Translations under genes and position numbers: made by a program
Shown: positions 1 to 64,000 of the stretch, piece by piece
Layout: each line of letters starts with the position of its first letter
Position numbering within the stretch: the first letter of the stretch is position 1
The notes under the pieces: generated by a model
Told to the model about the DNA's origin: nothing
Seen by the model: only the letters and a program-made list of their open reading frames with translations
The model's database searches: none
Source of the DNA: Candidatus Cloacimonadota bacterium
GTDB taxonomy: Bacteria; Cloacimonadota; Cloacimonadia; Cloacimonadales; Cloacimonadaceae
Reading direction: 5' to 3'
DNA length: 64,000 nt
NCBI GenBank assembly: GCA_037441405.1
Contig: JBBISI010000004.1
Coordinates: forward strand, 25,417-89,416

Positions 1-492
1 ATAATACGATCCAGCCATATACATATATTCTCGGCGTTTGCCCACGTATTTGAAACCGATCTTTTCATAACACCGGATGCCCCGGTGATTGTATTCCACC
101 ACTTCGAGGGTTATGTTATTCAGATTCATGATATTAAAGCCATAATCCAGGATCAGGGCTGTGGCTTCGGTACCGATCCCCTGATTCCAAAAATTCTTCT
201 CGCCGATGAAGATACCAAGAGAAGCGCGACGGTGGACTTCGTTCACATTATGCAGCCCGCAATTGCCGATCACTTTGTTGGTATCCTTTTCGATGATGGC
301 GAATGTGATGCTGTTTTGTATCAATTCTTCCAATAACTCACGTTCCCTGTCAACACCGATAACAGCCGCTGAAAACAGGACAAACTGACCGACTTCCAGG
401 TCGTTTACCCATTCCGTGTATTTCTCAACATCCTCCATCGATATCGGGGACAAATAGCACTTCTCGCCGATTAACTTCCTAAAATACTTCAT
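1..492 (-). CDS. GNAT family N-acetyltransferase (3' end runs off the window)
   Basis: Absent from the ORF track because there is no stop in the window. My minus-strand translation from the ATG at 492-490 reads MKYFRKLIGEKCYLSPISMEDVEKYTEWVNDLEV...HRRASLGIFIGEKNFWNQGIGTEATALILDYGFNIMNLNNITLEVVEYNHRGIRCYEKIGFKYVGKRREY. It is open to position 1. The NQGIGT acetyl-CoA loop is typical of RimL/SpeG-like GNATs. Confidence 0.8.
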   Translation of the reverse strand, partial: MKYFRKLIGEKCYLSPISMEDVEKYTEWVNDLEVGQFVLFSAAVIGVDRERELLEELIQNSITFAIIEKDTNKVIGNCGLHNVNEVHRRASLGIFIGEKNFWNQGIGTEATALILDYGFNIMNLNNITLEVVEYNHRGIRCYEKIGFKYVGKRREYMYMAGSYY

Positions 493-723
493 GTTATACT
501 CCTCTTGAGATTGCTGGGGTTGTTATACGAAAGTTCGTATTTCCACTTCTATCATTGGCTGTAATTGTCAAGAGCAAATACTCTTCCAATATCAGGCCTT
601 GTTTGGCGAAATTCATCAGGGGATGAGGAGTCAGAGCTATCACTGCCATTGATCTCATACTTGGATTGTCCATAACCCGTATTCAACCGGTAGGGTCGTT
701 GTCCTTCTTCACCTTCTTCCTTG

Positions 724-795
724 CTCCATAACCTTAGTATAACCTTACGACCGTAAGGTTATACTAAGGTTATACTAAGGTTATCAAGTAAGGAG
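724..795 (+). repeat. Foldback element copy 1 (2+3 array of TAAGGTTAT 9-mers, centre GACC)
   Basis: Sequence is CTCCATAACCTTAGTATAACCTTAC-GACC-GTAAGGTTATACTAAGGTTATACTAAGGTTATCAAGTAAGGAG. Arm 728-749 pairs perfectly with 752-773. It lies between the divergent GNAT and rpsO genes. Confidence 0.9.
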
Positions 796-1050
796 AAGAC
801 AAGATGGTATATATTAACCATCAGTCATGATGTAATATGATCAGGATAACCTAAGCAAAGTATTCAATAAACAAGTTACATGCAACTGTCTAACAGAATA
901 TTAGAGCGATGTGCCGCCAGTATTCCCACTAATACCCCAGATCCATGTACTGTGTATTGAGATTGGCAGGGGATAAAAAGCGAGATTGATACGACAAAAT
1001 GCTTTACAAAATTGGAGTAAGCAGAAACATGGCGCCAAAACAAGAAGGAG

Positions 1051-1326
1051 ATGAAAATGTCGTTAACACCCGAGGCTAAAACAGCTATCATGGCAGAGTT
1101 TAAACTCCATGAGTCAGACACCGGGTCTGCAGGTGTTCAGATTGCAATACTTACGAAGCGGATTGCGGATATTACCGAACACCTGAAGATACATCCCAAG
1201 GATTTTTCCACCCGTCGCGGACTTTTGAAGTTGATCGGTCAACGGCGCCGATTGTTGGATTACATTGCGCGTAAGGATATCAATTCCTATCGCGAACTGA
1301 TCAAGGTGCTGGGGATCAGAAAATAA
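1051..1326 (+). CDS. rpsO: 30S ribosomal protein S15
   Basis: Translation ...LTPEAKTAIMAEFKLHESDTGSAGVQIAILTKRIADITEHLKIHPKDFSTRRGLLKLIGQRRRLLDYI is canonical S15. AAGGAG at 1045-1050 abuts the first ATG, so the ATG at 1057 (89 aa) is the more likely start. The gene lies upstream of pnp, as in many bacteria. Confidence 0.95.
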   Translation: MKMSLTPEAKTAIMAEFKLHESDTGSAGVQIAILTKRIADITEHLKIHPKDFSTRRGLLKLIGQRRRLLDYIARKDINSYRELIKVLGIRK

Positions 1327-1426
1327 ACTGCCAATTATCATCCCATGAAAGTGAACGCATCCGGCTTAGAAACCGGACGCTTCACGCAAGACAGTTTCCA
1401 AAGCGGGGATTGACAGGAATCAGATT

Positions 1427-1468
1427 GAGGAGTGGATCTTCGCCCATTGATTCGCTCCTCCTTTGTTT
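1427..1468 (+). terminator. Candidate intrinsic terminator/attenuator between rpsO and pnp
   Basis: GAGGAGTG (1427-1434) pairs with CGCTCCTC (1453-1460) and is followed by CTTTGTTTAT. Confidence 0.45.
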
Positions 1469-1615
1469 ATGAACGACCCAGATCAAGCGCCAAGGCATAA
1501 CTGCCCAAACAATAGCAACCTAACCAATATGGGAGAAACGAGCAATACGCTGAGATGATGAGATCGTTTCGTTTCAGCCTATTGCTTCTTCTCCCGCATG
1601 AAACAAGGAGAAATA

Positions 1616-3871
1616 ATGCCCGACTTTAACATCACAAAACGCGGCATCGAATTCTGCGGAAGAACGCTAACTGCAGAAACAGGCCGCATGGCAAAACAAG
1701 CCAATGGTTCTGTGTTTGTCCAATACGGCGAAACCAGCGTGCTGGTAACTGCCACCATGGGTAAGGAAACCACGACGGAACAGGATTTCTTTCCGCTGAC
1801 CGTCGATTACATCGAGAAAATGTATGCCTCCGGCAAGATCCCCGGCGGCTTTTTCAAGCGTGAAGCCAAACCCACCACGGATGCCACTCTGAATGCCCGT
1901 CTCACCGATCGTTCCATCCGTCCGCTATTTGGCGATGGCTTCCGCAATCCCGTCCACGTCGTAATCAACGTTCTGTCTTATGATGGCTTGAATGATCCGG
2001 CAGTACTATCCATCTTTGGCGCTTCCCTGGCTTTGAGCATATCGGATATTCCGTTTGATGGACCCATCGCCAGCGTCACGGTCGGTAACATCGATGACAA
2101 GATCGTGGTCAATCCATTTGTTAACGATCTCAATGAAAAATCGTTGCTTAATCTGACGGTGGCGGGCTCCCGTGAATCGATCGTGATGATCGAATCCGCA
2201 GCCAAGGAATTAAGCGAACAATTGATGATAGACAGCGTTTTTGCCGGCCATGCCGAGATCCAGAAACTGGTGGATCTGCAGCATGAATTTATTCAGGAAT
2301 GCGGCAAGCAAAAAGTCGAGGTATTACGAGATCTTGTTCCGGAGGAATTGATGACAGTGGTGGAAACCCGGTATGGCGAGACTCTCAAATCAGTGGCCGT
2401 GATCCATGGCAAGCAAGAGCGCCAGGATGCCTATGATAAAGGCAAAACGCAAATGCTGGAGTACTATAAGAACAGCGATCCGGAGAATTTCGAAGCCAAT
2501 GAACGTTACCTCAAGGAAGCGTATCACGAGACATATCGCCGCTACTTGAGGGATATGATCCTTTCTCATAAGGTGCGTGCCGATGGCAGGAATCTGGACG
2601 ACATCAGACCTATCACTTGCGAAGTTGATGTCTTGCCCATTGTGCACGGCTCCGCGCTCTTTACCCGCGGTGAGACCCAATCCTTGGGAACGGTTACACT
2701 GGGTGGTGGAAGTGACGAGCAAGTCATAGATGGATTGGAAGTTGAGTATAAAAAACATTTTTACCTGCACTATAACTTTCCTCCCTTCAGCGTTGGCGAA
2801 GCCAGCCGGATGGGACCTCCCGGAAGACGCGAACTGGGACACGGCAACCTAGCAGAACTGGCGTTGATCCCTGTGATGCCGACCAAAGAAGAGTTTCCCT
2901 ATACGATACGCGTGGTCTGCGACACTCTGGAATCCAACGGATCATCGTCCATGGCTTCCGTATGTAGCGGTTGCCTGGCTATGATGGCTGCAGGCGTTCC
3001 GGTCAAGGCCGCGGTTGCCGGTATAGCCAATGGTCTGATCATGGAAGGTGATAAGTTTGCCGTATTGACGGACATCATGGGCCTGGAAGACCATCTCGGC
3101 GATATGGATTTTAAGGTCACCGGCACTGATCAGGGTATCACGGCAATGCAAATGGATATCAAGATCAAAGGCATTACCCGCGAGATCATGACCATCGCCC
3201 TGGAAAAATCCTTACATGCCCGTATGCATATCCTCAAAGCCATGGCGAATACCATAGCCGAACCGCGTCCCGAATTAGCGCCGACAGCCCCACGCATAGA
3301 ATCATTCAAAGTTCCGGTCGATAAGATCGGTGAGATCATTGGACCCGGTGGAAAGATGATCAAACATATTGTCGAAGTCACTAAAGTGCAGATCGATATT
3401 GAAGATGACGGTACCGTCCGCATTCTGTCACCCGATAAGCAGTGTATAGATAATGCGCGCGCCATGATCAACGGCATTTCCAGCGAACCGGAGATGGGAG
3501 CCCAATTCCAGGGACCGATCACCCGGATCGAACCGTATGGCGTTTTCGTCAAGATCCTGGGCGGCGTCAAGGAAGGCATGGTGCACGTCTCTCAGATGCA
3601 TCAATCACGTATCAACCATCCCAGTGACATGGTAAAACTCGGCGATATCGTGAATGTTCGTGTAATTGGAATAGAAAAAGGCAAGATCGCACTGACGATG
3701 AAAGGCGAAGCAGGTAATCCGGTACCTGACCCCAATGTGCCCAGCGACCGCAGCCAATCTCCCCGCCCCTTCGACCGTACCGGAGACCGTAATCGGGACC
3801 GTGACCGGGGTGACCGTGGACGTGATCGTGACAGAGACCGGGGAAGAGGTGACCGATTCCGGAGGAACTGA
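1616..3871 (+). CDS. pnp: Polyribonucleotide nucleotidyltransferase (PNPase) with an Arg/Asp-rich C-terminal tail
   Basis: Two RNase PH domains, KH ([10 protein letters not shown]) and S1 ([20 protein letters not shown]). The ORF opens at 1598, but AAGGAG at 1605-1610 precedes the ATG at 1616 ([10 protein letters not shown]...). The last ~45 aa are [32 protein letters not shown]. Confidence 0.95.
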
Positions 3872-3882
3872 GGATAAATAAG

Positions 3883-5289
3883 ATGAACTGTAAGATAGCC
3901 GATCCATCCCTTGCCGCTTACGGCAGAAAGGAGATCGTCCTGGCAGAAGCAGAGATGCCCGGATTGATGGCGCTTCGGGATAAGTATAAGAATAAGAAAC
4001 CATTGGCAGGAGCCCGGATAACGGGCTCTCTGCATATGACCATTCAGACCGCTGTTCTGATCGAAACGCTGATCTCTCTCGGAGCGGAAGTCCGCTGGGC
4101 AAGCTGCAATATCTTCTCCACTCAGGATCACGCCGCTGCGGCAATTGCCGAGGCTAGAGTGCCCGTCTTTGCCTGGAAGGGTGAGACCCTTGAGGAATAC
4201 TGGTGGTGCACTCTGCAGGCATTGACATGGGAAGATGGCAATACAGCTGATCTGATCATTGACGATGGGGGTGATGCCACTCTGATGATCCATGAGGGAT
4301 GGCGCCTGGAAGAGGAATATGCCCGTGGTGGCGTCTTACCTGAGATATGCAAGGATAACAAAGAACTGGCGATCATCCAGAGATTGCTGATCGAAGGTCT
4401 TTCCTCCAATCCAAACAAATGGCATGATATTGCTGCCAGTGTCCGGGGCGTAAGTGAGGAAACCACGACCGGCGTGCATCGCCTGTATCAGATGCATGAA
4501 ACTGGCCGGCTGCTCTTTCCGGCGTTCAACGTCAATGATTCGGTCACCAAATCCAAGTTTGACAATCTCTATGGCTGTCGTGAATCCTTGGCAGACGGGA
4601 TCAAACGCGGAACAGATATCATGGTGGCCGGAAAAGTCGTTGTCGTCTGTGGTTATGGCGATGTCGGCAAGGGTTGTGCTCAATCCATGCGTGGTTTTGG
4701 CGCTCGGGTCGTTATTACAGAGATCGATCCGATCTGTGCCTTGCAGGCAGCTATGGAAGGGTATGAGGTCTGCACATTGGAGGAAGCATTGGCTGAAGGC
4801 GATATTTTTGTAACCGCCACCGGCAACCGGGATGTGATCACTGTCCGACACATCTTGAGTATGAAAGATAACGCCATTGTCTGCAATATAGGTCACTTTG
4901 ACAATGAGATCCAAGTGGATGCTCTATACGCGATGGAAGACATAAGCAAAGTGAACATCAAACCCCAGGTGGATAAGATCGGACTTCCCAATGGCAGATC
5001 GATCATTCTGCTTTCCGAAGGACGACTGGTCAATTTGGGCAATGCTACCGGTCATCCGTCTTTTGTTATGAGTTGTTCCTTTACCAATCAAGTGCTTGCC
5101 CAGATGGAACTGTGGCAGAACCGTTATGAGATCGGTGTCTATGTCCTGCCCAAGATCCTGGATGAAGAAGTGGCGCGTTTGCATTTGGTTAAATTGAATG
5201 CCCGCCTTACCAAATTGACCGCTTCTCAAGCAGAATATATCGGTGTTTCGCCAGATGGTCCTTATAAAAATGATAATTACAGATACTAA
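3883..5289 (+). CDS. ahcY: Adenosylhomocysteinase
   Basis: 468 aa. Typical SAH hydrolase motifs: [31 protein letters not shown]-binding [18 protein letters not shown], and C-terminal [10 protein letters not shown]. Confidence 0.95.
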
Positions 5290-5304
5290 CAAATGGAGGT
5301 TTGT

Positions 5305-6603
5305 ATGACTCTCGGTGAGAGAATCAAAGACAAATCGGTGGTGATCGGAGTGATCGGACTGGGATATGTGGGATTGCCAATGGCGGTGACGGTTGCCCGG
5401 AAGGGTTATAAAGTAGTAGGTTTTGAAGTAAGTGACTATGCAATCGAGCATATCAATCAGGGAAAGAACTATATCGGTGACGTGGACGATAGCGAACTTG
5501 CCGAAGTAGTGGGCAAAGGTCTGCTCTGCGCAACTGCTGATTACACCAGGATCAAAGAAGTAGGCATTATCATGATCGCCGTTCCCACCCCCCTTGATAA
5601 ATACCATCAGCCGGATACCACCTATATCAAGGCATCAATGGCATCTTTATCCTCCCATCTCGAAAAAGATACTCTAATCGTGTTGGAGAGCACCACCTAT
5701 CCCGGTACAACACGTGAGATCATCGTACCCGAAGTGGTAAAACGCGGTTTGGTAGTAGGGAAAAATGTCTTTGTCGCTTTCTCGCCGGAACGTGTGGATC
5801 CCGGTAACGAAACCTACAAAACGCATAATACACCCAAGGTTGTGGGTGGCATAACTCCGATGTGTAATGAGGTGGCAAAAACCTTTTATGAAAACATCCT
5901 GGATGCACCTGTTCACCTGGTGTCATCGCCTGAAGTGGCGGAGATGGAAAAAATCTATGAAAACACCTTCCGCAATATCAATATCGCTCTTGCCAATGAG
6001 ATGACTGTCCTTTGCGAACGCATGGGCATCAGCATCTGGGAAGTGATCGATGCCGCCAAGACCAAACCATACGGGTTTATGGCATTTTACCCTGGACCTG
6101 GAGTGGGAGGACACTGCATACCGATCGATCCATTTTATCTCACGTGGAAGGCCCGTGAGTTTGATTTTCATACACGTCTGATCGAACTGGCAGGTGAGAT
6201 CAATATCGCTATGCCGGAATATGTTGTGCAGCGTGCCATCAAGATCCTGAACAAACAGGGAGTGGCGATCGCACGCGCCAAAATCCTGCTCATCGGTGCC
6301 GCTTACAAGAAAGATATACAGGATATGCGGGAATCACCGATCGAAGGAATTATCACGCATCTGGAATCATATAGATCAGATTTTGACATTCATGACCCTT
6401 ACGTCTCGGAGTTTCATCACGAGGTGAACGGGCAGACCTATCAGTCAATCCCTTTGGGCAACCTCAAGAAGTATGATTTGATCATCATTGTGACCGATCA
6501 CAGTTGTATCGATTATGCCAAGCTGGTGGAAAGCGGGGTGTCCATCCTCGATACCCGCAATGCCTGCAAAGCGTTCAAGAACTCCAATATCGAGTTTCTA
6601 TAA
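5305..6603 (+). CDS. Nucleotide-sugar dehydrogenase (UDP-N-acetyl-D-glucosamine/mannosamine 6-dehydrogenase type, WecC/TviB/WbpA-like)
   Basis: N-terminal Rossmann motif VIGVIGLGYVGLPMA and catalytic GGHCIPIDP. GGAGG precedes the ATG at 5305; the ORF track opens at 5293. Confidence 0.85.
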   Translation: MTLGERIKDKSVVIGVIGLGYVGLPMAVTVARKGYKVVGFEVSDYAIEHINQGKNYIGDVDDSELAEVVGKGLLCATADYTRIKEVGIIMIAVPTPLDKYHQPDTTYIKASMASLSSHLEKDTLIVLESTTYPGTTREIIVPEVVKRGLVVGKNVFVAFSPERVDPGNETYKTHNTPKVVGGITPMCNEVAKTFYENILDAPVHLVSSPEVAEMEKIYENTFRNINIALANEMTVLCERMGISIWEVIDAAKTKPYGFMAFYPGPGVGGHCIPIDPFYLTWKAREFDFHTRLIELAGEINIAMPEYVVQRAIKILNKQGVAIARAKILLIGAAYKKDIQDMRESPIEGIITHLESYRSDFDIHDPYVSEFHHEVNGQTYQSIPLGNLKKYDLIIIVTDHSCIDYAKLVESGVSILDTRNACKAFKNSNIEFL

Positions 6604-6627
6604 AACCTGATATGGGAGGCAATTGCC

Positions 6628-7197
6628 TTGGCAACGCATAGCCCTGTTCTGGTTGATGAGTTATTTGGTGAGATCAAGCCTGCCGAAGCGGGAAAGCACT
6701 GGTATGTGATCCACACCAAGCCGCGCTGTGAGAAAAAACTGGCAGAATTTGCCCGTCGCAATGAGGTCCACTACTACTTGCCTCAGATCGAAAGTGAGCG
6801 TCGTTACCGGCGCCGCAAGGTGAACTTTACTAGACCGATGTTTCCCGGCTATCTATTCAGCGAGATGTCACTCCCGGAAAAGCAACAACTGATCATATCG
6901 GGATATTTGGTAAGGATTATCAACGTCCCCAATGAAGATGAATTACTGGCGGAATTAGGCAATTTGTATCACTGCCGGAAAGGCAAAGCCAAGGTATTAC
7001 CCACGGTTTGGCTATCCAAGGGCTTGCAGATAGAAATCATTGATGGACCGCTCAAAGGGGTTACCGGTATCGTGGAAAGCCATGAGAAACTTGAGGAAGT
7101 CCGCCTGCAAGTGGAGATGTTACGTCAGGCAGTAATGGTAAAAATTCCAGCCACTGATGTCAGGGTCATCGGTGACTACGAGATCGCGGACGATTAA
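6628..7197 (+). CDS. NusG-family transcription antitermination paralog (UpxY/RfaH-like)
   Basis: NGN-like WYVIHTKPRCEKKLAEF...FPGYLF and KOW-like GLQIEIIDGPLKGVTGIVES. TTG start follows GGGAGG. It is embedded in the nucleotide-sugar gene cluster. Confidence 0.75.
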   Translation: MATHSPVLVDELFGEIKPAEAGKHWYVIHTKPRCEKKLAEFARRNEVHYYLPQIESERRYRRRKVNFTRPMFPGYLFSEMSLPEKQQLIISGYLVRIINVPNEDELLAELGNLYHCRKGKAKVLPTVWLSKGLQIEIIDGPLKGVTGIVESHEKLEEVRLQVEMLRQAVMVKIPATDVRVIGDYEIADD

Positions 7198-7227
7198 GGT
7201 AGTGCCACATTTCATGGGAGATCATAC

Positions 7228-8169
7228 TTGAGGATACTGGTCACAGGAGGCGCTGGATTCATCGGCTCACATATTGTGGATGCCTATGTTGATACGGGGC
7301 ATGAGGTCACAGTAATCGACGATCTCAGTAGTGGCAAGTATGAAAACGTTAATCCACGTGCTCTGTTTCATCAGATGGACATTTCATCTCAGGAATTGTC
7401 TGTTTTACTTAGTGAAATCAGACCCGATCTGATCAATCATCATGCTGCCCAGATCAGTGTCCCCCGTTCCATTACCGATCCTTTTACCGATGTGCAGACC
7501 AACATCAATGGCTTGGTTAATCTCTGCGAAGCTGCCGTGAAAAGTGGCGTGGCCAAGATCATTTTTGCTTCATCCGGTGGTGCTATCTACGGAGAACCGG
7601 AGGAGTACCCCGCCACGGAGAATTGTCCAACGAGACCGCTATCGATCTATGCCATCAACAAGAAAGCATCAGAGGACTACCTGTATTTTTACAGCTATTT
7701 TTATGGTCTCGATTATACTGTTCTGCGCTATGCCAATGTCTTTGGTCCACGACAGGATCCGGCTGGTGAGGCTGGTGTGGTATCCATCTTTATTGAGCAT
7801 TTGCTTAAAGGGGAGATCCCCAATCTGAACGTCTATCCTGATGATCCTGACGGTATGATAAGAGATTATATCTTTGTGCGGGACGTGGTAACAGCCAATC
7901 TGAAGGCGCTATCCCGAGGAAGCAGGGATGTCTTTAATATCGGGACAGGGATCCCTGTTAAGACACGTGAATTGTATAATGCGATAAAACAAGAGATAGG
8001 ATCTTCGATCGAGCCAACCTCGATGCCTGCCCGTCCAGGTGACATTAAGCGGAGTTTATTAAACATTGACAAGGCACGGCAAGTTCTGGATTGGTCCCAT
8101 CAATATAGTCTCTATCGGGGGATCGGTGAGACCGTTGAGTTTTTCAAGAATATAGGCACTGGAGTATAA
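7228..8169 (+). CDS. NAD-dependent epimerase/dehydratase (UDP-glucose 4-epimerase-like extended SDR)
   Basis: MRILVTGGAGFIGSH Rossmann motif and a YxxxK site (YAINKKASE). 313 aa. Confidence 0.85.
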   Translation: MRILVTGGAGFIGSHIVDAYVDTGHEVTVIDDLSSGKYENVNPRALFHQMDISSQELSVLLSEIRPDLINHHAAQISVPRSITDPFTDVQTNINGLVNLCEAAVKSGVAKIIFASSGGAIYGEPEEYPATENCPTRPLSIYAINKKASEDYLYFYSYFYGLDYTVLRYANVFGPRQDPAGEAGVVSIFIEHLLKGEIPNLNVYPDDPDGMIRDYIFVRDVVTANLKALSRGSRDVFNIGTGIPVKTRELYNAIKQEIGSSIEPTSMPARPGDIKRSLLNIDKARQVLDWSHQYSLYRGIGETVEFFKNIGTGV

Positions 8170-9492
8170 ATGGAATTAGCAGTGATAGGAACCGGCTACG
8201 TTGGTCTCGTTTCGGGAACCTGCTTTGCCGAAATGGGCAATAATGTTATATGCGTGGATGCCGATCAAACTAAGATCGAGATGCTTAGACAGGGAGTGAT
8301 TCCGATCTATGAGCCCGGTTTGGAAGAGATGGTTCGCCGCAATGCCAGAGAAGGGCGCCTGACCTTTAGCACTGATATCAAAGAGGCGGTTGATAAAGCA
8401 CTGGTGCTGTTCATTGCAGTGGGTACTCCACCCGATGAGGATGGTTCGGCTGATCTACAGTATGTGTTGGCAGTTGCCAGAGATATAGCAAGATGTATGA
8501 CCGATTATCGAATAATCGTCGATAAATCCACCGTTCCGGTTGGCACTGCTGACAAGGTAAGGGACGAGGTAAGATCAATCCTGAAAGAGCGCGGCGTCAA
8601 CTATAAACTTGATATTGTGTCCAATCCGGAATTCCTCAAGGAAGGCGCTGCCATTGAGGACTTTATGAAGCCCGACCGAGTTGTGGTCGGGGTCGATAAC
8701 GTCCGGGTGGCAGAGATCATGAAACTCTTGTATTCTCCATTTAACCGCAATAACGACAGGGTGATAATCATGTCCATCCGCTCGGCGGAGATGACAAAGT
8801 ATGCCGCCAACGCCATGCTGGCGACCAAGATATCCTTTATGAACGAGATCGCCAGGTTATGCGAAAAACTTGGCGCAGACATATCAGAGGTTAGGCATGG
8901 TATCGGCTCAGACACCCGTATCGGGTATAAATTCATCCATCCCGGTGTGGGTTATGGGGGAAGTTGCTTTCCCAAAGACGTTCAAGCGCTGATACAGATG
9001 GCACAGAAAGCCGGCATGGAGCCATTGGTGATGAAGGCAGTGGAAGCAGTCAATGCCGAGCAGAAAACCGTTCTGGCACAAAAGGTCAAGGCACATTTTG
9101 GCGAGGATCTCAAGGGCAAGACTTTTGCCGTTTGGGGTCTGTCTTTCAAGCCGCAGACCGATGACATGCGTGAAGCCCCGTCGATCGTTATCATCAATGA
9201 ACTTATCAATGCCGGAGCGCATATCGTGGCTTATGATCCAGTTGCCATGCACGAGGCGAGACGCCATTTTGGAGCCAATCCTGCCATCTCTTATACCGAC
9301 AACGAATATGATGCTCTGCGTGATGCCGATGCGATGCTCCTGATCACCGAGTGGCACCAATTCCGTTATCCTGATTTCAAGCGGATCAAGTTACTTTTGC
9401 GTCAACCAGTGATCTTTGACGGACGCAACCAGTATGATCCGCACCAGGTGCGCGAATTGGGCTTCACCTATTTTGCCATAGGCAGGCCATAA
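8170..9492 (+). CDS. ugd: UDP-glucose 6-dehydrogenase
   Basis: [24 protein letters not shown], catalytic [11 protein letters not shown], 440 aa. Confidence 0.9.
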
Positions 9493-9518
9493 AAGAAGGA
9501 TAAAAGGCAATTATCGGT

Positions 9519-10457
9519 ATGTTTACCAAGATCTCGAAACAACCGGTGATGAACCGAGTCCTGTATACTCTGATCCCGTCTCTACTTTTTAGTATCCACT
9601 GCTTTGGCTGGCGGGTCTTGCTTATCATAACCGTGAGCAATCTCAGCGCATACCTCACCGAACTTCTGTACCTCCACTCCAAGAAGAGTGCCAAAGTATC
9701 AATGGCAGTATTCGTTACCGGTACTTTGTTGGCATTTACATTACCGCCTACCATTCCGCTATGGATTGCCGCTTTGGGATCTGTGATCGCCATCCTATTT
9801 GGCAAGATGGTCTTTGGCGGTTTTGGGATGAATGTATTCAATCCAGCCATTCTCGGCAGGACTTTTATCTACGTATGTTTTCCCCGGCAGATGACGATCA
9901 CTTGGGCACAGCCATTCACCGGATTTCCAGGTGGATTTGCTCAGTTTACCGCTGGAAGGGACATGATCACAAGTGCCACCATCCTCGGTTATTTTCGCAC
10001 CACGGGTGAGTATCTTTATGGCTTCAAGGACGCTTTTCTGGGATCGATCCCCGGCTCATTGGGTGAGACCTCAGCACTCCTCATCATCCTGGCAGGGATC
10101 TATCTGATCATCACGAAGACAGCTAAATGGCAGCCGATGCTCGGCACCCTAATCAGTATCTTGTTATTCTCCTGGATTTTTGCACCAGACACCAATCCTC
10201 TTTACTTTCTGGTCAGCGGCGGTGCGCTATTTGGCATTGTTTTTATGACCACCGATCCCGTCACTCAGGCAAAGGGCAGATATGCAATCTGGGTTTATGG
10301 ATTGCTGATCGGCTTCTTGACCGTCCTGATCCGACAGAAGTCGCTATTTTACGAGGGTTTTATGTTTGCCCTGCTGATCACCAATGCGTTGATACCGATC
10401 ATAGAATACGGCATTGATAAATACCTGAAACCCCGGAAAGCGGAGAAGAAAGCATGA
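9519..10457 (+). CDS. RnfD/NqrB family ion-translocating oxidoreductase subunit (RnfD-sized, 312 aa)
   Basis: FGGFGMNVFNPAILGRTF, TTDPVT, and a candidate FMN-attachment site DMITSAT. Length and N-terminus resemble RnfD more than the ~410-aa NqrB. Confidence 0.85.
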   Translation: MFTKISKQPVMNRVLYTLIPSLLFSIHCFGWRVLLIITVSNLSAYLTELLYLHSKKSAKVSMAVFVTGTLLAFTLPPTIPLWIAALGSVIAILFGKMVFGGFGMNVFNPAILGRTFIYVCFPRQMTITWAQPFTGFPGGFAQFTAGRDMITSATILGYFRTTGEYLYGFKDAFLGSIPGSLGETSALLIILAGIYLIITKTAKWQPMLGTLISILLFSWIFAPDTNPLYFLVSGGALFGIVFMTTDPVTQAKGRYAIWVYGLLIGFLTVLIRQKSLFYEGFMFALLITNALIPIIEYGIDKYLKPRKAEKKA

Positions 10458-11167
10458 GCGATATTCAGACCGCAGGGCCACTCTCCGCTAGTGATCAATC
10501 TCCTCCGCTAAACGAGCGTTCTTGGTATCCGATCGCATTTATGCTGGTTGTCAGTATCGTCTTCATCGGTTTATTGGCTTTGTTTTACCGAAGCAATGAA
10601 CCAAGGATCAGGCAAGCACAGCAGCGGGCATTCCGCAGCCAGATCCTGTCTCTTTTTACCGAAGAGATCGGATCGGTGACCGGTTTGACAAGGGCAGAAC
10701 TGCTATCGGCAGAAGAACTTGACCAGAACTACCTTAGATTCATCAAGCCCGTCCTTATGCCAGATGGTTCCTCCGCCTATTACCGATCGCTTGCTGACGG
10801 GACTTTGCTCGGTTATTGTTTCGATATCACGGGGAAGGGACTCTGGGGGACCATGAGAGCGCTGGTAGCGATGAAGCCGGACTTGATGACGGTGATCAAT
10901 CTCAGCGTATATGACCAGATGGAGACGCCGGGGCTGGGTGCCCGCATCACGGAAGACAAATTCCGGGATCAATTTGCCGGCAAGGTCTTGTATGAGGATG
11001 ATAAACCGGTATCTCTGACTTTGGTGCCCGAGGATGCTGTTGATCCCTATCTCACAGAGATCAGACAGGTTACCGGAGCCACCATTACCAGCCGCAGCGT
11101 TCTGGATATGTTATACAAAGAATTGACCTACGTCCGCAATCGCATCCGGCAGGAAGAGCAGAAATGA
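10454..11167 (+). CDS. RnfG/NqrC family FMN-binding subunit
   Basis: N-terminal TM helix, ETPGLGARI, and flavinylation-type motif VTGATITS. Overlaps its neighbours by 4 nt, indicating translational coupling. Confidence 0.85.
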   Translation: MSDIQTAGPLSASDQSPPLNERSWYPIAFMLVVSIVFIGLLALFYRSNEPRIRQAQQRAFRSQILSLFTEEIGSVTGLTRAELLSAEELDQNYLRFIKPVLMPDGSSAYYRSLADGTLLGYCFDITGKGLWGTMRALVAMKPDLMTVINLSVYDQMETPGLGARITEDKFRDQFAGKVLYEDDKPVSLTLVPEDAVDPYLTEIRQVTGATITSRSVLDMLYKELTYVRNRIRQEEQK

Positions 11168-11760
11168 CGACCAAACAGATATTCATAGATAGCGCATTCA
11201 GGGAAAACTCAATCTGGAAACAGATCCTGGGGATCTGTTCCACGCTGGCGGTGACCAATCTGATGTTGAATAGTTTGATCATGGGCATCGGCGTGATCTT
11301 TTCACTCGCTTTAACCAATCTGACCATCTCCTTGCTGCGCAATTACATCCCGCGCAGCGTGAGGATGATGACGCAGACCTTGATCATCGCTTTTTACGTG
11401 ATCATCGTGGATATCTATCTCAAGGCATACCTTCCGGATATCAGCATGCAATTGGGACCTTACGTCGGTCTGATCATCACCAATTGCATCCTGATGGGGA
11501 GAGCAGAGGCATTTGCCGTCAAGAACAAGCCCTGGGATTCAGTTATCGACGGGATCGGCGCTGGATTTGGCTATACGCTTGTCCTGCTTGCCATCGCCCT
11601 GATCCGTGAGATAATGGGCTTTGGCTCCATCTTTGGTTTCACCGTTCTGGGCGACAGGTGGACCAAGTGGTCGATCATGGTGATGGCGCCCAGTGCTTTC
11701 TTAATTCTCGCCGTCTTTATCTGGATCATCAACAACAACTTTTACAAAGGCAAGGCATAG
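11164..11760 (+). CDS. RnfE/NqrD family subunit
   Basis: 198-aa polytopic membrane protein with N-terminus ...NSIWKQILGICSTLAVTN, typical of RnfE/NqrD. Confidence 0.85.
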   Translation: MTTKQIFIDSAFRENSIWKQILGICSTLAVTNLMLNSLIMGIGVIFSLALTNLTISLLRNYIPRSVRMMTQTLIIAFYVIIVDIYLKAYLPDISMQLGPYVGLIITNCILMGRAEAFAVKNKPWDSVIDGIGAGFGYTLVLLAIALIREIMGFGSIFGFTVLGDRWTKWSIMVMAPSAFLILAVFIWIINNNFYKGKA

Positions 11761-11762
11761 TT

Positions 11763-12350
11763 ATGGATATCAATGCCTTTGTTCTCTTTTGGTCTGCGAT
11801 CTTTACGAGCAATATCCTGTTGACCAATTTCCTGGGAATGTGCTCTTATCTATCCATTTCCAGAGAAGTGGAGTCCTCCTTCGGTTTGGGGATGGCGGTG
11901 TTTTTTGTCCTGACCATCACCGCCGGCTTGAATTGGGTGATCTACTACCATATCCTGGTCCCTTTTGATCTGATTTATCTGCAATTCATCATCTTCATCA
12001 TCGTGATCGCTGCCTTCGTTCAATTGCTGGAAATGCTGATCGAACGCTTCACGCCGGCTCTTTACTACACTCTCGGGATCTTCCTGCCGCTGATCACGGT
12101 CAATTGTGCCATTCTCGGCGTCAGTTTGTTCATGGTCATCCGCAAATACTCATTCATCCAGTCCGTTGCTTATGGTGCAGGCAGTGGCATCGGCTGGCTA
12201 TTGGCGATCCTGATGTTAGCCGGTATCCGCACTCGTCTCAAGGACAAAATGATCCCTCAAGGTCTGCAGGGGGCAGGGATCAGTTTGATAATCACCGGCA
12301 TCATGGCACTGGCGTTTATCGGCTTCTCGGGCATCGTGATCATCCAGTAA
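11763..12350 (+). CDS. RnfA/NqrE family subunit
   Basis: The ORF-track entry 11658..12350 overlaps the previous gene. The ATG at 11763 gives MDINAFVLFWSAIFTSNILLTNFLGMCSYL, the standard RnfA/NqrE N-terminus. Confidence 0.85.
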   Translation: MDINAFVLFWSAIFTSNILLTNFLGMCSYLSISREVESSFGLGMAVFFVLTITAGLNWVIYYHILVPFDLIYLQFIIFIIVIAAFVQLLEMLIERFTPALYYTLGIFLPLITVNCAILGVSLFMVIRKYSFIQSVAYGAGSGIGWLLAILMLAGIRTRLKDKMIPQGLQGAGISLIITGIMALAFIGFSGIVIIQ

Positions 12351-12355
12351 CAGAT

Positions 12356-13459
12356 ATGTTTCTCATCATTATCAGAGATATTGGCATCACTACCCTGATC
12401 AGTGGCGGTTTGGCTTTGATTCTGGTAATCGCGCAAAGGTATCTCAATGACTATGGTCTGTGTAAGATTAATATCAATGGTAAACGCGAGATTACTCTCA
12501 AAGGCGGCTCATCGCTACTCAATTCTCTCTCCGAAAACCAGATCTTCATTCCCTCCGCATGTGGCGGCAGGGGCAGTTGTGGCACCTGCAAGTGTCGAGT
12601 ATTGGAAGGGGGAGGAACGCTTCTGCCCACGGAAAGACCGCTACTCAGCGCCAAAGAGATGGCTGATGATCTCCGTCTTGCCTGCCAGATAAAGGTTAAA
12701 ACCGACGTCCGCATCCATATCCCCGAATCCATCTTCAGTATCCGCCGCTATCAAGGTAAGGTCACCAAGATCGTGGATTATACCTACGATATCAAAGGCG
12801 TTACAATAGAACTGACGGACCCTCCGACCATTGATTTTAAAGCCGGACAATATGTCCAACTGGAGACCCCCACCTATGGCAAAGTTCGCCAGAAGGTCGT
12901 GCGTGCATATTCGATTTCATCCGATCCCGGGGATAAAAAACATATCCAATTGATCATTCGCTACGTTCCGGAGGGCATCTGCACCACCTGGATCCACCAA
13001 TTTCTCGAAGAAGGCGATCAGATCAGTTTTACCGGCGCCTATGGCGATTTCTTTATCCGCGATACCGATGTAGATATGGTCTTTGTCGCAGGTGGATCCG
13101 GCAAAGCGCCGATTAAATCCATGCTGGAATATCTAAGCCGGGTCGGCACCACCCGCCGGATGCGTTACCTATTCGGAGCGCGCACCTGCAAAGATCTCTA
13201 TCTCACAGATGAGATTCATGCCTTTGAGCAGGTCTTTGACGATTTCGAGTATATTCCCGTTCTTTCCAAACCTTGTCCGGAAGAAAATTGGCAGGGCAGG
13301 ATCGGCTACGTTATGCCTGTCTTACCAGAAGTGATCAGAGATCCAACCATGACGGAGGCATATCTCTGCGGCAGCCCCGCAATGATCGACGCAGTGCAAA
13401 AAGCCCTGATCGAACTCGGCGTCCCCGAGGATAAGATCTATTACGATAGTTTTGGATAA
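12356..13459 (+). CDS. nqrF: NqrF-like subunit (TM anchor + 2Fe-2S ferredoxin + FAD/NAD(P)-binding reductase)
   Basis: In-frame ATG at 12356 (MFLIIIRDIG...). Cluster motif CGGRGSCGTCKC...LACQ, FAD motif RAYSIS, NAD motif AGGSGKAP. The longer ORF-track start at 12104 overlaps nqrE. Confidence 0.85.
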   Translation: MFLIIIRDIGITTLISGGLALILVIAQRYLNDYGLCKININGKREITLKGGSSLLNSLSENQIFIPSACGGRGSCGTCKCRVLEGGGTLLPTERPLLSAKEMADDLRLACQIKVKTDVRIHIPESIFSIRRYQGKVTKIVDYTYDIKGVTIELTDPPTIDFKAGQYVQLETPTYGKVRQKVVRAYSISSDPGDKKHIQLIIRYVPEGICTTWIHQFLEEGDQISFTGAYGDFFIRDTDVDMVFVAGGSGKAPIKSMLEYLSRVGTTRRMRYLFGARTCKDLYLTDEIHAFEQVFDDFEYIPVLSKPCPEENWQGRIGYVMPVLPEVIRDPTMTEAYLCGSPAMIDAVQKALIELGVPEDKIYYDSFG

Positions 13460-13463
13460 TAGG

Positions 13464-13937
13464 ATGAAACAAACCCCACAGGAATTACTCATTGCCCAAC
13501 GGATGCAGCCCGGAGTGATCACGCTCAGCGGTTTTCTGGGTGATGATCCGCGTCCCTTGAACCAGATCATCTCGGATGATGCCATGACTCTACAACGATT
13601 GGGCGTAACTGGCATGGAAATTGCGGAGCGGATGGAACACCTGACCGAAAAAAGTAAACAGGTTTACGAGGGCAGTATCGTCGTCGATGAGATGTATGAG
13701 ATCGAGACCGAGATTACCCGTGGCAAATTGCCCTGTCCTTATCCCCATCGAGGGTTGCAACGCAAAACAATCACCTCCTGCACCCATCTTTCAAGCGGGA
13801 TCAAGGTGCGCTGGACTGCACTCAATATTCACATGATAAAGGAACATGGTTTCTTTGAAGGCAGGGGTTCGCCGTTCCGGCTTGAGCCTGAGATCCTGGT
13901 AAAGGTTCTTTTCCCGGATGAAGCCCTCGGCTCGTAA
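13464..13937 (+). CDS. Hypothetical protein, apparently co-transcribed with nqrF
   Basis: Open from 13452 (TTG), overlapping the nqrF stop; the ATG at 13464 gives MKQTPQELL.... I recognise no family. Contains CPYPH and CTH motifs and HGFFEGRGSPFRLEP. Confidence 0.6.
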   Translation: MKQTPQELLIAQRMQPGVITLSGFLGDDPRPLNQIISDDAMTLQRLGVTGMEIAERMEHLTEKSKQVYEGSIVVDEMYEIETEITRGKLPCPYPHRGLQRKTITSCTHLSSGIKVRWTALNIHMIKEHGFFEGRGSPFRLEPEILVKVLFPDEALGS

Positions 13938-13947
13938 TTTACTCAAC

Positions 13948-14214
13948 CTAATCATCATCAAATTCATCGTCCGCGTTGCCCGAATCAACGTTTCCAATCA
14001 CCCGCAGGACTGCCGTCTCTTCTTCTGAGTGGAATACGTTCCGGTAAATGAATTGGTGGATGAAAGCGAGGCCGGTCTGAATGCCGTTTCCTATGGGCAG
14101 GAACAGATGAACTTTCCGAGCGGGACCGTTGAATATGTTGGGGGTGTTATACTTAAGGTTATAAACTAACTGAGCCCTTTGCAGAGTTAACCATGGGGAG
14201 AGATGTATCTGAGA
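13948..14214 (-). pseudogene. Possible 3' remnant of an unidentified gene (no start codon)
   Basis: 88 codons are open on the minus strand with no ATG/GTG/TTG start. It ends ...GPARKVHLFLPIGNGIQTGLAFIHQFIYRNVFHSEEETAVLRVIGNVDSGNADDEFDDD then TAG at 13950-13948. The protein-like part stops where the 9-mer half-site at 14141-14165 begins. Confidence 0.3.
14141..14165 (+). repeat. Solo half-site of the foldback family
   Basis: GGGGTGTTATACTTAAGGTTATAAAC compares with the standard distal arm AAGGTTATACTAAGGTTATCAAG. An exact TAAGGTTAT sits at 14154-14162. The junction GGTTATAAACTAACT recurs at 34294-34308. Confidence 0.6.
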
Positions 14215-14228
14215 TTATGTTTAGAAAT

Positions 14229-14258
14229 TTGTCAATTTAGCCACAAAACAGGTAAAAT
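14229..14258 (+). promoter_or_regulatory. Candidate sigma70-type promoter upstream of RNA unit A
   Basis: TTGTCA (14229-14234), 18 nt, TAAAAT (14253-14258). The -10 part is deleted in the paralogous unit B. Confidence 0.3.
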
Positions 14259-14377
14259 CCTCATGAATAGCGTGAAATTTCCATTTAGCGTGCCTTTATC
14301 AAGCCATATTGAGGGAAAATCCCAGAATCTGGGCACACCTCTCTCTTTTTGCCCGACAAAATCCATTGTTATTGCGA

Positions 14378-14638
14378 CGTCGTCAGATGTTAGGGGGTTA
14401 CTTGAATCACCGTTTAAAACGCCACCATGGATCAACCCGCAAGGGTAACCGGACTTTTTGAGGACATTAGTCCGAGAGAAACCCCCTCCCGCTGGAGAAA
14501 GATCCTTCTTTTAATACCCTGGAATATTTCTCTCTCGTTCGATCTGAAGTTTTCACAATGTCCCAAAATACGGAAGGGTTATATATGCCCTCACGACCTG
14601 GAACGGTGGTTGAAACCATCGCCCAACATCTGATGACG
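14378..14638 (+). ncRNA. Candidate structured RNA, unit A (unknown class; paralog of 34339-34598)
   Basis: About 75 percent identical to unit B. A closing helix forms between CGTCGTCAGATGTTAGG (5') and CCCAACATCTGATGACG (3'). Also a CCC-GCAA-GGG hairpin at 14436-14445 and a CGTT-TAA-AACG hairpin at 14411-14421. See findings for the covariation. Confidence 0.55.
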
Positions 14639-14751
14639 CGTGATGTCGCGGGAAGGTGAATGATACTGCTTACCGATAATCTCAATCCCTGTTGATCCCA
14701 ATATGTCCAGTGGTCTCGAGCAGTAAGTTTCCTGCCAAGTATCGAATCCTC

Positions 14752-14826
14752 CCTGCTTGATAACCTTAGTATAACCTTAGTATAACCTTACAGCCGTAAG
14801 GTTATACTAAGGTTATGAAGTGAGGA
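14752..14826 (-). repeat. Foldback element copy 2 (inverted orientation, 3+2 as read on plus; centre AGCC)
   Basis: Sequence is CCTGCTTGATAACCTTAGTATAACCTTAGTATAACCTTAC-AGCC-GTAAGGTTATACTAAGGTTATGAAGTGAGG, the reverse complement of the standard arrangement. Confidence 0.9.
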
Positions 14827-14943
14827 ACAACATGGATAAATACATAACCGGATTGTTTATATGCAAGTTACAGACCGGTGGAGAATGATCTGGTTTTCAG
14901 ATCGCTATCGTCGCGGCTTTCTTTGGCGATGAATTCGTTATTA

Positions 14944-16023
14944 CTATGGACAATCGAGGGCAGAAGCATTGATCCGAATCCAGCCATTTGTGACCATGCC
15001 AAAAGCGCTGCCGGGAGCGGTTATGATGCCGCTCTGGGCAAGGCGGGAGGCATACAGGATATCATCTTCACCGATGTTTACCATTACATAAGGGCCGGCA
15101 TTGGGAGTGTGGACAAAGAGATTGGGTATTTTGTCACCAATGTATTTTATAGCCAATTTGTGGCTTAAGCAAAGTCGCTGTCTGATGGTCTCCACCAGAG
15201 TCATACCCTCCGGACTGAGTGCGAAGATCGCCAGCATCTGGGAGAGCCAATTGGAGCAGGTGGAGATATATTGCCGGGTCTTGATCACACTACCGGAGAA
15301 GGAGGGTGGAGAGATGATCCAACCGATGCGCCATCCACTCATGCAATGAGATTTGGAGACACCTCCGACGACGATTAAACGGTCGTATCTACCGGCGAAT
15401 GAGGCGGGTCTCCACTCAAAATACAATTCACGGTAGATCTCATCCACGATCAGGACGATACTATATCTTTCACATAAATCAATCAACCGATCGATCTCAT
15501 CATCATGGAAGTATCTGCCATGAGGATTGGCGGGGTGGCTGAAAAGTAAAATTTTGACGCTAGTGGACAGTAATTTATCCCAGCGTTCCCAGTCGATGGA
15601 TATGAGATCTGGTTCATAGGGGAGACGAACAATACGGGCATTGACCATGGCAGCGATAGCGGGATAGGCGGGATAATCGGGATCGGGGATGGCGATGAGG
15701 TCATGATCATTGACCAGAGCGGTCAGAGTGATATAGAGCGCTTCCTCGGCGCCATTGGTGATACAGACCTGCGAGGTATCGATCCTGGAGTCATAATATG
15801 CCGCCACCTGATCTCTCAAAGTAGGCAGACCCGCATTCGGTGTATAGCGTGGAGTTTCCGTTATAAGCAGTTCTCTGGCGTATTCGGCAAGGGCTTTGGG
15901 CAGGGGATAGGTCAATTCGCCGATCGCCAGATTGAGCGCATCAGCCGGAGCTGCTGCCACGATCCGCCGCAAAAGCGATAACTCTATATTCTTAATGCGA
16001 CTGGCTTCAGTCAGTGAGTTCAC
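14944..16023 (-). CDS. Class I/II pyridoxal-phosphate aminotransferase (possibly succinyldiaminopimelate aminotransferase, given the adjacent dapD)
   Basis: LNLAIGELTYPLP, PNAGLP, a fold-type I Lys region (GGVSKSHCMSGWRIGW), and C-terminal ITAPGSAFG. The ORF track opens at 16143 but would overlap dapD by 137 nt. The in-frame GTG at 16023 (VNSLTEASRIKNIE...) is my preferred start; the start remains uncertain. Confidence 0.8.
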   Translation of the reverse strand: MNSLTEASRIKNIELSLLRRIVAAAPADALNLAIGELTYPLPKALAEYARELLITETPRYTPNAGLPTLRDQVAAYYDSRIDTSQVCITNGAEEALYITLTALVNDHDLIAIPDPDYPAYPAIAAMVNARIVRLPYEPDLISIDWERWDKLLSTSVKILLFSHPANPHGRYFHDDEIDRLIDLCERYSIVLIVDEIYRELYFEWRPASFAGRYDRLIVVGGVSKSHCMSGWRIGWIISPPSFSGSVIKTRQYISTCSNWLSQMLAIFALSPEGMTLVETIRQRLCLSHKLAIKYIGDKIPNLFVHTPNAGPYVMVNIGEDDILYASRLAQSGIITAPGSAFGMVTNGWIRINASALDCP

Positions 16024-16831
16024 GGATGTCGAGTTCAAGCCGGACAGAATTGTCGGTTTTATCGTCACGGTATTTGATGATGATCGGGCAATATACCTGA
16101 AAATCGGGATTGGAGCGCAAGCGGCGGCTGCCAGCCACAACAACGGCTCCGGCGGGAATGATCATTGGACCATCCTCACCCGAAGGCAGGAAATCGCCCT
16201 TTACTGCATCAAAGATAGGAGTGGCTGAGGTGACCACGACGCCGGAAGCAATAACCGCTCTGCTTCTGATCAGGATACCTTCATAGATACCGGTGTTACC
16301 ACCGATAAAGACATCATCCTCGACAATGACCGGGCGGGAGCCGATGGGTTCGATCACGCCACCGATCATTGCTCCAGCGGAGAGGTGGACATTCTTGCCG
16401 ATCTGGGCGCAACTACCGACCAGGGCATGGGAATCGATCAGGGAACCAGTGTCCACATAGGCGCCGATGTTGATAAAGGCTGGTGGCATGATCGTCACGG
16501 TTGGAGCGATATAACAGCCATTACGCGCAGAAGTGCCTCCGGGGACGATACGTACCTGGTCTTGGAGTTGAAAATGTCTTTCGGGGAGGGTGTCCTTGTC
16601 AAAGAAGGGCTTATCGTCACTCCAGTCGTATTGGGTGAGTTTGCCCATCCGGAAGGCACAGAGAATACCCATCTTGACCCAGGAATTGACGATCCAGTTA
16701 TCGCCTTGACGTTCACAGGCACGGACGGAACCGGAATTGAGTGCTTCCAGAAAAGTAGCGATCAATTGACGATCGGCTTGCTGATAATAAGCGGGTTTTA
16801 CCTGATATAGTGATTCTATCTGCTGTTTCAT
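16007..16831 (-). CDS. dapD: 2,3,4,5-tetrahydropyridine-2,6-dicarboxylate N-succinyltransferase
   Basis: 274 aa. N-terminal helical domain followed by left-handed beta-helix hexapeptide repeats (GAYVDTGSLIDSHALVGSCAQIGKNVHLSAGAMIGGV), typical of DapD. Confidence 0.85.
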   Translation of the reverse strand: MKQQIESLYQVKPAYYQQADRQLIATFLEALNSGSVRACERQGDNWIVNSWVKMGILCAFRMGKLTQYDWSDDKPFFDKDTLPERHFQLQDQVRIVPGGTSARNGCYIAPTVTIMPPAFINIGAYVDTGSLIDSHALVGSCAQIGKNVHLSAGAMIGGVIEPIGSRPVIVEDDVFIGGNTGIYEGILIRSRAVIASGVVVTSATPIFDAVKGDFLPSGEDGPMIIPAGAVVVAGSRRLRSNPDFQVYCPIIIKYRDDKTDNSVRLELDIRELTD

Positions 16832-16837
16832 AATAAC

Positions 16838-18004
16838 TTATTCCTTGCTGATTGCGTGCTTTATCCGGTCGAGGGCTTCCTGAACGATCGAGCGAGGACA
16901 ACCGAAATTGAGGCGCATAAAGCCGGAGCCATCCTCTCCGAACTTGATCCCGGGGTCAAGCGCTACCTGGGCTTGATTGACCAATAGATCCTGCAGTTTT
17001 TTATCGCTGAGAGCCAGGGAGCGAAAATCCAGCCACATGAGGTAAGTGCTTTGGGGATTGATGGCTTTGATCTGAGGGATCTGCTGCTGGACGTAACCCA
17101 TGATAAAATCCCGATTGGCTTGCAGATACTTCAGCAGAGCGGAAAGCCATGCTTCGCCCTTGGTGTAGGCGGCGATGAAGGCAGCGATGCCAAAGGAATT
17201 ACCCAGATACAGATGCATCTTGAAGATGAGATCGGATAAGGGTTTACGGATATGATCATTGGGGGTCACGATTACGGAAGTGCATAGTCCCGCGATATTG
17301 AAGGCTTTGCTGGGGGAGAGGCAGGTCACAGTTAGTTCTCCCAAATCCTCCAGCGAAGCGATCGGGATGTGTCTTGATCCGGTAAAGACCAAGTCGTTAT
17401 GAATCTCGTCGGAAAGAATTATTACATTGTGTTTCAAGCAAATACGTCCCATCCGGAGTAATTCTTCCTCTGTCCAGACCCTTCCCACCGGATTGTGGGG
17501 ACTGCAGAGGATAAACAGTTTGGCTTGTCTGGCTTTGCGTTCAAAGTCATCAAAATCGATGCTATACTGTCCATCCTGATAAATGAGGGAGTTGGTCAGC
17601 AGGTTTCGTCCATGATCCACTATGGCATCGAAAAAAGGGCGGTAAACAGGTGTTTGGATGAGGATGCCATCCGCCGGTTTGGTGTAAGCCATAACTGCCA
17701 AACTGAGCGCGGGAACGACGCCGGGAGTATTGTCGATCCACTCTCTTTTGACTGTCCATTGGTGGCGATGCCGCATCCATCCGATAAATGCGTCATAGTA
17801 TTCGGATACGCGGAAGTTGTAGCCAAACACAGGATGAGCCAGTCGAATTTGGAGGGCAGTAATAATCTCTGGTGCCACCGCGAAATCCATATCAGCCACC
17901 CACAGAGACAACAGGTCTTCTCTGCCATAAAACAACTTGAGGGCGTCATACTTGAAGCAGCCGCTCTTCCGGCGTTCTTGAGCAATATCAAAATCATACG
18001 TCAT
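16838..18004 (-). CDS. MalY/PatB family PLP-dependent C-S lyase (cystathionine beta-lyase-like)
   Basis: MTYDFDIAQERRKSGCFKYD...LWVADMDF N-terminus and SPSKAFNIAG Lys motif. Confidence 0.85.
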   Translation of the reverse strand: MTYDFDIAQERRKSGCFKYDALKLFYGREDLLSLWVADMDFAVAPEIITALQIRLAHPVFGYNFRVSEYYDAFIGWMRHRHQWTVKREWIDNTPGVVPALSLAVMAYTKPADGILIQTPVYRPFFDAIVDHGRNLLTNSLIYQDGQYSIDFDDFERKARQAKLFILCSPHNPVGRVWTEEELLRMGRICLKHNVIILSDEIHNDLVFTGSRHIPIASLEDLGELTVTCLSPSKAFNIAGLCTSVIVTPNDHIRKPLSDLIFKMHLYLGNSFGIAAFIAAYTKGEAWLSALLKYLQANRDFIMGYVQQQIPQIKAINPQSTYLMWLDFRSLALSDKKLQDLLVNQAQVALDPGIKFGEDGSGFMRLNFGCPRSIVQEALDRIKHAISKE

Positions 18005-18585
18005 TGGTCTGAACTATCCTCTTTATCAATCTGATCCCGGCGTGATCGGTCATAAGCATCCTTGTAACGGTAGAGTTGCAGTGCTGCGCTGAGTTTTTCA
18101 TCAATATTCACATGTGTGGCCACGTCTTCAATCCCCATCAAGATCTTGATCATATTGGGGAAGGAAAGATTGGTCTGAAATGTCCTTTCTTTGCCATTGT
18201 CATCATTGTAATAAAGTACCAGATACATCGTGATCTTCCTGATGATCTCAAACCGGTTGATCATTTCATAAGGGATACGGATCGAGTGTTTTGCCAGAAA
18301 ACCCAGAACCAGCGAATCGGAAGTAAAGGTGACGCTATTCAGCGACGTCAGATGGCGCAGGATCGAATCGATGGCAACATACAGAACGACAAAAGGAATA
18401 ATCTTCATCAGTAAAGGCGCTTCCTGGTGCATTTGAAGGGCTAGAAAAAAAATCGTGTATGCCATAACGCAGGTACTGATCAGGAGCATGGTGAACCGAA
18501 TCCACTGGTTGTATCGATAACTGATGGGGATAAGGTCCCTGATATCAAACTTGTCTATTTTATCCGACATTGCCACGTCCCCCAT
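18001..18585 (-). CDS. Hypothetical membrane protein
   Basis: Two predicted TM helices followed by a soluble domain; no family recognised. An alternative ATG at 18570 would reduce the overlap with the upstream PHP gene. Confidence 0.6.
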   Translation of the reverse strand: MGDVAMSDKIDKFDIRDLIPISYRYNQWIRFTMLLISTCVMAYTIFFLALQMHQEAPLLMKIIPFVVLYVAIDSILRHLTSLNSVTFTSDSLVLGFLAKHSIRIPYEMINRFEIIRKITMYLVLYYNDDNGKERTFQTNLSFPNMIKILMGIEDVATHVNIDEKLSAALQLYRYKDAYDRSRRDQIDKEDSSDQ

Positions 18586-19406
18586 AGATCGTTTACGCTA
18601 TTGATGATTACGTCATTGTGGGGGATATAGCCGAATTGGTTGTGAAAATCATGCTCGCCATGAAAGTCGCTACCCCCGGTCATATAAAGCCCATTTTTTT
18701 GTCCGATGTCGATCAGATCCCTGAGTAATCCATTGTTGTGATCGGGGTGCCAGACCTCCAAGCCATCAATGCCCTTATCAATGCCGGATTGGATATAGGA
18801 GACATCTTTGAGTTTGCCGGGATGAGCCATCACAGCAAATCCACCCGCCTCCTGGATCACCTTGATGGCTTCGTCCATGCTGACCTCAGGTTTAGCGACA
18901 TAGGCTGGTTTCTCGTTTCCGATATAGAGGTCAAATGCCTCATTTTTGTTGGTGCAATATCCTTTTGTAACCATAACTTGGGCAATGTGGGGACGGACGA
19001 TCAATTCACGTGAACCAGCAATCGCGACTACTTCCCTGAGATCGATGTGGATCCCGTGTTTCTTTAATTTGCCGAGCATTAGTTTGGCACGGTCTCTTCT
19101 GCCGTGTAAATACATCTCCATGAGGTCGTTAAGAGTTTTGTCATGGACATCTATGCCATAAGCCAGAACGTGTATATCCACGCCATTTTCCTGCGCGCTT
19201 ATCTCGATGCCTGGTAGTATGTAGATGGGATAATCCGCAATATTGATGTGATGATAAGCATCCACGGTATCGTGATCGGTAATCGAGATCAGATCGATAT
19301 TGTTCTCCATCGCCCGACGGATCAGGCTTTTGGGCGTTAAAGCTCCATCTGAAACATTACTATGTAAGTGCAAGTTAAAGTTCCTGATTCTTTCTTTCTT
19401 GTTCAA
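18555..19406 (-). CDS. PHP-domain phosphoesterase (TrpH/YciV-like)
   Basis: LHLHSNVSDGALTP...ISITDHDT...MAHPG...GGSDFHG metal-binding motifs. Confidence 0.85.
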   Translation of the reverse strand: MNKKERIRNFNLHLHSNVSDGALTPKSLIRRAMENNIDLISITDHDTVDAYHHINIADYPIYILPGIEISAQENGVDIHVLAYGIDVHDKTLNDLMEMYLHGRRDRAKLMLGKLKKHGIHIDLREVVAIAGSRELIVRPHIAQVMVTKGYCTNKNEAFDLYIGNEKPAYVAKPEVSMDEAIKVIQEAGGFAVMAHPGKLKDVSYIQSGIDKGIDGLEVWHPDHNNGLLRDLIDIGQKNGLYMTGGSDFHGEHDFHNQFGYIPHNDVIINSVNDLWGTWQCRIK

Positions 19407-19516
19407 TTCCGCATATATTCCTTTCTACGCGCTCACTCGTTTTCAGTTTACAAAAAACCGTCAATGATTTATTTTGGCACCGAAGCTAAACCACTAAAGG
19501 AAAGGAAGTCGCGGAA

Positions 19517-20305
19517 ATGCAATATGAACCCTTGAAAGAAAGAATCTTAACTCTGATTAACGTAATACCAGGATTTCGTAGGATATTCTATTATTTGCTT
19601 GATAGAATATTGCTTAGACAGATGTATGTGAAGCATTACATCATTAAGTATTATGATAAGCGCGATTCATTCTACGTTTACGATGCAGGAGCAGGGTATT
19701 GCCAATACTGCGATTTTATTCTGTCCCGGTGGCCTGGCACTTCGGTATTGGCCACCGATTTGAAACCCAATTATCTGGAATCCTACGCTCTGGATGTAAG
19801 CAGCAAATTTGCTGGTCGCTTCATTTACAAACATGCGGACTTGCAGTTTTATCGACCTCAGCGACGATTTGATCTGATATTGGCGATCGATGTCTTGGAG
19901 CATATTGCTGATGATAAGGGGGTTTTGAAGATATTTTTTGACTCTTTGAAGGATAGGGGAAAATTGATAATATCGACCCCTTCGGCTTGGGACGTGGCAG
20001 CTAAATTTACCGAAGAGCATATCCGATCCGGTTATGATATGGATGATCTGGTGAGCAAATTGAGGGATTGCGGTTTTAAGTTAACTGATAGCAGCTGTAC
20101 ATATGGATGGTGGGGGCATGCATCGTGGGTATTGCTGATCAAGTGTCCGCTAAAGCTGTTGCACCGCAGCAGTTATCTTGTTTTGCTGCTCCCCCTGTAC
20201 TATGTTTTGGTGTATCCGCTTGCCTGGCTGCTGATGAAACTGGATTTTTGGGTAAAAAAAACCAAAGGGACGGGGATTCTGTTGGTGGCTGAGAAAGTGG
20301 ATTAG
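19517..20305 (+). CDS. Class I SAM-dependent methyltransferase with a hydrophobic C-terminus
   Basis: Motif I VYDAGAGYCQY and a post-I acidic residue (LATDL), then FDLILAIDVLEHI. C-terminal TM-like segments. Confidence 0.75.
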   Translation: MQYEPLKERILTLINVIPGFRRIFYYLLDRILLRQMYVKHYIIKYYDKRDSFYVYDAGAGYCQYCDFILSRWPGTSVLATDLKPNYLESYALDVSSKFAGRFIYKHADLQFYRPQRRFDLILAIDVLEHIADDKGVLKIFFDSLKDRGKLIISTPSAWDVAAKFTEEHIRSGYDMDDLVSKLRDCGFKLTDSSCTYGWWGHASWVLLIKCPLKLLHRSSYLVLLLPLYYVLVYPLAWLLMKLDFWVKKTKGTGILLVAEKVD

Positions 20306-21042
20306 ATAGAGCGGACAAAGATCTCGATGGCGTTTTTACTGCCCCATTCGACTAAGTTCTGACAGGCAGGATGATTGATCAGGTGGATGATCGTATCCCG
20401 GGAGAGTTTGATATATCCACCATCGTTATTTGCCAAGTCTTCCAAGGTGTCATTATAACGGCACTGCTGGAGGTAAAACTTATCTCCGGGCTTTAGTAAT
20501 TCTCTGATCTGCGTGATATCTTTCCAATTGAAGAGGACATTAAAAAAAGTGGTGCGGAATTCATATCCTTTACCGGATTCACGGATCAGACCCATGCTCC
20601 TGGTAATCGTTTCGCCACTTGTATCCGATCGGGTTATCAATGGATACAAAGGCAGTGGTGCCTTGATATCCATCGCCCAACAGTCCACAAGACCCTCATT
20701 TATGAGCTCATTGATCACGAGAGGATTACTACCGTTGGTGTCGAGTTTGATGAGAAATCCCATGCCCCGGATCTCTCTCAAAAAAGGGATCAGGTCATCT
20801 TGGAAGGTGGGTTCTCCGCCGGTAATCGTCACGGCAGTAAGTTTGTTTTTTCGGGTTCTGAGAAAATCCCAGAATTCGTTTTCATCGATCGGTTTGGAAT
20901 AACGGCTGGGATCCACCAATTGTGGATTGTGACAATAGGGACAGCGGAAATTGCAACCCTGGGTAAAGACAATGGCTGACAATTGTCCCGGATATTCCAA
21001 CAGGGAGAACTTTTGGAAGCCCCCGATGATCATTGCCTGCAA
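20302..21042 (-). CDS. nrdG: Anaerobic ribonucleoside-triphosphate reductase activating protein (radical SAM)
   Basis: GCNFRCPYCHNPQL CxxxCxxC motif. Lies immediately downstream of nrdD. Confidence 0.9.
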   Translation of the reverse strand: MQAMIIGGFQKFSLLEYPGQLSAIVFTQGCNFRCPYCHNPQLVDPSRYSKPIDENEFWDFLRTRKNKLTAVTITGGEPTFQDDLIPFLREIRGMGFLIKLDTNGSNPLVINELINEGLVDCWAMDIKAPLPLYPLITRSDTSGETITRSMGLIRESGKGYEFRTTFFNVLFNWKDITQIRELLKPGDKFYLQQCRYNDTLEDLANNDGGYIKLSRDTIIHLINHPACQNLVEWGSKNAIEIFVRSI

Positions 21043-23132
21043 TTCCGGGTTTCTATCTCTTGGCTAAATGTCTTACGCAGTTTGAATTCGGCTTTTTTGC
21101 CATCGTTCCATTGGGAAACAGGTCTCAAATAACCAACGATACGGGAATAGATCTCCGTCTCATTGTTACAATAGGGGCAGATCGTCAACTCGCCATCCAG
21201 ATAACCATGTTCCGGACAAATGCTGAAGGTCGGCGAAAATGTAAAATAGGGGAGATGATAGCGATTGCAGATAGTTTTGACCAGTTTTTTGATACTTTCA
21301 GCATGTTCCACCCGTTCTCCGCCAAAGATATGCAGAACAGTTCCACCGGTATATTTTTTCTGTAGATCGTCCTGCAGATCGAGAACTTCAAAGATATCCG
21401 ATGAATAATTGACCGGTAGTTGCGTGGAATTAGTGTAAAATGGAGTGGAACCACCAGAATTGGCATTGATGATATCAGGGAATTGCTTGCGGTCGCTGAG
21501 GGCAAGCCGGTAACTGGTTCCTTCGGCGGGCGTCGCTTCCAGGTTGTAGTTATTCCCGGTTTCTTCCTGGAATTTGATCAATTCGGCTCGAATATGATCC
21601 ATTACCTGGAGGGCAAAATCCTTTCCTCTGCCGCTCCCGATAGTGCAATTGAGAAGATTGAGGCATGCTTCGTTCATCCCAATGATCCCGATGGTGGAAA
21701 AGTGGTTTTTCCAATACTGGTGGAATCGCTCGTAGATTTGTTTGAGGTAGAATTTCGTATAGGGATACAGACCGTTTTGTGTGTAGTATTCCAATACCTT
21801 ACGCTTGATCTCCAAACTATTCTTGGCAAGAGTGAGCACTTCATCCAAACGCGAGATAAAATCATTCTCATCTTCAGCGAGATAACCCAAACGGGGCATA
21901 TTGATCGTTACCACGCCGATCGACCCGGTCAGGGGATTAGCACCAAACAGACCTCCGCCTCTGGTTTCAAGCGATCGTGTATCCAGTCGTAAACGGCAAC
22001 ACATCGATCTGGCATCATCGGGATTAAGATCGGAATTTATAAAATTGGAAAAATAGGGAATGCCATATTTGGCGGTCACTTCCCAGAGAAAAGCTAGCGC
22101 GGGATTGTCCCAATCAAAGTCATGCGTGATATTATAGGTCGGAATCGGGAAAGTGAAAACCCTGCCTTTGGCGTCACCCTCGATCATGACTTCCAGAAAT
22201 GCCTTGTTCAGAATCTCCATCTCTGCCTGAAAATCCGCATAGGTCAGTTTCTGTGGCTTGCCTCCGACAATAACTGCCTGATCAGCATACGTTTTTGGTG
22301 GTTTGAGATCAAGTGTGATATTTGTAAAAGGTGTTTGAAAACCAACTCGAGTAGGAACGTTGATATTGAAAACGAATTCCTGCAGGGCTTGCTTGACCTC
22401 ACGATAACTCAATCCGTCATAACGGATAAAAGGTGCCAGCAAAGTATCAAAATTGGAAAATGCTTGTGCACCTGCCGCTTCGCCTTGCAGCGTGTAAAAG
22501 AAATTTACTATATGACCCAAAGCGCTGCGGAAATGTTTAGCAGGACTGCTTTCCACCTTGCCTTCCGCTCCACAAAAGCCCATCATCAGCATCTGCATCA
22601 GATCCCAACCCACACAATAAACCGAAAGCAATCCCAAGTCATGAATATGAAAGTCACCATTGACATGTGCTTGGCGAATCTCCGGAGGATAGATCTTATT
22701 GAGCCAATAGGTCTTACTTACTTCTGCAGAGATGTAGTTATTCAAGCCCTGCAATGAATATGCCATATTGGAATTTTCGTTTACCTGCCAGTCAAGTTTC
22801 TCCAGATATTGATCGATCAGATTCACGCCTGCCGTGGAAACCATCTCTCTGATCCGGGCATGCTGATCACGATAGATGATATACGCTTTGGCAGTCTTTT
22901 TATACGGTGAAGCCAACAGTACTTCCTCCACTATATCCTGAATCCTCTCGACCTCGATGGTGTCTTCCGATAAAATCTGCGGTGCCACATTCATTACCCT
23001 CAAAGCCAAAACTTCGGCAATGTCCGGCCCATATTCTCCCGTCGCCAGCCCTGCTTTCAATATGGCTGTTTTGATCTTGGTGCGATCAAACTGTACAACC
23101 TGGCCATTTCGTTTCCGGATTTTCGAAAACAT
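21030..23132 (-). CDS. nrdD: Anaerobic ribonucleoside-triphosphate reductase
   Basis: 700 aa. N-terminal ATP-cone (KRNGQVVQFDRTKI), C-terminal Zn ribbon CPEHGY...CPYCN and glycyl-radical region RIVGYLRP. Confidence 0.95.
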   Translation of the reverse strand: MFSKIRKRNGQVVQFDRTKIKTAILKAGLATGEYGPDIAEVLALRVMNVAPQILSEDTIEVERIQDIVEEVLLASPYKKTAKAYIIYRDQHARIREMVSTAGVNLIDQYLEKLDWQVNENSNMAYSLQGLNNYISAEVSKTYWLNKIYPPEIRQAHVNGDFHIHDLGLLSVYCVGWDLMQMLMMGFCGAEGKVESSPAKHFRSALGHIVNFFYTLQGEAAGAQAFSNFDTLLAPFIRYDGLSYREVKQALQEFVFNINVPTRVGFQTPFTNITLDLKPPKTYADQAVIVGGKPQKLTYADFQAEMEILNKAFLEVMIEGDAKGRVFTFPIPTYNITHDFDWDNPALAFLWEVTAKYGIPYFSNFINSDLNPDDARSMCCRLRLDTRSLETRGGGLFGANPLTGSIGVVTINMPRLGYLAEDENDFISRLDEVLTLAKNSLEIKRKVLEYYTQNGLYPYTKFYLKQIYERFHQYWKNHFSTIGIIGMNEACLNLLNCTIGSGRGKDFALQVMDHIRAELIKFQEETGNNYNLEATPAEGTSYRLALSDRKQFPDIINANSGGSTPFYTNSTQLPVNYSSDIFEVLDLQDDLQKKYTGGTVLHIFGGERVEHAESIKKLVKTICNRYHLPYFTFSPTFSICPEHGYLDGELTICPYCNNETEIYSRIVGYLRPVSQWNDGKKAEFKLRKTFSQEIETRNCRQ

Positions 23133-24001
23133 CCAATCCTCCAGTGTCGTTAGAAAACAATAATTTATTATCTCATAATTGGTTACATGCTCAGATAGAA
23201 ATTACGTATTGCTCCTATCAGCATACATAACGGCTACGAAATAGAAAGTTACTAATCTGTCAAGTTAAGAATGATGATCGCTGGTTATGAGGGTTAACTA
23301 CCTTATTCCAAAAGTAAATACCGTTATTGGATTATGACTAAAACACATAGATCGGATCGATCTAAGATCATGCCGATCGCTACAGCAGTTGTAACATCAT
23401 GAGAATGTGTATGATAAAGAAATACCTATATAAGCGCGAAACAGTGTCTTTTTTTATCCACAAAAGCCCAGGCTTGATAAAACTTAAATCATGTTGGGTC
23501 CCAAATGTTGGTGAAAGTTCAAACTCATTGTATTTCAGGTTCTTTGAGGGCATTAGGTATCCCTCGTTACTCACAATTTATGTAAGGCCAAACGACCGGG
23601 TATATTGTTTTCATCTTGTTAATCCAGGTCTTTTTCATCAGAAGCTACCTTGTAGCGCCGGGCTGGAGCCCTGTGGAGTAACGGCAAGCAGAGTTGAATA
23701 GAAGGGAAGTTCGGGAATGACTGATTCAGTTATAACTTCAAAATTGCTTATGCTGATCCCGTTATGGGAACTATCCACCAGACGTAGATTTTGAATTTGA
23801 ATCGCGGGACTAATCAGATTTACTCACATGCTTTGATGATCGATATGCAAGATTTGCAGCGGTTAAGCAAGGGTAGAGTGGCAATCAAAAAGCAAGCAAC
23901 AGCACCATCGTCGTAAGATACGATTTAATCATCACTTAAATACATCAACTCAAACTAAACGGACTCGACGATCAGGTCTTCGGGTCCGCGTTTATTTAAA
24001 C

Positions 24002-25060
<1,059 letters not shown>

Positions 25061-25254
25061 CCCTTTCCTCCAGCTGGGTGGATTTTATAGTAAAGTTGCT
25101 AACTCTTCTGATACAGTGCAATTATTATTCCCTTGAAAGACTAAAATCCATTCCGCAGGTTTTTTCTGAGTTTCGATACTGAATATGAAATGGAGACCAT
25201 GCCTGTAAAAGAATGAAAACCAACGAATGAGTGCCTGTCCGAAGAGCCTAGCAG

Positions 25255-25389
25255 ATACTGGAATCACCAATTTCTCCTTACTCCATAACCTTAGTATAAC
25301 CTTACGGTCGTAAGGTTATACTAAGGTTATACTAAGGTTATCAAGTAAGGAGGATAGTAGTTAACTACTCTGAATTATGCAAGGGTCTT
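25255..25389 (+). repeat. Foldback element copy 3, short form (core 25281-25352, centre GGTC)
   Basis: It has the left end ATACTGGAATCACCAATTTC and the right end CTCTGAATTATGCAAGGGTCTT seen in the long forms at 38.3 and 51.3 kb, but lacks their ~190-nt internal segment. Confidence 0.85.
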
Positions 25390-25416
25390 GTCCGGTTTCA
25401 TTTGGGTTATCTATCC

Positions 25417-26439
25417 TTATAACCTACGGGTTCCTTTGGTGGAGAATGCGTTTACATCCAAGTTTGAATATTCATGGCTGGTGTACTTTGTCACGGCGGC
25501 GGCAGCAACCATCGCGGCATTATCAAGGCATAGTTTTATCGAAGGGTATAGAACATTGATCCGATGTTTTTGAGCCGTTTCTCTCATGAGACGACGGAGG
25601 AGGGAATTTGCGGCGACACCACCGGCAAGCAGAATGGTTTGAACGTGATTTTCCCGGCACCATCTTACTGTCTTGTGAACAAGGGGTTCAACGATCGCTG
25701 CTTGTATGGATGCTGCGAGATTATTGATGTGACGATTCCGGTAATCCTGATCCTGGTTGGCAAGATGTTTCTTGATGGCGGTTTTGAGGCCGCTGTAACT
25801 GAGATTGTAATTATCTTTGCGGCTAAGTGCACGCGGAAACGAAAGAAATCCATCATCTCCGGTTTTGGCAAGGTCATCGATCACCGGACCCCCGGGGAAT
25901 GGTAATCCCAGCAATTTCGCTGCTTTGTCAAAGGTCTCTCCGGCAGCATCATCAAGGGTCTTGCCAATAACTTCAAATTCAAGCTCAGATTTGAAATAAA
26001 CCAGTTCGGTATGACCCCCGGATACCACCAAGGCTACAAAAGGCGGCTTTAAATCGGAATGTTCGAGGTAATTGGCAAAGATGTGAGCCAGCAGGTGATT
26101 GACCGTTATTAAGGGGATATCCATACTCCAAGCCAAACTTTTGGCAAAAGATAATCCCACGATCAGTGATCCGATCAATCCTGGATTCACGGAGACGGCA
26201 ATGGCTGCGATCCGGCGTTGGTCTATTCCAGCAGTTTGTATAGCGGTCTCGGTAAGATAAAGTATATTCTTCATGTGTAATCGGGACGCCAGTTCGGGTA
26301 GGATACCACCAAAATCATCATGAGAGATCTGAGACGAGATGAGGTTGCAATGTATTTGGTAGGCGGTATCGACAATCGCTACAGATGTATCGTCGCAGGA
26401 TGATTCGAAAGCCAGTATCAGATCCTGGTTATCTTTCAT
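25417..26439 (-). CDS. tsaD: tRNA N6-adenosine threonylcarbamoyltransferase
   Basis: ILAFESSCDDTSVAIV, HMKNIL, GGVAANSLLR; 340 aa. Confidence 0.93.
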   Translation of the reverse strand: MKDNQDLILAFESSCDDTSVAIVDTAYQIHCNLISSQISHDDFGGILPELASRLHMKNILYLTETAIQTAGIDQRRIAAIAVSVNPGLIGSLIVGLSFAKSLAWSMDIPLITVNHLLAHIFANYLEHSDLKPPFVALVVSGGHTELVYFKSELEFEVIGKTLDDAAGETFDKAAKLLGLPFPGGPVIDDLAKTGDDGFLSFPRALSRKDNYNLSYSGLKTAIKKHLANQDQDYRNRHINNLAASIQAAIVEPLVHKTVRWCRENHVQTILLAGGVAANSLLRRLMRETAQKHRINVLYPSIKLCLDNAAMVAAAAVTKYTSHEYSNLDVNAFSTKGTRRL

Positions 26440-27310
26440 TTACGAGTACCCGGGCTGGTGTGATATCCAGTAATCTGATCATATTGGGAACTTCCACTAT
26501 TACCGTTTTAAATCCTCTCACATCCGGATCGGGAACCACCCTAGCTCTTATCATCGTGAGATCGAGGGTTTGGATCGCTTCCTTGTTTCCCTCCACTTTG
26601 ATCGTAACCCGGTTGGGAGTCGATTGTCTGTTTCCCTCCAGGCGTATCGGGATATTATCGATAATCCGTTGTTGGATCTCCTGGTCGATCAGTTCAATCG
26701 TGATCACCGGATCTAAAACAGAAATGTTAACAGCAGGGGATTCCAATTCAATTTCAAATTTTTCCTCGGCTAACATCACCGTAGTGATCGGGTTTGATCG
26801 TATCTGTCTGATGGCATCCAAAGCTCGTCTGGGACCGTAAATCCTTACGGTCTCTGGAGAAATGCGGTATCTGCCGGATTGATATGCATTGCGTGCTCCG
26901 AGGGAAGCGAATGTGATTTCGATGGGTACAGTACGGCTCTCATAGACATCAGTCTGAACGATAAGTTCTTCTTCGTGTGCTGGTTTTAAGATCTCGATAT
27001 CGAGGTTTTCGGGGATATCAATGTGGTAATTGGTCAGCGTGATCGGCAGGTTGCCATCCCTTAAGTTGCTGGCATCGATATCGACGTTGGCTCTTTTCAA
27101 AATCAAACGGATAATGTCTATGCCTTTGCCCCGGACGCCAAAGGAGAGTGTTTTGGGAACATCCTCCAAGGCGATATGGGCTGGCAACTTGGTGAGATTG
27201 ACCACGAACTTGACCGTTGTTTTATGATGTGATACCAGTATCGACTGAATCCAAATGAACAGGGCAAGCAGGACGGAGAAGATCTTGAGACCTATATTGT
27301 GACGGATCAT
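26429..27310 (-). CDS. YbbR-like domain protein (CdaR-like)
   Basis: N-terminal TM segment (LKIFSVLLALFIWIQS) followed by repeated YbbR-type beta domains. Confidence 0.7.
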   Translation of the reverse strand: MIRHNIGLKIFSVLLALFIWIQSILVSHHKTTVKFVVNLTKLPAHIALEDVPKTLSFGVRGKGIDIIRLILKRANVDIDASNLRDGNLPITLTNYHIDIPENLDIEILKPAHEEELIVQTDVYESRTVPIEITFASLGARNAYQSGRYRISPETVRIYGPRRALDAIRQIRSNPITTVMLAEEKFEIELESPAVNISVLDPVITIELIDQEIQQRIIDNIPIRLEGNRQSTPNRVTIKVEGNKEAIQTLDLTMIRARVVPDPDVRGFKTVIVEVPNMIRLLDITPARVLVNER

Positions 27311-28728
27311 GATTCCTGAGAGTAATCCGTGTTTTCTATTTTCATCAATTTAATCTTTTTATACAGGGTTGTTCGTTCCAAACCTATGGCTTTGGATGTT
27401 TGGCTTACACTCCAGTTATGGCGACTCAAATGATAAATTAGGTAATCTCGCTCAAAATCAAACATACTGTCTCTGATTTTACCCTGGAGGAAGTACTTGT
27501 TCGGGGTAAAATTGTTTTCATCACGTGATTTATAAATCTTGTTGTTCAAGTGCTTGATGATGACTTCGTTATTGATTTCTTTCTCGCTGATCATGATGAA
27601 CTTGCAGAAGTTTTTTAGTTCACGGATGTTACCCGGCCATGAATATGACAAGAGAAAGTCGCGCAGTTCACTCAGGTTGGAGTGGTCACTGAAACCAAAT
27701 TTTTCAGAATAACTGGTAATAAAATAACTTATTAGGAGGATGATATCATTTCCTCGCTCCCGCAAAGGGGGCAGTTCGACGATATTACCTTCTATCCTGT
27801 ATAACAGATCTGTACGGAAACTCGTGGGGTTGGACAGATTGGCAAGCGGTGAATTGGTAGCAAAGATCAAGCGGGTATCCACTTTTTTGAGCTTTCCACC
27901 GACCACATGTATCTCTTTGTTTTCAATAGAACGTAAGATCTTGGATTGAGCAGGAAGTGAAAGATGGGTAACCTCATCAAGAAAGAGGATCCCTTCGCGG
28001 CACTCTTCAAAAAAACCAACCTCATACTTATTGTCGCTAGGGAAAGTGCTCTTTGCATGCCCAAAAAGTTCCGATTCGATCAAAGTTTCCGTAAGCGCAC
28101 TGCAGTTGATCGTGTGGAATGGTTTGCCAAAACGGTGGGAATTAATGTAGTAATAATTGGCGGCGATCTCTTTACCAGTGCCGGTTTCGCCAACTAAAAA
28201 AAGATCTTCGTCCGCCTGAGCTAGTTTGATGATTTGGGATCGGACGCGAACGATGGATTCGTCTTCACCGATAAAAGGAAAACTGCGGGTGAATTGCTTT
28301 TTGAGCATGATGTTCTCGATATGAAGACCGATGTTCTCTTCTTCCTGGTGTTTGAGAAGAACAGCATTCTCGATATGGAGAAGCAAATGATTGACGTTGA
28401 AATTGGCACCTTTTTCAATGAAGTGATAAGCGCCCAGATTTCTTATCTCCTCGATTTGTGGGCTAGTAACCTCACCGGATATGACTATTATTTTGTAGTT
28501 TAAATCATGATTGTTCTTTAAATACTTCAATACTTGAATGCCATTTAATCTGCTGCCAATAAGATACACATCAAGCAACACAACATCTGGCTTGAAATTG
28601 CGTAACTCCTGGAAAAACACATCGCTGTTTATGGTGTGCTTGGCTTCAAACCCGTTTTTCGTCAGAAGGACAGATATCTGTTTTGCCAAAATCAGATCGT
28701 CTTCGAGAATAATAACTTTGCCTTTCAT
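27307..28728 (-). CDS. Response regulator with AAA+ sigma54-interaction-type domain and Fis-type HTH (GAFTGA loop degenerate)
   Basis: REC domain (VIILEDD...VVLLDVYL), Walker A GETGTGKE, Walker B ILFLDEV, GNIRELKN, and a C-terminal HTH. The ATG at 28728 follows AAGGGGA; the ORF-track start at 28842 overlaps the upstream gene. Where GAFTGA is expected the sequence reads KSTFPSD. Confidence 0.85.
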   Translation of the reverse strand: MKGKVIILEDDLILAKQISVLLTKNGFEAKHTINSDVFFQELRNFKPDVVLLDVYLIGSRLNGIQVLKYLKNNHDLNYKIIVISGEVTSPQIEEIRNLGAYHFIEKGANFNVNHLLLHIENAVLLKHQEEENIGLHIENIMLKKQFTRSFPFIGEDESIVRVRSQIIKLAQADEDLFLVGETGTGKEIAANYYYINSHRFGKPFHTINCSALTETLIESELFGHAKSTFPSDNKYEVGFFEECREGILFLDEVTHLSLPAQSKILRSIENKEIHVVGGKLKKVDTRLIFATNSPLANLSNPTSFRTDLLYRIEGNIVELPPLRERGNDIILLISYFITSYSEKFGFSDHSNLSELRDFLLSYSWPGNIRELKNFCKFIMISEKEINNEVIIKHLNNKIYKSRDENNFTPNKYFLQGKIRDSMFDFERDYLIYHLSRHNWSVSQTSKAIGLERTTLYKKIKLMKIENTDYSQES

Positions 28729-28741
28729 TACAGATCCCCTT

Positions 28742-29944
28742 TTATAATATTCGTTCTTCCAAATCCGCCAGAGCATTGATATAATAGATATATGCCTGTT
28801 CAGGTGAATCATAAGGAGAGAAATATTTGTGAACGTCGCCATCCTGGAAGTATTTGGTACACATATAATAGAAGTGATCGGAAGTGCTCAGTAGACGCGC
28901 TTCCCTGAGCAACTGCTCATCGCCTTTGCACCGGATTGTTTCGTAGAGGTTATACAGCGTTTCGATAGCGTTCTTTTGCAAGTCATTATCCAGCCAAGCC
29001 GAGAGGTCGCGCTGTTCGTCTGCCCATGATACAGCTTCCGGGAAAGAGATGGATTCCTGCTGATAATTTGCCAAATGTACAGCTTCCATAGGATTGGCAA
29101 AACCGATATTGCCCTTCTCCAATGCCTTGCTGGGAAAATACTTCATAAATTCAAAAATCCCTGATTCTGCCCATTGATGTTCGCCAAAGGTCTCATAATC
29201 CATAAAAAGATTGAGGAACTGATTGCGATTGCCTGTCTCGCATAGGGTAAGGTGATCGATCCAATTGACAAATTTGTCCACTGTAAGCGGATATTCTGGC
29301 CAGTCACGATTGGAAAAACGGAATGCTATATCATCGGCAAGTTGGTAATACTTGAGTAGTAACGTGATGTCTTTGCTATAGTTTTTGTAGGCATACAAGG
29401 GGGAACGCCATTGTAAGATCCGATCCACACCTTCGGTGAGAATGGTCTTGTATCCTTCTATTTCATATATCAGACCGGAAAGCGAATCCTGATAGATCAA
29501 TTCGGTATTACGAAAAGTTACTGGGTTGTAGCCGAATTTGTCTATCATCAATTGTCTATGCATCGCCACCTGATCGAGGAATTCATTGATGTTATACAAA
29601 AAACTCAGCGAGTGAAAATAGGTCTCGCCCAGTAATTCCACACTGCCGGTTCCTACCAGTTTTTCGAATGATTCGATCACTTCCGGTGCGTATTGGGCAA
29701 ATTGCTCATACGCGGTTCCAGTGATGGAAAAGGCGATCTTGAATCTGCCCTCGCATTGCTTGATCAAGTCCAATAGCAGGGCATTGGTAGGCAGGTAACA
29801 TTTCTGTGCCACTTTTTGCATAACGGCTCTATTGAGATCATCATCAAACATCGATCTGCCGCTTCCCACGTCCAGGACGTTCATATGTCGTAACCGGTAG
29901 GGCTGATGGACTTGAAAATAAAGCACGATAAACAGCACCATCAC
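28742..29944 (-). CDS. Glycoside hydrolase family 57 (alpha-amylase/branching-type)
   Basis: N-terminal YFQVHQPYRL and a GH57-like layout; 400 aa. Sits in the glycogen gene cluster. Confidence 0.75.
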   Translation of the reverse strand: MMVLFIVLYFQVHQPYRLRHMNVLDVGSGRSMFDDDLNRAVMQKVAQKCYLPTNALLLDLIKQCEGRFKIAFSITGTAYEQFAQYAPEVIESFEKLVGTGSVELLGETYFHSLSFLYNINEFLDQVAMHRQLMIDKFGYNPVTFRNTELIYQDSLSGLIYEIEGYKTILTEGVDRILQWRSPLYAYKNYSKDITLLLKYYQLADDIAFRFSNRDWPEYPLTVDKFVNWIDHLTLCETGNRNQFLNLFMDYETFGEHQWAESGIFEFMKYFPSKALEKGNIGFANPMEAVHLANYQQESISFPEAVSWADEQRDLSAWLDNDLQKNAIETLYNLYETIRCKGDEQLLREARLLSTSDHFYYMCTKYFQDGDVHKYFSPYDSPEQAYIYYINALADLEERIL

Positions 29945-29981
29945 TCCCTATCTTGGTAATGAACTCTCGATTTACCGTATT

Positions 29982-31325
29982 TCATTGAATCTCCTTGTTC
30001 TTGATATATGTTGCGAGGGTGGAGGCATACAGCCGACGGATCTTCTCTGCAGCTTCATCCCATTGGATGAGTTGAACTTCCTGTCTGCCCAGGGAACCGA
30101 TCTTGCGGCACATATCGGGATTTTCGATCAAGTGATTTATGGTATCGGCCATTCTTCCCACATCCCAGAAGTCGATCTTAAAGGCATGATTGACTACTTC
30201 GGAGACACCGGACTGCTTGGAGATAATAGCCGTAACGCCATAAGCCATGGCTTCAAGGGGAGCGATACCAAATGGTTCCGAGACAGAGGGCAGGACATAG
30301 ATATCCGATGCTCGGAGGATGCGTTCCACTTGCTGCCGGTTAAGAAAGCCGGTGAAGAGGAAACGGTTACGGAGTTTGAGAGCGGCTGATCTGTGGATCA
30401 GTTTACGTCCCATATCACCAGTGCCGGCCATGATAAATCTTGCTAATGGATGCACTTTCAGGACCCTTTCCGCTACTTCAATGAAATAGTCCGGTCCTTT
30501 CTGGAGAGTTATCCGTCCTAAAAATAGAATTGTGGGACCCCGGAAAATGCGGAGTCGTTCAAAATTAGTATCTTCGTCGATGGTAAAAGCATTATGGATG
30601 ATCTTGATCTTACCGGTGTCGATCCGATATCGGGACATGATCATTTGTGCAGTATATTGTGAAACGGCTATCACTTGATCGGCGTACATCATACCAGCAT
30701 GTTCGATCTTATGGATGCGTTCATCGCCCGGACCGCCCGACCGGTCGAATTCAGTGGCGTGGATATGGACGATCAAGGGCTTTTGGGAAATCTTTTTTGC
30801 CAACATTCCGGAGGGATAGCACAGCCAGTCATGCGCATGGATCAGGTCATAGTCAAGATGAGCACCAAAACATTCTGCTCTCAGCGTATATTCCTGAACT
30901 TTCTTGATCAGGTCTTCTTCGCCGATCAGATGGAGAGCCATCTCGTCCCAAAGATAAGATTCACTTTGCACGATCCGTTCGTTTTGGGTTAGCTGACTGA
31001 AGCGCTTAATAAATTGAGATACTTCGCTCAATTGCAGATAAGTCTCGGGTAGTTGGGTAAGTCCGATATATTCCAGTTTTGCTATTACATCGGTGAAACT
31101 CATCTTCAGGAACTGCTTGTGCCTTTGGGGTTCGATAAAGACAACTGGCAGAACATCCACGTCATTTTCCTCTCTAAGCGGGAAATAGACGATTTCCTTG
31201 GTTGGCAAAACGAGATCGATCTTTATTCCTTGTTTGAGCAATGCCTTGACCATGCCATAGCACGCCATGCCCAATCCGCCAGAGATCAGCGGTGGAAATT
31301 CCCAGGTGAACATCAGAACTTTCAT
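29982..31325 (-). CDS. Glycogen synthase-like glycosyltransferase (GT-B, group 1)
   Basis: MKVLMFTWEFPPLISGGLGMACYG N-terminus and C-terminal EPFGIAPLEAMAYG motif. Confidence 0.8.
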   Translation of the reverse strand: MKVLMFTWEFPPLISGGLGMACYGMVKALLKQGIKIDLVLPTKEIVYFPLREENDVDVLPVVFIEPQRHKQFLKMSFTDVIAKLEYIGLTQLPETYLQLSEVSQFIKRFSQLTQNERIVQSESYLWDEMALHLIGEEDLIKKVQEYTLRAECFGAHLDYDLIHAHDWLCYPSGMLAKKISQKPLIVHIHATEFDRSGGPGDERIHKIEHAGMMYADQVIAVSQYTAQMIMSRYRIDTGKIKIIHNAFTIDEDTNFERLRIFRGPTILFLGRITLQKGPDYFIEVAERVLKVHPLARFIMAGTGDMGRKLIHRSAALKLRNRFLFTGFLNRQQVERILRASDIYVLPSVSEPFGIAPLEAMAYGVTAIISKQSGVSEVVNHAFKIDFWDVGRMADTINHLIENPDMCRKIGSLGRQEVQLIQWDEAAEKIRRLYASTLATYIKNKEIQ

Positions 31326-33358
31326 TCGCCTCCCTTTTCGTTGGCGATAAAGGTTTCGATGTTATACAGCGCTGCGACGCTCCACGCTTGAGCGGGTGCC
31401 CCTTTGGGAAAGTGAGGGTGATCTCCGTCCCAGACCTCTGCCACACTAGCAATATGTCCGCGCATGAAACCATTGCGAAATACGGCAATGATCTGCGCCA
31501 ATTCATTCTTGATCTCGGAAAGAGGTTTGATGCCCCGGTGAATTTTGAGATATACGCCGCAATATGGTCCCAACAACCAAGCCCAGACGGTACCATTGTG
31601 ATAAGATTGATCCCTGTCAGCTTGTGAACCATAGTATTTTTTCCGGAAACGGAAGTCATGGGGAGAGAGGGTTCGGATTCCATAAGGAGTGCAAAGTTCC
31701 CGTTGGGCTTTGGCAAAAACTGCTGTTAACTGCTCGCGGTTCAGCAGATCCCAGGGAAGGGAGCAGGCGAGCAGGGCATTGGGTCTGATCTCTTTGACTG
31801 GTTCATCGCCGACCAATCGATCCGCCAAATAGTCACCCATCCAGAACTTTTGAAATGCCCTCTCGATCCTGGGCGCATATTCCAGGATACTTTCCAACGC
31901 AGTGCAACTCTCGGGACAGCACAAATTCAATGCCTTACACATTGCATCATAACAGCGGATGGCATTATACCATAAGGCGTTAATTTCCACCGGAGCGCCA
32001 TTTCTGGGAGTGACCGGCTTACCATTGATGCGGACGTCCATCCAGGTCGCATGGGCAAACACCTCTTCCAATTCGATCAACCCGTCATCTCGGATGCGGA
32101 AAGGATAGGTTCGATTGGACAGAATCGACTTGAGGATTTCTTCCGCCAGATGAATGGATTCCCGGTAGAAAGAGACCTGTACCTTGGTTTTACCCACTTT
32201 ATAGAGTAGTATGATATACCAGAGGGTGGCGTCAATAGTGTCATAGTTAGCCGCTCTACCGGTCTCAGCCAGCATGTTGGGGATCAAACCCTGCTGGATA
32301 AACCGGCTGTATTTACGCAGGATCCGTTCGACCTGATCAATATTATTGCCGGAATGCAGCAGTGCATTGAGGACAAACATCGTATCACGTCCCCACGCAC
32401 CGTAAAAAGGATAGCCGGCAACGATGTCTTTGTTGGCGAGAAAGTCCTTCAAAGCAAATTCCAGTATCTTGAGATAATCCTGATATTTAAACAACTCACT
32501 ATCATTATAATCCAGACGATTGATCAGGGTATTGTCCGTATCGGGATGTGAAGGATAATCCATCGGCAGTGGCAGGTCGCGGTAACGATTCTCTATGGTT
32601 TTGATCATTTCATCCGGATGTTCGATCATTTGATCGGAAAACAGGACATATTTACTCTCGCCTACCTTGAGATTGATCTGAAGTTCAAATAGCGTGATCT
32701 GATCTCCTACTCCGGGATATCCATTCATTACTTCCCAAGGATAATAGACGTTGTAATACACATAGCGATTTGTTCTCACCTCACCATCGACCAGAGCCCC
32801 AAACACGGATGTTCCGTTTGACAGGCGTAGGCAATTGAAAATCTGATGATTCTTGCCTTCGATGATCACCGACTCATATCTTTCCCGATCCAGCGAGCCC
32901 GGTGCATCTAGTTCGTGATGCGGCAACATGGTGTATCGGGGATGCAATTCCATATGCAATTTATGATGCCCCAGATTGGTGTATCTAACCATTATGGTGT
33001 TGCTTGATTCATCCATCATCAGTTCTTTGAGGATCAGGATCTCATTCTGATGGGGGAGAGCAGAATACAAAAAAATCGGATATGGTCTCAACCACGGTTT
33101 GACAAGATACAAAAAACCCTCAGGATAGATGCAATTACTGTAGTTGTTGCTATCCAGATGGATGATCTCTCCCCGCCATTCTACCTTCTCTTCCAGTCCT
33201 GCCACCAGATGTTGCCTTTGAAACTGACTATCACTACTGACCAGTAATCCATGGTATTTACGCTGATTGATTAAGTTGCCAGTGCCCAATGCATAGCCAC
33301 CCTGGCGGCTGGTCAACAACCACTCGTGGTGGTGTGTTTCCATGAAGTAGTTATTCAT
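31322..33358 (-). CDS. Glycogen debranching enzyme (amylo-alpha-1,6-glucosidase family)
   Basis: 678 aa. Bacterial GDE N-terminal domain (REWLLTSRQGGYALGT...RKYHGLL) and a C-terminal (alpha/alpha)6 domain (AGYPFYGAWGRDTMF...YHNGTVWAWLLGPY). Confidence 0.85.
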   Translation of the reverse strand: MNNYFMETHHHEWLLTSRQGGYALGTGNLINQRKYHGLLVSSDSQFQRQHLVAGLEEKVEWRGEIIHLDSNNYSNCIYPEGFLYLVKPWLRPYPIFLYSALPHQNEILILKELMMDESSNTIMVRYTNLGHHKLHMELHPRYTMLPHHELDAPGSLDRERYESVIIEGKNHQIFNCLRLSNGTSVFGALVDGEVRTNRYVYYNVYYPWEVMNGYPGVGDQITLFELQINLKVGESKYVLFSDQMIEHPDEMIKTIENRYRDLPLPMDYPSHPDTDNTLINRLDYNDSELFKYQDYLKILEFALKDFLANKDIVAGYPFYGAWGRDTMFVLNALLHSGNNIDQVERILRKYSRFIQQGLIPNMLAETGRAANYDTIDATLWYIILLYKVGKTKVQVSFYRESIHLAEEILKSILSNRTYPFRIRDDGLIELEEVFAHATWMDVRINGKPVTPRNGAPVEINALWYNAIRCYDAMCKALNLCCPESCTALESILEYAPRIERAFQKFWMGDYLADRLVGDEPVKEIRPNALLACSLPWDLLNREQLTAVFAKAQRELCTPYGIRTLSPHDFRFRKKYYGSQADRDQSYHNGTVWAWLLGPYCGVYLKIHRGIKPLSEIKNELAQIIAVFRNGFMRGHIASVAEVWDGDHPHFPKGAPAQAWSVAALYNIETFIANEKGGE

Positions 33359-33445
33359 CAGAGCCCCTTAAATGTTCGGTGTGTTGATAATTTTCAATAC
33401 CTGCTTTTTCGTCAAGTGAATTCTGTGGCGGCACAATAAATTTGA

Positions 33446-33610
33446 TTGCAACTTGACAACGAATACTGCAAATTGTGCAGCGAAAGCTGCAATCTGTCGC
33501 ATCGTATGACATCCTTACTCATCCTTACTAAGACCCTTTTGAGTGGTTTTTGACAGGATATCTGCAAATTCGATCACCGAAAATTGCAAATTGTGACAGG
33601 CTTTCTGCAT
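33446..33610. promoter_or_regulatory. Array of TGCAA(A/T)(T/C)TG-type motifs upstream of the glycogen operon
   Basis: Sites: TTGCAACTTGACAACG, the 15-bp palindrome CTGCAAATTGTGCAG (33466-33480), CTGCAATCTGTCGCA, CTGCAAATTCGATCA and TTGCAAATTGTGACA (33584-33598). The function is inferred only. Confidence 0.3.
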
Positions 33611-33925
33611 ATCCAGTTATATCGAAATATGGTAAAGAGGAATAAGACTTATATTTCCTGATACCAATCTTGAATACTGGCGGGAAGCATACCCATGTTC
33701 AATACCATCACTTTATTACCGTTTGATTATTTAATAGTATTTCAACGCAGATAGTTAGTTGGTCTTGACCATATCTCAGTGAATGACTATACTTGTTTTG
33801 TAATCAAATAATTGAACTTCTCGAGTATAAGCTTTTTCCTTTCTTCAATAAAGCGTTCATAATTATCGAGTCTCCATAAAGTGCGATCCTTAGGTATCAG
33901 GTGGAGATCTAGATAATCATCGCCT

Positions 33926-34156
33926 TTGTCTTCGAACCAATTCACTGGAGGAGAATCCCATGACCTTGCCTGGTATGAACAGAAAGCGGTGGCAGTATTG
34001 CTTGCACTGCTGTCGTTGGGATTCAAGGATATCATCGTCGGTCCGACCTTGCCCGGATTCCTCTCGACAAATGTGGCAAAAGTCATCACGGATGCCTTCG
34101 GACTACGCAAGATCACCACACCTGAAGAGGATATCAGGTTCATGATGGGCTCATAG
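33926..34156 (+). pseudogene. hcp: 3' remnant of hybrid-cluster protein (hydroxylamine reductase) gene
   Basis: Translation ...[65 protein letters not shown] plus stop matches my recollection of the conserved Hcp C-terminus. The other ~480 codons of a normal hcp are absent. An in-frame stop lies at 33914. Confidence 0.7.
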
Positions 34157-34165
34157 TTCATCATT

Positions 34166-34217
34166 AGTATAACCTTACGACTGTAAGGTTATACTAAGGT
34201 TATCAAGCAAGGGGGAC
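34166..34217 (+). repeat. Foldback element copy 4 (truncated left arm, 1+2 9-mers, centre GACT)
   Basis: Sequence is TTAGTATAACCTTAC-GACT-GTAAGGTTATACTAAGGTTATCAAGCAAGGGGG. It starts 9 nt after the hcp remnant stop. Confidence 0.85.
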
Positions 34218-34338
34218 AGTGTCGTCCAGTGGTCAAGCCAACTCTCTGACTTATTAAATAAGACCCCTGAATTATTTGGGGCATTGTTCTTTCGGTTATA
34301 AACTAACTAATTGTCAGACAAGATCCTGTATCATTGCA

Positions 34339-34598
34339 GCGTTATCAGATGTTGGGTGGTGACTTCAGTCACCGCGTCGGAACGACGCTAAAGATCTACC
34401 CGCAAGGGTATCCGGACTTTTTGAGGACTATAGTCCGAGACTAATCCCCTCTCGCTGGACAGGGATCCTTCTTTCAATGCGTGGTATATGTCCTTCGTTC
34501 GGACTGAAGTCCGCACTATGTCTAATAACCCAATAAGGTTGTATGTATTCTCACGATCCGGAACGGTGGTAAAACCACCGCCTAACATCTGATGGCGC
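34339..34598 (+). ncRNA. Candidate structured RNA, unit B (unknown class; paralog of 14378-14638)
   Basis: A 19-23 bp closing helix forms between GCGTTATCAGATGTTGGGTGG and CCGCCTAACATCTGATGGCGC, with 4 G-U pairs in plus sense. Hairpins: GGTGAC-TTCA-GTCACC; GCGTCG-GAA-CGACGC (34374-34388); CCC-GCAA-GGG (34399-34408); CGGAC-TGAA-GTCCG; GGTGG-TAAAA-CCACC. Confidence 0.6.
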
Positions 34599-34646
34599 TG
34601 GAAAACTAATTGGATTCATCTGATGCCGCTGGAAAACTTATTATAG
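34586..34646 (+). repeat. Tandem duplication of the 3' closing-strand segment of unit B
   Basis: CATCTGATGGCGCTGGAAAACTAATTGGATT (34586-34616) is followed by CATCTGATGCCGCTGGAAAACTTATTATAG (34617-34646). Confidence 0.85.
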
Positions 34647-34770
34647 TGCTTTCTTTAGCTCTCAATCTCTGATGAGCCCGTTGCATGCAATGGTCCCCGG
34701 TATCAAATACCGGTCGTTCGCCCATATTCCCCAATTGATCAGCGATCGGTATCGGCATCTGAACCACCTA

Positions 34771-34804
34771 CAAAACCAGACCACCCTGCGGGAAGGTGGT
34801 CTGG
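34771..34804 (-). terminator. Intrinsic terminator of the 936-aa protein gene
   Basis: Perfect 10-bp stem CCAGACCACC / GGTGGTCTGG (34776-34785 / 34795-34804). On the minus strand it is followed by TTTTG (34771-34775). It lies 20 nt after the stop. Confidence 0.8.
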
Positions 34805-34824
34805 CTGATTCGATTTGAATGAGG

Positions 34825-37635
34825 TTATTTGGAGAGGACTATTTTGCGGACATAGTGATCGTCTTTGGTTCTCATCCGGACATGATAGATACCCGTGGAA
34901 CACAAAGAACCACCATCATCCTTTCCATCCCATTTCACGCTGTGAAAACCGGCGCTCCTGGATTCACTGATCAAAGATCGGACAAGTTGTCCACGAAGGT
35001 TGTAGATACCGAGACGGACAAAACTGGGCGCGCTTAATGCGTATCGGATGGTAGTCTGGGGATTGAAGGGATTGGGGAAGACATTGGAGATCCCGTTCTT
35101 TACAGGGATCACCGGCATTTGGTCTGAACCGTCGATATCAAAATGAATGACAACGGGCCCGTATATGGTTGCCGAACCGTCATAATCGGCACTTTCCAGC
35201 CAATAATAGTAGTAACCGTCAGCAAGGAACTCCTGTTCGCGATAGAGATAATTTTGGGTTTGAGTAGTATTAGAGGCTGGGATGAAGACATCCAACAACA
35301 GCGCTTCATCCAAATAACCGGTAGTGCCGCGATAGATCCGGAAACCCGCTACATTGGTCTCAGTATAAGTCACCCAAGATAACTGAATGAATCCACTGGC
35401 ACTGATCGACGCTGTGAATGAGGACAATTGGACCGGTAAAGGCAGGTCCGCTTCAGAGATCGTCCATAATAAACTTGCTTTGCTGATACTGCCCAGATCG
35501 CTAATGTCGGTGATGGTCACATACATGTATGATCCGATTTCTATGGCGGCATAATTACCGAGCAGTTGCCAAGTGCCATTATCGTACCACACGCTCATCG
35601 TCGTCGAAGTCGAGATGGTGGTCGGATAGCGGAAGGTTACATCCACTGTGTTCGTAAATAAGGCAGATGTCATCCAGTGGCGACCGATGCTATTGGTCGG
35701 ACCGGTTTCGTATTTTGCAACGTTAAGAGCGCTGAATACGGCATCGTCGGAGGTGAAATAGATATCCTTATCTATATAGTGCAGGGTATGTCCATCAAGA
35801 GCCAGATTTCCATCAGTGAAGGTCAGGTTTCTCACATCCACATCACCGGTGAGTGTCTTTGTAGAGCCATTGTTGATCGCCATGTTATAGTATGTCCCGG
35901 GAGCGACATCCTGATCTCCGGCATAGGCATATTCAACCGTAGTACCGGTTCCGATCGTGCCAATGGTCGGTATGGTGTCGTTCTCAATCATCAATGTGGC
36001 ATAGTCATTGACATTGATGGTTCCAGTAAAGGTGTATGCCGCCGGGATCACCATCGTAACGGCATTCGTTCCGTCACCCAATTCGGTGGCGACGGCCGAA
36101 CTGGCGTTGCCGCCCAAGGTCTTGATCCCGGTTCCTCTCACTCTAAGGTTATGGTATGCTTTGCCGGCGATCGTCTGATTGGCGAGGGAGGAATAGATGA
36201 CGGTCGAACCGCTGCTCAAAGTTCCGAGGATGGGATTGGTGGTGTTTTGCAGTTCAAGCGTTCCGGCATTCACGATATTCACGGTGCCAACCAACAGGGC
36301 AGCAGCGGGAACAAGCAATGTAACGGCGTTGGTTCCATCGCCAATATCGATGAGGTTATCTGCCTTTACTGTGGACCAAATGGTCTTGATACCCCCGCCC
36401 CGGATGCTCAGATCCCAGTAATCGTAGGGGATTACATTCTGATTGCCTGACGCGGAATAACGAACAGCAGAGCCCGGATATAGGACGCCAAGAGTTGGGT
36501 ATGTAGTATTTTGCAAATTAAGGATGGCATGTCGGAGCACATCTATGGAGCCGGTATAGGTGTAATTACTGGGCACGGTGAAAGTGATGGGATTGATACC
36601 ATTACCAAGATTAACCAGCGTTCCGCCGCCGGAAACAACCCAGTCAGCGGTTAGGGTGGGTGATGGGTTGTTCCAGATATAAAAGCCCTGCCCGGGCGTC
36701 GTGAAATTGGAGGGGGCGGTGCCGCTACCGTCAGAATTGCCACCCCAAGTAGCCAGAAGATTCAAGCCACCGGTGGATTTGGAAAAGTAATTTGGGTATG
36801 CCACAAAGGCGACATCGTTGGTGTAAGTGGTGCCATCGATGAACATGTTCGCCACATTGCCGGTACTGTTTTCACCATAGGCCATAAAGGAGTTAATTAT
36901 TGTATTTTGTCCCAATCCTGCTCGGGCAAGATCATTGGCGATCAGGATGCCATTGACGAAGACATCGGTAGTGTATCTGGCTACTGTATGTGCCACACCA
37001 TTGATGCTATAATTGACGGCAGATTGTCCCGGACCGTTATTCAAGCGTAATTCGATCACAAAGTTACGACCCTGTTCGAATGGTTCTGTGGCAAAGGAAG
37101 CCCATCCGGTCGTTGTCTTGTAGGATGTTGTTATGCTGCCCCCGGCGCCAAAGACAAATCTCAGGCCAAAGTAGATGTCCGCATGAGCAAGCGGTGCGTT
37201 TGTTGTGAATGAAGTTCCACGACCGTAGAGAAAGTAGAATGTGCCCGAATCAGCAAATCCGCCGGTGCTGTTACCCAGGCGTAACTGGGTCTTGAAATAG
37301 GAATTGCGGGTGGCATTTGTGAATTCAGTAACGGCAAATTTGTTGATCCCACCCGAACCGGAGGTAGTGGGAGCAGCGATCCGCAGTTCTGTGTCGGCAC
37401 CAAAATTCACAAGACCCGGATTTTCCCGGTAGAATCCACCGCCACCAGCGCTGCTCATAAAAACTCTGTAAGTACCCCCGCCAGTGGGTGTATTAGGGAA
37501 AAAAGTCGTGGAAGCGCCGCCTGCGGTAGTATAAGAACCGGTACCGGTTCCATAATCATATCCGTAGATCGACTGTCCGTACAGCGATATGTGCATCAGG
37601 AACAGTAGAACAAACACTACCAGTGTTAGTTTCAT
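34825..37635 (-). CDS. Large secreted protein with C-terminal T9SS/FlgD-Ig-type sorting domain and three ~80-aa internal repeats
   Basis: Signal peptide MKLTLVVFVLLFLMHISLYG. C-terminus VFPNPFNPQTTIRYALSAPSFVRLGIYNLRGQLVRSL...GFHSVKWDGKDDGGSLCSTGIYHVRM is typical of Por/T9SS-type CTDs. Repeats cover about aa 340-418, 428-506 and 517-594. Confidence 0.8.
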   Translation of the reverse strand: MKLTLVVFVLLFLMHISLYGQSIYGYDYGTGTGSYTTAGGASTTFFPNTPTGGGTYRVFMSSAGGGGFYRENPGLVNFGADTELRIAAPTTSGSGGINKFAVTEFTNATRNSYFKTQLRLGNSTGGFADSGTFYFLYGRGTSFTTNAPLAHADIYFGLRFVFGAGGSITTSYKTTTGWASFATEPFEQGRNFVIELRLNNGPGQSAVNYSINGVAHTVARYTTDVFVNGILIANDLARAGLGQNTIINSFMAYGENSTGNVANMFIDGTTYTNDVAFVAYPNYFSKSTGGLNLLATWGGNSDGSGTAPSNFTTPGQGFYIWNNPSPTLTADWVVSGGGTLVNLGNGINPITFTVPSNYTYTGSIDVLRHAILNLQNTTYPTLGVLYPGSAVRYSASGNQNVIPYDYWDLSIRGGGIKTIWSTVKADNLIDIGDGTNAVTLLVPAAALLVGTVNIVNAGTLELQNTTNPILGTLSSGSTVIYSSLANQTIAGKAYHNLRVRGTGIKTLGGNASSAVATELGDGTNAVTMVIPAAYTFTGTINVNDYATLMIENDTIPTIGTIGTGTTVEYAYAGDQDVAPGTYYNMAINNGSTKTLTGDVDVRNLTFTDGNLALDGHTLHYIDKDIYFTSDDAVFSALNVAKYETGPTNSIGRHWMTSALFTNTVDVTFRYPTTISTSTTMSVWYDNGTWQLLGNYAAIEIGSYMYVTITDISDLGSISKASLLWTISEADLPLPVQLSSFTASISASGFIQLSWVTYTETNVAGFRIYRGTTGYLDEALLLDVFIPASNTTQTQNYLYREQEFLADGYYYYWLESADYDGSATIYGPVVIHFDIDGSDQMPVIPVKNGISNVFPNPFNPQTTIRYALSAPSFVRLGIYNLRGQLVRSLISESRSAGFHSVKWDGKDDGGSLCSTGIYHVRMRTKDDHYVRKIVLSK

Positions 37636-37694
37636 TGTTAAGTCCTCACTTTTTCTTTCAGAGCATCACCGCTTGATGCCATACCATAATATAG

Positions 37695-37710
37695 AGCATA
37701 AATCGTGCCA
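37695..37710 (-). promoter_or_regulatory. Sigma54 (-24/-12) promoter candidate
   Basis: The minus strand reads TTGGCACGATTTATGCT against the consensus TGGCACG-N4-TTGCW. GG and GC have the correct spacing. It lies ~60 nt upstream of the ATG at 37635. Confidence 0.65.
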
Positions 37711-37884
37711 AGCAAACCGAAAATGAAACGGAATCGGGTTTCTATGCGATAACATATTGTCAGGTATGCCATTACAATGTTGCATGATCAGCCACCAGAC
37801 CAATCGAACTCTGTTCATCCGGTGGTCTTAGTGTCTGAGATTGCATAATGGAAATTGCACTACTGAAATCGCAGGATCGCCCCG

Positions 37885-38259
37885 CTACTTCAGCCGGTAG
37901 AGTTTGATTCTGTGGCAGAGAGTGTTTTCTGATACATTGAGAAGAATGGTTGCGTCTTTCTGTTTACCATTGCATTTGATCAAGGCATCCCGGATGATAT
38001 CCTTCTCTTGTTCTGCCAATGTGGTGGACAGGTTGTAATCCTTGGGCAGTAGTTTAGCGGAATTTTGTGCCATGGCAATGGATTTGTTGTCCCACGTTCT
38101 GAGTTCGGAGGTAATGATCAAACTCTCGATCATGTTTTTGAGTTCTCTGACATTTCCGGCAAACTCATATTGTTCCACGGCGTGATAGAACTTGTCCTCG
38201 ATGACAGGTTTTGGCTTTTTGGTCTCGGTACAGAACATCTCGACAAAATGGACGATCAA
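37885..38259 (-). pseudogene. 3' fragment of a sigma54-dependent activator (end of AAA+ domain plus Fis-type HTH only)
   Basis: The 124-aa ORF holds only ...EQYEFAGNVRELKNMIESL... and the C-terminal HTH (KQKDATILLNVSENTLCHRIKLY). Walker A/B, GAFTGA and any sensor domain are missing. Upstream sequence is replaced by repeat element copy 5, starting ~38268. Confidence 0.7.
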
Positions 38260-38267
38260 TAGTTAAG

Positions 38268-38583
38268 AGCGTTGCACATACTGGAACAGCCAAATTTCGA
38301 GAATATGAAAAAACAGTATCGTCTCTCCTTCCGGCGCAGTCAGTTACAATTAGAGGATTATGCCTGTCAGATAGTCTGAATACTCGTTGAGTCCAACGCT
38401 CTGAGTTATCTAACGGTCTCAAGAAGGTTTAGATTCAAGCGTAATAGCGCTTTCTTCTGAGTTCTCCCTGCTTAATAACCTTAGTATAACCTTACGGTCG
38501 TAAGGTTATACTAAGGTTATACTAAGGTTATCAAGCAAGGAGGATAATTTTAAGTTAACTCTCTGAATTATTCACCGGTCTTT
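38268..38583 (+). repeat. Foldback element copy 5, long form (core 38464-38544, centre GGTC)
   Basis: About 315 nt, collinear with 51301-51616 at roughly 75-80 percent identity. Layout: left end ATACTGGAAC, ~190-nt internal segment, foldback core, right end CTCTGAATTATTCACCGGTCTTT. Confidence 0.85.
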
Positions 38584-38724
38584 TTGTGGGTTAGCCATCC
38601 TATCATTTTTTGCAGGAACATCATACACCCTTAACAGCCAAATTTAAGATAGAGTTCATTGCACGTTATCCGAATCAGAATCCATGCGTAGCAACGTCAA
38701 TCCCCGCCTGAGCTTCACAACCCA

Positions 38725-38754
38725 AAGGCCCTGAAACCGCAATATCAGGGCCTT
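38725..38754 (-). terminator. Candidate terminator downstream of gdhA
   Basis: 10-bp stem AAGGCCCTGA / TCAGGGCCTT. On the minus strand it is followed by TTGGGTTGTG, a weak U-tract. Confidence 0.5.
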
Positions 38755-38781
38755 ATGGTTTTGATATATACTATTTGAGTG

Positions 38782-40119
38782 TTATACAAGCCCTTGATCC
38801 AACATTGCATTGGCGACTTTGATAAATCCGGCGATATTGGCACCTTTGACGTAGTTGATGTAACCATCACTATCAGAGCCATACTTGCGGCATGCTTCAT
38901 GGATATTGATCATGATCCGGCGGAGTTTGCCGTCCACTTCCTCCCGTGACCAATTGAGTCGCATGCTATTCTGAGTCATTTCCAACCCGGAGGTGGATAC
39001 GCCGCCGGCATTGGCCGCCTTGCCGGGACCGTAGAGGATCTTGGCTTTCTGGAACAACTCGATAGCTTCAGGAGTGCAAGGCATATTGGCACCCTCACTG
39101 ACGCAGAGGCATCCATTTTTTATCAGACCGCGTGCATCTTCGACATCCAATTCGTTCTGGATGGCACAAGGCAGAGCGACATCGACCGGCACTTCCCAAG
39201 GGCGTTTGGCCTCAAAGAACTGGGCATTGGGATATCTTTCCACGTAGTCAAAGACGCGGTCATTATTGGAAGCGCGCAAATCGAGCATATAGTCGATCTT
39301 GTCACCGCTGATGCCTTCCTCATCGTAAATATAGCCATCTGGACCGGAGAGGGTTACTACTTTGCCGCCGAGGTCGTTCACTTTCTGAGCAGCACCCCAG
39401 GCGACATTACCGAAGCCGGAGATGGCGACACGTTTGCCTTCAAAGGTCTGGTTCCGGGTCTTGAGCATTTCTTCGGCAAAATAGACAACACCATATCCGG
39501 TAGCTTCAGGACGGATCAAACTGCCACCCCAATTCAAACCCTTGCCGGTAAAGACGCCGGTGAACTCGTTCATGAGTTTCTTATACATTCCATACATATA
39601 CCCAATCTCTCGCCCACCAACACCGATATCACCAGCCGGGACGTCAGTATTAGGTCCCACGTGACGGTAAAGTTCGCTCATAAATGCCTGACAAAAGCGC
39701 ATTATTTCAGCGTCTGATTTGCCTTTGGCATCAAAATCGGAACCTCCTTTTCCTCCACCCATAGGCAGAGTGGTCAAACTGTTTTTGAAGATCTGCTCAA
39801 AGCCAAGGAATTTAAGCGTGGAAAGGTTAACGCTGGGGTGAAAGCGGATGCCGCCTTTGTAGGGACCGATGGCACTATTGAATTGCACCCGGTAACCACG
39901 ATTGACATGCACGACGCCTTTATCATCCATCCAGGGAACACGGAAGATGATGATCCGTTCCGGTTCCACTATCCTTTCCAGGATGTTACCTTTGACAAAT
40001 CTGGGATTCTCGATATAGACATCCCATATCGATTCCACTACTTCATGCACCGCTTGCAAAAACTCAGGCTGACCGGTGTTTTTGGCAGCGACTTGCGCCA
40101 TAAATTCATGAATGGTCAT
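38782..40119 (-). CDS. gdhA: NADP-specific glutamate dehydrogenase
   Basis: GPYKGGIRFHP, catalytic PMGGGKGGSDFD, GFGNVAWGAA Rossmann motif. GGAGGA precedes the ATG at 40119 (MTIHEFMAQV...); the ORF track opens at 40146. Confidence 0.93.
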   Translation of the reverse strand: MTIHEFMAQVAAKNTGQPEFLQAVHEVVESIWDVYIENPRFVKGNILERIVEPERIIIFRVPWMDDKGVVHVNRGYRVQFNSAIGPYKGGIRFHPSVNLSTLKFLGFEQIFKNSLTTLPMGGGKGGSDFDAKGKSDAEIMRFCQAFMSELYRHVGPNTDVPAGDIGVGGREIGYMYGMYKKLMNEFTGVFTGKGLNWGGSLIRPEATGYGVVYFAEEMLKTRNQTFEGKRVAISGFGNVAWGAAQKVNDLGGKVVTLSGPDGYIYDEEGISGDKIDYMLDLRASNNDRVFDYVERYPNAQFFEAKRPWEVPVDVALPCAIQNELDVEDARGLIKNGCLCVSEGANMPCTPEAIELFQKAKILYGPGKAANAGGVSTSGLEMTQNSMRLNWSREEVDGKLRRIMINIHEACRKYGSDSDGYINYVKGANIAGFIKVANAMLDQGLV

Positions 40120-40183
40120 TACGATCCTCCATTGGGATTTCTTCAAATTTTAGGTCCATTTTAAAAAAAAAGGCATTAAACTG

Positions 40184-41407
40184 TCAAGAACTTCCAGTGA
40201 GAAGTTTTGCCACTCTTGGTGAACGTAAGCGGTGAGCATCGGGAAATCCCGCTCCCAATAAGGGACGGAGGTAGAATCGAAATTCTTCGGTAATGCCATT
40301 GCCGCTTTGGTTGATATACTCATCAGGCATGTGACGGGTCTTGCCGGCAATGTCGCATAGTTTTTCCAGACGATAATTCACAGAGTAAAATCCCGTCCTC
40401 TGAATGGATATGGATCCATCGAGGTTATACCAGATAGCATAATGTGCAGCCCGTTCTCCCACTTCCCGTGCTTCTCTTTGATCGACATCAGACACGCACC
40501 CGATGAAAGAGCGTTGGAGATAACCGAAAGTATCCGAGCGGACACGTTTGATCTCGAGTTCCTTTCTCACCAGATTGCATAAGAGATCGCCCAGCATACC
40601 GGTGCCGGACAATTGGACATTGCCATGAGCATCGTATTCTACATTCGCGGTCAGTTTCGTAATAATCGGCACGCCTTTGACGTCGATGATGCCCTCGGAA
40701 ACGGCTACTACACACCGTCCGTACCGATCATACGCCATTTTTACGTCTCTCAGGAATTGATCACGATGAAAGGGACGTTCCGGCATATAAATGAGATGCG
40801 GGCCATCATCGGGATACTTTTGTGCCAGCGCGGATGCGGCAGTCAAAAATCCGGCATGCCTGCCCATGACGACGCCAATGTACACGCCAGGGAGGGCACG
40901 GTTATCCAGATTCACTCCAGTAAAAGCCTGTGCTACAAAACGAGCCGCAGAGCCATAACCCGGAGTGTGATCATTGAGAACAAGGTCATTATCGATGGTC
41001 TTGGGAATGTGGATGGCGCGAAAGTCATACCCGGCCTTTTTAGCTTCTTCATTAACGATATGAACCGTGGCAGCGGAGTCATTCCCGCCGATATAAAAGA
41101 AGTAGCGAACATCATGCGTTTTCAACACTTTGAATATCTCCCGGCAGTATTTTTCATCCGGTTTGTCTCGTGTGGACAATAGCGCCGAAGAAGGAGTATC
41201 AGCCACCTGCTCAAGATTATGCGTGGTCTCCTGGGTCAGATCGATGAAATCCTCATTGATGATACCCTCTACTCCGTGGGTAGCACCATAAACACGTGTA
41301 ACTTGTGGAAACTTACGCGCTTCGAGAGTGACGCCCACCATGGATTGATTGATCACGGCAGTAGGTCCGCCGCCTTGGGCAACGACAACTTTGCCTTCGA
41401 GTTTCAT
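40184..41407 (-). CDS. 6-phosphofructokinase (long PFK type, possibly PPi-dependent)
   Basis: VVAQGGGPTAVINQS, IGGNDS, IPKTIDNDL, MGRHAGFL; 407 aa. Phosphoryl-donor specificity cannot be settled from sequence alone. Confidence 0.85.
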   Translation of the reverse strand: MKLEGKVVVAQGGGPTAVINQSMVGVTLEARKFPQVTRVYGATHGVEGIINEDFIDLTQETTHNLEQVADTPSSALLSTRDKPDEKYCREIFKVLKTHDVRYFFYIGGNDSAATVHIVNEEAKKAGYDFRAIHIPKTIDNDLVLNDHTPGYGSAARFVAQAFTGVNLDNRALPGVYIGVVMGRHAGFLTAASALAQKYPDDGPHLIYMPERPFHRDQFLRDVKMAYDRYGRCVVAVSEGIIDVKGVPIITKLTANVEYDAHGNVQLSGTGMLGDLLCNLVRKELEIKRVRSDTFGYLQRSFIGCVSDVDQREAREVGERAAHYAIWYNLDGSISIQRTGFYSVNYRLEKLCDIAGKTRHMPDEYINQSGNGITEEFRFYLRPLLGAGFPDAHRLRSPRVAKLLTGSS

Positions 41408-41536
41408 TAAAACCTCCTGACTGGTATGCTTGGATTTATCTTACACGATCTAACCGTAAAACAAGGCAGGGAATTTGTAAAGCAAAAAATCCTTGCCAAA
41501 ATCAAACGCCCGAAAAGTGTATCGTCAGGAGAATAT

Positions 41537-43216
41537 ATGAGCTATATCGTTCTTGCACGGAAGTACAGACCTCAGATATTTGATGAGATCTATGCCCAGG
41601 AGCATATCACTACAATTTTGCAAAACGCCCTGAATACCCAGAGGATCGCGCATGCCTATCTGTTTGCCGGGCCGCGGGGAGTGGGGAAGACATCAATGGC
41701 CAGGATCTTTGCCAAGAGCTTGAATTGTTTAAAGGGTACTACTTCCACACCATGCAATGAATGTCATATCTGCCAGGAGATCACTGCCGGGACGGCGACG
41801 GATGTGATTGAAATTGACGGCGCCAGTAATACCGGGGTGGAAGATATCCGCGAATTGCAGCGTGAATTGCTCTATGCTCCCAGCCAATCCCTGTACAAAA
41901 TCTATATCATCGACGAAGTGCATATGCTTTCTAAAAATGCATTTAATGCATTACTCAAGACTTTGGAAGAGCCCCCCGAGAATGTGATATTCATTTTTGC
42001 TACGACCGAGCCGCACAAAGTGATCCCCACGATCATTTCCCGCTGTCTACGGTTTGATTTCAAACGCATTCCGGTTGAGGATATCGTAGCCCGTATGCTA
42101 GTGATCACACAAACCGAGAATATCAAGATCGACAAGGAGTCGCTTTATATTATCGCCCAAAAGGCCGATGGCAGTTTAAGAGATGCTCTGTCGTTGATGG
42201 ATCAGGTCTTGTCCTACTGCTCGGATGAGATCAGGGAGAGCGATGCCAGAGCCGTATTTGGTCTGCTCCCGATCCAGGTCTATTGCAATATGGTAAAACA
42301 TCTTGCGGCTCATGACAGCGCCGGAGTGATCAATCTCCTCAATGACCTCATCGGTAAGGGATCCGATATTCCTGAATTGATCAATGGACTATTGGTTTTC
42401 CTCAGAGATCTCTTGGTAATCAGGATGGGGATCAATCCCTCGGAACTCAACCCGGATAATCTCGAAGTGTATCAAAACGCCGCCAATCTGCTCAGCTCCA
42501 ATAACATCATGTATATGATGGCGATCCTGATCCAGACCAAACAGGACATCAAGACCAGCAGCAATCCCATCCTGATCTTTGAAGTGACGATGATCAAACT
42601 CTCCCGGATGGATATGATGGACGATATCGCCACACTCCTCTCAAGATTGGAAAATCTGCAATTCAGTTTTCAGCCCATGGCAGAGATCGCCCAATCAAGA
42701 AGCCACGAACCAAGACCCACGAATGCAGAAGCCCAAATTCACCCGCCCGTCGATCAGGAAACATATCATTCCAATGTCCAGCCGATTACTACAACGGATC
42801 CATCGATACAAGAGAGTGATTCAAGGGTCAAACACGACGCTGCCTCTGATCTGTCTCTTCCATTCAATGAATCAAGTTTTAGAGAAATCCTGCCTAAATT
42901 GACCGAGCGCATCCACAAGCACAGCAGATTGACCGCGGGAAACCTCAAGGAATGTGAAATCGCCGGTATCAGCGAGCATGCCGTGGAATTGAAAACCACT
43001 TCCCCGACCGCTTACAACACCCTGATCAAAAATCAGGATATGATAAATGAGACCGCTTCATCCTTCTTTTCCGTACCGGTAAAACTGAATTTTATCCTGG
43101 TAAATGCCACGGTCGAACAACCCAGGCCGATCCTATCCCCAGAGGATATGGGAAAAAACAATCCTTTGGTAGAACGGCTCGTGAGGGACTTGGATCTAGT
43201 AGTGAAAGAAGATTGA
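41537..43216 (+). CDS. dnaX: DNA polymerase III subunit gamma/tau
   Basis: AGGAG precedes the ATG at 41537, giving MSYIVLARKYRPQIFDE. Walker A GPRGVGKTS, Zn module CNECHICQ, Walker B IIDEVHMLS. Confidence 0.93.
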   Translation: MSYIVLARKYRPQIFDEIYAQEHITTILQNALNTQRIAHAYLFAGPRGVGKTSMARIFAKSLNCLKGTTSTPCNECHICQEITAGTATDVIEIDGASNTGVEDIRELQRELLYAPSQSLYKIYIIDEVHMLSKNAFNALLKTLEEPPENVIFIFATTEPHKVIPTIISRCLRFDFKRIPVEDIVARMLVITQTENIKIDKESLYIIAQKADGSLRDALSLMDQVLSYCSDEIRESDARAVFGLLPIQVYCNMVKHLAAHDSAGVINLLNDLIGKGSDIPELINGLLVFLRDLLVIRMGINPSELNPDNLEVYQNAANLLSSNNIMYMMAILIQTKQDIKTSSNPILIFEVTMIKLSRMDMMDDIATLLSRLENLQFSFQPMAEIAQSRSHEPRPTNAEAQIHPPVDQETYHSNVQPITTTDPSIQESDSRVKHDAASDLSLPFNESSFREILPKLTERIHKHSRLTAGNLKECEIAGISEHAVELKTTSPTAYNTLIKNQDMINETASSFFSVPVKLNFILVNATVEQPRPILSPEDMGKNNPLVERLVRDLDLVVKED

Positions 43217-43225
43217 TCGATCCTG

Positions 43226-44317
43226 ATGGCATTTCTCCTGTTCAGTTCCCTTACCGTTATATACGCCGGATTTATCGGACTCATCGTGTGGGGTATAGTC
43301 CGCAGCCGTAATTCATCCAGCTCAATTACATCTTTTCAGGCGATATCCGTTATCGTTGCCGCTCGGAATGAAGCCACCAATCTGCCAGGATTGCTTGAGC
43401 ATCTGATGCGCCTGGATTACCCGACAGACAAGTATGAAGTGATCATTGTCAATGACCATTCCACGGATAATAGCATGGAGATCCTATCCCCTTATCGTGA
43501 TCAGCAGCAGTATCAGATCGTGGACTTTCAGGATGAAGTGCCATTGCATACCGGTAAAAAAGCCGCTCTGATGAGAGGAATAGCCAAAGCCCGATTTGAT
43601 ATCCTTGCTTTTACGGATGCTGATGCAATGCCCAATGATCAATGGTTGAAAGAGATAAACCTGGCTATGGATGAGCAGACCGATTACGTGGTCGGACTCA
43701 CTATGCTGGTGGATCGGAAGAACAAACGAACCTTTCGCCTCAAATCCTTTGAACGCATCGTTTACGCTGCCATCTGCGCCGGAGGGCTTTGGTGGCGGAT
43801 GCCGGTCACCAGTTTTGCCGGGAATCATGCCTACCGCAAAAATGTTTTTAAAGCAGCGGGAGGTTTTAAGGGCATTGCTCATCTCCGTTCCGGCGATGAT
43901 GATCTGCTTCTGATGAAGATGATGCCCCGGATCAGAAAAGCGGTGTTCAACTTTTCACCAAAGATGAAAATGCTGCTCTGGGACGGGGATAATGCCGATG
44001 CCAGACACCAGACTAATATCCGCCGTGCTTCCAAATTCCGATACTTTCCCGTCTGGCTGCAGAGCATAGCCGTATTCGTGTTTCTATACTGGCTGCTTTT
44101 TTACGCCCAATTCATCTCATGGCTGGTCGTCCGCTCTTACTTTCCGCTGATGTTGCTAACCAAAACAGCGGTGGAACTGATCTTGCTAACCGTTTTCCTC
44201 AGCCGGATCAAATACCTTCGTCTGCTCGTTTTTTATCCCGTTCAGGTCTGGCTGTTTCCCATCCAATTCATCTTCTATGCAACTTTGGGGTCTCTGGGAA
44301 AATACCGCTGGAAATGA
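43226..44317 (+). CDS. Family 2 glycosyltransferase, membrane-anchored
   Basis: ISVIVAARNE...YEVIIVNDHSTDNS...FTDADA (DxD), followed by C-terminal TM helices. Confidence 0.8.
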   Translation: MAFLLFSSLTVIYAGFIGLIVWGIVRSRNSSSSITSFQAISVIVAARNEATNLPGLLEHLMRLDYPTDKYEVIIVNDHSTDNSMEILSPYRDQQQYQIVDFQDEVPLHTGKKAALMRGIAKARFDILAFTDADAMPNDQWLKEINLAMDEQTDYVVGLTMLVDRKNKRTFRLKSFERIVYAAICAGGLWWRMPVTSFAGNHAYRKNVFKAAGGFKGIAHLRSGDDDLLLMKMMPRIRKAVFNFSPKMKMLLWDGDNADARHQTNIRRASKFRYFPVWLQSIAVFVFLYWLLFYAQFISWLVVRSYFPLMLLTKTAVELILLTVFLSRIKYLRLLVFYPVQVWLFPIQFIFYATLGSLGKYRWK

Positions 44318-44324
44318 CCTGGTT

Positions 44325-44573
44325 TTACATCTCATACATTTTGGCAGTGACGTGTTCCACTTGGTTCAATCTCTGTAGCATTTGATCCAAAGCGGCTAGA
44401 TCGCCTTGTACTTCTGGAATTACCAATCCGTCATTGGCGTAAAACTCATCGGTCACTTCATGCAATCCCAGCCGGACCTTGATGTTGCAGCCAAACTCCG
44501 TGAGGATGCTCTGCACTTTACCCGCTTCCACGCTACGTTAATCGATCTTAATGAGGACAAATTTGTAGGTCAT
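44325..44573 (-). pseudogene. Small ACT/TM1266-like protein gene interrupted by an in-frame TAA
   Basis: AAGGAG, 6 nt, then the ATG at 44573 gives MTYKFVLIKID-TAA-RSVEAGKVQSILTEFGCNIKVRLGLHEV...VEHVTAKMYEM. The stop is at 44540-44538. The ORF track only reports the GTG-initiated 68-aa tail (44325-44531). Confidence 0.55.
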
Positions 44574-44653
44574 CTCATTCTCCTTCATCTATTTAATCAA
44601 AGTCACTTTATCGCTTTACAGCAACGGAACAAAGAAAGATCTGAATAACCAAT

Positions 44654-44680
44654 ACAAAAAGGGCAGGATCGCTCCTGCCC
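44654..44680 (-). terminator. Intrinsic terminator of hup
   Basis: Stem GGGCAGGA / TCCTGCCC (44661-44680) with a 4-nt loop. On the minus strand it is followed by TTTTTG. It lies 25 nt after the hup stop. Confidence 0.8.
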
Positions 44681-44704
44681 CCTGTGAATGATAATCACAT
44701 ATGG

Positions 44705-44977
44705 TTATTTCACTGCCTCTTTCAATCTTTTCCCGGCCTTGAATACGGGAACTTTGCGTGCCGGAATCTTTAGAGGAGCTTTGGTTTTGGGATTGATACC
44801 TTTGCGGGCTTTACGTTTGGCAACACCAAATGAACCAAAGCCAACCAATGAAACCTTGCCGCCTTTTTTGAGGGCTTCGGTGATCCCTTCCAAGACGGCA
44901 GCTAGCGCAAGACCGGCTACCTTCTGTGAAATTGCGGCCTTTGCAGCAATCTTTTTTACCAATTCGTCTCTGCTCAT
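44705..44977 (-). CDS. hup: HU family DNA-binding protein
   Basis: MSRDELVKKIAAKAAISQKVAGLALAAVLEGITEALKKGGKVSLVGFGSFGVAKRKARKGINPKT...; 90 aa. Confidence 0.95.
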   Translation of the reverse strand: MSRDELVKKIAAKAAISQKVAGLALAAVLEGITEALKKGGKVSLVGFGSFGVAKRKARKGINPKTKAPLKIPARKVPVFKAGKRLKEAVK

Positions 44978-45271
44978 TTTACCTCCTTATGCGTATTGAG
45001 TATGAGTTAGAGTGTATTCCGCGCAAATCATTGTAAGCTTGTGGTATCTGTCAACAAAAAAGTTTCTGATCCTGACCATAGCTATGGGATATTTTTCCTA
45101 CCGGGCGCTCATCAAGTGCGCTAATTGCATATAAACGGTGAACTTAGGCTCAGTCTGCAGAACGATGGATTTTTGGTATTTTTTTCCATTTAAGGGGAGG
45201 GCCAGCTTTTTTGTTTGACAAATATCAGGTAGCATTCATACGAGACTCAGCCATATAAACTGGAGGTTTTA

Positions 45272-46450
45272 ATGTTTTTACGACGACGAATACCTGTCTT
45301 AGCCATAATCATTCTGATAGCAGGTTGTGCCACTACCCCCAAGGTGGAACCAATACCCAATGAACCCAGGATCAGTCTGTTGGAAGAAGCCCAGAATCTA
45401 CGTCTTGCAGGTGCTGATGCCCACGAGGCAAAGGACTACGGGATTGCCATGTCCACTTATAAAGAAGCAATGGCATTGTATCAGCAAGTTTTGCCTACTT
45501 CACCGGAACCGGATTCCATTCGCATTGATATTGAGCGTCTGTCCTTCAATATTGCCAAATTGTATATCGATATGGGTTTTGATGAATTTATCAAAGCTGC
45601 GTTTACCGGGGCCCTGGAGCAATTTATGCTCGCTTTGGAGACCTATAGCAAGATAGAACCGACCACCATGTCTGCTGCCGAATACACAAACCTGATTCTG
45701 GATCTATATAAGAACATTGCACTCGCAGCACAGAACGCCGGAGAGTATTTCATGTCGCTGGAGTATTATGACAAGGTTTTACTGCAAGACCCCTCGAATG
45801 AAGAAGTCTTGAATTATAAGTTCATTCTGCTCAAGGAATACTTAAAAGATGAGAACGCTGCATTTAATGTTCTTAAACAATTTGCCGATGTCGCACAAGA
45901 CCCCAAGGCTTATCTGATGCTGGCTATGAAGTATCGCGAACAGGGCAATAATACTGAGGCGGCCAGATACTACGACCAGGCGCTTACTCTGAGCAACGAT
46001 CCCTTGTTGATCAATACGGTTGCTGATTTTTACCGTGCAACGCAACAATGGCTCAAATCCAATCAATTGTACGAGAGATTTATCGCCACAAAACCGGATC
46101 AGGCAAGTTTGGCAACTGCCTATAAACTCATAGGCGACAATTACCGTCAAGCCCGCAACAATGCCAAGATGGTTGAGTTTTGGGAGAAATATCTGGAATT
46201 GGAGAGCGATCCACAGATATCGCTATCAGTGGCAAACCATTACTACAATGCTAAAAACTGGGGAAAAACCATTACCTATGTCACCATGACTTTATCGGCA
46301 GAATCAGGAAATAGCGATGCCAGAATGCTCCGTGGAATCTCATATTTTAATCTCAAACGAATGGCCGAGGCTAAAGCGGACTTTGAGCGTCTGCAGAATG
46401 ATCCTAAATACGGGGATCAGGCAAAGAAATTCCTGCGCGCCATACAATAA
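45272..46450 (+). CDS. TPR-repeat lipoprotein
   Basis: Signal peptide with lipobox LIAGC, followed by multiple TPR-like helical repeats. Confidence 0.7.
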   Translation: MFLRRRIPVLAIIILIAGCATTPKVEPIPNEPRISLLEEAQNLRLAGADAHEAKDYGIAMSTYKEAMALYQQVLPTSPEPDSIRIDIERLSFNIAKLYIDMGFDEFIKAAFTGALEQFMLALETYSKIEPTTMSAAEYTNLILDLYKNIALAAQNAGEYFMSLEYYDKVLLQDPSNEEVLNYKFILLKEYLKDENAAFNVLKQFADVAQDPKAYLMLAMKYREQGNNTEAARYYDQALTLSNDPLLINTVADFYRATQQWLKSNQLYERFIATKPDQASLATAYKLIGDNYRQARNNAKMVEFWEKYLELESDPQISLSVANHYYNAKNWGKTITYVTMTLSAESGNSDARMLRGISYFNLKRMAEAKADFERLQNDPKYGDQAKKFLRAIQ

Positions 46451-46538
46451 TCCATCTTTAAATATGAAAACGAATCGGCGAACCCCTTTTTATCATGAAG
46501 GTTAACTATGTTGCCCAAAGAAGAGCCATTCCATCAGG

Positions 46539-47048
46539 ATGGCTCTTGTTTTAGGTAAGCGGAGCGTTATGAAAAAGTCAGATGACAAGACTACCAAAAA
46601 TGCCAAACTCCCGCGTAGCGACGGCTCGATCAAAGCCGTTTACCGATATATGGCCAAGACCAGTATATCCAGACCATTGCTGGGTACACATATTTGTGCA
46701 GGATTTCCATCCCCAGCCCAAGATTACATCGAGGCAACTCTTGATCTCAATGAATTCCTGATCCGGCATCCTGCCTCTACTTTTTTTGTAAGAGTGGACG
46801 GCTATTCTATGATCAACGCCGGTATCGTCCCGGATGATATTCTGATCGTCGATCGGGCAGTGGAGGCGGTTCATAACAGGATCGTGGTTGCTATAATTGA
46901 TGGTGAATTGACTCTCAAACGGCTGCGGATTGAGGATGGATTGTATTGGTTGGTTCCGGAAAATCCCGAGTTCGATCCGATATGCATCGATGAGGATACC
47001 GATTTTTACATCTGGGGCGTCGTTACCTATGTAATTCACAAAGTGTAA
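46539..47048 (+). CDS. S24 peptidase, UmuD/LexA-C-terminal-like (no recognisable DNA-binding domain)
   Basis: Candidate Ala-Gly cleavage site (HICAGFPSPA), catalytic Ser in VDGYSM and Lys in LTLKRL. An alternative ATG at 46569 follows GGAG. Confidence 0.75.
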   Translation: MALVLGKRSVMKKSDDKTTKNAKLPRSDGSIKAVYRYMAKTSISRPLLGTHICAGFPSPAQDYIEATLDLNEFLIRHPASTFFVRVDGYSMINAGIVPDDILIVDRAVEAVHNRIVVAIIDGELTLKRLRIEDGLYWLVPENPEFDPICIDEDTDFYIWGVVTYVIHKV

Positions 47049-47051
47049 ACT

Positions 47052-50000
47052 GTGGTACGAATCAGATTAAATACCGGTATTCAGTGGGTGATACTGATCA
47101 TGTCGATCGTGTTAATAATGCCCGGGCAATTGCATTCAAAAGACCTGTTTATCCGCGATTTGATCCCCGTCGATATCCATACGACCACCTATCGCTTGAG
47201 TGCATCTCCAATTATGAAATACTCGGAGACCATCTATGCCGATAGTATCCTCCTCTATCCTCCGCATGATTATCAAATCAGTTATCTGGAAGGCATCATC
47301 ACGGTCAGGGATGGACTGAGGTCGGTATATCTCATTGCGGAATATACTCTTATCCCGGATCACCTGTTATCTGATCATTATCGATATCAGTCCTTTGCTT
47401 GGGATCAATTGCCCACGAATTTGCCCCGGATGGCTCCATGGTTCATGTTTCCTGAAGACGGAAAACTCACTCTAAGCGGAATTAAAACCTTTGCACTTAC
47501 TCTATCCGATGATCAGGCAGTTGATATCAAACAATCCCTGTTACTTAATCTTAGTGGAGAACTATCGCCCAATGTAATCGTGGAAGCACGGCTATCCGAC
47601 AACCAATCAAAACTATCTCCGGAGGGAGACACCCGAGAATTGAGCAGTTTGGATGAGGTATATTTCAAAGTATTCGGTCGTGGATATGAACTTGCTCTTG
47701 GCGATTTGGAATGGGGCTTCAGGGATACGCGTTTTATAAACTATCATACCAAGTTCGAAGGGATAAACGTCTGGTATAACGACTTACATGCCGCCCAATT
47801 TGCATACTCGGCAAACAACGGCAAAACGAGTTTACAGAAACTTAACATTGTCGACGGAAAACAAGGACCATATTATCTCCGGGCTACAGGATTCCAGCAA
47901 AACTTTATCGTGATCGCCGGATCAGAAAGGATTCATCTTGATGGCAATCTGCTGGAAAGAGGAACCGACTATAGCATCGATTATGCCGAGGGCTCTATCA
48001 TGTTCAGGCGATTGGTCTCATCGACCAATTCGGTCTATGTCCGTTTCCAATACTCCGATGAGTATTACAAACAGACGATGTTTCTCAATTCCAGTGAGAT
48101 TCGGTTAGCGGAAAAACTTCGTCTTCGGCATAGCATGATCGTCCAGAAAGACGACAAAAACTCTCCTCTGCAGTATAACTTCTCCACTGCAGATATCGAT
48201 TCACTGCGTACTGCCGGGGACAATGTCGTATGGGGACAGGGTGTGTTCGAGGTTGAACCGGGAACGGGTATGTATCGCAGGTTGTTCAATGATGATGGAA
48301 TTGCATACTATGATTATGCACCCGGCGACAGCACCGCCATTTATCTGATCTATTTCAGTTACGTGGGACAGGGCTTGGGCGACTATGAAGAGTTTTACTC
48401 AGGCAGATTTCGATATGTGGGCATGGGTCTGGGACGTTGGTTGCCCCAAAAATGCTTGATCCCTCCGGTCTTGCGATCAAATAACGGTCTCCGGCTCTCC
48501 TATCAAAGCGAATATTGGGAAACCGCAGTGGAAGCGCTTTATTCCACCAATGACAAAAGCACGTTATCCAAACTCGATGATGGTGACAACGACAGCATCA
48601 TGTTCTACGCTTCCGGTCGCTGGAAACCTGACCATGATGTTATTCGACCGATCGTCGATCTTGATTTCGAGAGCCGAGCCGCCCATAGTTTTCTCTTCGC
48701 TGACGATACAAACAGAGAACTGGACTATGACCTATACCAGCTTGAACCGACCGACTCGCTGGCCTTCTATCAGTTTCGGTCCTCGGTTGCTTTAGGCACT
48801 TGGTTCAACTGGACCCCTAAATTTATGGTCCGCTACCGTAAGGTGAGAGGATATATGGAATCCCAGACCTATCGCTTTCTCTCGCGATCGACCCAGGGCA
48901 AGCATTATCCCGCCTTTGATCTGAGGAATACCATATCTTTGCAGGATTACTCAGATGGATCAATATCGAGGATCCAGTTTCATCAGGCAAACAGTTCCTG
49001 GAACTACCGGGCTCTATTACTCCGGCTCAGTTACCTGTATGACAGCATCAAATATCACAACCGGAACAGCAACTCGGGATCGAGATTTATCCGCTTCAGC
49101 CCGATGATCGGATGGAGCGCGCGAGGTGCATGGCATTCCCAGTTTACCTATACCCATGACCAAAGCGATAAACTTGCCGCCGATTGGCAGACCAACAGAA
49201 CCAGTTATACGTTCTCTTTGAATCAGTTGATCTCGACCCAATTGCACCAATTGAACCTTGACGCCTCCCGCAAGATAATCGATACGGTGGACTTGTCCGA
49301 ACCCGCTGCAGATGCCGATCGATCAGCAGGCAGAAATTCCTTCGATCTGATACGCTTCCGTTCCTACCATAACCTTCTGAAAAATGCACTGACCCTACTT
49401 GCTAATTATCAATTGAATAATAGCGAGTTCTTCCCCAGAATCAGAGAACTTGAATATATCGGCAGTGGTATGGGATTGTATGACAGCACGGGCGTTTACA
49501 ATCACAATGGTGATTATGATTATACATACATAACTTCGGAGACAGGTATCTTGAGCACCGAGATTCATACACAGATAAATCTCTATCTAAAACCATCGTT
49601 CATAAGCAGATCAGCTTTCTTACGCCGGATCAATTCTGATGTAATGATCAGTGCTACTGAGCAGAATTCAAAACGCAATGACTGGAAGATTCTACTCTAT
49701 TTGCCGCAAAGCGTGTTCAACGACTCGACAACCATTTATGGCAGACAGGCATTCCAGCAAACCCTGTGGCTTGATCTGATCACCGGAAAAGTCACTGCTA
49801 ATGCGCAGTTTGGTTTTACCCGTTCACTGGATCAACGCTATCAAAGTTATTCCCGTTCCACAAGTAGGCAGACCTCATTGGAAATGGAATTACGCCAATT
49901 TAGAAACCACAGTTACCGCGTCCGTTTTGACCACGATCTGGATACAGACACCCGCTACAATTCAGAGATAGACCGCTCCGACTTTTCGGTGCAGACCCAA

Positions 50001-50366
50001 AGGAACTTTCCTCCCTTGACGATCGTCCAGATCGATCTCGAGTTGGGCGTCGAATCCGGCAGAAACACCGTTAATGATGACACCTATGACCTCCACATCA
50101 TCGGTCTTAGACCCTCGATCCGATCCACTATCATGCAAAAATACCGCATCCATTCGTCACTATATCTTTCAAGAGTCGAGCGCAGAGGTTCATCTTTCCT
50201 GCAGTTCATGCCGGATAAACGACAGGGTTATCATGCCAATTGGAATCTCAGCACTCATTACCGCCTCAACAACTTCTCTTCCTTATCGGCAGAATACAGC
50301 GGCAATAGTTTTCCAAAAGCCCAAACCCAGCACCAGTTAAAACTCGAATTCAAGGCGGAGATCTGA
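47052..50366 (+). CDS. Large (1104 aa) hypothetical protein, probably an outer-membrane beta-barrel
   Basis: GTG start 3 nt after the previous stop and a signal-like N-terminus. The C-terminal two-thirds is rich in alternating Y/S/N/R beta-strand-like segments. No family recognised. Confidence 0.6.
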   Translation: MVRIRLNTGIQWVILIMSIVLIMPGQLHSKDLFIRDLIPVDIHTTTYRLSASPIMKYSETIYADSILLYPPHDYQISYLEGIITVRDGLRSVYLIAEYTLIPDHLLSDHYRYQSFAWDQLPTNLPRMAPWFMFPEDGKLTLSGIKTFALTLSDDQAVDIKQSLLLNLSGELSPNVIVEARLSDNQSKLSPEGDTRELSSLDEVYFKVFGRGYELALGDLEWGFRDTRFINYHTKFEGINVWYNDLHAAQFAYSANNGKTSLQKLNIVDGKQGPYYLRATGFQQNFIVIAGSERIHLDGNLLERGTDYSIDYAEGSIMFRRLVSSTNSVYVRFQYSDEYYKQTMFLNSSEIRLAEKLRLRHSMIVQKDDKNSPLQYNFSTADIDSLRTAGDNVVWGQGVFEVEPGTGMYRRLFNDDGIAYYDYAPGDSTAIYLIYFSYVGQGLGDYEEFYSGRFRYVGMGLGRWLPQKCLIPPVLRSNNGLRLSYQSEYWETAVEALYSTNDKSTLSKLDDGDNDSIMFYASGRWKPDHDVIRPIVDLDFESRAAHSFLFADDTNRELDYDLYQLEPTDSLAFYQFRSSVALGTWFNWTPKFMVRYRKVRGYMESQTYRFLSRSTQGKHYPAFDLRNTISLQDYSDGSISRIQFHQANSSWNYRALLLRLSYLYDSIKYHNRNSNSGSRFIRFSPMIGWSARGAWHSQFTYTHDQSDKLAADWQTNRTSYTFSLNQLISTQLHQLNLDASRKIIDTVDLSEPAADADRSAGRNSFDLIRFRSYHNLLKNALTLLANYQLNNSEFFPRIRELEYIGSGMGLYDSTGVYNHNGDYDYTYITSETGILSTEIHTQINLYLKPSFISRSAFLRRINSDVMISATEQNSKRNDWKILLYLPQSVFNDSTTIYGRQAFQQTLWLDLITGKVTANAQFGFTRSLDQRYQSYSRSTSRQTSLEMELRQFRNHSYRVRFDHDLDTDTRYNSEIDRSDFSVQTQRNFPPLTIVQIDLELGVESGRNTVNDDTYDLHIIGLRPSIRSTIMQKYRIHSSLYLSRVERRGSSFLQFMPDKRQGYHANWNLSTHYRLNNFSSLSAEYSGNSFPKAQTQHQLKLEFKAEI

Positions 50367-50380
50367 TAACCACTCATCTG

Positions 50381-51148
50381 TTGCATATCAGTTACTTCGA
50401 TTTTGGGATGGTGCTCGCTTTTATTTTTCTTGCCGGATTCATCGATTCCATTGCCGGGGGTGGCGGCTTGATCTCGCTTCCGGCATATTGGGCAGCGGGA
50501 CTCCCCCCCCATCAAGCATTAGCAACTAACAAGTTTTCGTCGGTATGGGGAACTGCTGTCAGCACGACCAACTACTTTCATGCCAATATGATTGAGGTAC
50601 CGGTGGCGCTGGTAAGCGCCGTATATGCTTTGCTTGGGTCATGGCTGGGAACGATGAGCGTCCTATTAGTATCATCAGCGTTTTTGAACTATTTCCTCAT
50701 CGTATTGATCCCCTCGATCGCTGTATTGACTCTTATACGAAAGAGATTCGGTCAGACAAACAGATCCGGCTCGATAGATATCGTCACCCGGGTCTGCATT
50801 GGATCCTATGCCGGCTTTGCGATCGGGTTTTATGACGGCTTTTTCGGACCAGGAACGGGCACCTTTCTGATAATCATCTATGCCGGTCTCCTACATTATG
50901 ATCTGAGGATGGCAAATGGTAATACCAAGGTGGTCAATCTCGCATCCAATCTTGCTGCCGTCATCACCTTTGCCAATGCCAGCAAGATCTATTATCCTCT
51001 GGCTATACCAGCGGCGGCCTGTGGTATCGCTGGCAACCTTCTGGGATCACGATTGGTGGTCCGCAAGGGCAATAATCTAATCCGCAGGATCTTTTTCCTG
51101 GTGCTTATCCTCCTCTTTGCCAGAGTGCTGATCAAACTTAATTATTGA
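50381..51148 (+). CDS. TauE/SafE (TSUP) family anion exporter
   Basis: FLAGFIDSIAGGGGLISLPAY and a second internal repeat half (FYDGFFGPGTGTFLI). Confidence 0.85.
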   Translation: MHISYFDFGMVLAFIFLAGFIDSIAGGGGLISLPAYWAAGLPPHQALATNKFSSVWGTAVSTTNYFHANMIEVPVALVSAVYALLGSWLGTMSVLLVSSAFLNYFLIVLIPSIAVLTLIRKRFGQTNRSGSIDIVTRVCIGSYAGFAIGFYDGFFGPGTGTFLIIIYAGLLHYDLRMANGNTKVVNLASNLAAVITFANASKIYYPLAIPAAACGIAGNLLGSRLVVRKGNNLIRRIFFLVLILLFARVLIKLNY

Positions 51149-51300
51149 TAACATTGATTACACTATCGATTGTGATCATAGGTCCCTATCCCCGCTGCCA
51201 CCCTGCCGCTTATCTCAAAGCGACGTTATTATGTTAGTGCCGTATCTGTAGGGGCTATGCGATACTTTGGCGACGACAGATCCGTCAGCGAAATCAGAAT

Positions 51301-51616
51301 GACGTTATGCATACTGGAATCACTATATTTCGAGACCGTGAAAAAACGATATTGACTCTCTTTCTAGCGCAACTCATAACTACTGAGGATTATGTCTGGT
51401 AGGTAATTTGGATACTCGTTGATTCAACCGCTCTGAGTTATTCAACGGTCTGAAGAAGGTTTAGATTCAAGCGGTATAGTGCTTTCTCCTGAGTTCTCCC
51501 TGCTTTATAACCTTAGTATAACCTTACGTTCGTAAGGTTATACTAAGGTTATACTAAGGTTATCAAGCAAGGAGGAATAATTTTAAATCAGGTCTCTGAA
51601 TTCTTCAACGGTCTTT
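51301..51616 (+). repeat. Foldback element copy 6, long form (core 51496-51576, centre GTTC)
   Basis: Collinear with 38268-38583, including ATACTGGAATCAC, the internal segment, the core, and the right end CTCTGAATTCTTCAACGGTCTTT. Confidence 0.85.
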
Positions 51617-51830
51617 CAGATAATTCTTGTCATAAATCAGGATTTGATATTTTATGGTCTGCGATTATCGCCTGATCGGGTCGTTCAATTCATGATGCAT
51701 GTCAGAGATCTGCGATGACGCACAGTGATAATGGTAGTTAACATGACCGCAATAACATGACCAGGAATGGGAGCAATAGATGCGAAATATGGATGCGAGC
51801 GACGCCCGTAACGGCATGATAGGAGAGACC

Positions 51831-52622
51831 ATGATACACGAGATAACGACTATAGCCAGTTTTGATAACCTGTTTGAGGCGGAACTTGCCAAAGGGCTGT
51901 TGATGGAAAACGGGATCGAAGCAACACTTGAAAATAAATTGATGATGGGCATATATCCCTCGTTTGCCTGGGATATGAAGTCCTTGAAACTCAATGTGCG
52001 CGAGTGTGACCGGGATCAGGCACTCCAACTGCTTAGGGGCAATGACGATGCTGACTTCACCCATAAGCTGTTAGTAGCCGAAAATGCCATTCTGGAAGGA
52101 CATTTCAAACTAACCTCTGGTAGGCATAGCGCCACATATATCGAGAAGATCCGTATCCTGCAAAACCCCCAGGCGGTGAAGTCCCTGTCCAGAAGATTAG
52201 TGGAACGCCTGAAAGGTCTGGAGTTCGATGCGGTTGTCGGTCCTGCCTATGGAGGTATTGTTCTGGCTTATGAACTTGCCCGTCAACTGGAAAAACCATT
52301 CCTCTTTACTCAACGAAAAGACGATCAAATGGTCATTCGCAGCGGATTTGACACATCCAGTATCCATAAAGTCCTGATCATGGAGGACATCGTTACCACC
52401 GGCGGAAGCATCAGAGATGTGATCGAATGCCTGCAAAAAGAAAGCATCGCAGTCCAAGCCATCGGCGCCATTGTTGATCGCTCCGGCGGCAAAATTGATT
52501 TTGGATTTCCTTGTGAAGTGTTGCTCACGCTGGAGATCCCATCCTGGGAACCGGAAGAATGTGATGCCTGCCGTCAGGGAATAAAATTGACCATCCCCGG
52601 TAGAAGCAATAAGAACACGTAA
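51831..52622 (+). CDS. pyrE: Orotate phosphoribosyltransferase fused to an N-terminal DUF2007-like domain
   Basis: AGGAG precedes the ATG at 51831. The N-terminal ~80 aa (MIHEITTIASFDNLFEAELAKGLLMENGIEATLE...) is followed by a PRTase with PRPP loop VLIMEDIVTTGGS. Confidence 0.8.
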   Translation: MIHEITTIASFDNLFEAELAKGLLMENGIEATLENKLMMGIYPSFAWDMKSLKLNVRECDRDQALQLLRGNDDADFTHKLLVAENAILEGHFKLTSGRHSATYIEKIRILQNPQAVKSLSRRLVERLKGLEFDAVVGPAYGGIVLAYELARQLEKPFLFTQRKDDQMVIRSGFDTSSIHKVLIMEDIVTTGGSIRDVIECLQKESIAVQAIGAIVDRSGGKIDFGFPCEVLLTLEIPSWEPEECDACRQGIKLTIPGRSNKNT

Positions 52623-52629
52623 TCAACAA

Positions 52630-53949
52630 ATGTCTGCCCGATCCCCGCTCTTCATCTTCATGTCATTCTCCGGCGCAGAGAGCCGATTGATGGGAAAAGT
52701 CCTTAAGTTTTTTCGCTTTGCTCCTGGATACTCATATCTTCATCTGGGAGAAGACCCCGAAATAATGAGTGGCTCTATTCCCAAGCCCATAAGCCATGTC
52801 TCCCAGGCAGGGGATCCGGGATTTTATCGCATGAATATGGATGATTTTCCCATCTCAGATGCCATTGCCGCTCTAATGCTCGAATATAAATCCATAGCCA
52901 TTATCTCGGTCACTTCTGAAACGCACACCCAAGTGCGGCTTATTACGGACAAAATGGTTGGATCGAATCAGGAATCTGAAAAATCCGGAGAGGTATATGC
53001 GGCTACACCTACGAATTCAGCAAGTATACAGACCTTTCTTTTGTGTAGTGTAAACGAATCGATCGAACCGGTCATGATATTCAGACGATGGTCTGATCTG
53101 CATTATCGCTTGATAAATAAATCAAAACTCTTGATGAATTCTACCTCTGACTCCTCATGCACTTTGGACGATGTCGCCTTATCCGGGAAAGCCCCACCAT
53201 ATTCCATGTTTGCCACCTTGTATGACCGCTATATGTCACATGTCAATTATGACCACTGGATCAAGAGTGTCCTTGCATGGTATCAGGCATACGCCGATTT
53301 GCCTTTGTCTTCGATCTATGAATTGGCATGCGGTACCGCAAACATCGGCAGCCGTTTTGTGGCGATGGGATATCACGTCGAAGCATCCGACTTCTCTCCT
53401 TATATGTTGATGGTTGCTGATGAAAAACCATCCAAACCCTTGTTGAGTTGTCAGGATATGCTCGATCCCTTGCCCGAAAGCCGATTTACTCTGATCCTGT
53501 GTATGTTTGACAGCTTAAACTACCTGACCGATGATAAAGATGTAAACTCCCTGTTGAATAATGTGCATCGGTCACTTGTGACAGGGGGGCTCTTTGTGTT
53601 CGATATCTCGACACGGAAAAATAGTTTGGACAACTTCAATGATATGGTAAACATAAGCGATACACTCCGGGATTTCCTTGTTCACAAATCTCATTATAAT
53701 GAGTTTAACCGGGAACAGATAACCCGTCTAACGCTTTTCCATAAGCAGGATGATTACTATATCCGCTATGATGAAAAACACACGCAACGGGTCTATACCA
53801 ATGCCGAGATCTGTGCCATCATCGCCAAATCTCCTATGAAACTATTGGCAATACATAGTTTGAATAGTCCACAGAACTACCTCGGTAAACGGAAGAGATC
53901 CATAGACCAGGAGCATACCCGTCTCTTTTACATCCTGCAAAAACAATGA
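52630..53949 (+). CDS. Class I SAM-dependent methyltransferase with an uncharacterised ~190-aa N-terminal domain
   Basis: C-terminal half has motif I IYELACGTANIG, then HVEASDFS and FTLILCMFDSLNYL. The N-terminal half is not recognised. Confidence 0.7.
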   Translation: MSARSPLFIFMSFSGAESRLMGKVLKFFRFAPGYSYLHLGEDPEIMSGSIPKPISHVSQAGDPGFYRMNMDDFPISDAIAALMLEYKSIAIISVTSETHTQVRLITDKMVGSNQESEKSGEVYAATPTNSASIQTFLLCSVNESIEPVMIFRRWSDLHYRLINKSKLLMNSTSDSSCTLDDVALSGKAPPYSMFATLYDRYMSHVNYDHWIKSVLAWYQAYADLPLSSIYELACGTANIGSRFVAMGYHVEASDFSPYMLMVADEKPSKPLLSCQDMLDPLPESRFTLILCMFDSLNYLTDDKDVNSLLNNVHRSLVTGGLFVFDISTRKNSLDNFNDMVNISDTLRDFLVHKSHYNEFNREQITRLTLFHKQDDYYIRYDEKHTQRVYTNAEICAIIAKSPMKLLAIHSLNSPQNYLGKRKRSIDQEHTRLFYILQKQ

Positions 53950-54551
53950 ACGACACACTTTATCAGGCTGACCGGTTGCTCTTACCCCGCTTCAGAATTC
54001 TTGCCGGAGTGGATGAAGCTGGACGGGGACCATTAGCCGGTCCGGTTGTGACCGCAGCGGTGGTCCTGGATTATTCCCAGCCCTTGTCCGGTATGAATGA
54101 CAGCAAAATACTAAGCGTTAAACAAAGAGAAAACCTGTTTGATTCGATTACCCGCAGTGCGCTTTCCTATTCCATCGCCATTATAGATCCCGCTATGATC
54201 GACACACTCAATATTCTGCAGGCGACCTTGGTGGGAATGAGGCACGCGTTGGAAGGACTGAGTATTGCTCCTGACCTCGTTTTGATCGATGGTAATATCT
54301 GCCCTGCTGGTCTCAAAGGATTATCCTGGGCGATCATCAAAGGCGATGCCATTCATGCCTGTGTCGCAGCGGCATCGATTGTTGCCAAGGTAACCAGAGA
54401 CCGCCTGATGCTCGATCTTCATGCCATGTATCCCGATTACGGTTTTGATAAACACAAGGGATATCCGACCCAGGAACACCTCGCAGCACTGCGAAAATAC
54501 GGTGTAAGTCCCATTCACCGGAGAAGTTTTAAACCTGTATGCGATATGTGA
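53946..54551 (+). CDS. rnhB: Ribonuclease HII
   Basis: AGVDEAGRGPLAGPVV, DSKILS, ASIVAKVTRD, GYPT. Confidence 0.93.
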   Translation: MNDTLYQADRLLLPRFRILAGVDEAGRGPLAGPVVTAAVVLDYSQPLSGMNDSKILSVKQRENLFDSITRSALSYSIAIIDPAMIDTLNILQATLVGMRHALEGLSIAPDLVLIDGNICPAGLKGLSWAIIKGDAIHACVAAASIVAKVTRDRLMLDLHAMYPDYGFDKHKGYPTQEHLAALRKYGVSPIHRRSFKPVCDM

Positions 54552-54650
54552 ATGAGCTCTCCGCTGCCAATACCTGGAAATTGAAGTTGACAATCCAGCC
54601 TTATTTCCAAGTATGGCCGTGATATGTAGATTGACAAAGGATGATGATAA

Positions 54651-55865
54651 ATGAACTCCACGCCGGGAGGCGAAAGATTGATCATAACCTTACTGGGAGT
54701 CCGGAACAGTGGTAAATCCAGTTTGATAAATGCCCTTACCGGACAAGAAATCGCCATTGTGTCCGACACTCCTGGCACGACTACCGATCCGGTGAATAAG
54801 CGTTATGAATTGATCCCCATCGGACCGGTAACCTTCTATGATACCGGCGGGATCGATGATATCGGCGAACTGGGTGATAAGCGGGTACAAGCGACAAATA
54901 AGGTCCTATACCGAACTGATCTTGCGCTGTTTCTTAATCCCAATACGCCGATCAGCGAATCTGAGATCGATTTGATCAAGCGTCTCCAGGATATGAAAAT
55001 CCCGTTCTTAATGGTGTTCAATAAATGCGATATCACCTCTTTATTGCAATCAAATATCGATCTCTGCCGACAGCTCAGCATCCCATGGTGCAATGTCTCA
55101 GCTACAAGTGGGGAAGGTATAGATCGCTGTAAGGCCATGATCATCCAGATGGCTCCTACTAACCTCAAGGAAAATAAGATCCTAGTGGGCGATATCGTAT
55201 CTGCCAGTGATCATGTCATACTTGTTACTCCCATCGATCTTTCTGCTCCAAAAGGCAGATTGATCCTGCCCCAAGTCCAGGTATTGCGTGACCTATTAGA
55301 TCATAACGCTATCGTTACTGTCGTCCAGGTGCCAGAACTTGCCGCTGCCACCCGTTTGCTGAAGCAAACTCCCAAACTTGCCATTACTGATTCCCAGGTA
55401 ATTGGGACTGTAGCATCCATTGTTCCTGATGAGATCGGACTCACCACCTTTTCCATCCTCTTTGCCCGTTATAAGGGCGATTTGAACGCTTTGTATCGCG
55501 GGGCAAATCACATTGACAAACTGCAGGATGGAGACCGGATACTGATTGCCGAGGCATGTTCACATCACGTGAAAGCCGATGATATCGGACGCTACAAACT
55601 TCCTGCCTGGTTAAAGATGCATACCGGAAAGAAACTCATATTCGAAGTGTATTCCGGACATGATCTTCCGGAAAAACTGGAGGACTTTGCTCTGATCATC
55701 CATTGCGGCGGATGCATGATCAATGCCACGGAATTCAATCAACGCATCCAGGAAGCAGAACGGCGCAAGGTTCCCATCACCAATTACGGCTTGACCATCT
55801 GCAAAGTTCACAACGTGATGGGACGTTGTATGAAGCCACTTTTACACAGTGTAAGGAGTCAGTAA
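54651..55865 (+). CDS. hydF: [FeFe]-hydrogenase H-cluster maturation GTPase HydF
   Basis: GTPase G1 GVRNSGKSSLINAL and DTPG/DTGG motifs. The C-terminal cluster signature CSHH ... HCGGC (CxHx46-53HCxxC) is diagnostic for HydF. Confidence 0.88.
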   Translation: MNSTPGGERLIITLLGVRNSGKSSLINALTGQEIAIVSDTPGTTTDPVNKRYELIPIGPVTFYDTGGIDDIGELGDKRVQATNKVLYRTDLALFLNPNTPISESEIDLIKRLQDMKIPFLMVFNKCDITSLLQSNIDLCRQLSIPWCNVSATSGEGIDRCKAMIIQMAPTNLKENKILVGDIVSASDHVILVTPIDLSAPKGRLILPQVQVLRDLLDHNAIVTVVQVPELAAATRLLKQTPKLAITDSQVIGTVASIVPDEIGLTTFSILFARYKGDLNALYRGANHIDKLQDGDRILIAEACSHHVKADDIGRYKLPAWLKMHTGKKLIFEVYSGHDLPEKLEDFALIIHCGGCMINATEFNQRIQEAERRKVPITNYGLTICKVHNVMGRCMKPLLHSVRSQ

Positions 55866-56662
55866 TGTTTCGCGTGGCGCTTGTTCAATTTGCCCCCCGG
55901 CTCAAGGAAATGGATTACAACCTGGAGCGGATGCAGGAACTCGGAGAAAGGACTTATGCCGATCTCATCGTTTATCCCGAACTCTGCACCACCGGTTATG
56001 TCTTTACCAATTCAGACGAGTTATACCAGGTAAGCGAATCACCTGCCGATAGTTTGTGTATCATGGAAATGAAAGAATTTGCCCTGGAGCGCAATTGCTC
56101 CCTCGTCTTTGGTTTCGCTGAACGGGATGCGGACAAGGCGTACAATTCCAGTGCTTTGATCAATCCTGATGGTTCTGTCCATATCTACCGCAAGATCCAT
56201 CTCTTCAGCCGGGAAAAACTGATCTTCTCCCCGGGCGATGGAAAGTTTTCCGTTTATGAGGCAAAGAACGGTGTCAGGATAGGGATGATGATTTGCTTTG
56301 ACTGGCAATTCCCCGAAGCAATGCGGACGCTTGCCCTCAAAGGCGCCCAGATCATCTGCCATCCAGCAAATCTGGTGTTGCCCTGGTGTCAGCGTGCCAT
56401 GACTACCCGTTCCTTGGAAAACCGCGTGTTTTCGATCACCGCCAATCGCGTCGGAAAAGAGCTCAATGGCAAATTTGGCGAGACTTTTACCGGAATGAGC
56501 CAGATCTTGAATACCAAGGGCGAAATCCTTGGCCAGTTAAATGAACAAGAGGAAAACTGGTTGGCAATTGACATTGACCCGGAAATCGCCGATGATAAGA
56601 CCGTGACCGAATTGAACAATGCCTTTGCTGACCGTCGTCCGGAGTTCTACGAACTCGGTTAG
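55865..56662 (+). CDS. Carbon-nitrogen hydrolase family protein
   Basis: The ATG at 55865 overlaps the hydF stop (TAATG). MFRVALVQFAP..., Glu in YPEL, Lys in YRKIHLF, Cys in MMICFDWQFPE. Confidence 0.85.
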   Translation: MFRVALVQFAPRLKEMDYNLERMQELGERTYADLIVYPELCTTGYVFTNSDELYQVSESPADSLCIMEMKEFALERNCSLVFGFAERDADKAYNSSALINPDGSVHIYRKIHLFSREKLIFSPGDGKFSVYEAKNGVRIGMMICFDWQFPEAMRTLALKGAQIICHPANLVLPWCQRAMTTRSLENRVFSITANRVGKELNGKFGETFTGMSQILNTKGEILGQLNEQEENWLAIDIDPEIADDKTVTELNNAFADRRPEFYELG

Positions 56663-58654
<1,992 letters not shown>

Positions 58655-58655
58655 T

Positions 58656-59969
58656 ATGGGCATCCTCAAGCGTTATGTCCTCAAGGAGCATCTGGCGCCT
58701 TTTATGATCTCCCTGGCGGTGGTTACGTTTATCCTTTTGACCGATCGGATCATTGACCTGCTCAATACCATCATAGAGAAGAAACTGGACATTGGCACGA
58801 TAGTGAATCTGTTTGCGCTATCCCTACCTTTTATGCTGGCGCTATCGATTCCAATGGCGGTCTTGGTCGCCACCATCCTTGCTTTTGGCAGGATGACGGT
58901 GGATCGAGAGGTGCTTGCCATTAAATCCGGTGGTATCAACGTTTATCGCATGATCACGCCTCTGCTGATCGCCGCTTTTGCCCTGACCGGATTGATGATC
59001 TACTTCAATCACTGGTTTTTACCCGAGTCCAATCACAAACTCAAGAACCTGATGGTCAGGATCGCCTATTATAAGCCGATGACTGCCATCAAAGCGGGTG
59101 AATACACCCACCTGATGGATTATACCGTATTCGTTCGTGAAAACAACGAATCCGAATTGCGCGACATCCTGATCTATGACCGCTCGCAGACCCGTTTCCC
59201 GCAAACCGTTATCGCAAAAAGCGGCCATATCATACAGATGGACAAGGGCAATAGTATGCAGATCACCCTCAATCAAGGGGAGATGCATGTCCGCAATGAA
59301 AAGGAAAAGGACAAGTATCAGGTGCGCGAGTTTGATTCGTATGTAATAAACCTGCGCAATTTGGGAACAACTTTGGATACTTTCGAGACCGGATACCGCA
59401 GCGACCGTGAAATGAGCATCCATCAGTTACTCTCTGACATTCAAAAAAATAAGACCGAACTCGCCAAACACCGGATCGAGAGCGATAATCTCGCCCAACG
59501 TTTGCACGCACTGGGCACAGGTAACGATTCCGAACGCCGTAGATTTCTTGTTATGAAACAGATCAGCGATGACCGGATCAAAGAACTGGACATCTGCATT
59601 CGTTCCTTGCAGGTGGAATATCACAAGAAATTTGCTCTCTCCTTTGCCGTTATCATCTTTGTCCTGATCGGCATCCCGCTGGGATTGATGACCCGTAGCA
59701 GCGGGATCGGCATGGCTTTTTCCGTTTCTGCGCTCATTTTCCTGATCTATTACGTAGCGCTCAATGCGGGTGAACAAATTGCTGACCGGGGATATATGTC
59801 ACCCTTTATTGCTATGTGGATGTCCAATTTCGTTTTCCTTGCTCTGACGATCGTCCTGATCATCGCCTCCATTAATGAAAAACGAATCATCGACCTGCAC
59901 CGCCTCAGTTGGCGAATTTCCCACCTGAAAGTGCGTAAGATGGATATCCCGGACGAAGTGCTCCATTAA
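58656..59969 (+). CDS. lptF: LptF/LptG family LPS export permease
   Basis: ILKRYVLKEHLAPFMISLAVVTFILL N-terminus, six TM segments and a periplasmic beta-jellyroll insert. Paired with a paralog downstream. Confidence 0.8.
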   Translation: MGILKRYVLKEHLAPFMISLAVVTFILLTDRIIDLLNTIIEKKLDIGTIVNLFALSLPFMLALSIPMAVLVATILAFGRMTVDREVLAIKSGGINVYRMITPLLIAAFALTGLMIYFNHWFLPESNHKLKNLMVRIAYYKPMTAIKAGEYTHLMDYTVFVRENNESELRDILIYDRSQTRFPQTVIAKSGHIIQMDKGNSMQITLNQGEMHVRNEKEKDKYQVREFDSYVINLRNLGTTLDTFETGYRSDREMSIHQLLSDIQKNKTELAKHRIESDNLAQRLHALGTGNDSERRRFLVMKQISDDRIKELDICIRSLQVEYHKKFALSFAVIIFVLIGIPLGLMTRSSGIGMAFSVSALIFLIYYVALNAGEQIADRGYMSPFIAMWMSNFVFLALTIVLIIASINEKRIIDLHRLSWRISHLKVRKMDIPDEVLH

Positions 59970-59979
59970 GGGTCAGATC

Positions 59980-61068
59980 ATGCGTATCCTCGATAAACAC
60001 ATCATCCGCGAATTTCTGAAGACCTATCTGATCATCTTTTTCTCTTTTGCTGTCGTCTTTATTGTCATTGATATCGTTGATCATCTTCCCCGCCTTCTGC
60101 GGAATAGCGCAACCTTCCAGCAAGCGACCATGTATTATCTCCTGCGTCTCCCATATCTTTTGGTGCTAACGTCGCCGGTGACGGTTTTACTCAGCGGTCT
60201 TTTTATGATGAACGGGCTGTCCAAACATAACGAAAGCGTGGCTATCCGCGCTGCCGGAGTGAGCATCAAACGGGCTATGCTGCCGCTATTTGTGATCGGT
60301 TTGATCATCAGTATCGGTATAGGTTTGGTGGGAGAATATCTGCTCCCCTATGCCGAATCACAAAGGGATTATGTCTTCCGCGTCCAGATCAAAGGCGAAC
60401 AGCCCGATGACCAAATGCTCAAAGCACGAGTCCATTTCCAAGGATCGGACAATAAGTTCTTCTATATCGGATTTTTTGACGGTTATAAGAATACCATGCG
60501 CATCATAGACATCACCAAACTCGATTTTCAGTCCGGCGAGATATGCAAAAAGATCACCGCCTCTTCAGCGATCTGGCAGGATGATCAATGGCTACTCCAG
60601 GATTGTGAGGTTAGGGAATTCGCAGATGGAATCCAAACCTCTTGGCAGTATCATCCCAATATCGTCGTCCCGGAATTGGATGTGCGGCCCCGCGATTTTG
60701 TCCGGATCACCAAAAAAACACTCGCCCTCAGTTTTGTGGAACTGCGCGATTACATCCGGAGTTTGGAAAAACTTGGCGATGATTCCAGCCGTGAAATCGT
60801 TGATCTGCATATCAAACTTTCCTTTCCCCTGACCAACCTGATCGTTATCTTCTTCTTCCTACCCATTGCCACCAGCAATACCCGCAGCAAAGGTAGGGGC
60901 TGGATCTTCATGCTTGGTCTGCTCGTTTGTTTCCTCTATCTGATCGTAATGCGCGTCAGCCAGAGTTTGGGTTACAACGCCATCCTGCCCCCCGTTCTCG
61001 CTGCCTGGGCACCCAATGCCTTTTTTACTCTCTTGGGATTTGCCTTTCTCTACAAATCCGAGATATGA
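59980..61068 (+). CDS. lptG: LptF/LptG family LPS export permease
   Basis: MRILDKHIIREFLKTYLIIFFSF... YjgP/YjgQ architecture. Confidence 0.8.
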   Translation: MRILDKHIIREFLKTYLIIFFSFAVVFIVIDIVDHLPRLLRNSATFQQATMYYLLRLPYLLVLTSPVTVLLSGLFMMNGLSKHNESVAIRAAGVSIKRAMLPLFVIGLIISIGIGLVGEYLLPYAESQRDYVFRVQIKGEQPDDQMLKARVHFQGSDNKFFYIGFFDGYKNTMRIIDITKLDFQSGEICKKITASSAIWQDDQWLLQDCEVREFADGIQTSWQYHPNIVVPELDVRPRDFVRITKKTLALSFVELRDYIRSLEKLGDDSSREIVDLHIKLSFPLTNLIVIFFFLPIATSNTRSKGRGWIFMLGLLVCFLYLIVMRVSQSLGYNAILPPVLAAWAPNAFFTLLGFAFLYKSEI

Positions 61069-61088
61069 TGTTTTGCCTACTCCTGCCT

Positions 61089-61160
61089 GCTCCATAACCT
61101 TAGTATAACCTTACGGCCGTAAGGTTATACTAAGGTTATACTAAGGTTATCAAGCAAGGA
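61089..61160 (+). repeat. Foldback element copy 7 (2+3, centre GGCC)
   Basis: Sequence is CTCCATAACCTTAGTATAACCTTAC-GGCC-GTAAGGTTATACTAAGGTTATACTAAGGTTATCAAGCAAGGAG. It starts 21 nt after the lptG stop, between convergent genes. Confidence 0.9.
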
Positions 61161-61338
61161 GAAGAGTGTCGCTCTTTGTGGATACTTGCCTGATCTAATC
61201 CTCGGGTCAATCTCAAGACCGCTTCGAGTACTCGGGATAATCTCGTAGCGAGCCTGAGGAAAAAGTGGGATCAAGCATTAAGCGACCAGCCCCGGCAATG
61301 TATCCGGGGCCGGGCTGACACTGAAATATGGGTTATTC

Positions 61339-63831
61339 TTATTTGATCACTTTTACTTCGACGCGGCGGTTACGGATCTTGCCCTCCAGAGTTCTATTGT
61401 CTGCCACTGGTCTGGTAAGTCCATAGCCAACGGAGGTCAAGTGTGCCCGGTCGATCCCTTTGGAAACGAGGTATTGTCTTACTGATTCCGCTCGACGTCT
61501 GGAAAGACCAAGATTATATTCGGCAGTTCCGATGTTGCAGGTATGTCCGGAAATTTCGACTTTGATCTCGGGATTGTTGAGTAGCGTTAGCACGATCTGA
61601 TTGAGGATCGGCATTGATGCCAGCAGCAACTCAGCACTGTCGAACTTAAATTGGATATCGTCAAAGATAAAAACCTTTTCTTCGATCAAACGTTTGAGTA
61701 CGATATTGAGTTCCTGAGTCTTCACACCCGCTGTAATCTCCAGTACTCGACGAAACTGGAAGAATCCTTCCTGGTCAACAATGACGGTATATCTATTGAC
61801 AACCGGTAGCAGGAACCGGAATTTACCAGTTTCCGCACTTGATGACGTGACTTCCACAAAGCGGTTATTATCAATGATGTAGGAGAATTCAATATCCACG
61901 CCCATGGGTTTTCCATCTTCATCGGTCACGATACCATAAAATTCGATCATTTGGCGTTCATCAGCCATTATGGCATCAATATCCGCAACATCGGCAACGC
62001 CACTGACAAGGACGATATCCAGACGGAATTGACGTTGATCCCGTTCCAGTTCTACCTCTTTGGAGAATGGCAGATAATCATCCAAACTGACTACCACAGT
62101 ATAAGTAGAGGTGTATGGGAGACAAATCTCAAACTGCCCATCGTCCCCAGAATTGGCGGTACGTTCGAATCTGATCCTTCCGATCCGGTAAATAAAGTGG
62201 ATCGGAGCGGCAATGGCTCTTCCTGTTTCATCACTGATCGAACCGACAAAGGTGACATAGTCGCGAACCAATTCATCATCGTCGGTGAGAACTCTGGCTA
62301 TATCGATATCATCGGCGATACCGCGCTCGAGCGTTATGTCATATCGATAAGCCAGTATTCCACGCTGCAGTTCCAGATCGTCCCGATAAGGCAGGAATCC
62401 GGCTTTATTGACGACAACAGCATAAATTGGAGCATAAGGCAAGGAGATTTCATACAATCCCGCAGGATCAGATTCCACGGTTCTTTGGAACCGAATTCTG
62501 CCCATTCGATAGACAAAATGGATCTGCGTTTCAAGGGGAACCTTTTCCTGATCGGTAACGCGTCCGGAGAAGACAATATATTGTCTGGGTGGTCTCTCGT
62601 CCTCAGGCAACATCCGTTTTTCCAAATCCATATCCTCTTCCAATGGGATAACGATCTTTTCGCCAGTATCTTCATCGAATTCCACATGCTCACGAGGGGC
62701 ATAGACTACATTGATAGTGTAGAGGTTTTCAAATCCTTCTACATCCCGATCGGAACTGATGAATGCTTCATTGGTGTGCTTGATGCGGTAGAAAGAGCGG
62801 TCGGTGCCGATCGAATTGGTAGGTATTCCAAGGTTTTCCGGGACTGACCATTTCGTCCATCCTTCGTCCAATCTAACGGATTTGAACAAGTCATATCCAC
62901 CTAAGCCGGGATGTCCGTTCGATGCAAAGAACAATGTTCTGCTATCATAGTCGAGAAATGGGGTTTGTTCGTTACCAGTGCTATTGATCCTGGTTCCCAG
63001 GTTGATCGGGTCTCCCCATTGATCGCCTTCGAGGACGCTTACCCAGATATCGGTTCCACCGTATCCGCCTTCCCTGGCAGACACAAAGAACATCAATGAG
63101 TCCTCATAGACCATCGGTTGAGTTTCGGTTTTGGGAGTACTGAGTTCAGTAATGGGACTGGGTTTTCCCCATCTACGGTTTAAGGTGCTTTGACAGAGGT
63201 CACCATCGATCTTGCCGCGCTCATAGTTACCAAAGAGATAGGCGATCCTGCCATCCCGGGAAAAACTGCCGATGGATTCATTGCCATCGGTATTCCATTC
63301 ATCAATGAATTCAGGTCTGCCCCAGCCGGTATTAAGCCGTTCACTACGCCAGATATTTTCCTTTTCGCGGCGGGCAGGTCTGAGGGAGGTGAAATAAAGG
63401 TACTTGCCTTCACTATCAGTTACGGCACCAAAATCGGAATTGCGGCTGTTGATATAAGCCGGCATCTTTCGAATACTGACTTTCTCAAAGATCAATGACT
63501 GCATATCTATGATCTCGAGATAGGTCTGTGCTTGATCACGGAAACGTAGGTCACCACTTTCCAGGTATTCATTCAGCCAAAACTTGGCGGACTCGGAATT
63601 GTGCAGAGCGATATTGGCGGTTCCGATCCAGTAAAAAAACTCCGGACGATTGCCGCCAGCAGCGTCATTGGCATCATTAAACAACCGGATAGCACTGCGG
63701 TAGTCCCCGCGCTGATAATACTCAAGGGCTTCCTGAGCATAGCGCTCTCCAGACAGGCCAATCGCAGACAGTCCTATCGCCAAAACCACTATGACGATAC
63801 ACAACACTAAGCGTCTCATCGGTAACTCCAT
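61339..63831 (-). CDS. OmpA-family protein with TPR, TolB-like beta-propeller and three tandem CarboxypepD_reg-like domains
   Basis: Signal peptide and TPR-like N-terminus. PD40-type repeats (YLYFTS, MFFVSAREGGYGGTDIW, LFFASNGHPGLGGYDLF). Three ~88-aa repeats. C-terminal OmpA domain (FDSAEL...GHTCNIGTAEYNLGLSRRRAESV...NRRVEV). Confidence 0.85.
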   Translation of the reverse strand: MELPMRRLVLCIVIVVLAIGLSAIGLSGERYAQEALEYYQRGDYRSAIRLFNDANDAAGGNRPEFFYWIGTANIALHNSESAKFWLNEYLESGDLRFRDQAQTYLEIIDMQSLIFEKVSIRKMPAYINSRNSDFGAVTDSEGKYLYFTSLRPARREKENIWRSERLNTGWGRPEFIDEWNTDGNESIGSFSRDGRIAYLFGNYERGKIDGDLCQSTLNRRWGKPSPITELSTPKTETQPMVYEDSLMFFVSAREGGYGGTDIWVSVLEGDQWGDPINLGTRINSTGNEQTPFLDYDSRTLFFASNGHPGLGGYDLFKSVRLDEGWTKWSVPENLGIPTNSIGTDRSFYRIKHTNEAFISSDRDVEGFENLYTINVVYAPREHVEFDEDTGEKIVIPLEEDMDLEKRMLPEDERPPRQYIVFSGRVTDQEKVPLETQIHFVYRMGRIRFQRTVESDPAGLYEISLPYAPIYAVVVNKAGFLPYRDDLELQRGILAYRYDITLERGIADDIDIARVLTDDDELVRDYVTFVGSISDETGRAIAAPIHFIYRIGRIRFERTANSGDDGQFEICLPYTSTYTVVVSLDDYLPFSKEVELERDQRQFRLDIVLVSGVADVADIDAIMADERQMIEFYGIVTDEDGKPMGVDIEFSYIIDNNRFVEVTSSSAETGKFRFLLPVVNRYTVIVDQEGFFQFRRVLEITAGVKTQELNIVLKRLIEEKVFIFDDIQFKFDSAELLLASMPILNQIVLTLLNNPEIKVEISGHTCNIGTAEYNLGLSRRRAESVRQYLVSKGIDRAHLTSVGYGLTRPVADNRTLEGKIRNRRVEVKVIK

Positions 63832-63840
63832 TGGACTATC

Positions 63841-63999
63841 ATCAGAACCGCATGATCAGCGATACGATGTGTTCGTCGGTGAAGGCCTCATTCGGCTTAA
63901 TCCGATAGGCATAATCGACCTGGAGATTACGGAAGCGAAGACCACTGCCGGCTGTGAAGCGGCCATTATGAAAACCGAGCCGGATACCTGTGCTGGTGT
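63841..63999 (-). CDS. Outer-membrane beta-barrel protein, C-terminal 52 codons only (5' part outside the window)
   Basis: My translation reads ...GLRFRNLQVDYAYRIKPNEAFTDEHIVSLIMRF plus TGA (63843-63841). The terminal Phe and alternating pattern are typical of OMP barrels. It lies 9 nt upstream of the OmpA-family gene. Confidence 0.6.
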
Positions 64000-64000
64000 T

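Follow-up and report, generated by a model that had tools for sequence, protein, structure and literature searches.

Within the Cloacimonadota, a small clade carries strictly intergenic foldback elements of 83-94 bp that we found nowhere else, a family previously undescribed in the sources we searched. The stem of the element is composed of two parts that evolve under different rules, an inner part that is constrained in sequence and an outer part that is constrained in pairing. In the lineage of the window (by which we mean the whole 64-kb stretch of DNA analysed here), the foldback has spread as an internal module of a ~150-320-bp non-autonomous MITE-like transposon that has terminal inverted repeats (TIRs) of its own. 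The hairpin outlives this vehicle, persisting at orthologous sites in related species amid flanking sequence that is near saturation.

Foldback copies in the window

Seven foldbacks lie in the window (Table 1), at the places and with the central bases given by the initial annotation of this DNA, and all seven are intergenic, as it had also stated. Read on the plus strand, the centres of copies 1 to 7 are GACC, AGCC, GGTC, GACT, GGTC, GTTC and GGCC. The window contains 36 occurrences of the 9-mer TAAGGTTAT, on which the element is built, where shuffled sequence would give 0.42, with 33 of the 36 falling inside the seven foldbacks, and the 24-nt core ATAACCTTAC-NNNN-GTAAGGTTAT is found seven times against an expectation of zero. 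Each arm begins with a 13-nt outer stem and continues with two or three tandem 11-bp units (TAAGGTTAT plus AC) up to the 4-nt centre. The aligned copies bear out the 11-bp phasing and the unsubstituted stem that had been described from the first reading: the 9-mer units are spaced at 11 bp, six of the seven copies have the form 2+3 and one is truncated to 1+2, and the inner 21-bp arms show no substitution across the window copies. The imperfect outward continuation of the inverted repeat is likewise seen, in the form of the outer stems (TCCTCCyTGCTTs / sAAGCArGGAGGA), and with these included a window copy measures ~83 nt (e.g. 715-797).

No further or degenerate foldbacks were found in the 64-kb window, either by a mismatch scan or by a search with a covariance model derived from related copies, which scores copy 1 at 50 bits. 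An hcp gene fragment ends just before copy 4, whose left arm is cut 8 nt past that fragment's stop codon. The ORF abutting this copy was considered as a possible inserted cassette and rejected; it is a 125-aa minus-strand ORF with no Pfam match, and the strand opposite it carries the hcp C-terminal remnant.

Table 1. Foldback copies and associated features in the window
Feature	Position	Strand	Description
Copy 1	715..797	+	2+3, centre GACC; between divergent GNAT gene and rpsO-pnp
Degenerate TIR-like end motif TAGACAGTTGCATGTA	877..892	-	Right of copy 1; 3 mismatches to AAGAsCGTTGmAyATA
Copy 2	14747..14829	-	Inverted; oriented centre GGCT; convergent neighbours (Fe-S oxidoreductase gene and aminotransferase gene); orthologous to CAYZZE L049
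Short MITE-like form, 148 bp	25242..25389	+	Left AAGAGCCTAGCAGATA, copy 3 inside, right ...TGCAAGGGTCTT
Copy 3	25272..25354	+	2+3, centre GGTC; between LVIVD-repeat gene and tsaD
Copy 4	34165..34216	+	Truncated 1+2, centre GACT; between hcp remnant and T9SS protein gene
Composite MITE-like element, 318 bp	38265..38582	+	Left AAGAGCGTTGCACATA, right ...CACCGGTCTT
Copy 5	38462..38544	+	2+3, centre GGTC; within 38265..38582 composite; sigma-54 activator remnant / gdh
TSD left copy TCAG, 4 bp	51294..51297		Empty-site alignment with CAYZZE010000087
Composite MITE-like element, 318 bp	51298..51615	+	Insertion missing from close relative CAYZZE
Copy 6	51494..51576	+	2+3, centre GTTC; within 51298..51615 composite; tauE / phosphoribosyltransferase gene
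TSD right copy TCAG, 4 bp	51616..51619		Empty-site alignment with CAYZZE010000087
Copy 7	61081..61163	+	2+3, centre GGCC; 13 nt past lptF/G-family stop codon; convergent neighbours (lptF/G-family gene and OmpA-family gene)

Distribution among genomes and metagenomes

The window is a segment of a bacterial chromosome, which an exact protein match links to the Cloacimonadota MAG GCA_964602675.1 (contig CAZRRS010000006.1), and the foldback is known in three related lineages, namely CAZRRS01 (the window), CAYZZE01 and VGPI01/Lake Tanganyika, the assemblies of the three being GCA_964602675.1, GCA_964482845.1 and, for the Lake Tanganyika population, GCA_016875595.1. CAYZZE and the window share ~93-95% amino-acid identity, and the TsaD protein of the window is 95% identical to that of CAYZZE01 and 76-77% identical to that of VGPI01. 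A 20-mer scan of one genome per species returned only CAYZZE01 and VGPI01, besides one chance match, and the complete scan of the metagenome collection returned only 110 stretches, nearly all of them on contigs that belong to the VGPI population of Lake Tanganyika. The Patescibacteria match (L029) and six metagenome matches were rejected as chance, being AT-rich or simple palindromes. No foldback was found on contigs of a species as distant as VGPI (JGI sample 3300032103) or on contigs of species with 66-68% TsaD identity. A phage origin was rejected on the strength of zero matches in viral contigs, and a cyanobacterial origin was rejected because HIP1 (GCGATCGC) is not enriched.

We counted 100 distinct sites whose flanks are complete, most loci having been recovered by perfect 20-mers, which degenerate copies elsewhere in the genomes could escape; the unbiased sequence consists of the window's 64 kb together with the neighbouring parts of the fetched loci. 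The proposal that the window samples a genuine dispersed family has held, with ~100 sites in three lineages, and the accompanying estimate of hundreds of copies per genome is plausible for the window genome, at seven per 64 kb, but not for the Lake Tanganyika lineage, which has only ~60-70 perfect copies. Since the same element is present in independent sources (NCBI MAGs, JGI metagenomes and Logan assemblies) it is not the assembly error that had been considered at the outset. Many copies lie at contig ends, which implies that the repeat breaks short-read assemblies. Sequence comparison with known repeat families drew solely on Rfam and the literature: Rfam gave no match at the gathering score and only spurious miRNA-hairpin matches far below the threshold, and the literature searched does not describe the foldback family, in keeping with the initial annotation, which had recognised no known family. 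No tRNA-derived elements were found.

Arm architecture and the central bases

The number of units per arm is a property of the lineage. In VGPI the architecture is 3+3 (99 of 112 metagenome matches), whereas in CAYZZE and the window every one of the 46 complete copies whose arms are unequal has the form 2+3, orthologous sites included and contig-end-truncated copies left out of the count. The 2+3 asymmetry had been taken as an intrinsic polarity comparable to that of transposon ends, a view that is not supported by the finding of 3+3 copies at the same sites in a sister lineage.

The 4-nt centre is the sole variable part of the core. It had been described as free and hypervariable, but proves to be mostly G-R-Y-C, with transition variants predominating. 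Among the oriented 2+3 copies the centre is GGTC in 32 of 46 and its reverse complement GACC in 4, and the symmetric VGPI copies, with strands collapsed, fall into the classes GACC/GGTC (27), GATC (15), AACC/GGTT (7), GGCC (2) and rarer others, GACC and GGTC being mirror images of one another. Within the population the centre is invariant. At 36 sites met in more than one Lake Tanganyika sample, none of the 144 centre columns varies, and the stem columns likewise show no variation; a hypermutable or phase-variable centre is rejected on this evidence. Between orthologues the centre can be flipped, as at L020 (GACC) and L032 (GGTC). The switch between 3+3 and 2+3 at shared sites, the linkage of the centre to the asymmetry and the flipped centres of orthologues are best explained by conversion.

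Pairing, covariation and folding

The VGPI lineage provides 59 unique sites with 46 distinct sequences, in which 98.8% of the stem cells are standard pairs. Across these sites covariation, by changes on both arms, is seen at four outer pairs, 7/88 (UA 29, CG 10), 13/82 (GC 34, CG 11), 16/79 (UA 26, CG 13, AU 5) and 21/74 (UA 41, GC 5). The observed covariation score was reached by none of 500 shuffles and collapses when the register is slid. Three of the four covarying pairs are transversion swaps, with mismatched intermediates almost absent, and compensated substitutions also appear in an alignment of 18 copies. In a four-gamete test all four combinations turn up whichever two covarying sites are compared, which implies either that variants have been exchanged between copies or that they have arisen recurrently through a process that makes the arms symmetrical.

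The calculated fold of the element has an energy of -23.6 kcal/mol as DNA (z = -8.7) and -43.7 kcal/mol as RNA (z = -9.7). Copies of the 2+3 form can adopt a slipped register in which the unit stem is continuous with the outer stem and one 9-mer lies in a ~17-nt loop. A continuation of the palindrome into the unique flanks, hinted at by the 18 copies, was rejected at the 59 sites, where Watson-Crick pairing of the flanks is ~33% and not significant; inverted k-mers show no excess in the unique flanks of these sites.

A MITE-like vehicle

At least 13 copies of the foldback sit in a ~340-bp composite repeat with TIR-like ends. In CAYZZE and the window, ~40% of copies are accompanied by the module CTCTGAATTATTCAACGGTCTT, located 21-35 nt past the three-unit arm, and ~25% also have a ~210-nt left part starting AAGAGCGTTGCACATA; the composite left end always leads into a foldback, unless the contig stops first. 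Between them the two ends of the composite make up an inverted repeat of 10 bp, AAGAsCGTTG, with an imperfect extension out to ~16 bp, the left end reading AAGAGCGTTGCA... and the right end, as its reverse complement, AAGACCGTTGAA... With a length of 148-318 bp, no ORF and polymorphic insertion sites, the unit has the dimensions and the behaviour of a MITE.

Movement of the composite is recorded in the gap between tauE and the phosphoribosyltransferase gene, which reads GCGAAA-TCAG-ATAATCC in CAYZZE and GCGAAA-TCAG-[318 bp]-TCAG-ATAATTC in the window. This is the one clean comparison of a filled with an empty site, and it shows a target-site duplication (TSD) on both sides of the element; the remaining composite copies show no obvious TSD. 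A further empty site was considered at copy 5 and set aside, the locus of the relative being rearranged with no clean comparison. The converse polymorphism also exists, CAYZZE having a copy that starts with the terminal repeat just after rnhB and the window having none, and the site downstream of tsaD holds the element in the window and in CAYZZE (L074) and is without it in VGPI, L073 and L076. The comparison of presence and absence that had been suggested for this family thus yielded both polymorphic sites and one TCAG duplication.

The L073 species, which is without foldbacks, has a MITE with the same ends minus the foldback, and the vehicle family is therefore wider than its payload. The VGPI copies have nothing in common beyond the 13-nt outer stems and share no MITE module. 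Neither inverted end pairs enclosing a gene nor a full-length parent IS was seen in the fetched loci (short-read MAGs usually miss IS copies), and no transposase or binding protein for the foldback was identified in the loci.

Persistence at orthologous sites

Where loci of VGPI and CAYZZE can be aligned through their coding flanks, at 71-85% nucleotide identity, the foldback occupies the same intergenic position in both. Over five such orthologous pairs, 209 of 210 inner-stem positions are identical, compared with 45-58% identity in the 120-nt stretches on each side, one coding flank at 80% excepted. The initial annotation had argued from the invariant arms that selection on pairing or on recognition was at work, and not recent copying alone; the difference between stems and flanks supports it, as do the compensated double substitutions, which are the only changes that the outer stem shows at these sites. 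The window and CAYZZE, in turn, hold copies 2 and 3 in common.

The inner two units of each arm show no variation among the sampled copies, an invariance that is partly built into the sample because the loci were recovered with perfect 20-mers. Less biased evidence is provided by the seven copies of the window and by a loose scan of ~0.5 Mb, and mismatch scans and the covariance model revealed no degenerate copies in the loci. Considering the fact that neutral decay since the split would have erased a 42-nt stem, the stem has been held by selection or by homogenisation.

Proposed mechanism

We hold with moderate confidence that the foldback is a hairpin or cruciform module that is read by a sequence-specific protein, has been spread by MITEs and is kept by selection and/or gene conversion. 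Its functional form would be folded DNA, either a single-strand hairpin or a cruciform. Two phased 9-mers per arm, lying on one helical face, would present the sequence to the protein, and the reader may be the enzyme that mobilises the element or a protein of the host. The compensated transversions imply that the folded form matters, or that it forms often enough for one arm to template the correction of its partner. The inner 9-mers remain invariant while the adjacent loop drifts, which suggests that the sequence of the 9-mer is itself read, most simply by a protein contacting successive turns of the helix. Uniformity of the family would then come from selection on recognition acting alongside correction between the arms and conversion among copies, and conversion would also drive the lineage-wide switch between 3+3 and 2+3. 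Since arm correction cannot stop symmetric drift, and since conversion alone would homogenise the loop, selection on recognition seems to be needed to explain the invariance.

A purely selfish MITE, made uniform by a recent burst from a master copy, gene conversion and templated arm correction and serving no function, would also produce much of this picture. It would account for the insertion polymorphism and TSD between genomes with ~93-95% amino-acid identity, for an architecture that is lineage-wide, and for the way in which centre orientation goes with the 2+3 asymmetry (32 copies to 4), as from a single master; the four-gamete violations would represent exchange between copies, and variation rises toward the edges of the element, as if conversion needs flanking homology. 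We nevertheless regard this explanation as unlikely, given that at least five orthologous sites predate the VGPI/CAYZZE split and retain perfect inner stems in flanks near saturation, that VGPI is without a recognisable active composite donor, and that there is no tail of decaying copies. It is a point against the hairpin module read by a protein that the invariance of the inner stem could come from gene conversion alone, yet conversion should level the 4-nt centre too, and the centre differs among sites.

A role at the level of RNA, whether as a 3'-end stabiliser, terminator, RNase III substrate or translational occluder, has in its favour the very stable RNA fold with its compensated pairs and a position nearer to the 3' than to the 5' ends of genes (median distances of 114 and 212 nt; 11 of 66 and 3 of 62 copies, respectively, lie within 30 nt). 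The relation of the foldback to transcription, however, makes such a role distinctly improbable. The orientation bias that had been thought worth looking for is not there, with 10 copies sense and 8 antisense to transcription. The intergenic contexts of 64 sites (34 tandem, 16 convergent and 14 divergent) are those of the background (p = 0.54), so that a preference for convergent or 3' contexts is rejected; many copies lie between divergent genes. The element was also rejected as an intrinsic terminator, its stem being AT-rich and followed by GGAGGA... instead of a T-run; terminators of the ordinary kind, a GC-rich hairpin with a T-run behind it, exist in these genomes, for example after gdh. 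The outer stem does pair an anti-SD-like CCUCC with the SD-like AAGGAGGA, but only 15 of 133 element ends precede an ORF of at least 60 codons, most of these spurious-looking, and a ribosome-binding site was rejected. Finally, the compensated changes are transversions with very few mismatch or wobble intermediates, which also speaks against selection on an RNA.

That the arms are themselves transposon ends with unequal numbers of transposase sites, as a comparison in the initial annotation had suggested, would make the foldback a minimal two-end element or a junction of abutted ends. Phased inverted short repeats do resemble the ends of Tn7, Mu and IS21, which contain multiple transposase sites, and since the VGPI copies share nothing beyond the foldback, it could be the whole element there. 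We consider this very unlikely: the asymmetry is specific to one lineage, VGPI being 3+3, and no TSD stands beside the outer stems of the stand-alone VGPI copies at 59 sites. In the window lineage the foldback is internal to an element with separate TIRs and a 4-bp TSD, the termini of the mobile unit lying 210 and 45 nt away, and the outermost parts of the foldback, which would be the cleavage ends, are its least conserved.

A search for HUH/Y1 motifs in open stretches of at least 90 codons over 1.39 Mb of loci yielded, in both cases from the VGPI lineage, one intact IS200-like Y1 gene (L130 2310-2783, Pfam Y1_Tnp E = 5.7e-26) and a pseudogene copy. The partner envisaged at first was a RAYT/IS200 gene with the 9-mers of the foldback on its flanks; the lone intact Y1 gene has instead a different hairpin repeat, GGCGGTGGTTTCAACCACCGC, on both sides, and no gene flanked by foldback arms was seen in the 1.39 Mb. 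Two further occurrences of GGCGGTGGTTTCAACCACCGC lie in the window, as part of a second non-coding repeat family. The REP motif contains GTAG, and there is no GTAG motif in the foldback consensus. That the foldback is a REPIN-type element which a REP-associated Y1 (HUH) transposase mobilises in the form of a single-stranded hairpin is for these reasons hardly credible, even though a Y1_Tnp gene is present in VGPI and the foldback resembles REPINs (PMC3116915) in its size, in inverted units that form a hairpin, in intergenic dispersal, in vertical persistence and in compensation: the 4-bp TSD of the composite is typical of DDE-type and not of HUH-type transposition, and the polarity of conservation is opposite, since in REPINs (PMC3116915) the distal REPs are conserved and the middle varies more, with compensation, whereas the foldback has an invariant inner 42 nt and its compensated positions in the outer stem.

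Relation to known repeat classes

Apart from the question of a transposase, the foldback is similar to the REPIN/REP-BIME and RAYT systems of Pseudomonas and E. coli (PMC3116915, PMC3686654) in being an intergenic long hairpin of ~70-110 nt that is present in tens to hundreds of copies per genome, is inherited vertically and kept at orthologous sites, and has compensatory arms. It differs in that its arms are tandem 11-bp units and not REP palindromes, in that it is conserved at the centre and not at the distal ends and is without GTAG, and in that it rides a vehicle with TIRs and a target duplication.

The Correia elements of Neisseria, the ERIC/IRU elements of enterobacteria and RUP are non-coding MITEs of 100-350 bp with TIRs, a short TSD and presence/absence polymorphism. 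The foldback and its vehicle are alike in forming a composite non-coding element with TIRs and a short TSD that is polymorphic between close relatives, and the foldback sequence is, like ERIC, far better conserved than the adjoining intergenic DNA. Unlike in these families, the most conserved part is not the TIRs but an internal perfect hairpin of phased subrepeats, and this hairpin survives on its own at orthologous sites in a sister species. FB transposons of Drosophila and other eukaryotes are kilobase-scale elements in which inverted arms of tandem subrepeats form the termini. They share with the foldback short tandem subrepeats, unit numbers that are unequal between arms or copies and a small central loop, but the foldback arms are only 21-32 bp long and lie inside a bacterial MITE, and no homology is implied. 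In plasmid R1 the parC locus consists of 11-bp repeats bound by ParR, as a single-copy locus of direct repeats; such iteron- or centromere-like arrays have the same one-turn (11-bp) spacing and two sets of repeats, whereas the foldback is a dispersed chromosomal palindrome in ~60-200 copies. An attC site is an imperfect palindrome with R and L boxes and extrahelical bases, found beside gene cassettes and an integron integrase. The foldback was rejected as an integron attC, having perfect invariant stems and being scattered among core genes (rpsO-pnp, tsaD, gdh, lptG), and a CRISPR array was rejected as well. The family is REPIN/ERIC-like in its persistence and conservation and MITE-like in its movement, and is not a categorically new system.

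Implications

REP, ERIC and Correia elements are dispersed palindromic repeats that have been familiar for decades. Whether they are conserved for function, for mobility or by gene conversion is still argued, and the foldback offers an unusually clean test case. Its mobile vehicle (TIRs and TSD) is separable from its conserved payload (the hairpin), and the payload has stayed as it was at orthologous sites where the vehicle has decayed. The constraints on sequence and on pairing fall in different parts of one stem, and the architecture at shared sites differs between two sister lineages. Among the Cloacimonadota, an uncultured phylum that matters in anaerobic digesters and in anoxic lakes, it is the first family of its kind to be noted. 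A further proposal, which we advance only tentatively and think rather unlikely, is that the foldback is a genome-wide cis-element retained by the host, in which ~60-200 sites per chromosome that form cruciforms or hairpins, seeded by MITEs and under purifying selection across species, would show the phased TAAGGTTAT to a dedicated, putative protein. If this were so, the protein might serve chromosome organisation, replication or repair at hairpins, or the punctuation of transcription.

A second repeat family and its hairpin

Besides the foldback, the window carries another family of non-coding repeats, whose members measure 350-600 bp and share about 83% identity across 98 nt, and for which Rfam returned no match; its two window members each adjoin a foldback copy, and further members occur at three of the compared loci (Table). 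Within this family lies the hairpin ACGGTGGTTGAAACCAyCGCC, found at 14603-14623 of the window and once more near 34565, and in the sister lineage an identical repeat flanks a gene for a RAYT-like transposase of the Y1 type. Because the same repeat flanks such a gene there, this hairpin is probably the true REP/REPIN of the clade containing the window. At locus L130 the hairpin repeat, of about 60 nt, stands in three tandem copies upstream of the intact Y1 gene and in two inverted copies downstream, which is the classic layout of a RAYT with its REPs, here in Cloacimonadota.

Table. Coordinates of repeats, transposase genes and gene remnants in the window and at compared loci
Feature	Locus	Position	Strand	Remark
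Y1 (HUH) transposase gene, IS200-like	L130 (Ga0194125_10016401)	2310-2783		intact
Hairpin repeats flanking Y1 gene	L130 (Ga0194125_10016401)	2010-2190 and 2790-2950
Y1 transposase pseudogene copy	L093 and L136
Second repeat family	window	14138-14720		adjoins foldback copy 2
Second repeat family	window	34255-34700		adjoins foldback copy 4
Second repeat family	L016	4363-4715
Second repeat family	L006	2642-2976
Second repeat family	L033	6190-6454
dnaA and foldback copy	L026 (CAYZZE010000010)	2051-3388 and 4412-4434		~1 kb upstream of dnaA
2+2 foldback copy within 3+3 lineage	L109 (Ga0194112_10040720)	2421
MITE-like element without foldback	L073 (JGI Ga0326310_10001075)	about 11215-11360		~140 bp
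Array of three 17-bp palindromes	L084 (metagenome contig)	89-150
Array of three 17-bp palindromes	L106 (metagenome contig)	1672-1735
Array of three 17-bp palindromes	L170 (metagenome contig)	50-110
76-codon ORF	window	33926-34156	+	end 8 nt ahead of truncated foldback copy 4
124-aa sigma-54-dependent activator remnant	window	37885-38259	-	6 nt from composite element's left end at 38265

Foldbacks and MITE ends in relatives

The 2+2 foldback found among 3+3 copies lacks one unit from each arm, a symmetric loss that fits a process copying changes from arm to arm. Another copy lies near dnaA in the close relative CAYZZE, and the foldback 9-mer bears no resemblance to a DnaA box. The short MITE-like element of L073 has the ends AAAACCGTTGCACAAACGGGAATGA ... 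ACGGTCTT, the same as those of the composite element that carries the foldback in the window, and comes from a related species in which foldbacks are entirely absent.

Gene remnants and local gene content

The ORF ending just before foldback copy 4 is probably a pseudogene remnant, its sequence suggesting, on inspection, the C-terminus of hcp/Prismane, a hybrid-cluster protein; a gene near the corresponding locus of the related species (L073) has a Prismane Pfam match. Beside the composite element, the sigma-54 activator remnant retains only the AAA+ lid and Fis-type HTH, its receiver and ATPase parts being absent, and the relative L194 is without the gene at the corresponding place.

Between tauE and the phosphoribosyltransferase gene, CAYZZE (L190 1400-2890) has two additional genes, encoding a 187-aa unknown and a BtpA-family protein, where the window (51660-51710) has just ~45 bp with the hexamer TGCGAT repeated at its bounds; either the window seems to have lost this stretch or CAYZZE to have gained it by insertion. 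Cumulative GC skew over the whole window climbs to ~0.51 at 36-38 kb and declines afterwards, a turn that we do not read as a replication origin or terminus because gene orientation does not switch there.

Operator-like arrays sharing the foldback half-site

The three metagenome contigs bearing palindrome arrays have one array each, consisting of three 17-bp palindromes TAAGGTTA-N-TAACCTTA at 23 bp spacing, an arrangement that resembles an operator. These arrays, which score 24-36 bits with the foldback covariance model, have in common with the foldback an 8-mer half-site and the junction ATAACCTTAC-NNNN-GTAAGGTTAT, differently arranged. The common motif may be a coincidence, or it may be a clue to a protein family that reads it.

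Follow-up and report, generated by a model that had tools for sequence, protein, structure and literature searches.

A probable MITE-like palindromic repeat and a radical-SAM pseudogene downstream of the nqr operon in a Candidatus Cloacimonadota genome

Introduction

Downstream of the nqr operon of a Candidatus Cloacimonadota bacterium lies a stretch of DNA (13948-14826) that a first-pass annotation, made from the sequence alone, described as a structured-RNA unit bracketed by inward-facing repeat arrays next to a start-less gene remnant, raising the question of whether this locus encodes an RNA, represents a mobile element, or preserves what is left of a gene. The locus, hereafter locus A, was analysed within a window of 64,000 nt (GCA_037441405.1, JBBISI010000004.1:25417-89416), and coordinates refer to this window unless a relative is named.

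Locus A is flanked by the nqr operon and a conserved 157-aa gene (13464-13937, plus strand) on one side and by a convergent aminotransferase gene (14944-16143, minus strand) on the other. A Pfam scan of ~40 window genes revealed housekeeping functions throughout and no transposase, and the RNA-gene search found no tRNA or tmRNA. The ORF at 47052-50366 (plus strand, 1104 aa) carried no Pfam domain at E <= 1e-5. A Logan contig (SRR11582151) was 100% identical to window positions 11237-14776 and breaks within the foldback repeat described below, and the closest named genome was an uncultured Candidatus Cloacimonadota MAG (CAYZZE01/GCA_964482845.1), referred to here as the sister MAG.

A radical-SAM pseudogene and its antisense frame

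The 157-aa gene and a radical-SAM gene sit downstream of nqrF at this locus, and in a relative of ~80% nucleotide identity (L037, L042/L043) the latter is an intact gene of 362 aa with the domains PF04055 and PF13353. The intact gene overlaps the 157-aa gene by 20 nt, and the ATG at 13918 in the window has the identical overlap. A tblastn search with the 362-aa protein of the relative placed residues 1-27 on 13918-13998 and, in the same plus-strand frame, residues 221-271 on 14005-14142, the latter at 41% identity (E = 2.6e-5 against the whole window). Furthermore, a profile of 60 family members matched QDCRLFF*VEYVPVNELVDE at model positions 225-244 with 14.5 bits, and an in-frame TGA was detected at 14026-14028, where the homologue has Trp. 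Based on the synteny, the tblastn pieces in one frame, the TGA and the HMM match, 13918-~14122 is a plus-strand radical-SAM pseudogene (MoaA/NifB/PqqE/SkfB-type, PF04055) that has undergone an internal deletion and lost its 3' end. It fuses approximately codons 1-29 in frame to approximately codons 221-260, is missing ~190 internal and ~90 C-terminal codons, and is cut off on its right side by the repeat unit.

The first-pass annotation had proposed that an 88-codon minus-strand gene was deprived here of its 5' part. The open frame itself was confirmed (13951-14214, minus strand, with the stop TAG at 13948-13950 and TAA at 14215-14217), and it holds no ATG, GTG or TTG until the GTG at 14001, but the notion of a shortened gene did not stand, as the frame lies antisense to the plus-strand radical-SAM remnant. 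No Pfam match was obtained for it, and a 1-nt indel relative to the sister MAG falls inside it, within 13948-14021. The minus-strand frame is an antisense by-product of the pseudogene and the adjoining left box, not a gene.

Architecture and copies of the repeat unit

The segment previously named RNA unit A (14378-14640) was revealed to be the 263-nt imperfect-palindrome core of a larger repeat. Homology between copies reaches well past the hairpin and takes in a left box, a leader, a 3' duplicate, a right box and an end like CAATGGTCT, so the repeat unit is ~450 nt long, in the order left box, leader, 263-nt imperfect palindrome, duplicated 3' strand and right box. At locus A, all on the plus strand, the left box occupies 14123-14171 and is followed by a copy-specific insertion of ~174 nt (14172-14345), which is missing from all the other copies with a left box, then by the conserved leader (TTGCCCGACAAAATCC..., 14346-14377), which aligns with TTGTCAGACAAGATCC of the other copies, and by the palindrome, a rod-like hairpin in folding and in the consensus structure (14378-14640). 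The right flank of the unit, delimited by alignment with the other copies (14641-14718), comprises what is left of a second, tandem copy of the 3' closing strand (14641-14665; 21 nt that copy B retains are deleted here), the right box ATCTCAATCCCTGTTGATCC (14679-14698) and an end, CAGTGGTCT, resembling the motif M introduced below (14708-14716). Copy A spans 598 nt including the insertion. Extended pairing between the leader and the right box received no consistent support.

A second copy, B, lies in the window at 34261-34708 with its palindrome at 34340-34602, and the two copies are ~72-80% identical. A scan of genome contigs with a pattern of 21 specified bases identified L002, L004 and L003, the last being cut by the contig end, so that the sister MAG holds three further copies plus one 5'-truncated orthologue of copy A (L036), and the complete copies are four in number (A, B, L002 and L004). 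The left box, homologous in A, B, L002, L003 and L004, follows the pattern AGACC.TTGAAT.AT.TGGGG...TATAAACTAACT, and the shared right box reads ATCTCAATCTCYGGTGAKCC. A tandem duplication of ~31 nt (CATCTGATGRCGCTGGAAAACTNATT), which takes in the hairpin's 3' foot together with the adjoining flank, was also observed in B (34586-34642), L004 (~1968-2030) and L036 (~6672-6735), whereas L002 has this sequence only once and A has lost part of the duplication.

The copies are all intergenic, and those of the sister MAG adjoin unrelated housekeeping loci (frr/pyrH, ruvB, panB and a SIMPL-family gene), near which no transposase, Cas or reverse transcriptase gene was found. No protein gene is common to the neighbourhoods of the copies, and no ORF is conserved within them, as the internal ORFs differ among copies and their stops are not kept. 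With a length below ~600 bp, no coding capacity and several copies at unrelated loci, the unit has the size and the dispersal of a MITE-like element.

The foldback repeat and motif M

The full foldback in inverted orientation that had been annotated at 14752-14826 was recovered at 14742-14833, inverted relative to most other window copies, and belongs to a family of ~90 nt with seven copies in the window (710-801, 14742-14833, 25267-25358, 34154-34216, 38457-38548, 51489-51580 and 61076-61167). Further copies were found in the relatives (L002, 4029-4112; L004, 2129-2216; L042, ~9105-9200), and none in viral contigs. The foldback arms are arrays of the 11-mer TAAGGTTATAC (2 + 3 units) with a 4-nt loop, closed by CCTTGCT.../...AGCAAGG, and the repeats are intergenic, most often just past a gene 3' end, and common to genomes down to ~80% identity. 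Since the flanks of two copies (38353-38551 and 51385-51583) share 89% identity across 199 nt, the foldback element is larger than the palindrome itself; in addition, an inverted repeat connects 14747-14885 with 51438-51576.

A 12-mer scan led to the foldback flanks. These carry motif M, CTCTGAATTATTCAACGGTCT, with the near-palindromic core TGAATTATTCA. Motif M flanks the foldbacks as a direct repeat (38406-38419/38568-38581 and 51438-51451/51601-51614), occurs also at 25375-25388, and lies in the foldback flank of locus A on the minus strand (14872-14885). In reverse complement, AGACCRTTGAAT, the motif marks the left end of all units, A and B among them (14123-14136, plus strand, within the left box of A), and the right ends of A, B and L002 carry the M-like CAATGGTCT. 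Allowing up to three mismatches, 16 matches to M were counted in the window against 5.7 expected; allowing up to two, ~39 kb of MAG loci gave five matches: the left ends of L002, L003 and L004 carry one each, another lies in a foldback flank in L002, and L036 has a lone M after the truncated unit, where the left end of a unit would begin. In L003 and L036 the right box runs straight into the reverse complement of M, so that units abut. The alignment of left with right ends was significant only in copy A, and no consistent direct repeat was read at the unit boundaries as a target-site duplication, the copies being few and their exact ends ill-defined.

A foldback is found within ~20-260 nt of each complete unit, on one or the other side, and, with a foldback in about one of seven intergenic regions, this proximity is by our rough estimate unlikely to be due to chance. 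The previously reported solo half-site does resemble a foldback arm (14146-14169, plus strand; 21 of 24 aligned positions match, a score reached in none of 500 shuffles), but it is the left box of the unit itself, position-homologous in all copies, and not a separate half-site. The left boxes of B, L002, L003 and L004 show no such resemblance, and relative to the consensus of the other copies that of A carries three substitutions in 16 nt, all towards the foldback (chance ~0.04 by our own estimate), which could be short-patch conversion or coincidence. The inward-facing arrays said to bracket the unit were likewise not a property of the family, as in each of the other complete copies a single side carries the foldback (the upstream side in B and L002, the downstream side in L004), and the terminal feature that is shared is motif M rather than foldback-like arrays.

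Gene remnants adjoin these repeats three times within 64 kb. Upstream of copy B, 33926-34156 (plus strand) encodes a 76-aa C-terminal remnant of a hybrid-cluster protein (matching the Prismane profile at 454-512 of its 513 positions, E = 2e-16), which has no N-terminal part, is preceded by ~540 nt of non-coding DNA (33359-33900) and ends exactly at the foldback upstream of the unit. At 37885-38259 (minus strand), ~200 nt from the foldback at 38457, the only match of a 124-aa ORF was to the AAA+ lid domain of sigma-54 activators, pointing to a gene fragment that has lost its 5' part; an exact database look-up of this protein gave no record.

Orthologous loci and the decay of copy A

In the sister MAG, locus L036 is 93% identical to window positions 7465-14021 and then jumps to the 3' half of unit A, with L036 6555-6684 aligning to 14507-14638 and the deletion junction lying at a TCTT-rich microhomology. 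The retention of this 3' half implies that the unit was at locus A in the common ancestor and that the MAG lost the 5' half; A and L036 also share the derived states CTGATGAC and ATATAT.CCCTCAC. This is the sole orthologous comparison between two close genomes, and the unit is in both. In L042 (~80% identity), by contrast, the radical-SAM gene is intact, a foldback follows 20 nt later and the unit is absent; the foldback and right flank of L042 had no similarity to locus A beyond the foldback itself. More distant relatives (61% amino-acid identity) have neither unit nor foldback at the locus. The search for an empty site in the nqr-to-aminotransferase region, as the first-pass annotation had advised, thus gave a divided answer, a unit-free locus in the ~80% relative and a truncated unit in the 93% sister MAG.

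Copy A is the most degraded copy: it has a unique 174-nt insertion, its 3' duplicate lacks 21 nt, and its hairpin is the weakest among the four complete copies. No second copy of the insertion was found in the window or in any of the loci compared. A and L036 are 74% identical, compared with 85.4% at fourfold-degenerate sites of the adjacent genes, and this divergence beyond fourfold-degenerate sites indicates that the locus sequence is not under purifying selection. We infer that copy A is no longer maintained. Also within this region is an A-specific inverted repeat of 33 nt (14110-14142 versus 14697-14729).

The additional DNA of copy A relative to copy B, previously estimated at ~130 nt (14266-14372), measures ~174 nt (14172-14345), and the two TAGCGTG repeats proposed as its borders (14268 and 14286) lie 18 nt apart inside it. 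The suggested promoter TTGTCA-N18-TAAAAT (14229-14258) is present and matches at 10 of 12 positions, but its reading as a promoter gained no support, given one promoter-like site found in the region against 1.7 expected by chance and its place inside the copy-specific insertion, DNA that the other copies do not have. The overall picture of a composite, decaying non-autonomous element was borne out in the sense that a mosaic of repeats beside a gene remnant was found, with an insertion, a deletion, the weakest hairpin and fast divergence, and the term non-autonomous element suits a unit that is non-coding, dispersed and lineage-restricted.

Hairpin structure: RNA or DNA palindrome

The segment 14370-14645 folds at -99.9 kcal/mol (z = -5.9), and a consensus structure for the four complete copies forms a single long rod by pairing of the 5' with the 3' half, with 93% of cells in pairs. 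This pairing is kept between copies that are only 67-75% identical; the stems are better conserved than the loops, and variation between copies is concentrated in the internal loops and the apical region. By these folding predictions the hairpin is real and would form a long hairpin if transcribed.

Whether selection acts on an RNA is a separate matter, and the earlier label of structured RNA fared accordingly: the folding and the paralogous copy B uphold the structure, but strand asymmetry is absent and covariation is weak. Minimum free energies on the plus and minus strands were -93 and -85 kcal/mol for A, -105 and -98 for B, -120 and -132 for L002 (in which the minus strand folds better) and -121 and -117 for L004, and the nhmmer model of the unit matches its own reverse strand. 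When each 5' arm was aligned to the reverse complement of its 3' arm, an approach that avoids the bias of structure prediction, the transition mismatches comprised 33 that are G·U-type on the plus strand (G·U) and 29 that are G·U-type on the minus strand (A·C). Because both strands fold about equally well and these mismatches are balanced, selection at the RNA level is unsupported. Compensatory pairs numbered five compared with 2.0 in shuffles, of which 8 of 500 reached five, a comparison based on only four sequences.

Four of five copies have a TATAAAC-type box upstream of the palindrome, always at the same distance, and no sigma-70-type promoter was called in B or L002. The search of the 64-kb window with Rfam 15 at the gathering score gave no match (6S, HEARO, OLE, ROOL, GOLLD and raiA included), and at E <= 10 copies A, B and L002 gave only chance matches to miRNAs and snoRNAs. 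Two candidate structures were dismissed by eye, namely a hammerhead (CUGAUGA...GAA after the hairpin), as B, L002 and L004 form neither stem II nor the GAAA core, and an integron attC site (GTTAGGC...GCCTAAC), for which the order of the core sites is wrong and the length of the structure excessive.

Short GC-rich hairpins with CTGAAG or CTTCAG loops (e.g., GGGCTGAAGCCC and CCGGCTGAAGCCGG) were also observed at L036 6880-6932, L042 ~10120-10204 and L002 4200-4320, clustering at contig ends and near unit L002, and may represent a further small repeat family. The unit arms hold GACTTCAGTC sub-palindromes like those of these hairpins.

Distribution

Among the genome contigs scanned by pattern, the unit was found only in the sister MAG. 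The pattern matches in metagenome (30) and viral (1) contigs were all attributable to chance by nhmmer, with no true homologue among them, two further scans of viral contigs returned nothing, and unit B had no blastn match among phages and plasmids. A HMMER search with the 66-aa antisense ORF of B against 1.84 billion protein representatives revealed one plausible relative, a spurious ORF that would derive from another copy of the unit (P0243), encoded on an NCBI contig of 29.7 kb, the other matches being repetitive junk proteins; a homologous-protein search with a concatenated six-frame query for spurious ORFs in the other copies returned nothing, and full-text searches of the literature gave nothing relevant. 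As exact-pattern scans would miss diverged relatives, the absence elsewhere is suggestive only. The repeat family, seen so far in two closely related Cloacimonadota genomes only, would on this suggestive evidence be restricted to a narrow lineage.

Origin of the locus and rival explanations

On balance, locus A is probably a copy, now in decay, of a MITE-like palindromic repeat that is non-coding and belongs to a narrow lineage. It lies on the remains of a radical-SAM gene and next to a REP-like foldback, and unit and foldback have an end motif in common. In the proposed sequence of events, the unit would have taken the place of the 3' third of the radical-SAM gene in the common ancestor with the sister MAG, and the gene would then have decayed to its ~200-nt remnant, the neighbouring foldback being presumably a separate, more abundant repeat. 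Unit and foldback may both be moved, or may formerly have been moved, by one DNA-processing enzyme encoded elsewhere, with mobilisation in the manner of non-autonomous MITE- or REP-like elements. Against the MITE-like reading, no autonomous partner was identified among ~40 window genes and the MAG neighbours, target-site duplications are not clear, and the terminal inverted repeat has no statistical support outside copy A. The conservation of the stems and the five compensatory pairs versus 2.0 would also fit a selected RNA structure. The main rival, which we regard as unlikely, is a family of paralogous genes that encode a rod-shaped small RNA of ~265-300 nt, either 6S/Ms1-like or a different regulator, each from its own promoter in the left box, A being a paralogue whose 5' region was remodelled, or a pseudogene. 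Such genes would account for the strong folding (z = -5.9), for pairing of 93% of cells down to 67% identity with more compensatory pairs than in all but 8 of 500 shuffles, for the conserved box upstream, whose -10-like TATAAAC keeps its spacing to the hairpin, and for the intergenic position of every copy. They would sit poorly, however, with the failure to match any Rfam family even at E <= 10, the absence of strand asymmetry in folding energy and in G·U versus A·C mismatches, the lack of a called sigma-70-type promoter in B and L002, a very narrow distribution with truncated and abutting copies, ends common to the foldback repeat, and orthologous copies that diverged faster than fourfold-degenerate sites. 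More doubtful again is the proposal that the ~265-nt rod constitutes a new small-RNA class with conserved stems and copy-specific loops, 6S/Ms1-like or the guide of an unlinked recombinase, which spread with the foldbacks via M.

The concentration of variation in internal loops and the apical region, with conserved stems, and the association of the units with the DNA motif M and with rearranged loci are features that would be shared by a guide RNA of the bridge RNA, seekRNA or omega-RNA kind, whose internal loops specify DNA targets for a recombinase or nuclease encoded elsewhere. This explanation is nevertheless very improbable, as no IS110, TnpB, IscB, reverse transcriptase or integrase gene was found beside the five copies or among ~40 window genes; guides of this kind are encoded next to their enzyme, whereas the neighbours of the units are nqr, aminotransferase, frr, ruvB and panB. 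Moreover, HEARO and all other Rfam models were silent, and the loop 12-mers were unmatched elsewhere in the window except for M and the foldback flanks. The most literal form of the first-pass annotation, in which one composite element bounded by inward-facing foldback arrays was inserted and removed the 5' part of a minus-strand gene, draws on the true resemblance of 14146-14169 to a foldback arm and on the full foldback ~590 nt away; it is scarcely credible given that the other copies are one-sided for the foldback with left boxes unlike it, and that the minus-strand frame is antisense to the plus-strand radical-SAM remnant.

These results correct the annotation of locus A in two respects: the minus-strand frame becomes the antisense of a plus-strand radical-SAM pseudogene, and the "structured RNA" becomes the palindromic core of an undescribed repeat family. 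The terminal motif common to the unit and to the far more abundant foldback points to one mobilising activity that may shape intergenic DNA and erode genes in this uncultured lineage. The results are of use for annotation and as a starting point for work on repeats in a little-known phylum; they offer no new mechanism.

Comparison with known systems

Several known systems share features with the unit. Like 6S and Ms1 RNAs, it is rod-shaped with large internal loops, has a length of 260-300 nt (as Ms1) and occurs as more than one paralogue per genome; unlike them, it has no Rfam match (the 6S model included), no strand bias, truncated and abutting copies, and ends common to a repeat element. 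In general terms and leaving homology aside, it resembles ERIC/IRU and YPAL in being non-coding and dispersed intergenically, with a long imperfect-palindrome core that would fold into a hairpin as RNA or DNA, indels among copies and no linked transposase. The core of ERIC/IRU is ~127 nt long, whereas that of the unit, at 263 nt, is twice as long; furthermore, the unit differs from both families, as compared by description, in the conservation of ~75-105 nt of non-palindromic flank on each side of the core, in a far lower copy number, in its host phylum, Cloacimonadota, and in having no sequence similarity to them.

The unit is similar to MITEs (Correia/NEMIS, Nezha and RUP) in that it is small, non-coding, multi-copy and lineage-restricted, with copy A tied to gene disruption and with ends that carry an inverted motif (the reverse complement of M on the left and an M-like sequence on the right), but differs from them in that terminal inverted repeats are supported only in A and that no target-site duplication or parent IS was found. 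Compared with REP, the unit is far larger, the foldback arms are direct 11-mer arrays instead of one short palindrome, and no RAYT gene was seen. Nevertheless, the foldback is comparable to REP/BIME/REPIN sequences as an intergenic palindrome of ~90 nt that lies mostly past gene 3' ends in seven copies per 64 kb, and it is with this REP-like foldback that the unit co-localises and shares the flank motif M.

Follow-up and report, generated by a model that had tools for sequence, protein, structure and literature searches.

Do two related non-coding stretches in a Cloacimonadota chromosome represent a new structured RNA, or can the hairpins that they share be explained in another way? The question is raised by a pair of paralogous units of ~260 nt, here called copies A and B, located in a 64-kb chromosomal stretch of a Cloacimonadota bacterium (the window, by which we mean the whole of the DNA analyzed). 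A first-pass annotation had proposed a structured RNA, pointing to conserved helices, compensatory changes and a functional plus strand.

Extent and organization of the element

Both units are present and non-coding, as are all of the helices named for them (Table 1). Blastn aligns the two copies with 75% identity over 292 nt, which agrees with the approximate figure given originally; the value is 72% over 387 aligned nucleotides with flanks, and varies between 72 and 79% with the amount of flank included. With all filters off, nhmmer recovers exactly these two copies from the window, with E = 4e-129 and 3e-120, and no others. Homology extends farther than was first recognized, by ~85 nt upstream and ~100 nt downstream of the core (roughly 34253-34697 in copy B). 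The whole conserved unit measures ~440 bp and consists of an upstream module, a leader, the 260-nt core and a tail of ~100 nt. The bases that flank the inverted repeats are conserved between copies as part of this longer unit.

The upstream module of copy B is common to L002 and L004, the two copies of a sister genome described below. It contains a terminator-like match at 34265-34281 and resembles the right-arm module of the 85-nt palindrome family that populates the same window. The TATAAAC motif is conserved in three of the four copies, with CATTAAC in L004, and is rightly placed to be a candidate promoter of the element.

Individual copies have been altered extensively. The tandem duplication of the 3' closing strand reported for copy B is real, the two repeats being 92% identical, while copy A has a different duplication of 10 nt (14631-14640 and 14641-14650) and no such duplication is present in L002. 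In the core of copy A, several of the local hairpins are broken. The 174-nt insert in this copy shows no similarity to any other part of the window or to the fetched loci; a sigma-70-like promoter match (TTGTCA, 18-nt spacer, TAAAAT) is found within it at 14229-14258.

Table 1. Coordinates of the repeat units, their parts and the neighboring palindromes (window positions unless a locus of another genome is named)
Feature	Position	Strand	Remarks
Upstream module, copy B	34253-34308	+	Short hairpin CCCC...GGGG within 34260-34282, T-rich run, TATAAAC at 34297-34303
Leader, copy B (AATTGTCAGACAAGATCC...)	34309-34338	+	Least conserved segment, 57-80% identity between copies
Core, copy B	34339-34598	.	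260-nt whole-length imperfect palindrome; 85/123 dyad positions Watson-Crick
Terminal 18-nt inverted repeats (closing strands), copy B	34339-34356 and 34581-34598		
GGTGAC-TTCA-GTCACC hairpin, copy B	34358-34373		Nested in core
GCGTCG-GAA-CGACGC hairpin, copy B	34374-34388		Nested in core
ACCC-GCAA-GGGT hairpin, copy B	34398-34409		Nested in core
GGAC-NNNN-GTCC hairpin, copy B	34425-34436		Nested in core
Mirror partners of core hairpins, copy B	34500-34513, 34527-34540, 34558-34566, 34565-34579		GGTGG-TAAAA-CCACC at 34565-34579
31-nt tandem duplication, copy B	34586-34646	+	3' terminal repeat and start of tail, 34586-34616 and 34617-34646; copy B only
Tail, copy B (ATAGTGCTTTCT...CTCTGATGAGCCC...AATGGTCCCC)	34647-34698	+	Common to A and L002, 63-79% identity; homology stops near GGTC
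Upstream module, copy A (GGGACCGTTGAATATGTTGGGGG...TAAGGTTATAAACTAACT)	14122-14171	+	Parted from the remainder of the copy by a 174-nt unrelated insert
Insert unique to copy A	14172-14345		174 nt
Leader, copy A	14346-14377	+	
Core, copy A	14378-14640	.	Most decayed copy; 80/122 dyad positions Watson-Crick; 78-81% identity to other copies
Closing strands, copy A	14378-14391 and 14625-14640		
CGTT-TAA-AACG hairpin, copy A	14411-14421		
ACCC-GCAA-GGGT hairpin, copy A	14435-14446		
GGAC-NNNN-GTCC hairpin, copy A	14462-14473		
GGTGG-TTGAAA-CCATC hairpin, copy A	14605-14620		
Tail, copy A	14641-14717	+	Runs into adjoining 85-nt palindrome
L002 copy, CAYZZE01	4359-4775		Full length; 90/124 dyad positions Watson-Crick
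L004 copy, CAYZZE01	1-209		Cut by contig end at element centre
Element end sequence quoted for comparison with IS ends			GCAGCGYTATCAGATGTT
85-nt family, window	710-801, 14742-14833, 25267-25358, 34154-34220, 38457-38548, 51489-51580, 61076-61167		
85-nt family member upstream of copy B	34154-34220	.	33 nt upstream of copy B, directly after hcp 3' remnant
85-nt family member downstream of copy A	14742-14833	.	Just downstream of copy A; ~110 nt past stop codon of convergent aminotransferase gene
85-nt family, relatives	L002 4029-4112, L022 9345-9428, L023 4972-5078, L024 1416-1449		
20-nt module CTCTGARTTATYNANSGGTC	25368-25387, 38399-38418, 38561-38580, 51431-51450, 51594-51613		

Genomic setting

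All 40 of the large ORFs scanned against Pfam, which are spread along the window, are housekeeping genes; they include PNPase, the Rnf complex, aminotransferases, glycogen metabolism, GDH, PFK, DnaX, ligase, LptFG and T9SS-tailed proteins. The closest homologs of the glycogen debranching enzyme (GDE), whose gene adjoins copy B, are from Cloacimonadota. The Pfam scans detect no transposase, integrase, reverse transcriptase (RT), TnpB, IscB, IS110, other recombinase or REP-associated transposase in the 64 kb, and the earlier statement that the units have no RT, TnpB, IscB or recombinase partner holds for the window.

Copy B is preceded by a 3' remnant of hcp (hybrid-cluster protein) and an 85-nt palindrome, and is followed by a convergent gene for a 936-aa T9SS protein. 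Copy A lies after a 161-aa ORF, and a convergent aminotransferase gene stands opposite, with an 85-nt palindrome in between. The downstream gene is convergent in all three complete copies, and the neighboring genes differ among all four copies.

The region around copy B has also been rearranged. A breakpoint is located at 33447-34150, and synteny with the sister MAG and with locus L023 stops 88 nt upstream of the GDE gene. Missing from the window is the hcp-cupin-Fer4-TetR block, which is complete in L023; L022, truncated by its contig end, retains only the TetR end of the block. A 190-nt 3' part of hcp (33961-34149, 80% identical to L023 5162-5350) is all that survives in the window, so the 125-aa minus-strand ORF at 33787-34164 is probably spurious. 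A strong G+C-rich hairpin at 34779-34808 (CCAGACCACC…GGTGGTCTGG) precedes TTTTGT when read on the minus strand. It probably terminates transcription of the 936-aa T9SS gene and would also limit any plus-strand transcript of copy B. Farther downstream, an isolated 124-aa ORF (37885-38259, minus strand) is limited to two domains of a sigma-54 activator, AAA-lid and Fis-type HTH, and is probably a gene fragment; a full-length paralog is encoded at 27307-28842.

Dyad symmetry and folding

The core forms an imperfect palindrome from end to end. Complementarity between its 5' and 3' halves amounts to 66-73% of ~123 positions in the three full copies, and each hairpin of the 5' arm is mirrored by a partner in the 3' arm. 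Accordingly, nhmmer also detects the two window copies on their reverse strand, with E = 1e-18 and 5e-15. With four small palindromes in each arm of such a core, two quite different folds are possible. The single-sequence fold of copy B is a closing helix that encloses local hairpins. The L002 fold and the RNAalifold consensus are instead rods, in which the entire 5' half pairs with the entire 3' half (86 pairs in RNAalifold). These models hold equally well across the copies, with ~83% of pairs retained in each, and the high paired fraction relative to slid controls merely restates the palindromic nature of the sequences.

Neither strand is preferred. The copies were each aligned to their own reverse complement with no credit given to G-U pairs, and the remaining mismatches comprise 22 G·T and 25 A·C over the three full copies (8/7, 9/12 and 5/6 per copy). 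The multi-hairpin model derived from copy B gives a similar balance, with nine G-U and eight A·C in copy A and three of each in L002. Both strands fold far better than shuffled sequences, with z-scores of -7.65 (plus) and -6.57 (minus) for copy B, and -5.41 and -2.06 for copy A. The minimum free energies favor the plus strand in copies B and A by 8 kcal/mol and the minus strand in L002 by 12 kcal/mol (-135.5 kcal/mol, z = -11.4, vs -123.3 kcal/mol, z = -10.3, for plus). Given the balanced mismatches and the better minus-strand folding of L002, the proposal that the plus strand is the functional sense is not supported.

The helices common to the two window copies are therefore the inherited outcome of dyad symmetry at the DNA level, which any copy of a whole-length palindromic core carries, and not evidence of selection at the RNA level. 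Their presence needs no such selection as an explanation.

Covariation and conservation

The hairpin with the GCAA loop is invariant in all four copies. Elsewhere the loops vary and the stems are fixed, as in GGAC-UAUA/AUUA/UUCA/UUGA-GUCC. Within the closing helix, all three differences between the units are single-step (U-G/U-A/C-G, U-G/C-G and A-U/G-U). The second hairpin, described in the first-pass annotation as a fully compensated replacement, turns out to occupy different alignment columns in copies B and A; it is a new hairpin in a shifted register.

Compensatory changes do not exceed chance under either model. For the multi-hairpin fold, three pairs are changed on both sides compared with 1.8 in shuffles, and 111 of 500 shuffles reach this count; for the rod, the values are two and 1.3, with 203 of 500 shuffles reaching two (four copies and low power in each case). 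A lack of covariation was the outcome that the first-pass annotation had itself named as speaking against its proposal, and it is the outcome of the obtainable data. Covariation beyond shuffles on one strand, as would be sought in a structured RNA generally, is likewise not observed among these four sequences, a sample of low power. Conservation of paired columns (75%) is judged equal to that of unpaired columns (69-70%).

Some features do hint at constraint, possibly directional. The core is better conserved than its flanks (79-90% vs 57-82%), and the 5' arm is better conserved than the 3' arm by 1-4 points in all three pairs. Nevertheless, none of the RNA-specific arguments survives the tests, the low power of four sequences being acknowledged, and the examination of the palindrome, strand, covariation and column conservation does not reveal a new structured RNA.

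Known RNA families and coding potential

A scan of the whole window against Rfam 15 at the gathering threshold returns no matches, which agrees with the earlier remark that the units show no conserved motifs of RNase P, tmRNA, SRP or 6S RNA. When region 34000-34900 is searched at E values up to 10, only five noise matches to snoRNA and miRNA models are obtained, none above 17 bits. The families covered include 6S, RNase P, tmRNA, SRP, HEARO, ROOL, GOLLD, OLE and raiA, none of which is matched, and on this basis 6S, RNase P, tmRNA and SRP are rejected. Retron, omega and bridge RNAs are rejected on the lack of a partner gene, in the window as well as in the flanks of L002 and L004. A riboswitch or leader does not fit copy B, which has no downstream plus-strand gene (the next gene is convergent), and an integron attC site is rejected on size and the lack of a cassette array. 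The guide- or ribozyme-like role once suggested finds no support in a family that is multi-copy, narrowly distributed and surrounded by unrelated genes.

A small protein, or the pseudogene remnant of one, could be imagined from a 68-aa ORF in copy A (14427-14633) and a 77-aa ORF in L002 (4467-4700), which share an open plus-strand reading frame that ends at a common TGA. This frame is closed in copy B, and the start codon is not conserved. The two ORFs are only ~51% identical at the amino acid level in a hand alignment, far below the nucleotide identity (74% overall and ~80% in the core). Moreover, every reading frame of every copy contains at least four stops, substitutions are distributed evenly over codon positions (10/14/12 and 9/21/15), and the longest pseudo-ORF finds no homolog among 5.8 billion proteins. 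On these grounds a coding gene or pseudogene is rejected; we give this reading almost no credence and regard it as effectively refuted.

Copies in other genomes

A 21-nt motif that is invariant in all four copies was used for an exact scan of one genome per species (185,579 species). Copies are found in this way only in the present genome and in the sister MAG CAYZZE01, which contains two, L002 and L004, on separate contigs. The contig bearing L004 begins in the middle of the copy, which is what an assembly broken by an inverted repeat should look like, and the one sister contig extending to the site of copy A has its end within the 85-nt palindrome. No true copy is present in JGI metagenomes (exact 19-nt motif) or viral contigs (exact-motif scan), and blastn finds no match in plasmid and phage databases; other loci with exact motifs were judged by nhmmer to be chance matches. 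Unfiltered nhmmer detects no weaker copies in the 330 kb examined. Loci of relatives in which the GDE protein is 67-81% identical to that of the window carry no copy, nor does the region downstream of the orthologous aminotransferase gene in relatives of ~76% nucleotide identity. Contigs with GDE or aminotransferase homologs represent the syntenic block of the sister MAG and five more distant relatives, and they yield no further copy. Literature searches on Cloacimonadota repeats or MITEs turned up nothing relevant.

An 8.2-kb syntenic block of the sister MAG aligns with the window at 92.9% identity; third codon positions of the two genomes agree at 88.5% and their intergenic DNA at 82%. Pairwise identity among copies B, L002 and L004 is 84-90%, whether the pair comes from one genome or from both, and copy A is about equally distant from each (Table 1), giving a star-like pattern. 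Divergence between copies is thus close to the neutral divergence of the two genomes. The pattern is that of a repeat family whose expansion took place near or before the time when the two genomes separated, followed by drift at a near-neutral rate. The genes beside L002 and L004 have no counterpart around copy A or B. In both loci the upstream gene is divergent, and transcription there would consequently need a promoter within the element.

Neighboring palindromic repeats

The 85-nt family consists of near-perfect palindromes built from the 11-mer TAAGGTTATAC, with two inverted copies, three direct copies and the outer arms CTCCYTGCTT / AAGCAAGGAG. Copy B does contain the degenerate version of this 11-mer attributed to it (TAAGGTTGTAT), although at 34534-34544 and not at 34544-34554. 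The stems of the family are invariant and the central 4 nt vary (GACC, AGCC, GGTC, GACT, GTTC, GGCC). Six of the seven window members are located 5-340 nt past the stop codon of a gene; the first has no annotated upstream gene in the window. Members are conserved at 91-100%, L023 included, although its coding DNA matches the window at only 74%, and this conservation indicates that the family is either constrained or actively homogenized in a REP/REPIN-like manner. Contigs of related assemblies end inside these palindromes.

A 20-nt module, CTCTGARTTATYNANSGGTC, stands beside several of the 85-nt palindromes in direct orientation (five matches vs 0.24 expected by chance) and resembles the upstream module of the 260-nt units (…CCCTGAATTATTTGGGGC…). 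Two blocks of ~310 nt, 38277-38583 and 51310-51616, are each centred on an 85-nt palindrome and are 84% identical, which suggests a larger composite repeat.

Comparison with known elements

ERIC/IRU and YPAL are whole-length palindromic intergenic repeats of enterobacteria, ~127-170 nt long and present in tens to hundreds of copies per genome. The unit is similarly non-coding, intergenic and multi-copy, with imperfect dyad symmetry along the entire element; its copies differ by internal insertions, and it would form a long hairpin on either strand if transcribed. It is about twice as long, however (260-nt core, 440-nt frame), with four nested hairpins per arm, and has no sequence similarity to these repeats. 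It is also known from just one Cloacimonadota species pair, with at least two copies per genome and four in all.

REP, BIME and REPIN elements are short palindromic units (20-40 nt) of high copy number associated with RAYT (REP-associated tyrosine transposase), and BIMEs provide binding sites for gyrase, IHF and Pol I. The 260-nt unit has nested hairpins of 12-16 nt, four known copies and no RAYT gene within the window. Like these elements, it is a lineage-specific mosaic of small hairpins in alternating orientation, located downstream of genes or between convergent genes, with stems kept and loops variable. It is far larger than a REP doublet, though, and has no recognized GTAG-type conserved head. 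The neighboring 85-nt palindromes fit the REP/REPIN description better than the unit does. Articles on REP, BIME and REPIN elements include PMC2817692, PMC3116915, PMC3333891 and PMC8266576.

The likeness to MITEs (Correia, RUP, Nezha) lies in the 100-400 bp size class, the lack of coding capacity, the terminal inverted repeats of at least 18 bp (18 nt in copy B, with equivalents in A and L002), the broken assemblies, and the several diverged copies at unrelated sites, with one pair in the window and another pair in the sister MAG, on different contigs. The flanks (…ATCATT, core, GGAAAAC…) are not direct repeats, so that no target-site duplication is seen, no cognate IS with matching ends has been found, and conserved asymmetric flanks extend outside the inverted repeats; mobility is an inference. 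Strict MITE membership is not shown, since a target-site duplication is lacking and the boundaries lie outside the inverted repeats.

Among RNAs, 6S and other rod-like regulators also form a long irregular rod of a few hundred nucleotides closed by both ends. The unit matches no 6S model at E values up to 10, has no strand preference, and exists as several paralogs that are not conserved in related genera, in contrast to one or two conserved genes. The omega RNAs of IscB/TnpB, the IS110 bridge RNAs and the retron ncRNAs are likewise structured, non-coding, 150-300 nt in length and closed by a helix, but the unit has no partner gene in the 64 kb or in the L002 and L004 flanks and no HEARO-type match in Rfam.

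Interpretation

On balance, and with considerable reserve, we think it probable that the unit is a lineage-specific, non-coding, multi-copy palindromic intergenic repeat of the MITE/ERIC/BIME type, restricted to one narrow Cloacimonadota lineage. The element of ~440 bp would be organized around a 260-bp core made from two mirrored arms, each with four small hairpins. The family would have spread as DNA within this lineage in the fashion of MITEs, ERICs or BIMEs, and its copies would now be drifting apart. Tolerance of gross change agrees with this, as seen in the 174-nt insert of copy A and in the different tandem duplications at the hairpin base in copies B and A. Any activity would be independent of orientation, with hairpins arising in single-stranded DNA or in transcripts that read through the element on either strand; for example, RNA 3' ends might be blocked or stabilized between convergent genes, where the complete copies sit. 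Several observations go against the repeat reading. All copies have non-palindromic flanks in common (upstream module, leader and tail), in a fixed orientation to the core; flanks of this kind would not belong to a simple element delimited by terminal inverted repeats. There is neither a target-site duplication nor a transposase in the 64 kb. The loops that vary over fixed stems, and the copy B hairpin re-formed in a new register, are also counted on this side.

The same flanks in their fixed orientation, together with TATAAAC, the conservation of the core, the retained stems and the divergent upstream genes, keep a transcribed RNA alive as an explanation. The unit would then be a family of plus-strand small RNA genes with its own promoter in the upstream module, folding as a closing helix around eight hairpins in a pseudo-symmetric arrangement and acting in trans, for instance as a protein sponge or scaffold. 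Such a gene would account for the very strong plus-strand folding relative to shuffles (z = -7.65, -5.41 and -10.3), for the TATAAAC module, whose orientation and spacing do not differ among B, L002 and L004, and for the divergent gene upstream of L002 and L004, as expected of an independent gene. The invariant GCAA-loop hairpin, the stems kept as loops vary, and the closing-helix pair that reads U-G, U-A and C-G across the three full copies point the same way, and with no Rfam match the RNA would be new. Yet its wobble pairs show no strand bias, L002 folds better on the minus strand, covariation does not rise above shuffles, and conservation is equal in paired and unpaired columns. A search for a conserved terminator found none, and the insert in copy A separates the supposed promoter from the core. 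The narrow distribution, the multiple copies with unrelated neighbors and a divergence at about the neutral level of both genomes also count against an RNA gene. We consider this explanation unlikely. More doubtful still is its specific form, a structured plus-strand RNA family of the lineage with its own promoter, whose eight-hairpin pseudo-two-fold symmetry arose by inverted duplication and which acts in trans, for instance through titration of a dimeric protein that binds RNA or DNA.

Just as doubtful is a cis element that serves the host at the DNA level, either a palindromic cluster of protein-binding or cruciform sites between convergent operons or a recombinase site, used as double-stranded or extruded DNA. 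The strand-independent symmetry suits this idea, as do the perfect operator-like sub-palindromes (GGTGAC-TTCA-GTCACC, with a recurring GAC-TNNA-GTC core), the convergent downstream gene faced by all three complete copies, and the 85-nt palindromes that adjoin both window copies and L002. Against it, there is no known candidate for a binding protein, the window contains no further occurrence of the GGACTNNAGTCC motif, and the position of only three placed complete copies is statistically uninformative. Copy A is visibly decaying, and the element is missing from the corresponding places in close relatives.

Biological significance

Read as a repeat, the unit is of modest importance, as a further palindromic element confined to one lineage, in a candidate phylum that has received little study. 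If it were expressed as an RNA, it would be a new RNA family of narrow taxonomic reach. For annotators the case carries a caution, namely that helices conserved between paralogous copies of a palindromic repeat do not amount to evidence for a structured RNA. Repeats of this kind explain assembly breaks in the lineage, where contigs of related genomes end inside them, and the element can be used as a strain marker. Together, the 260-nt unit and the much better conserved 85-nt palindromes make up a layered system of intergenic hairpin repeats around the 3' ends of genes.
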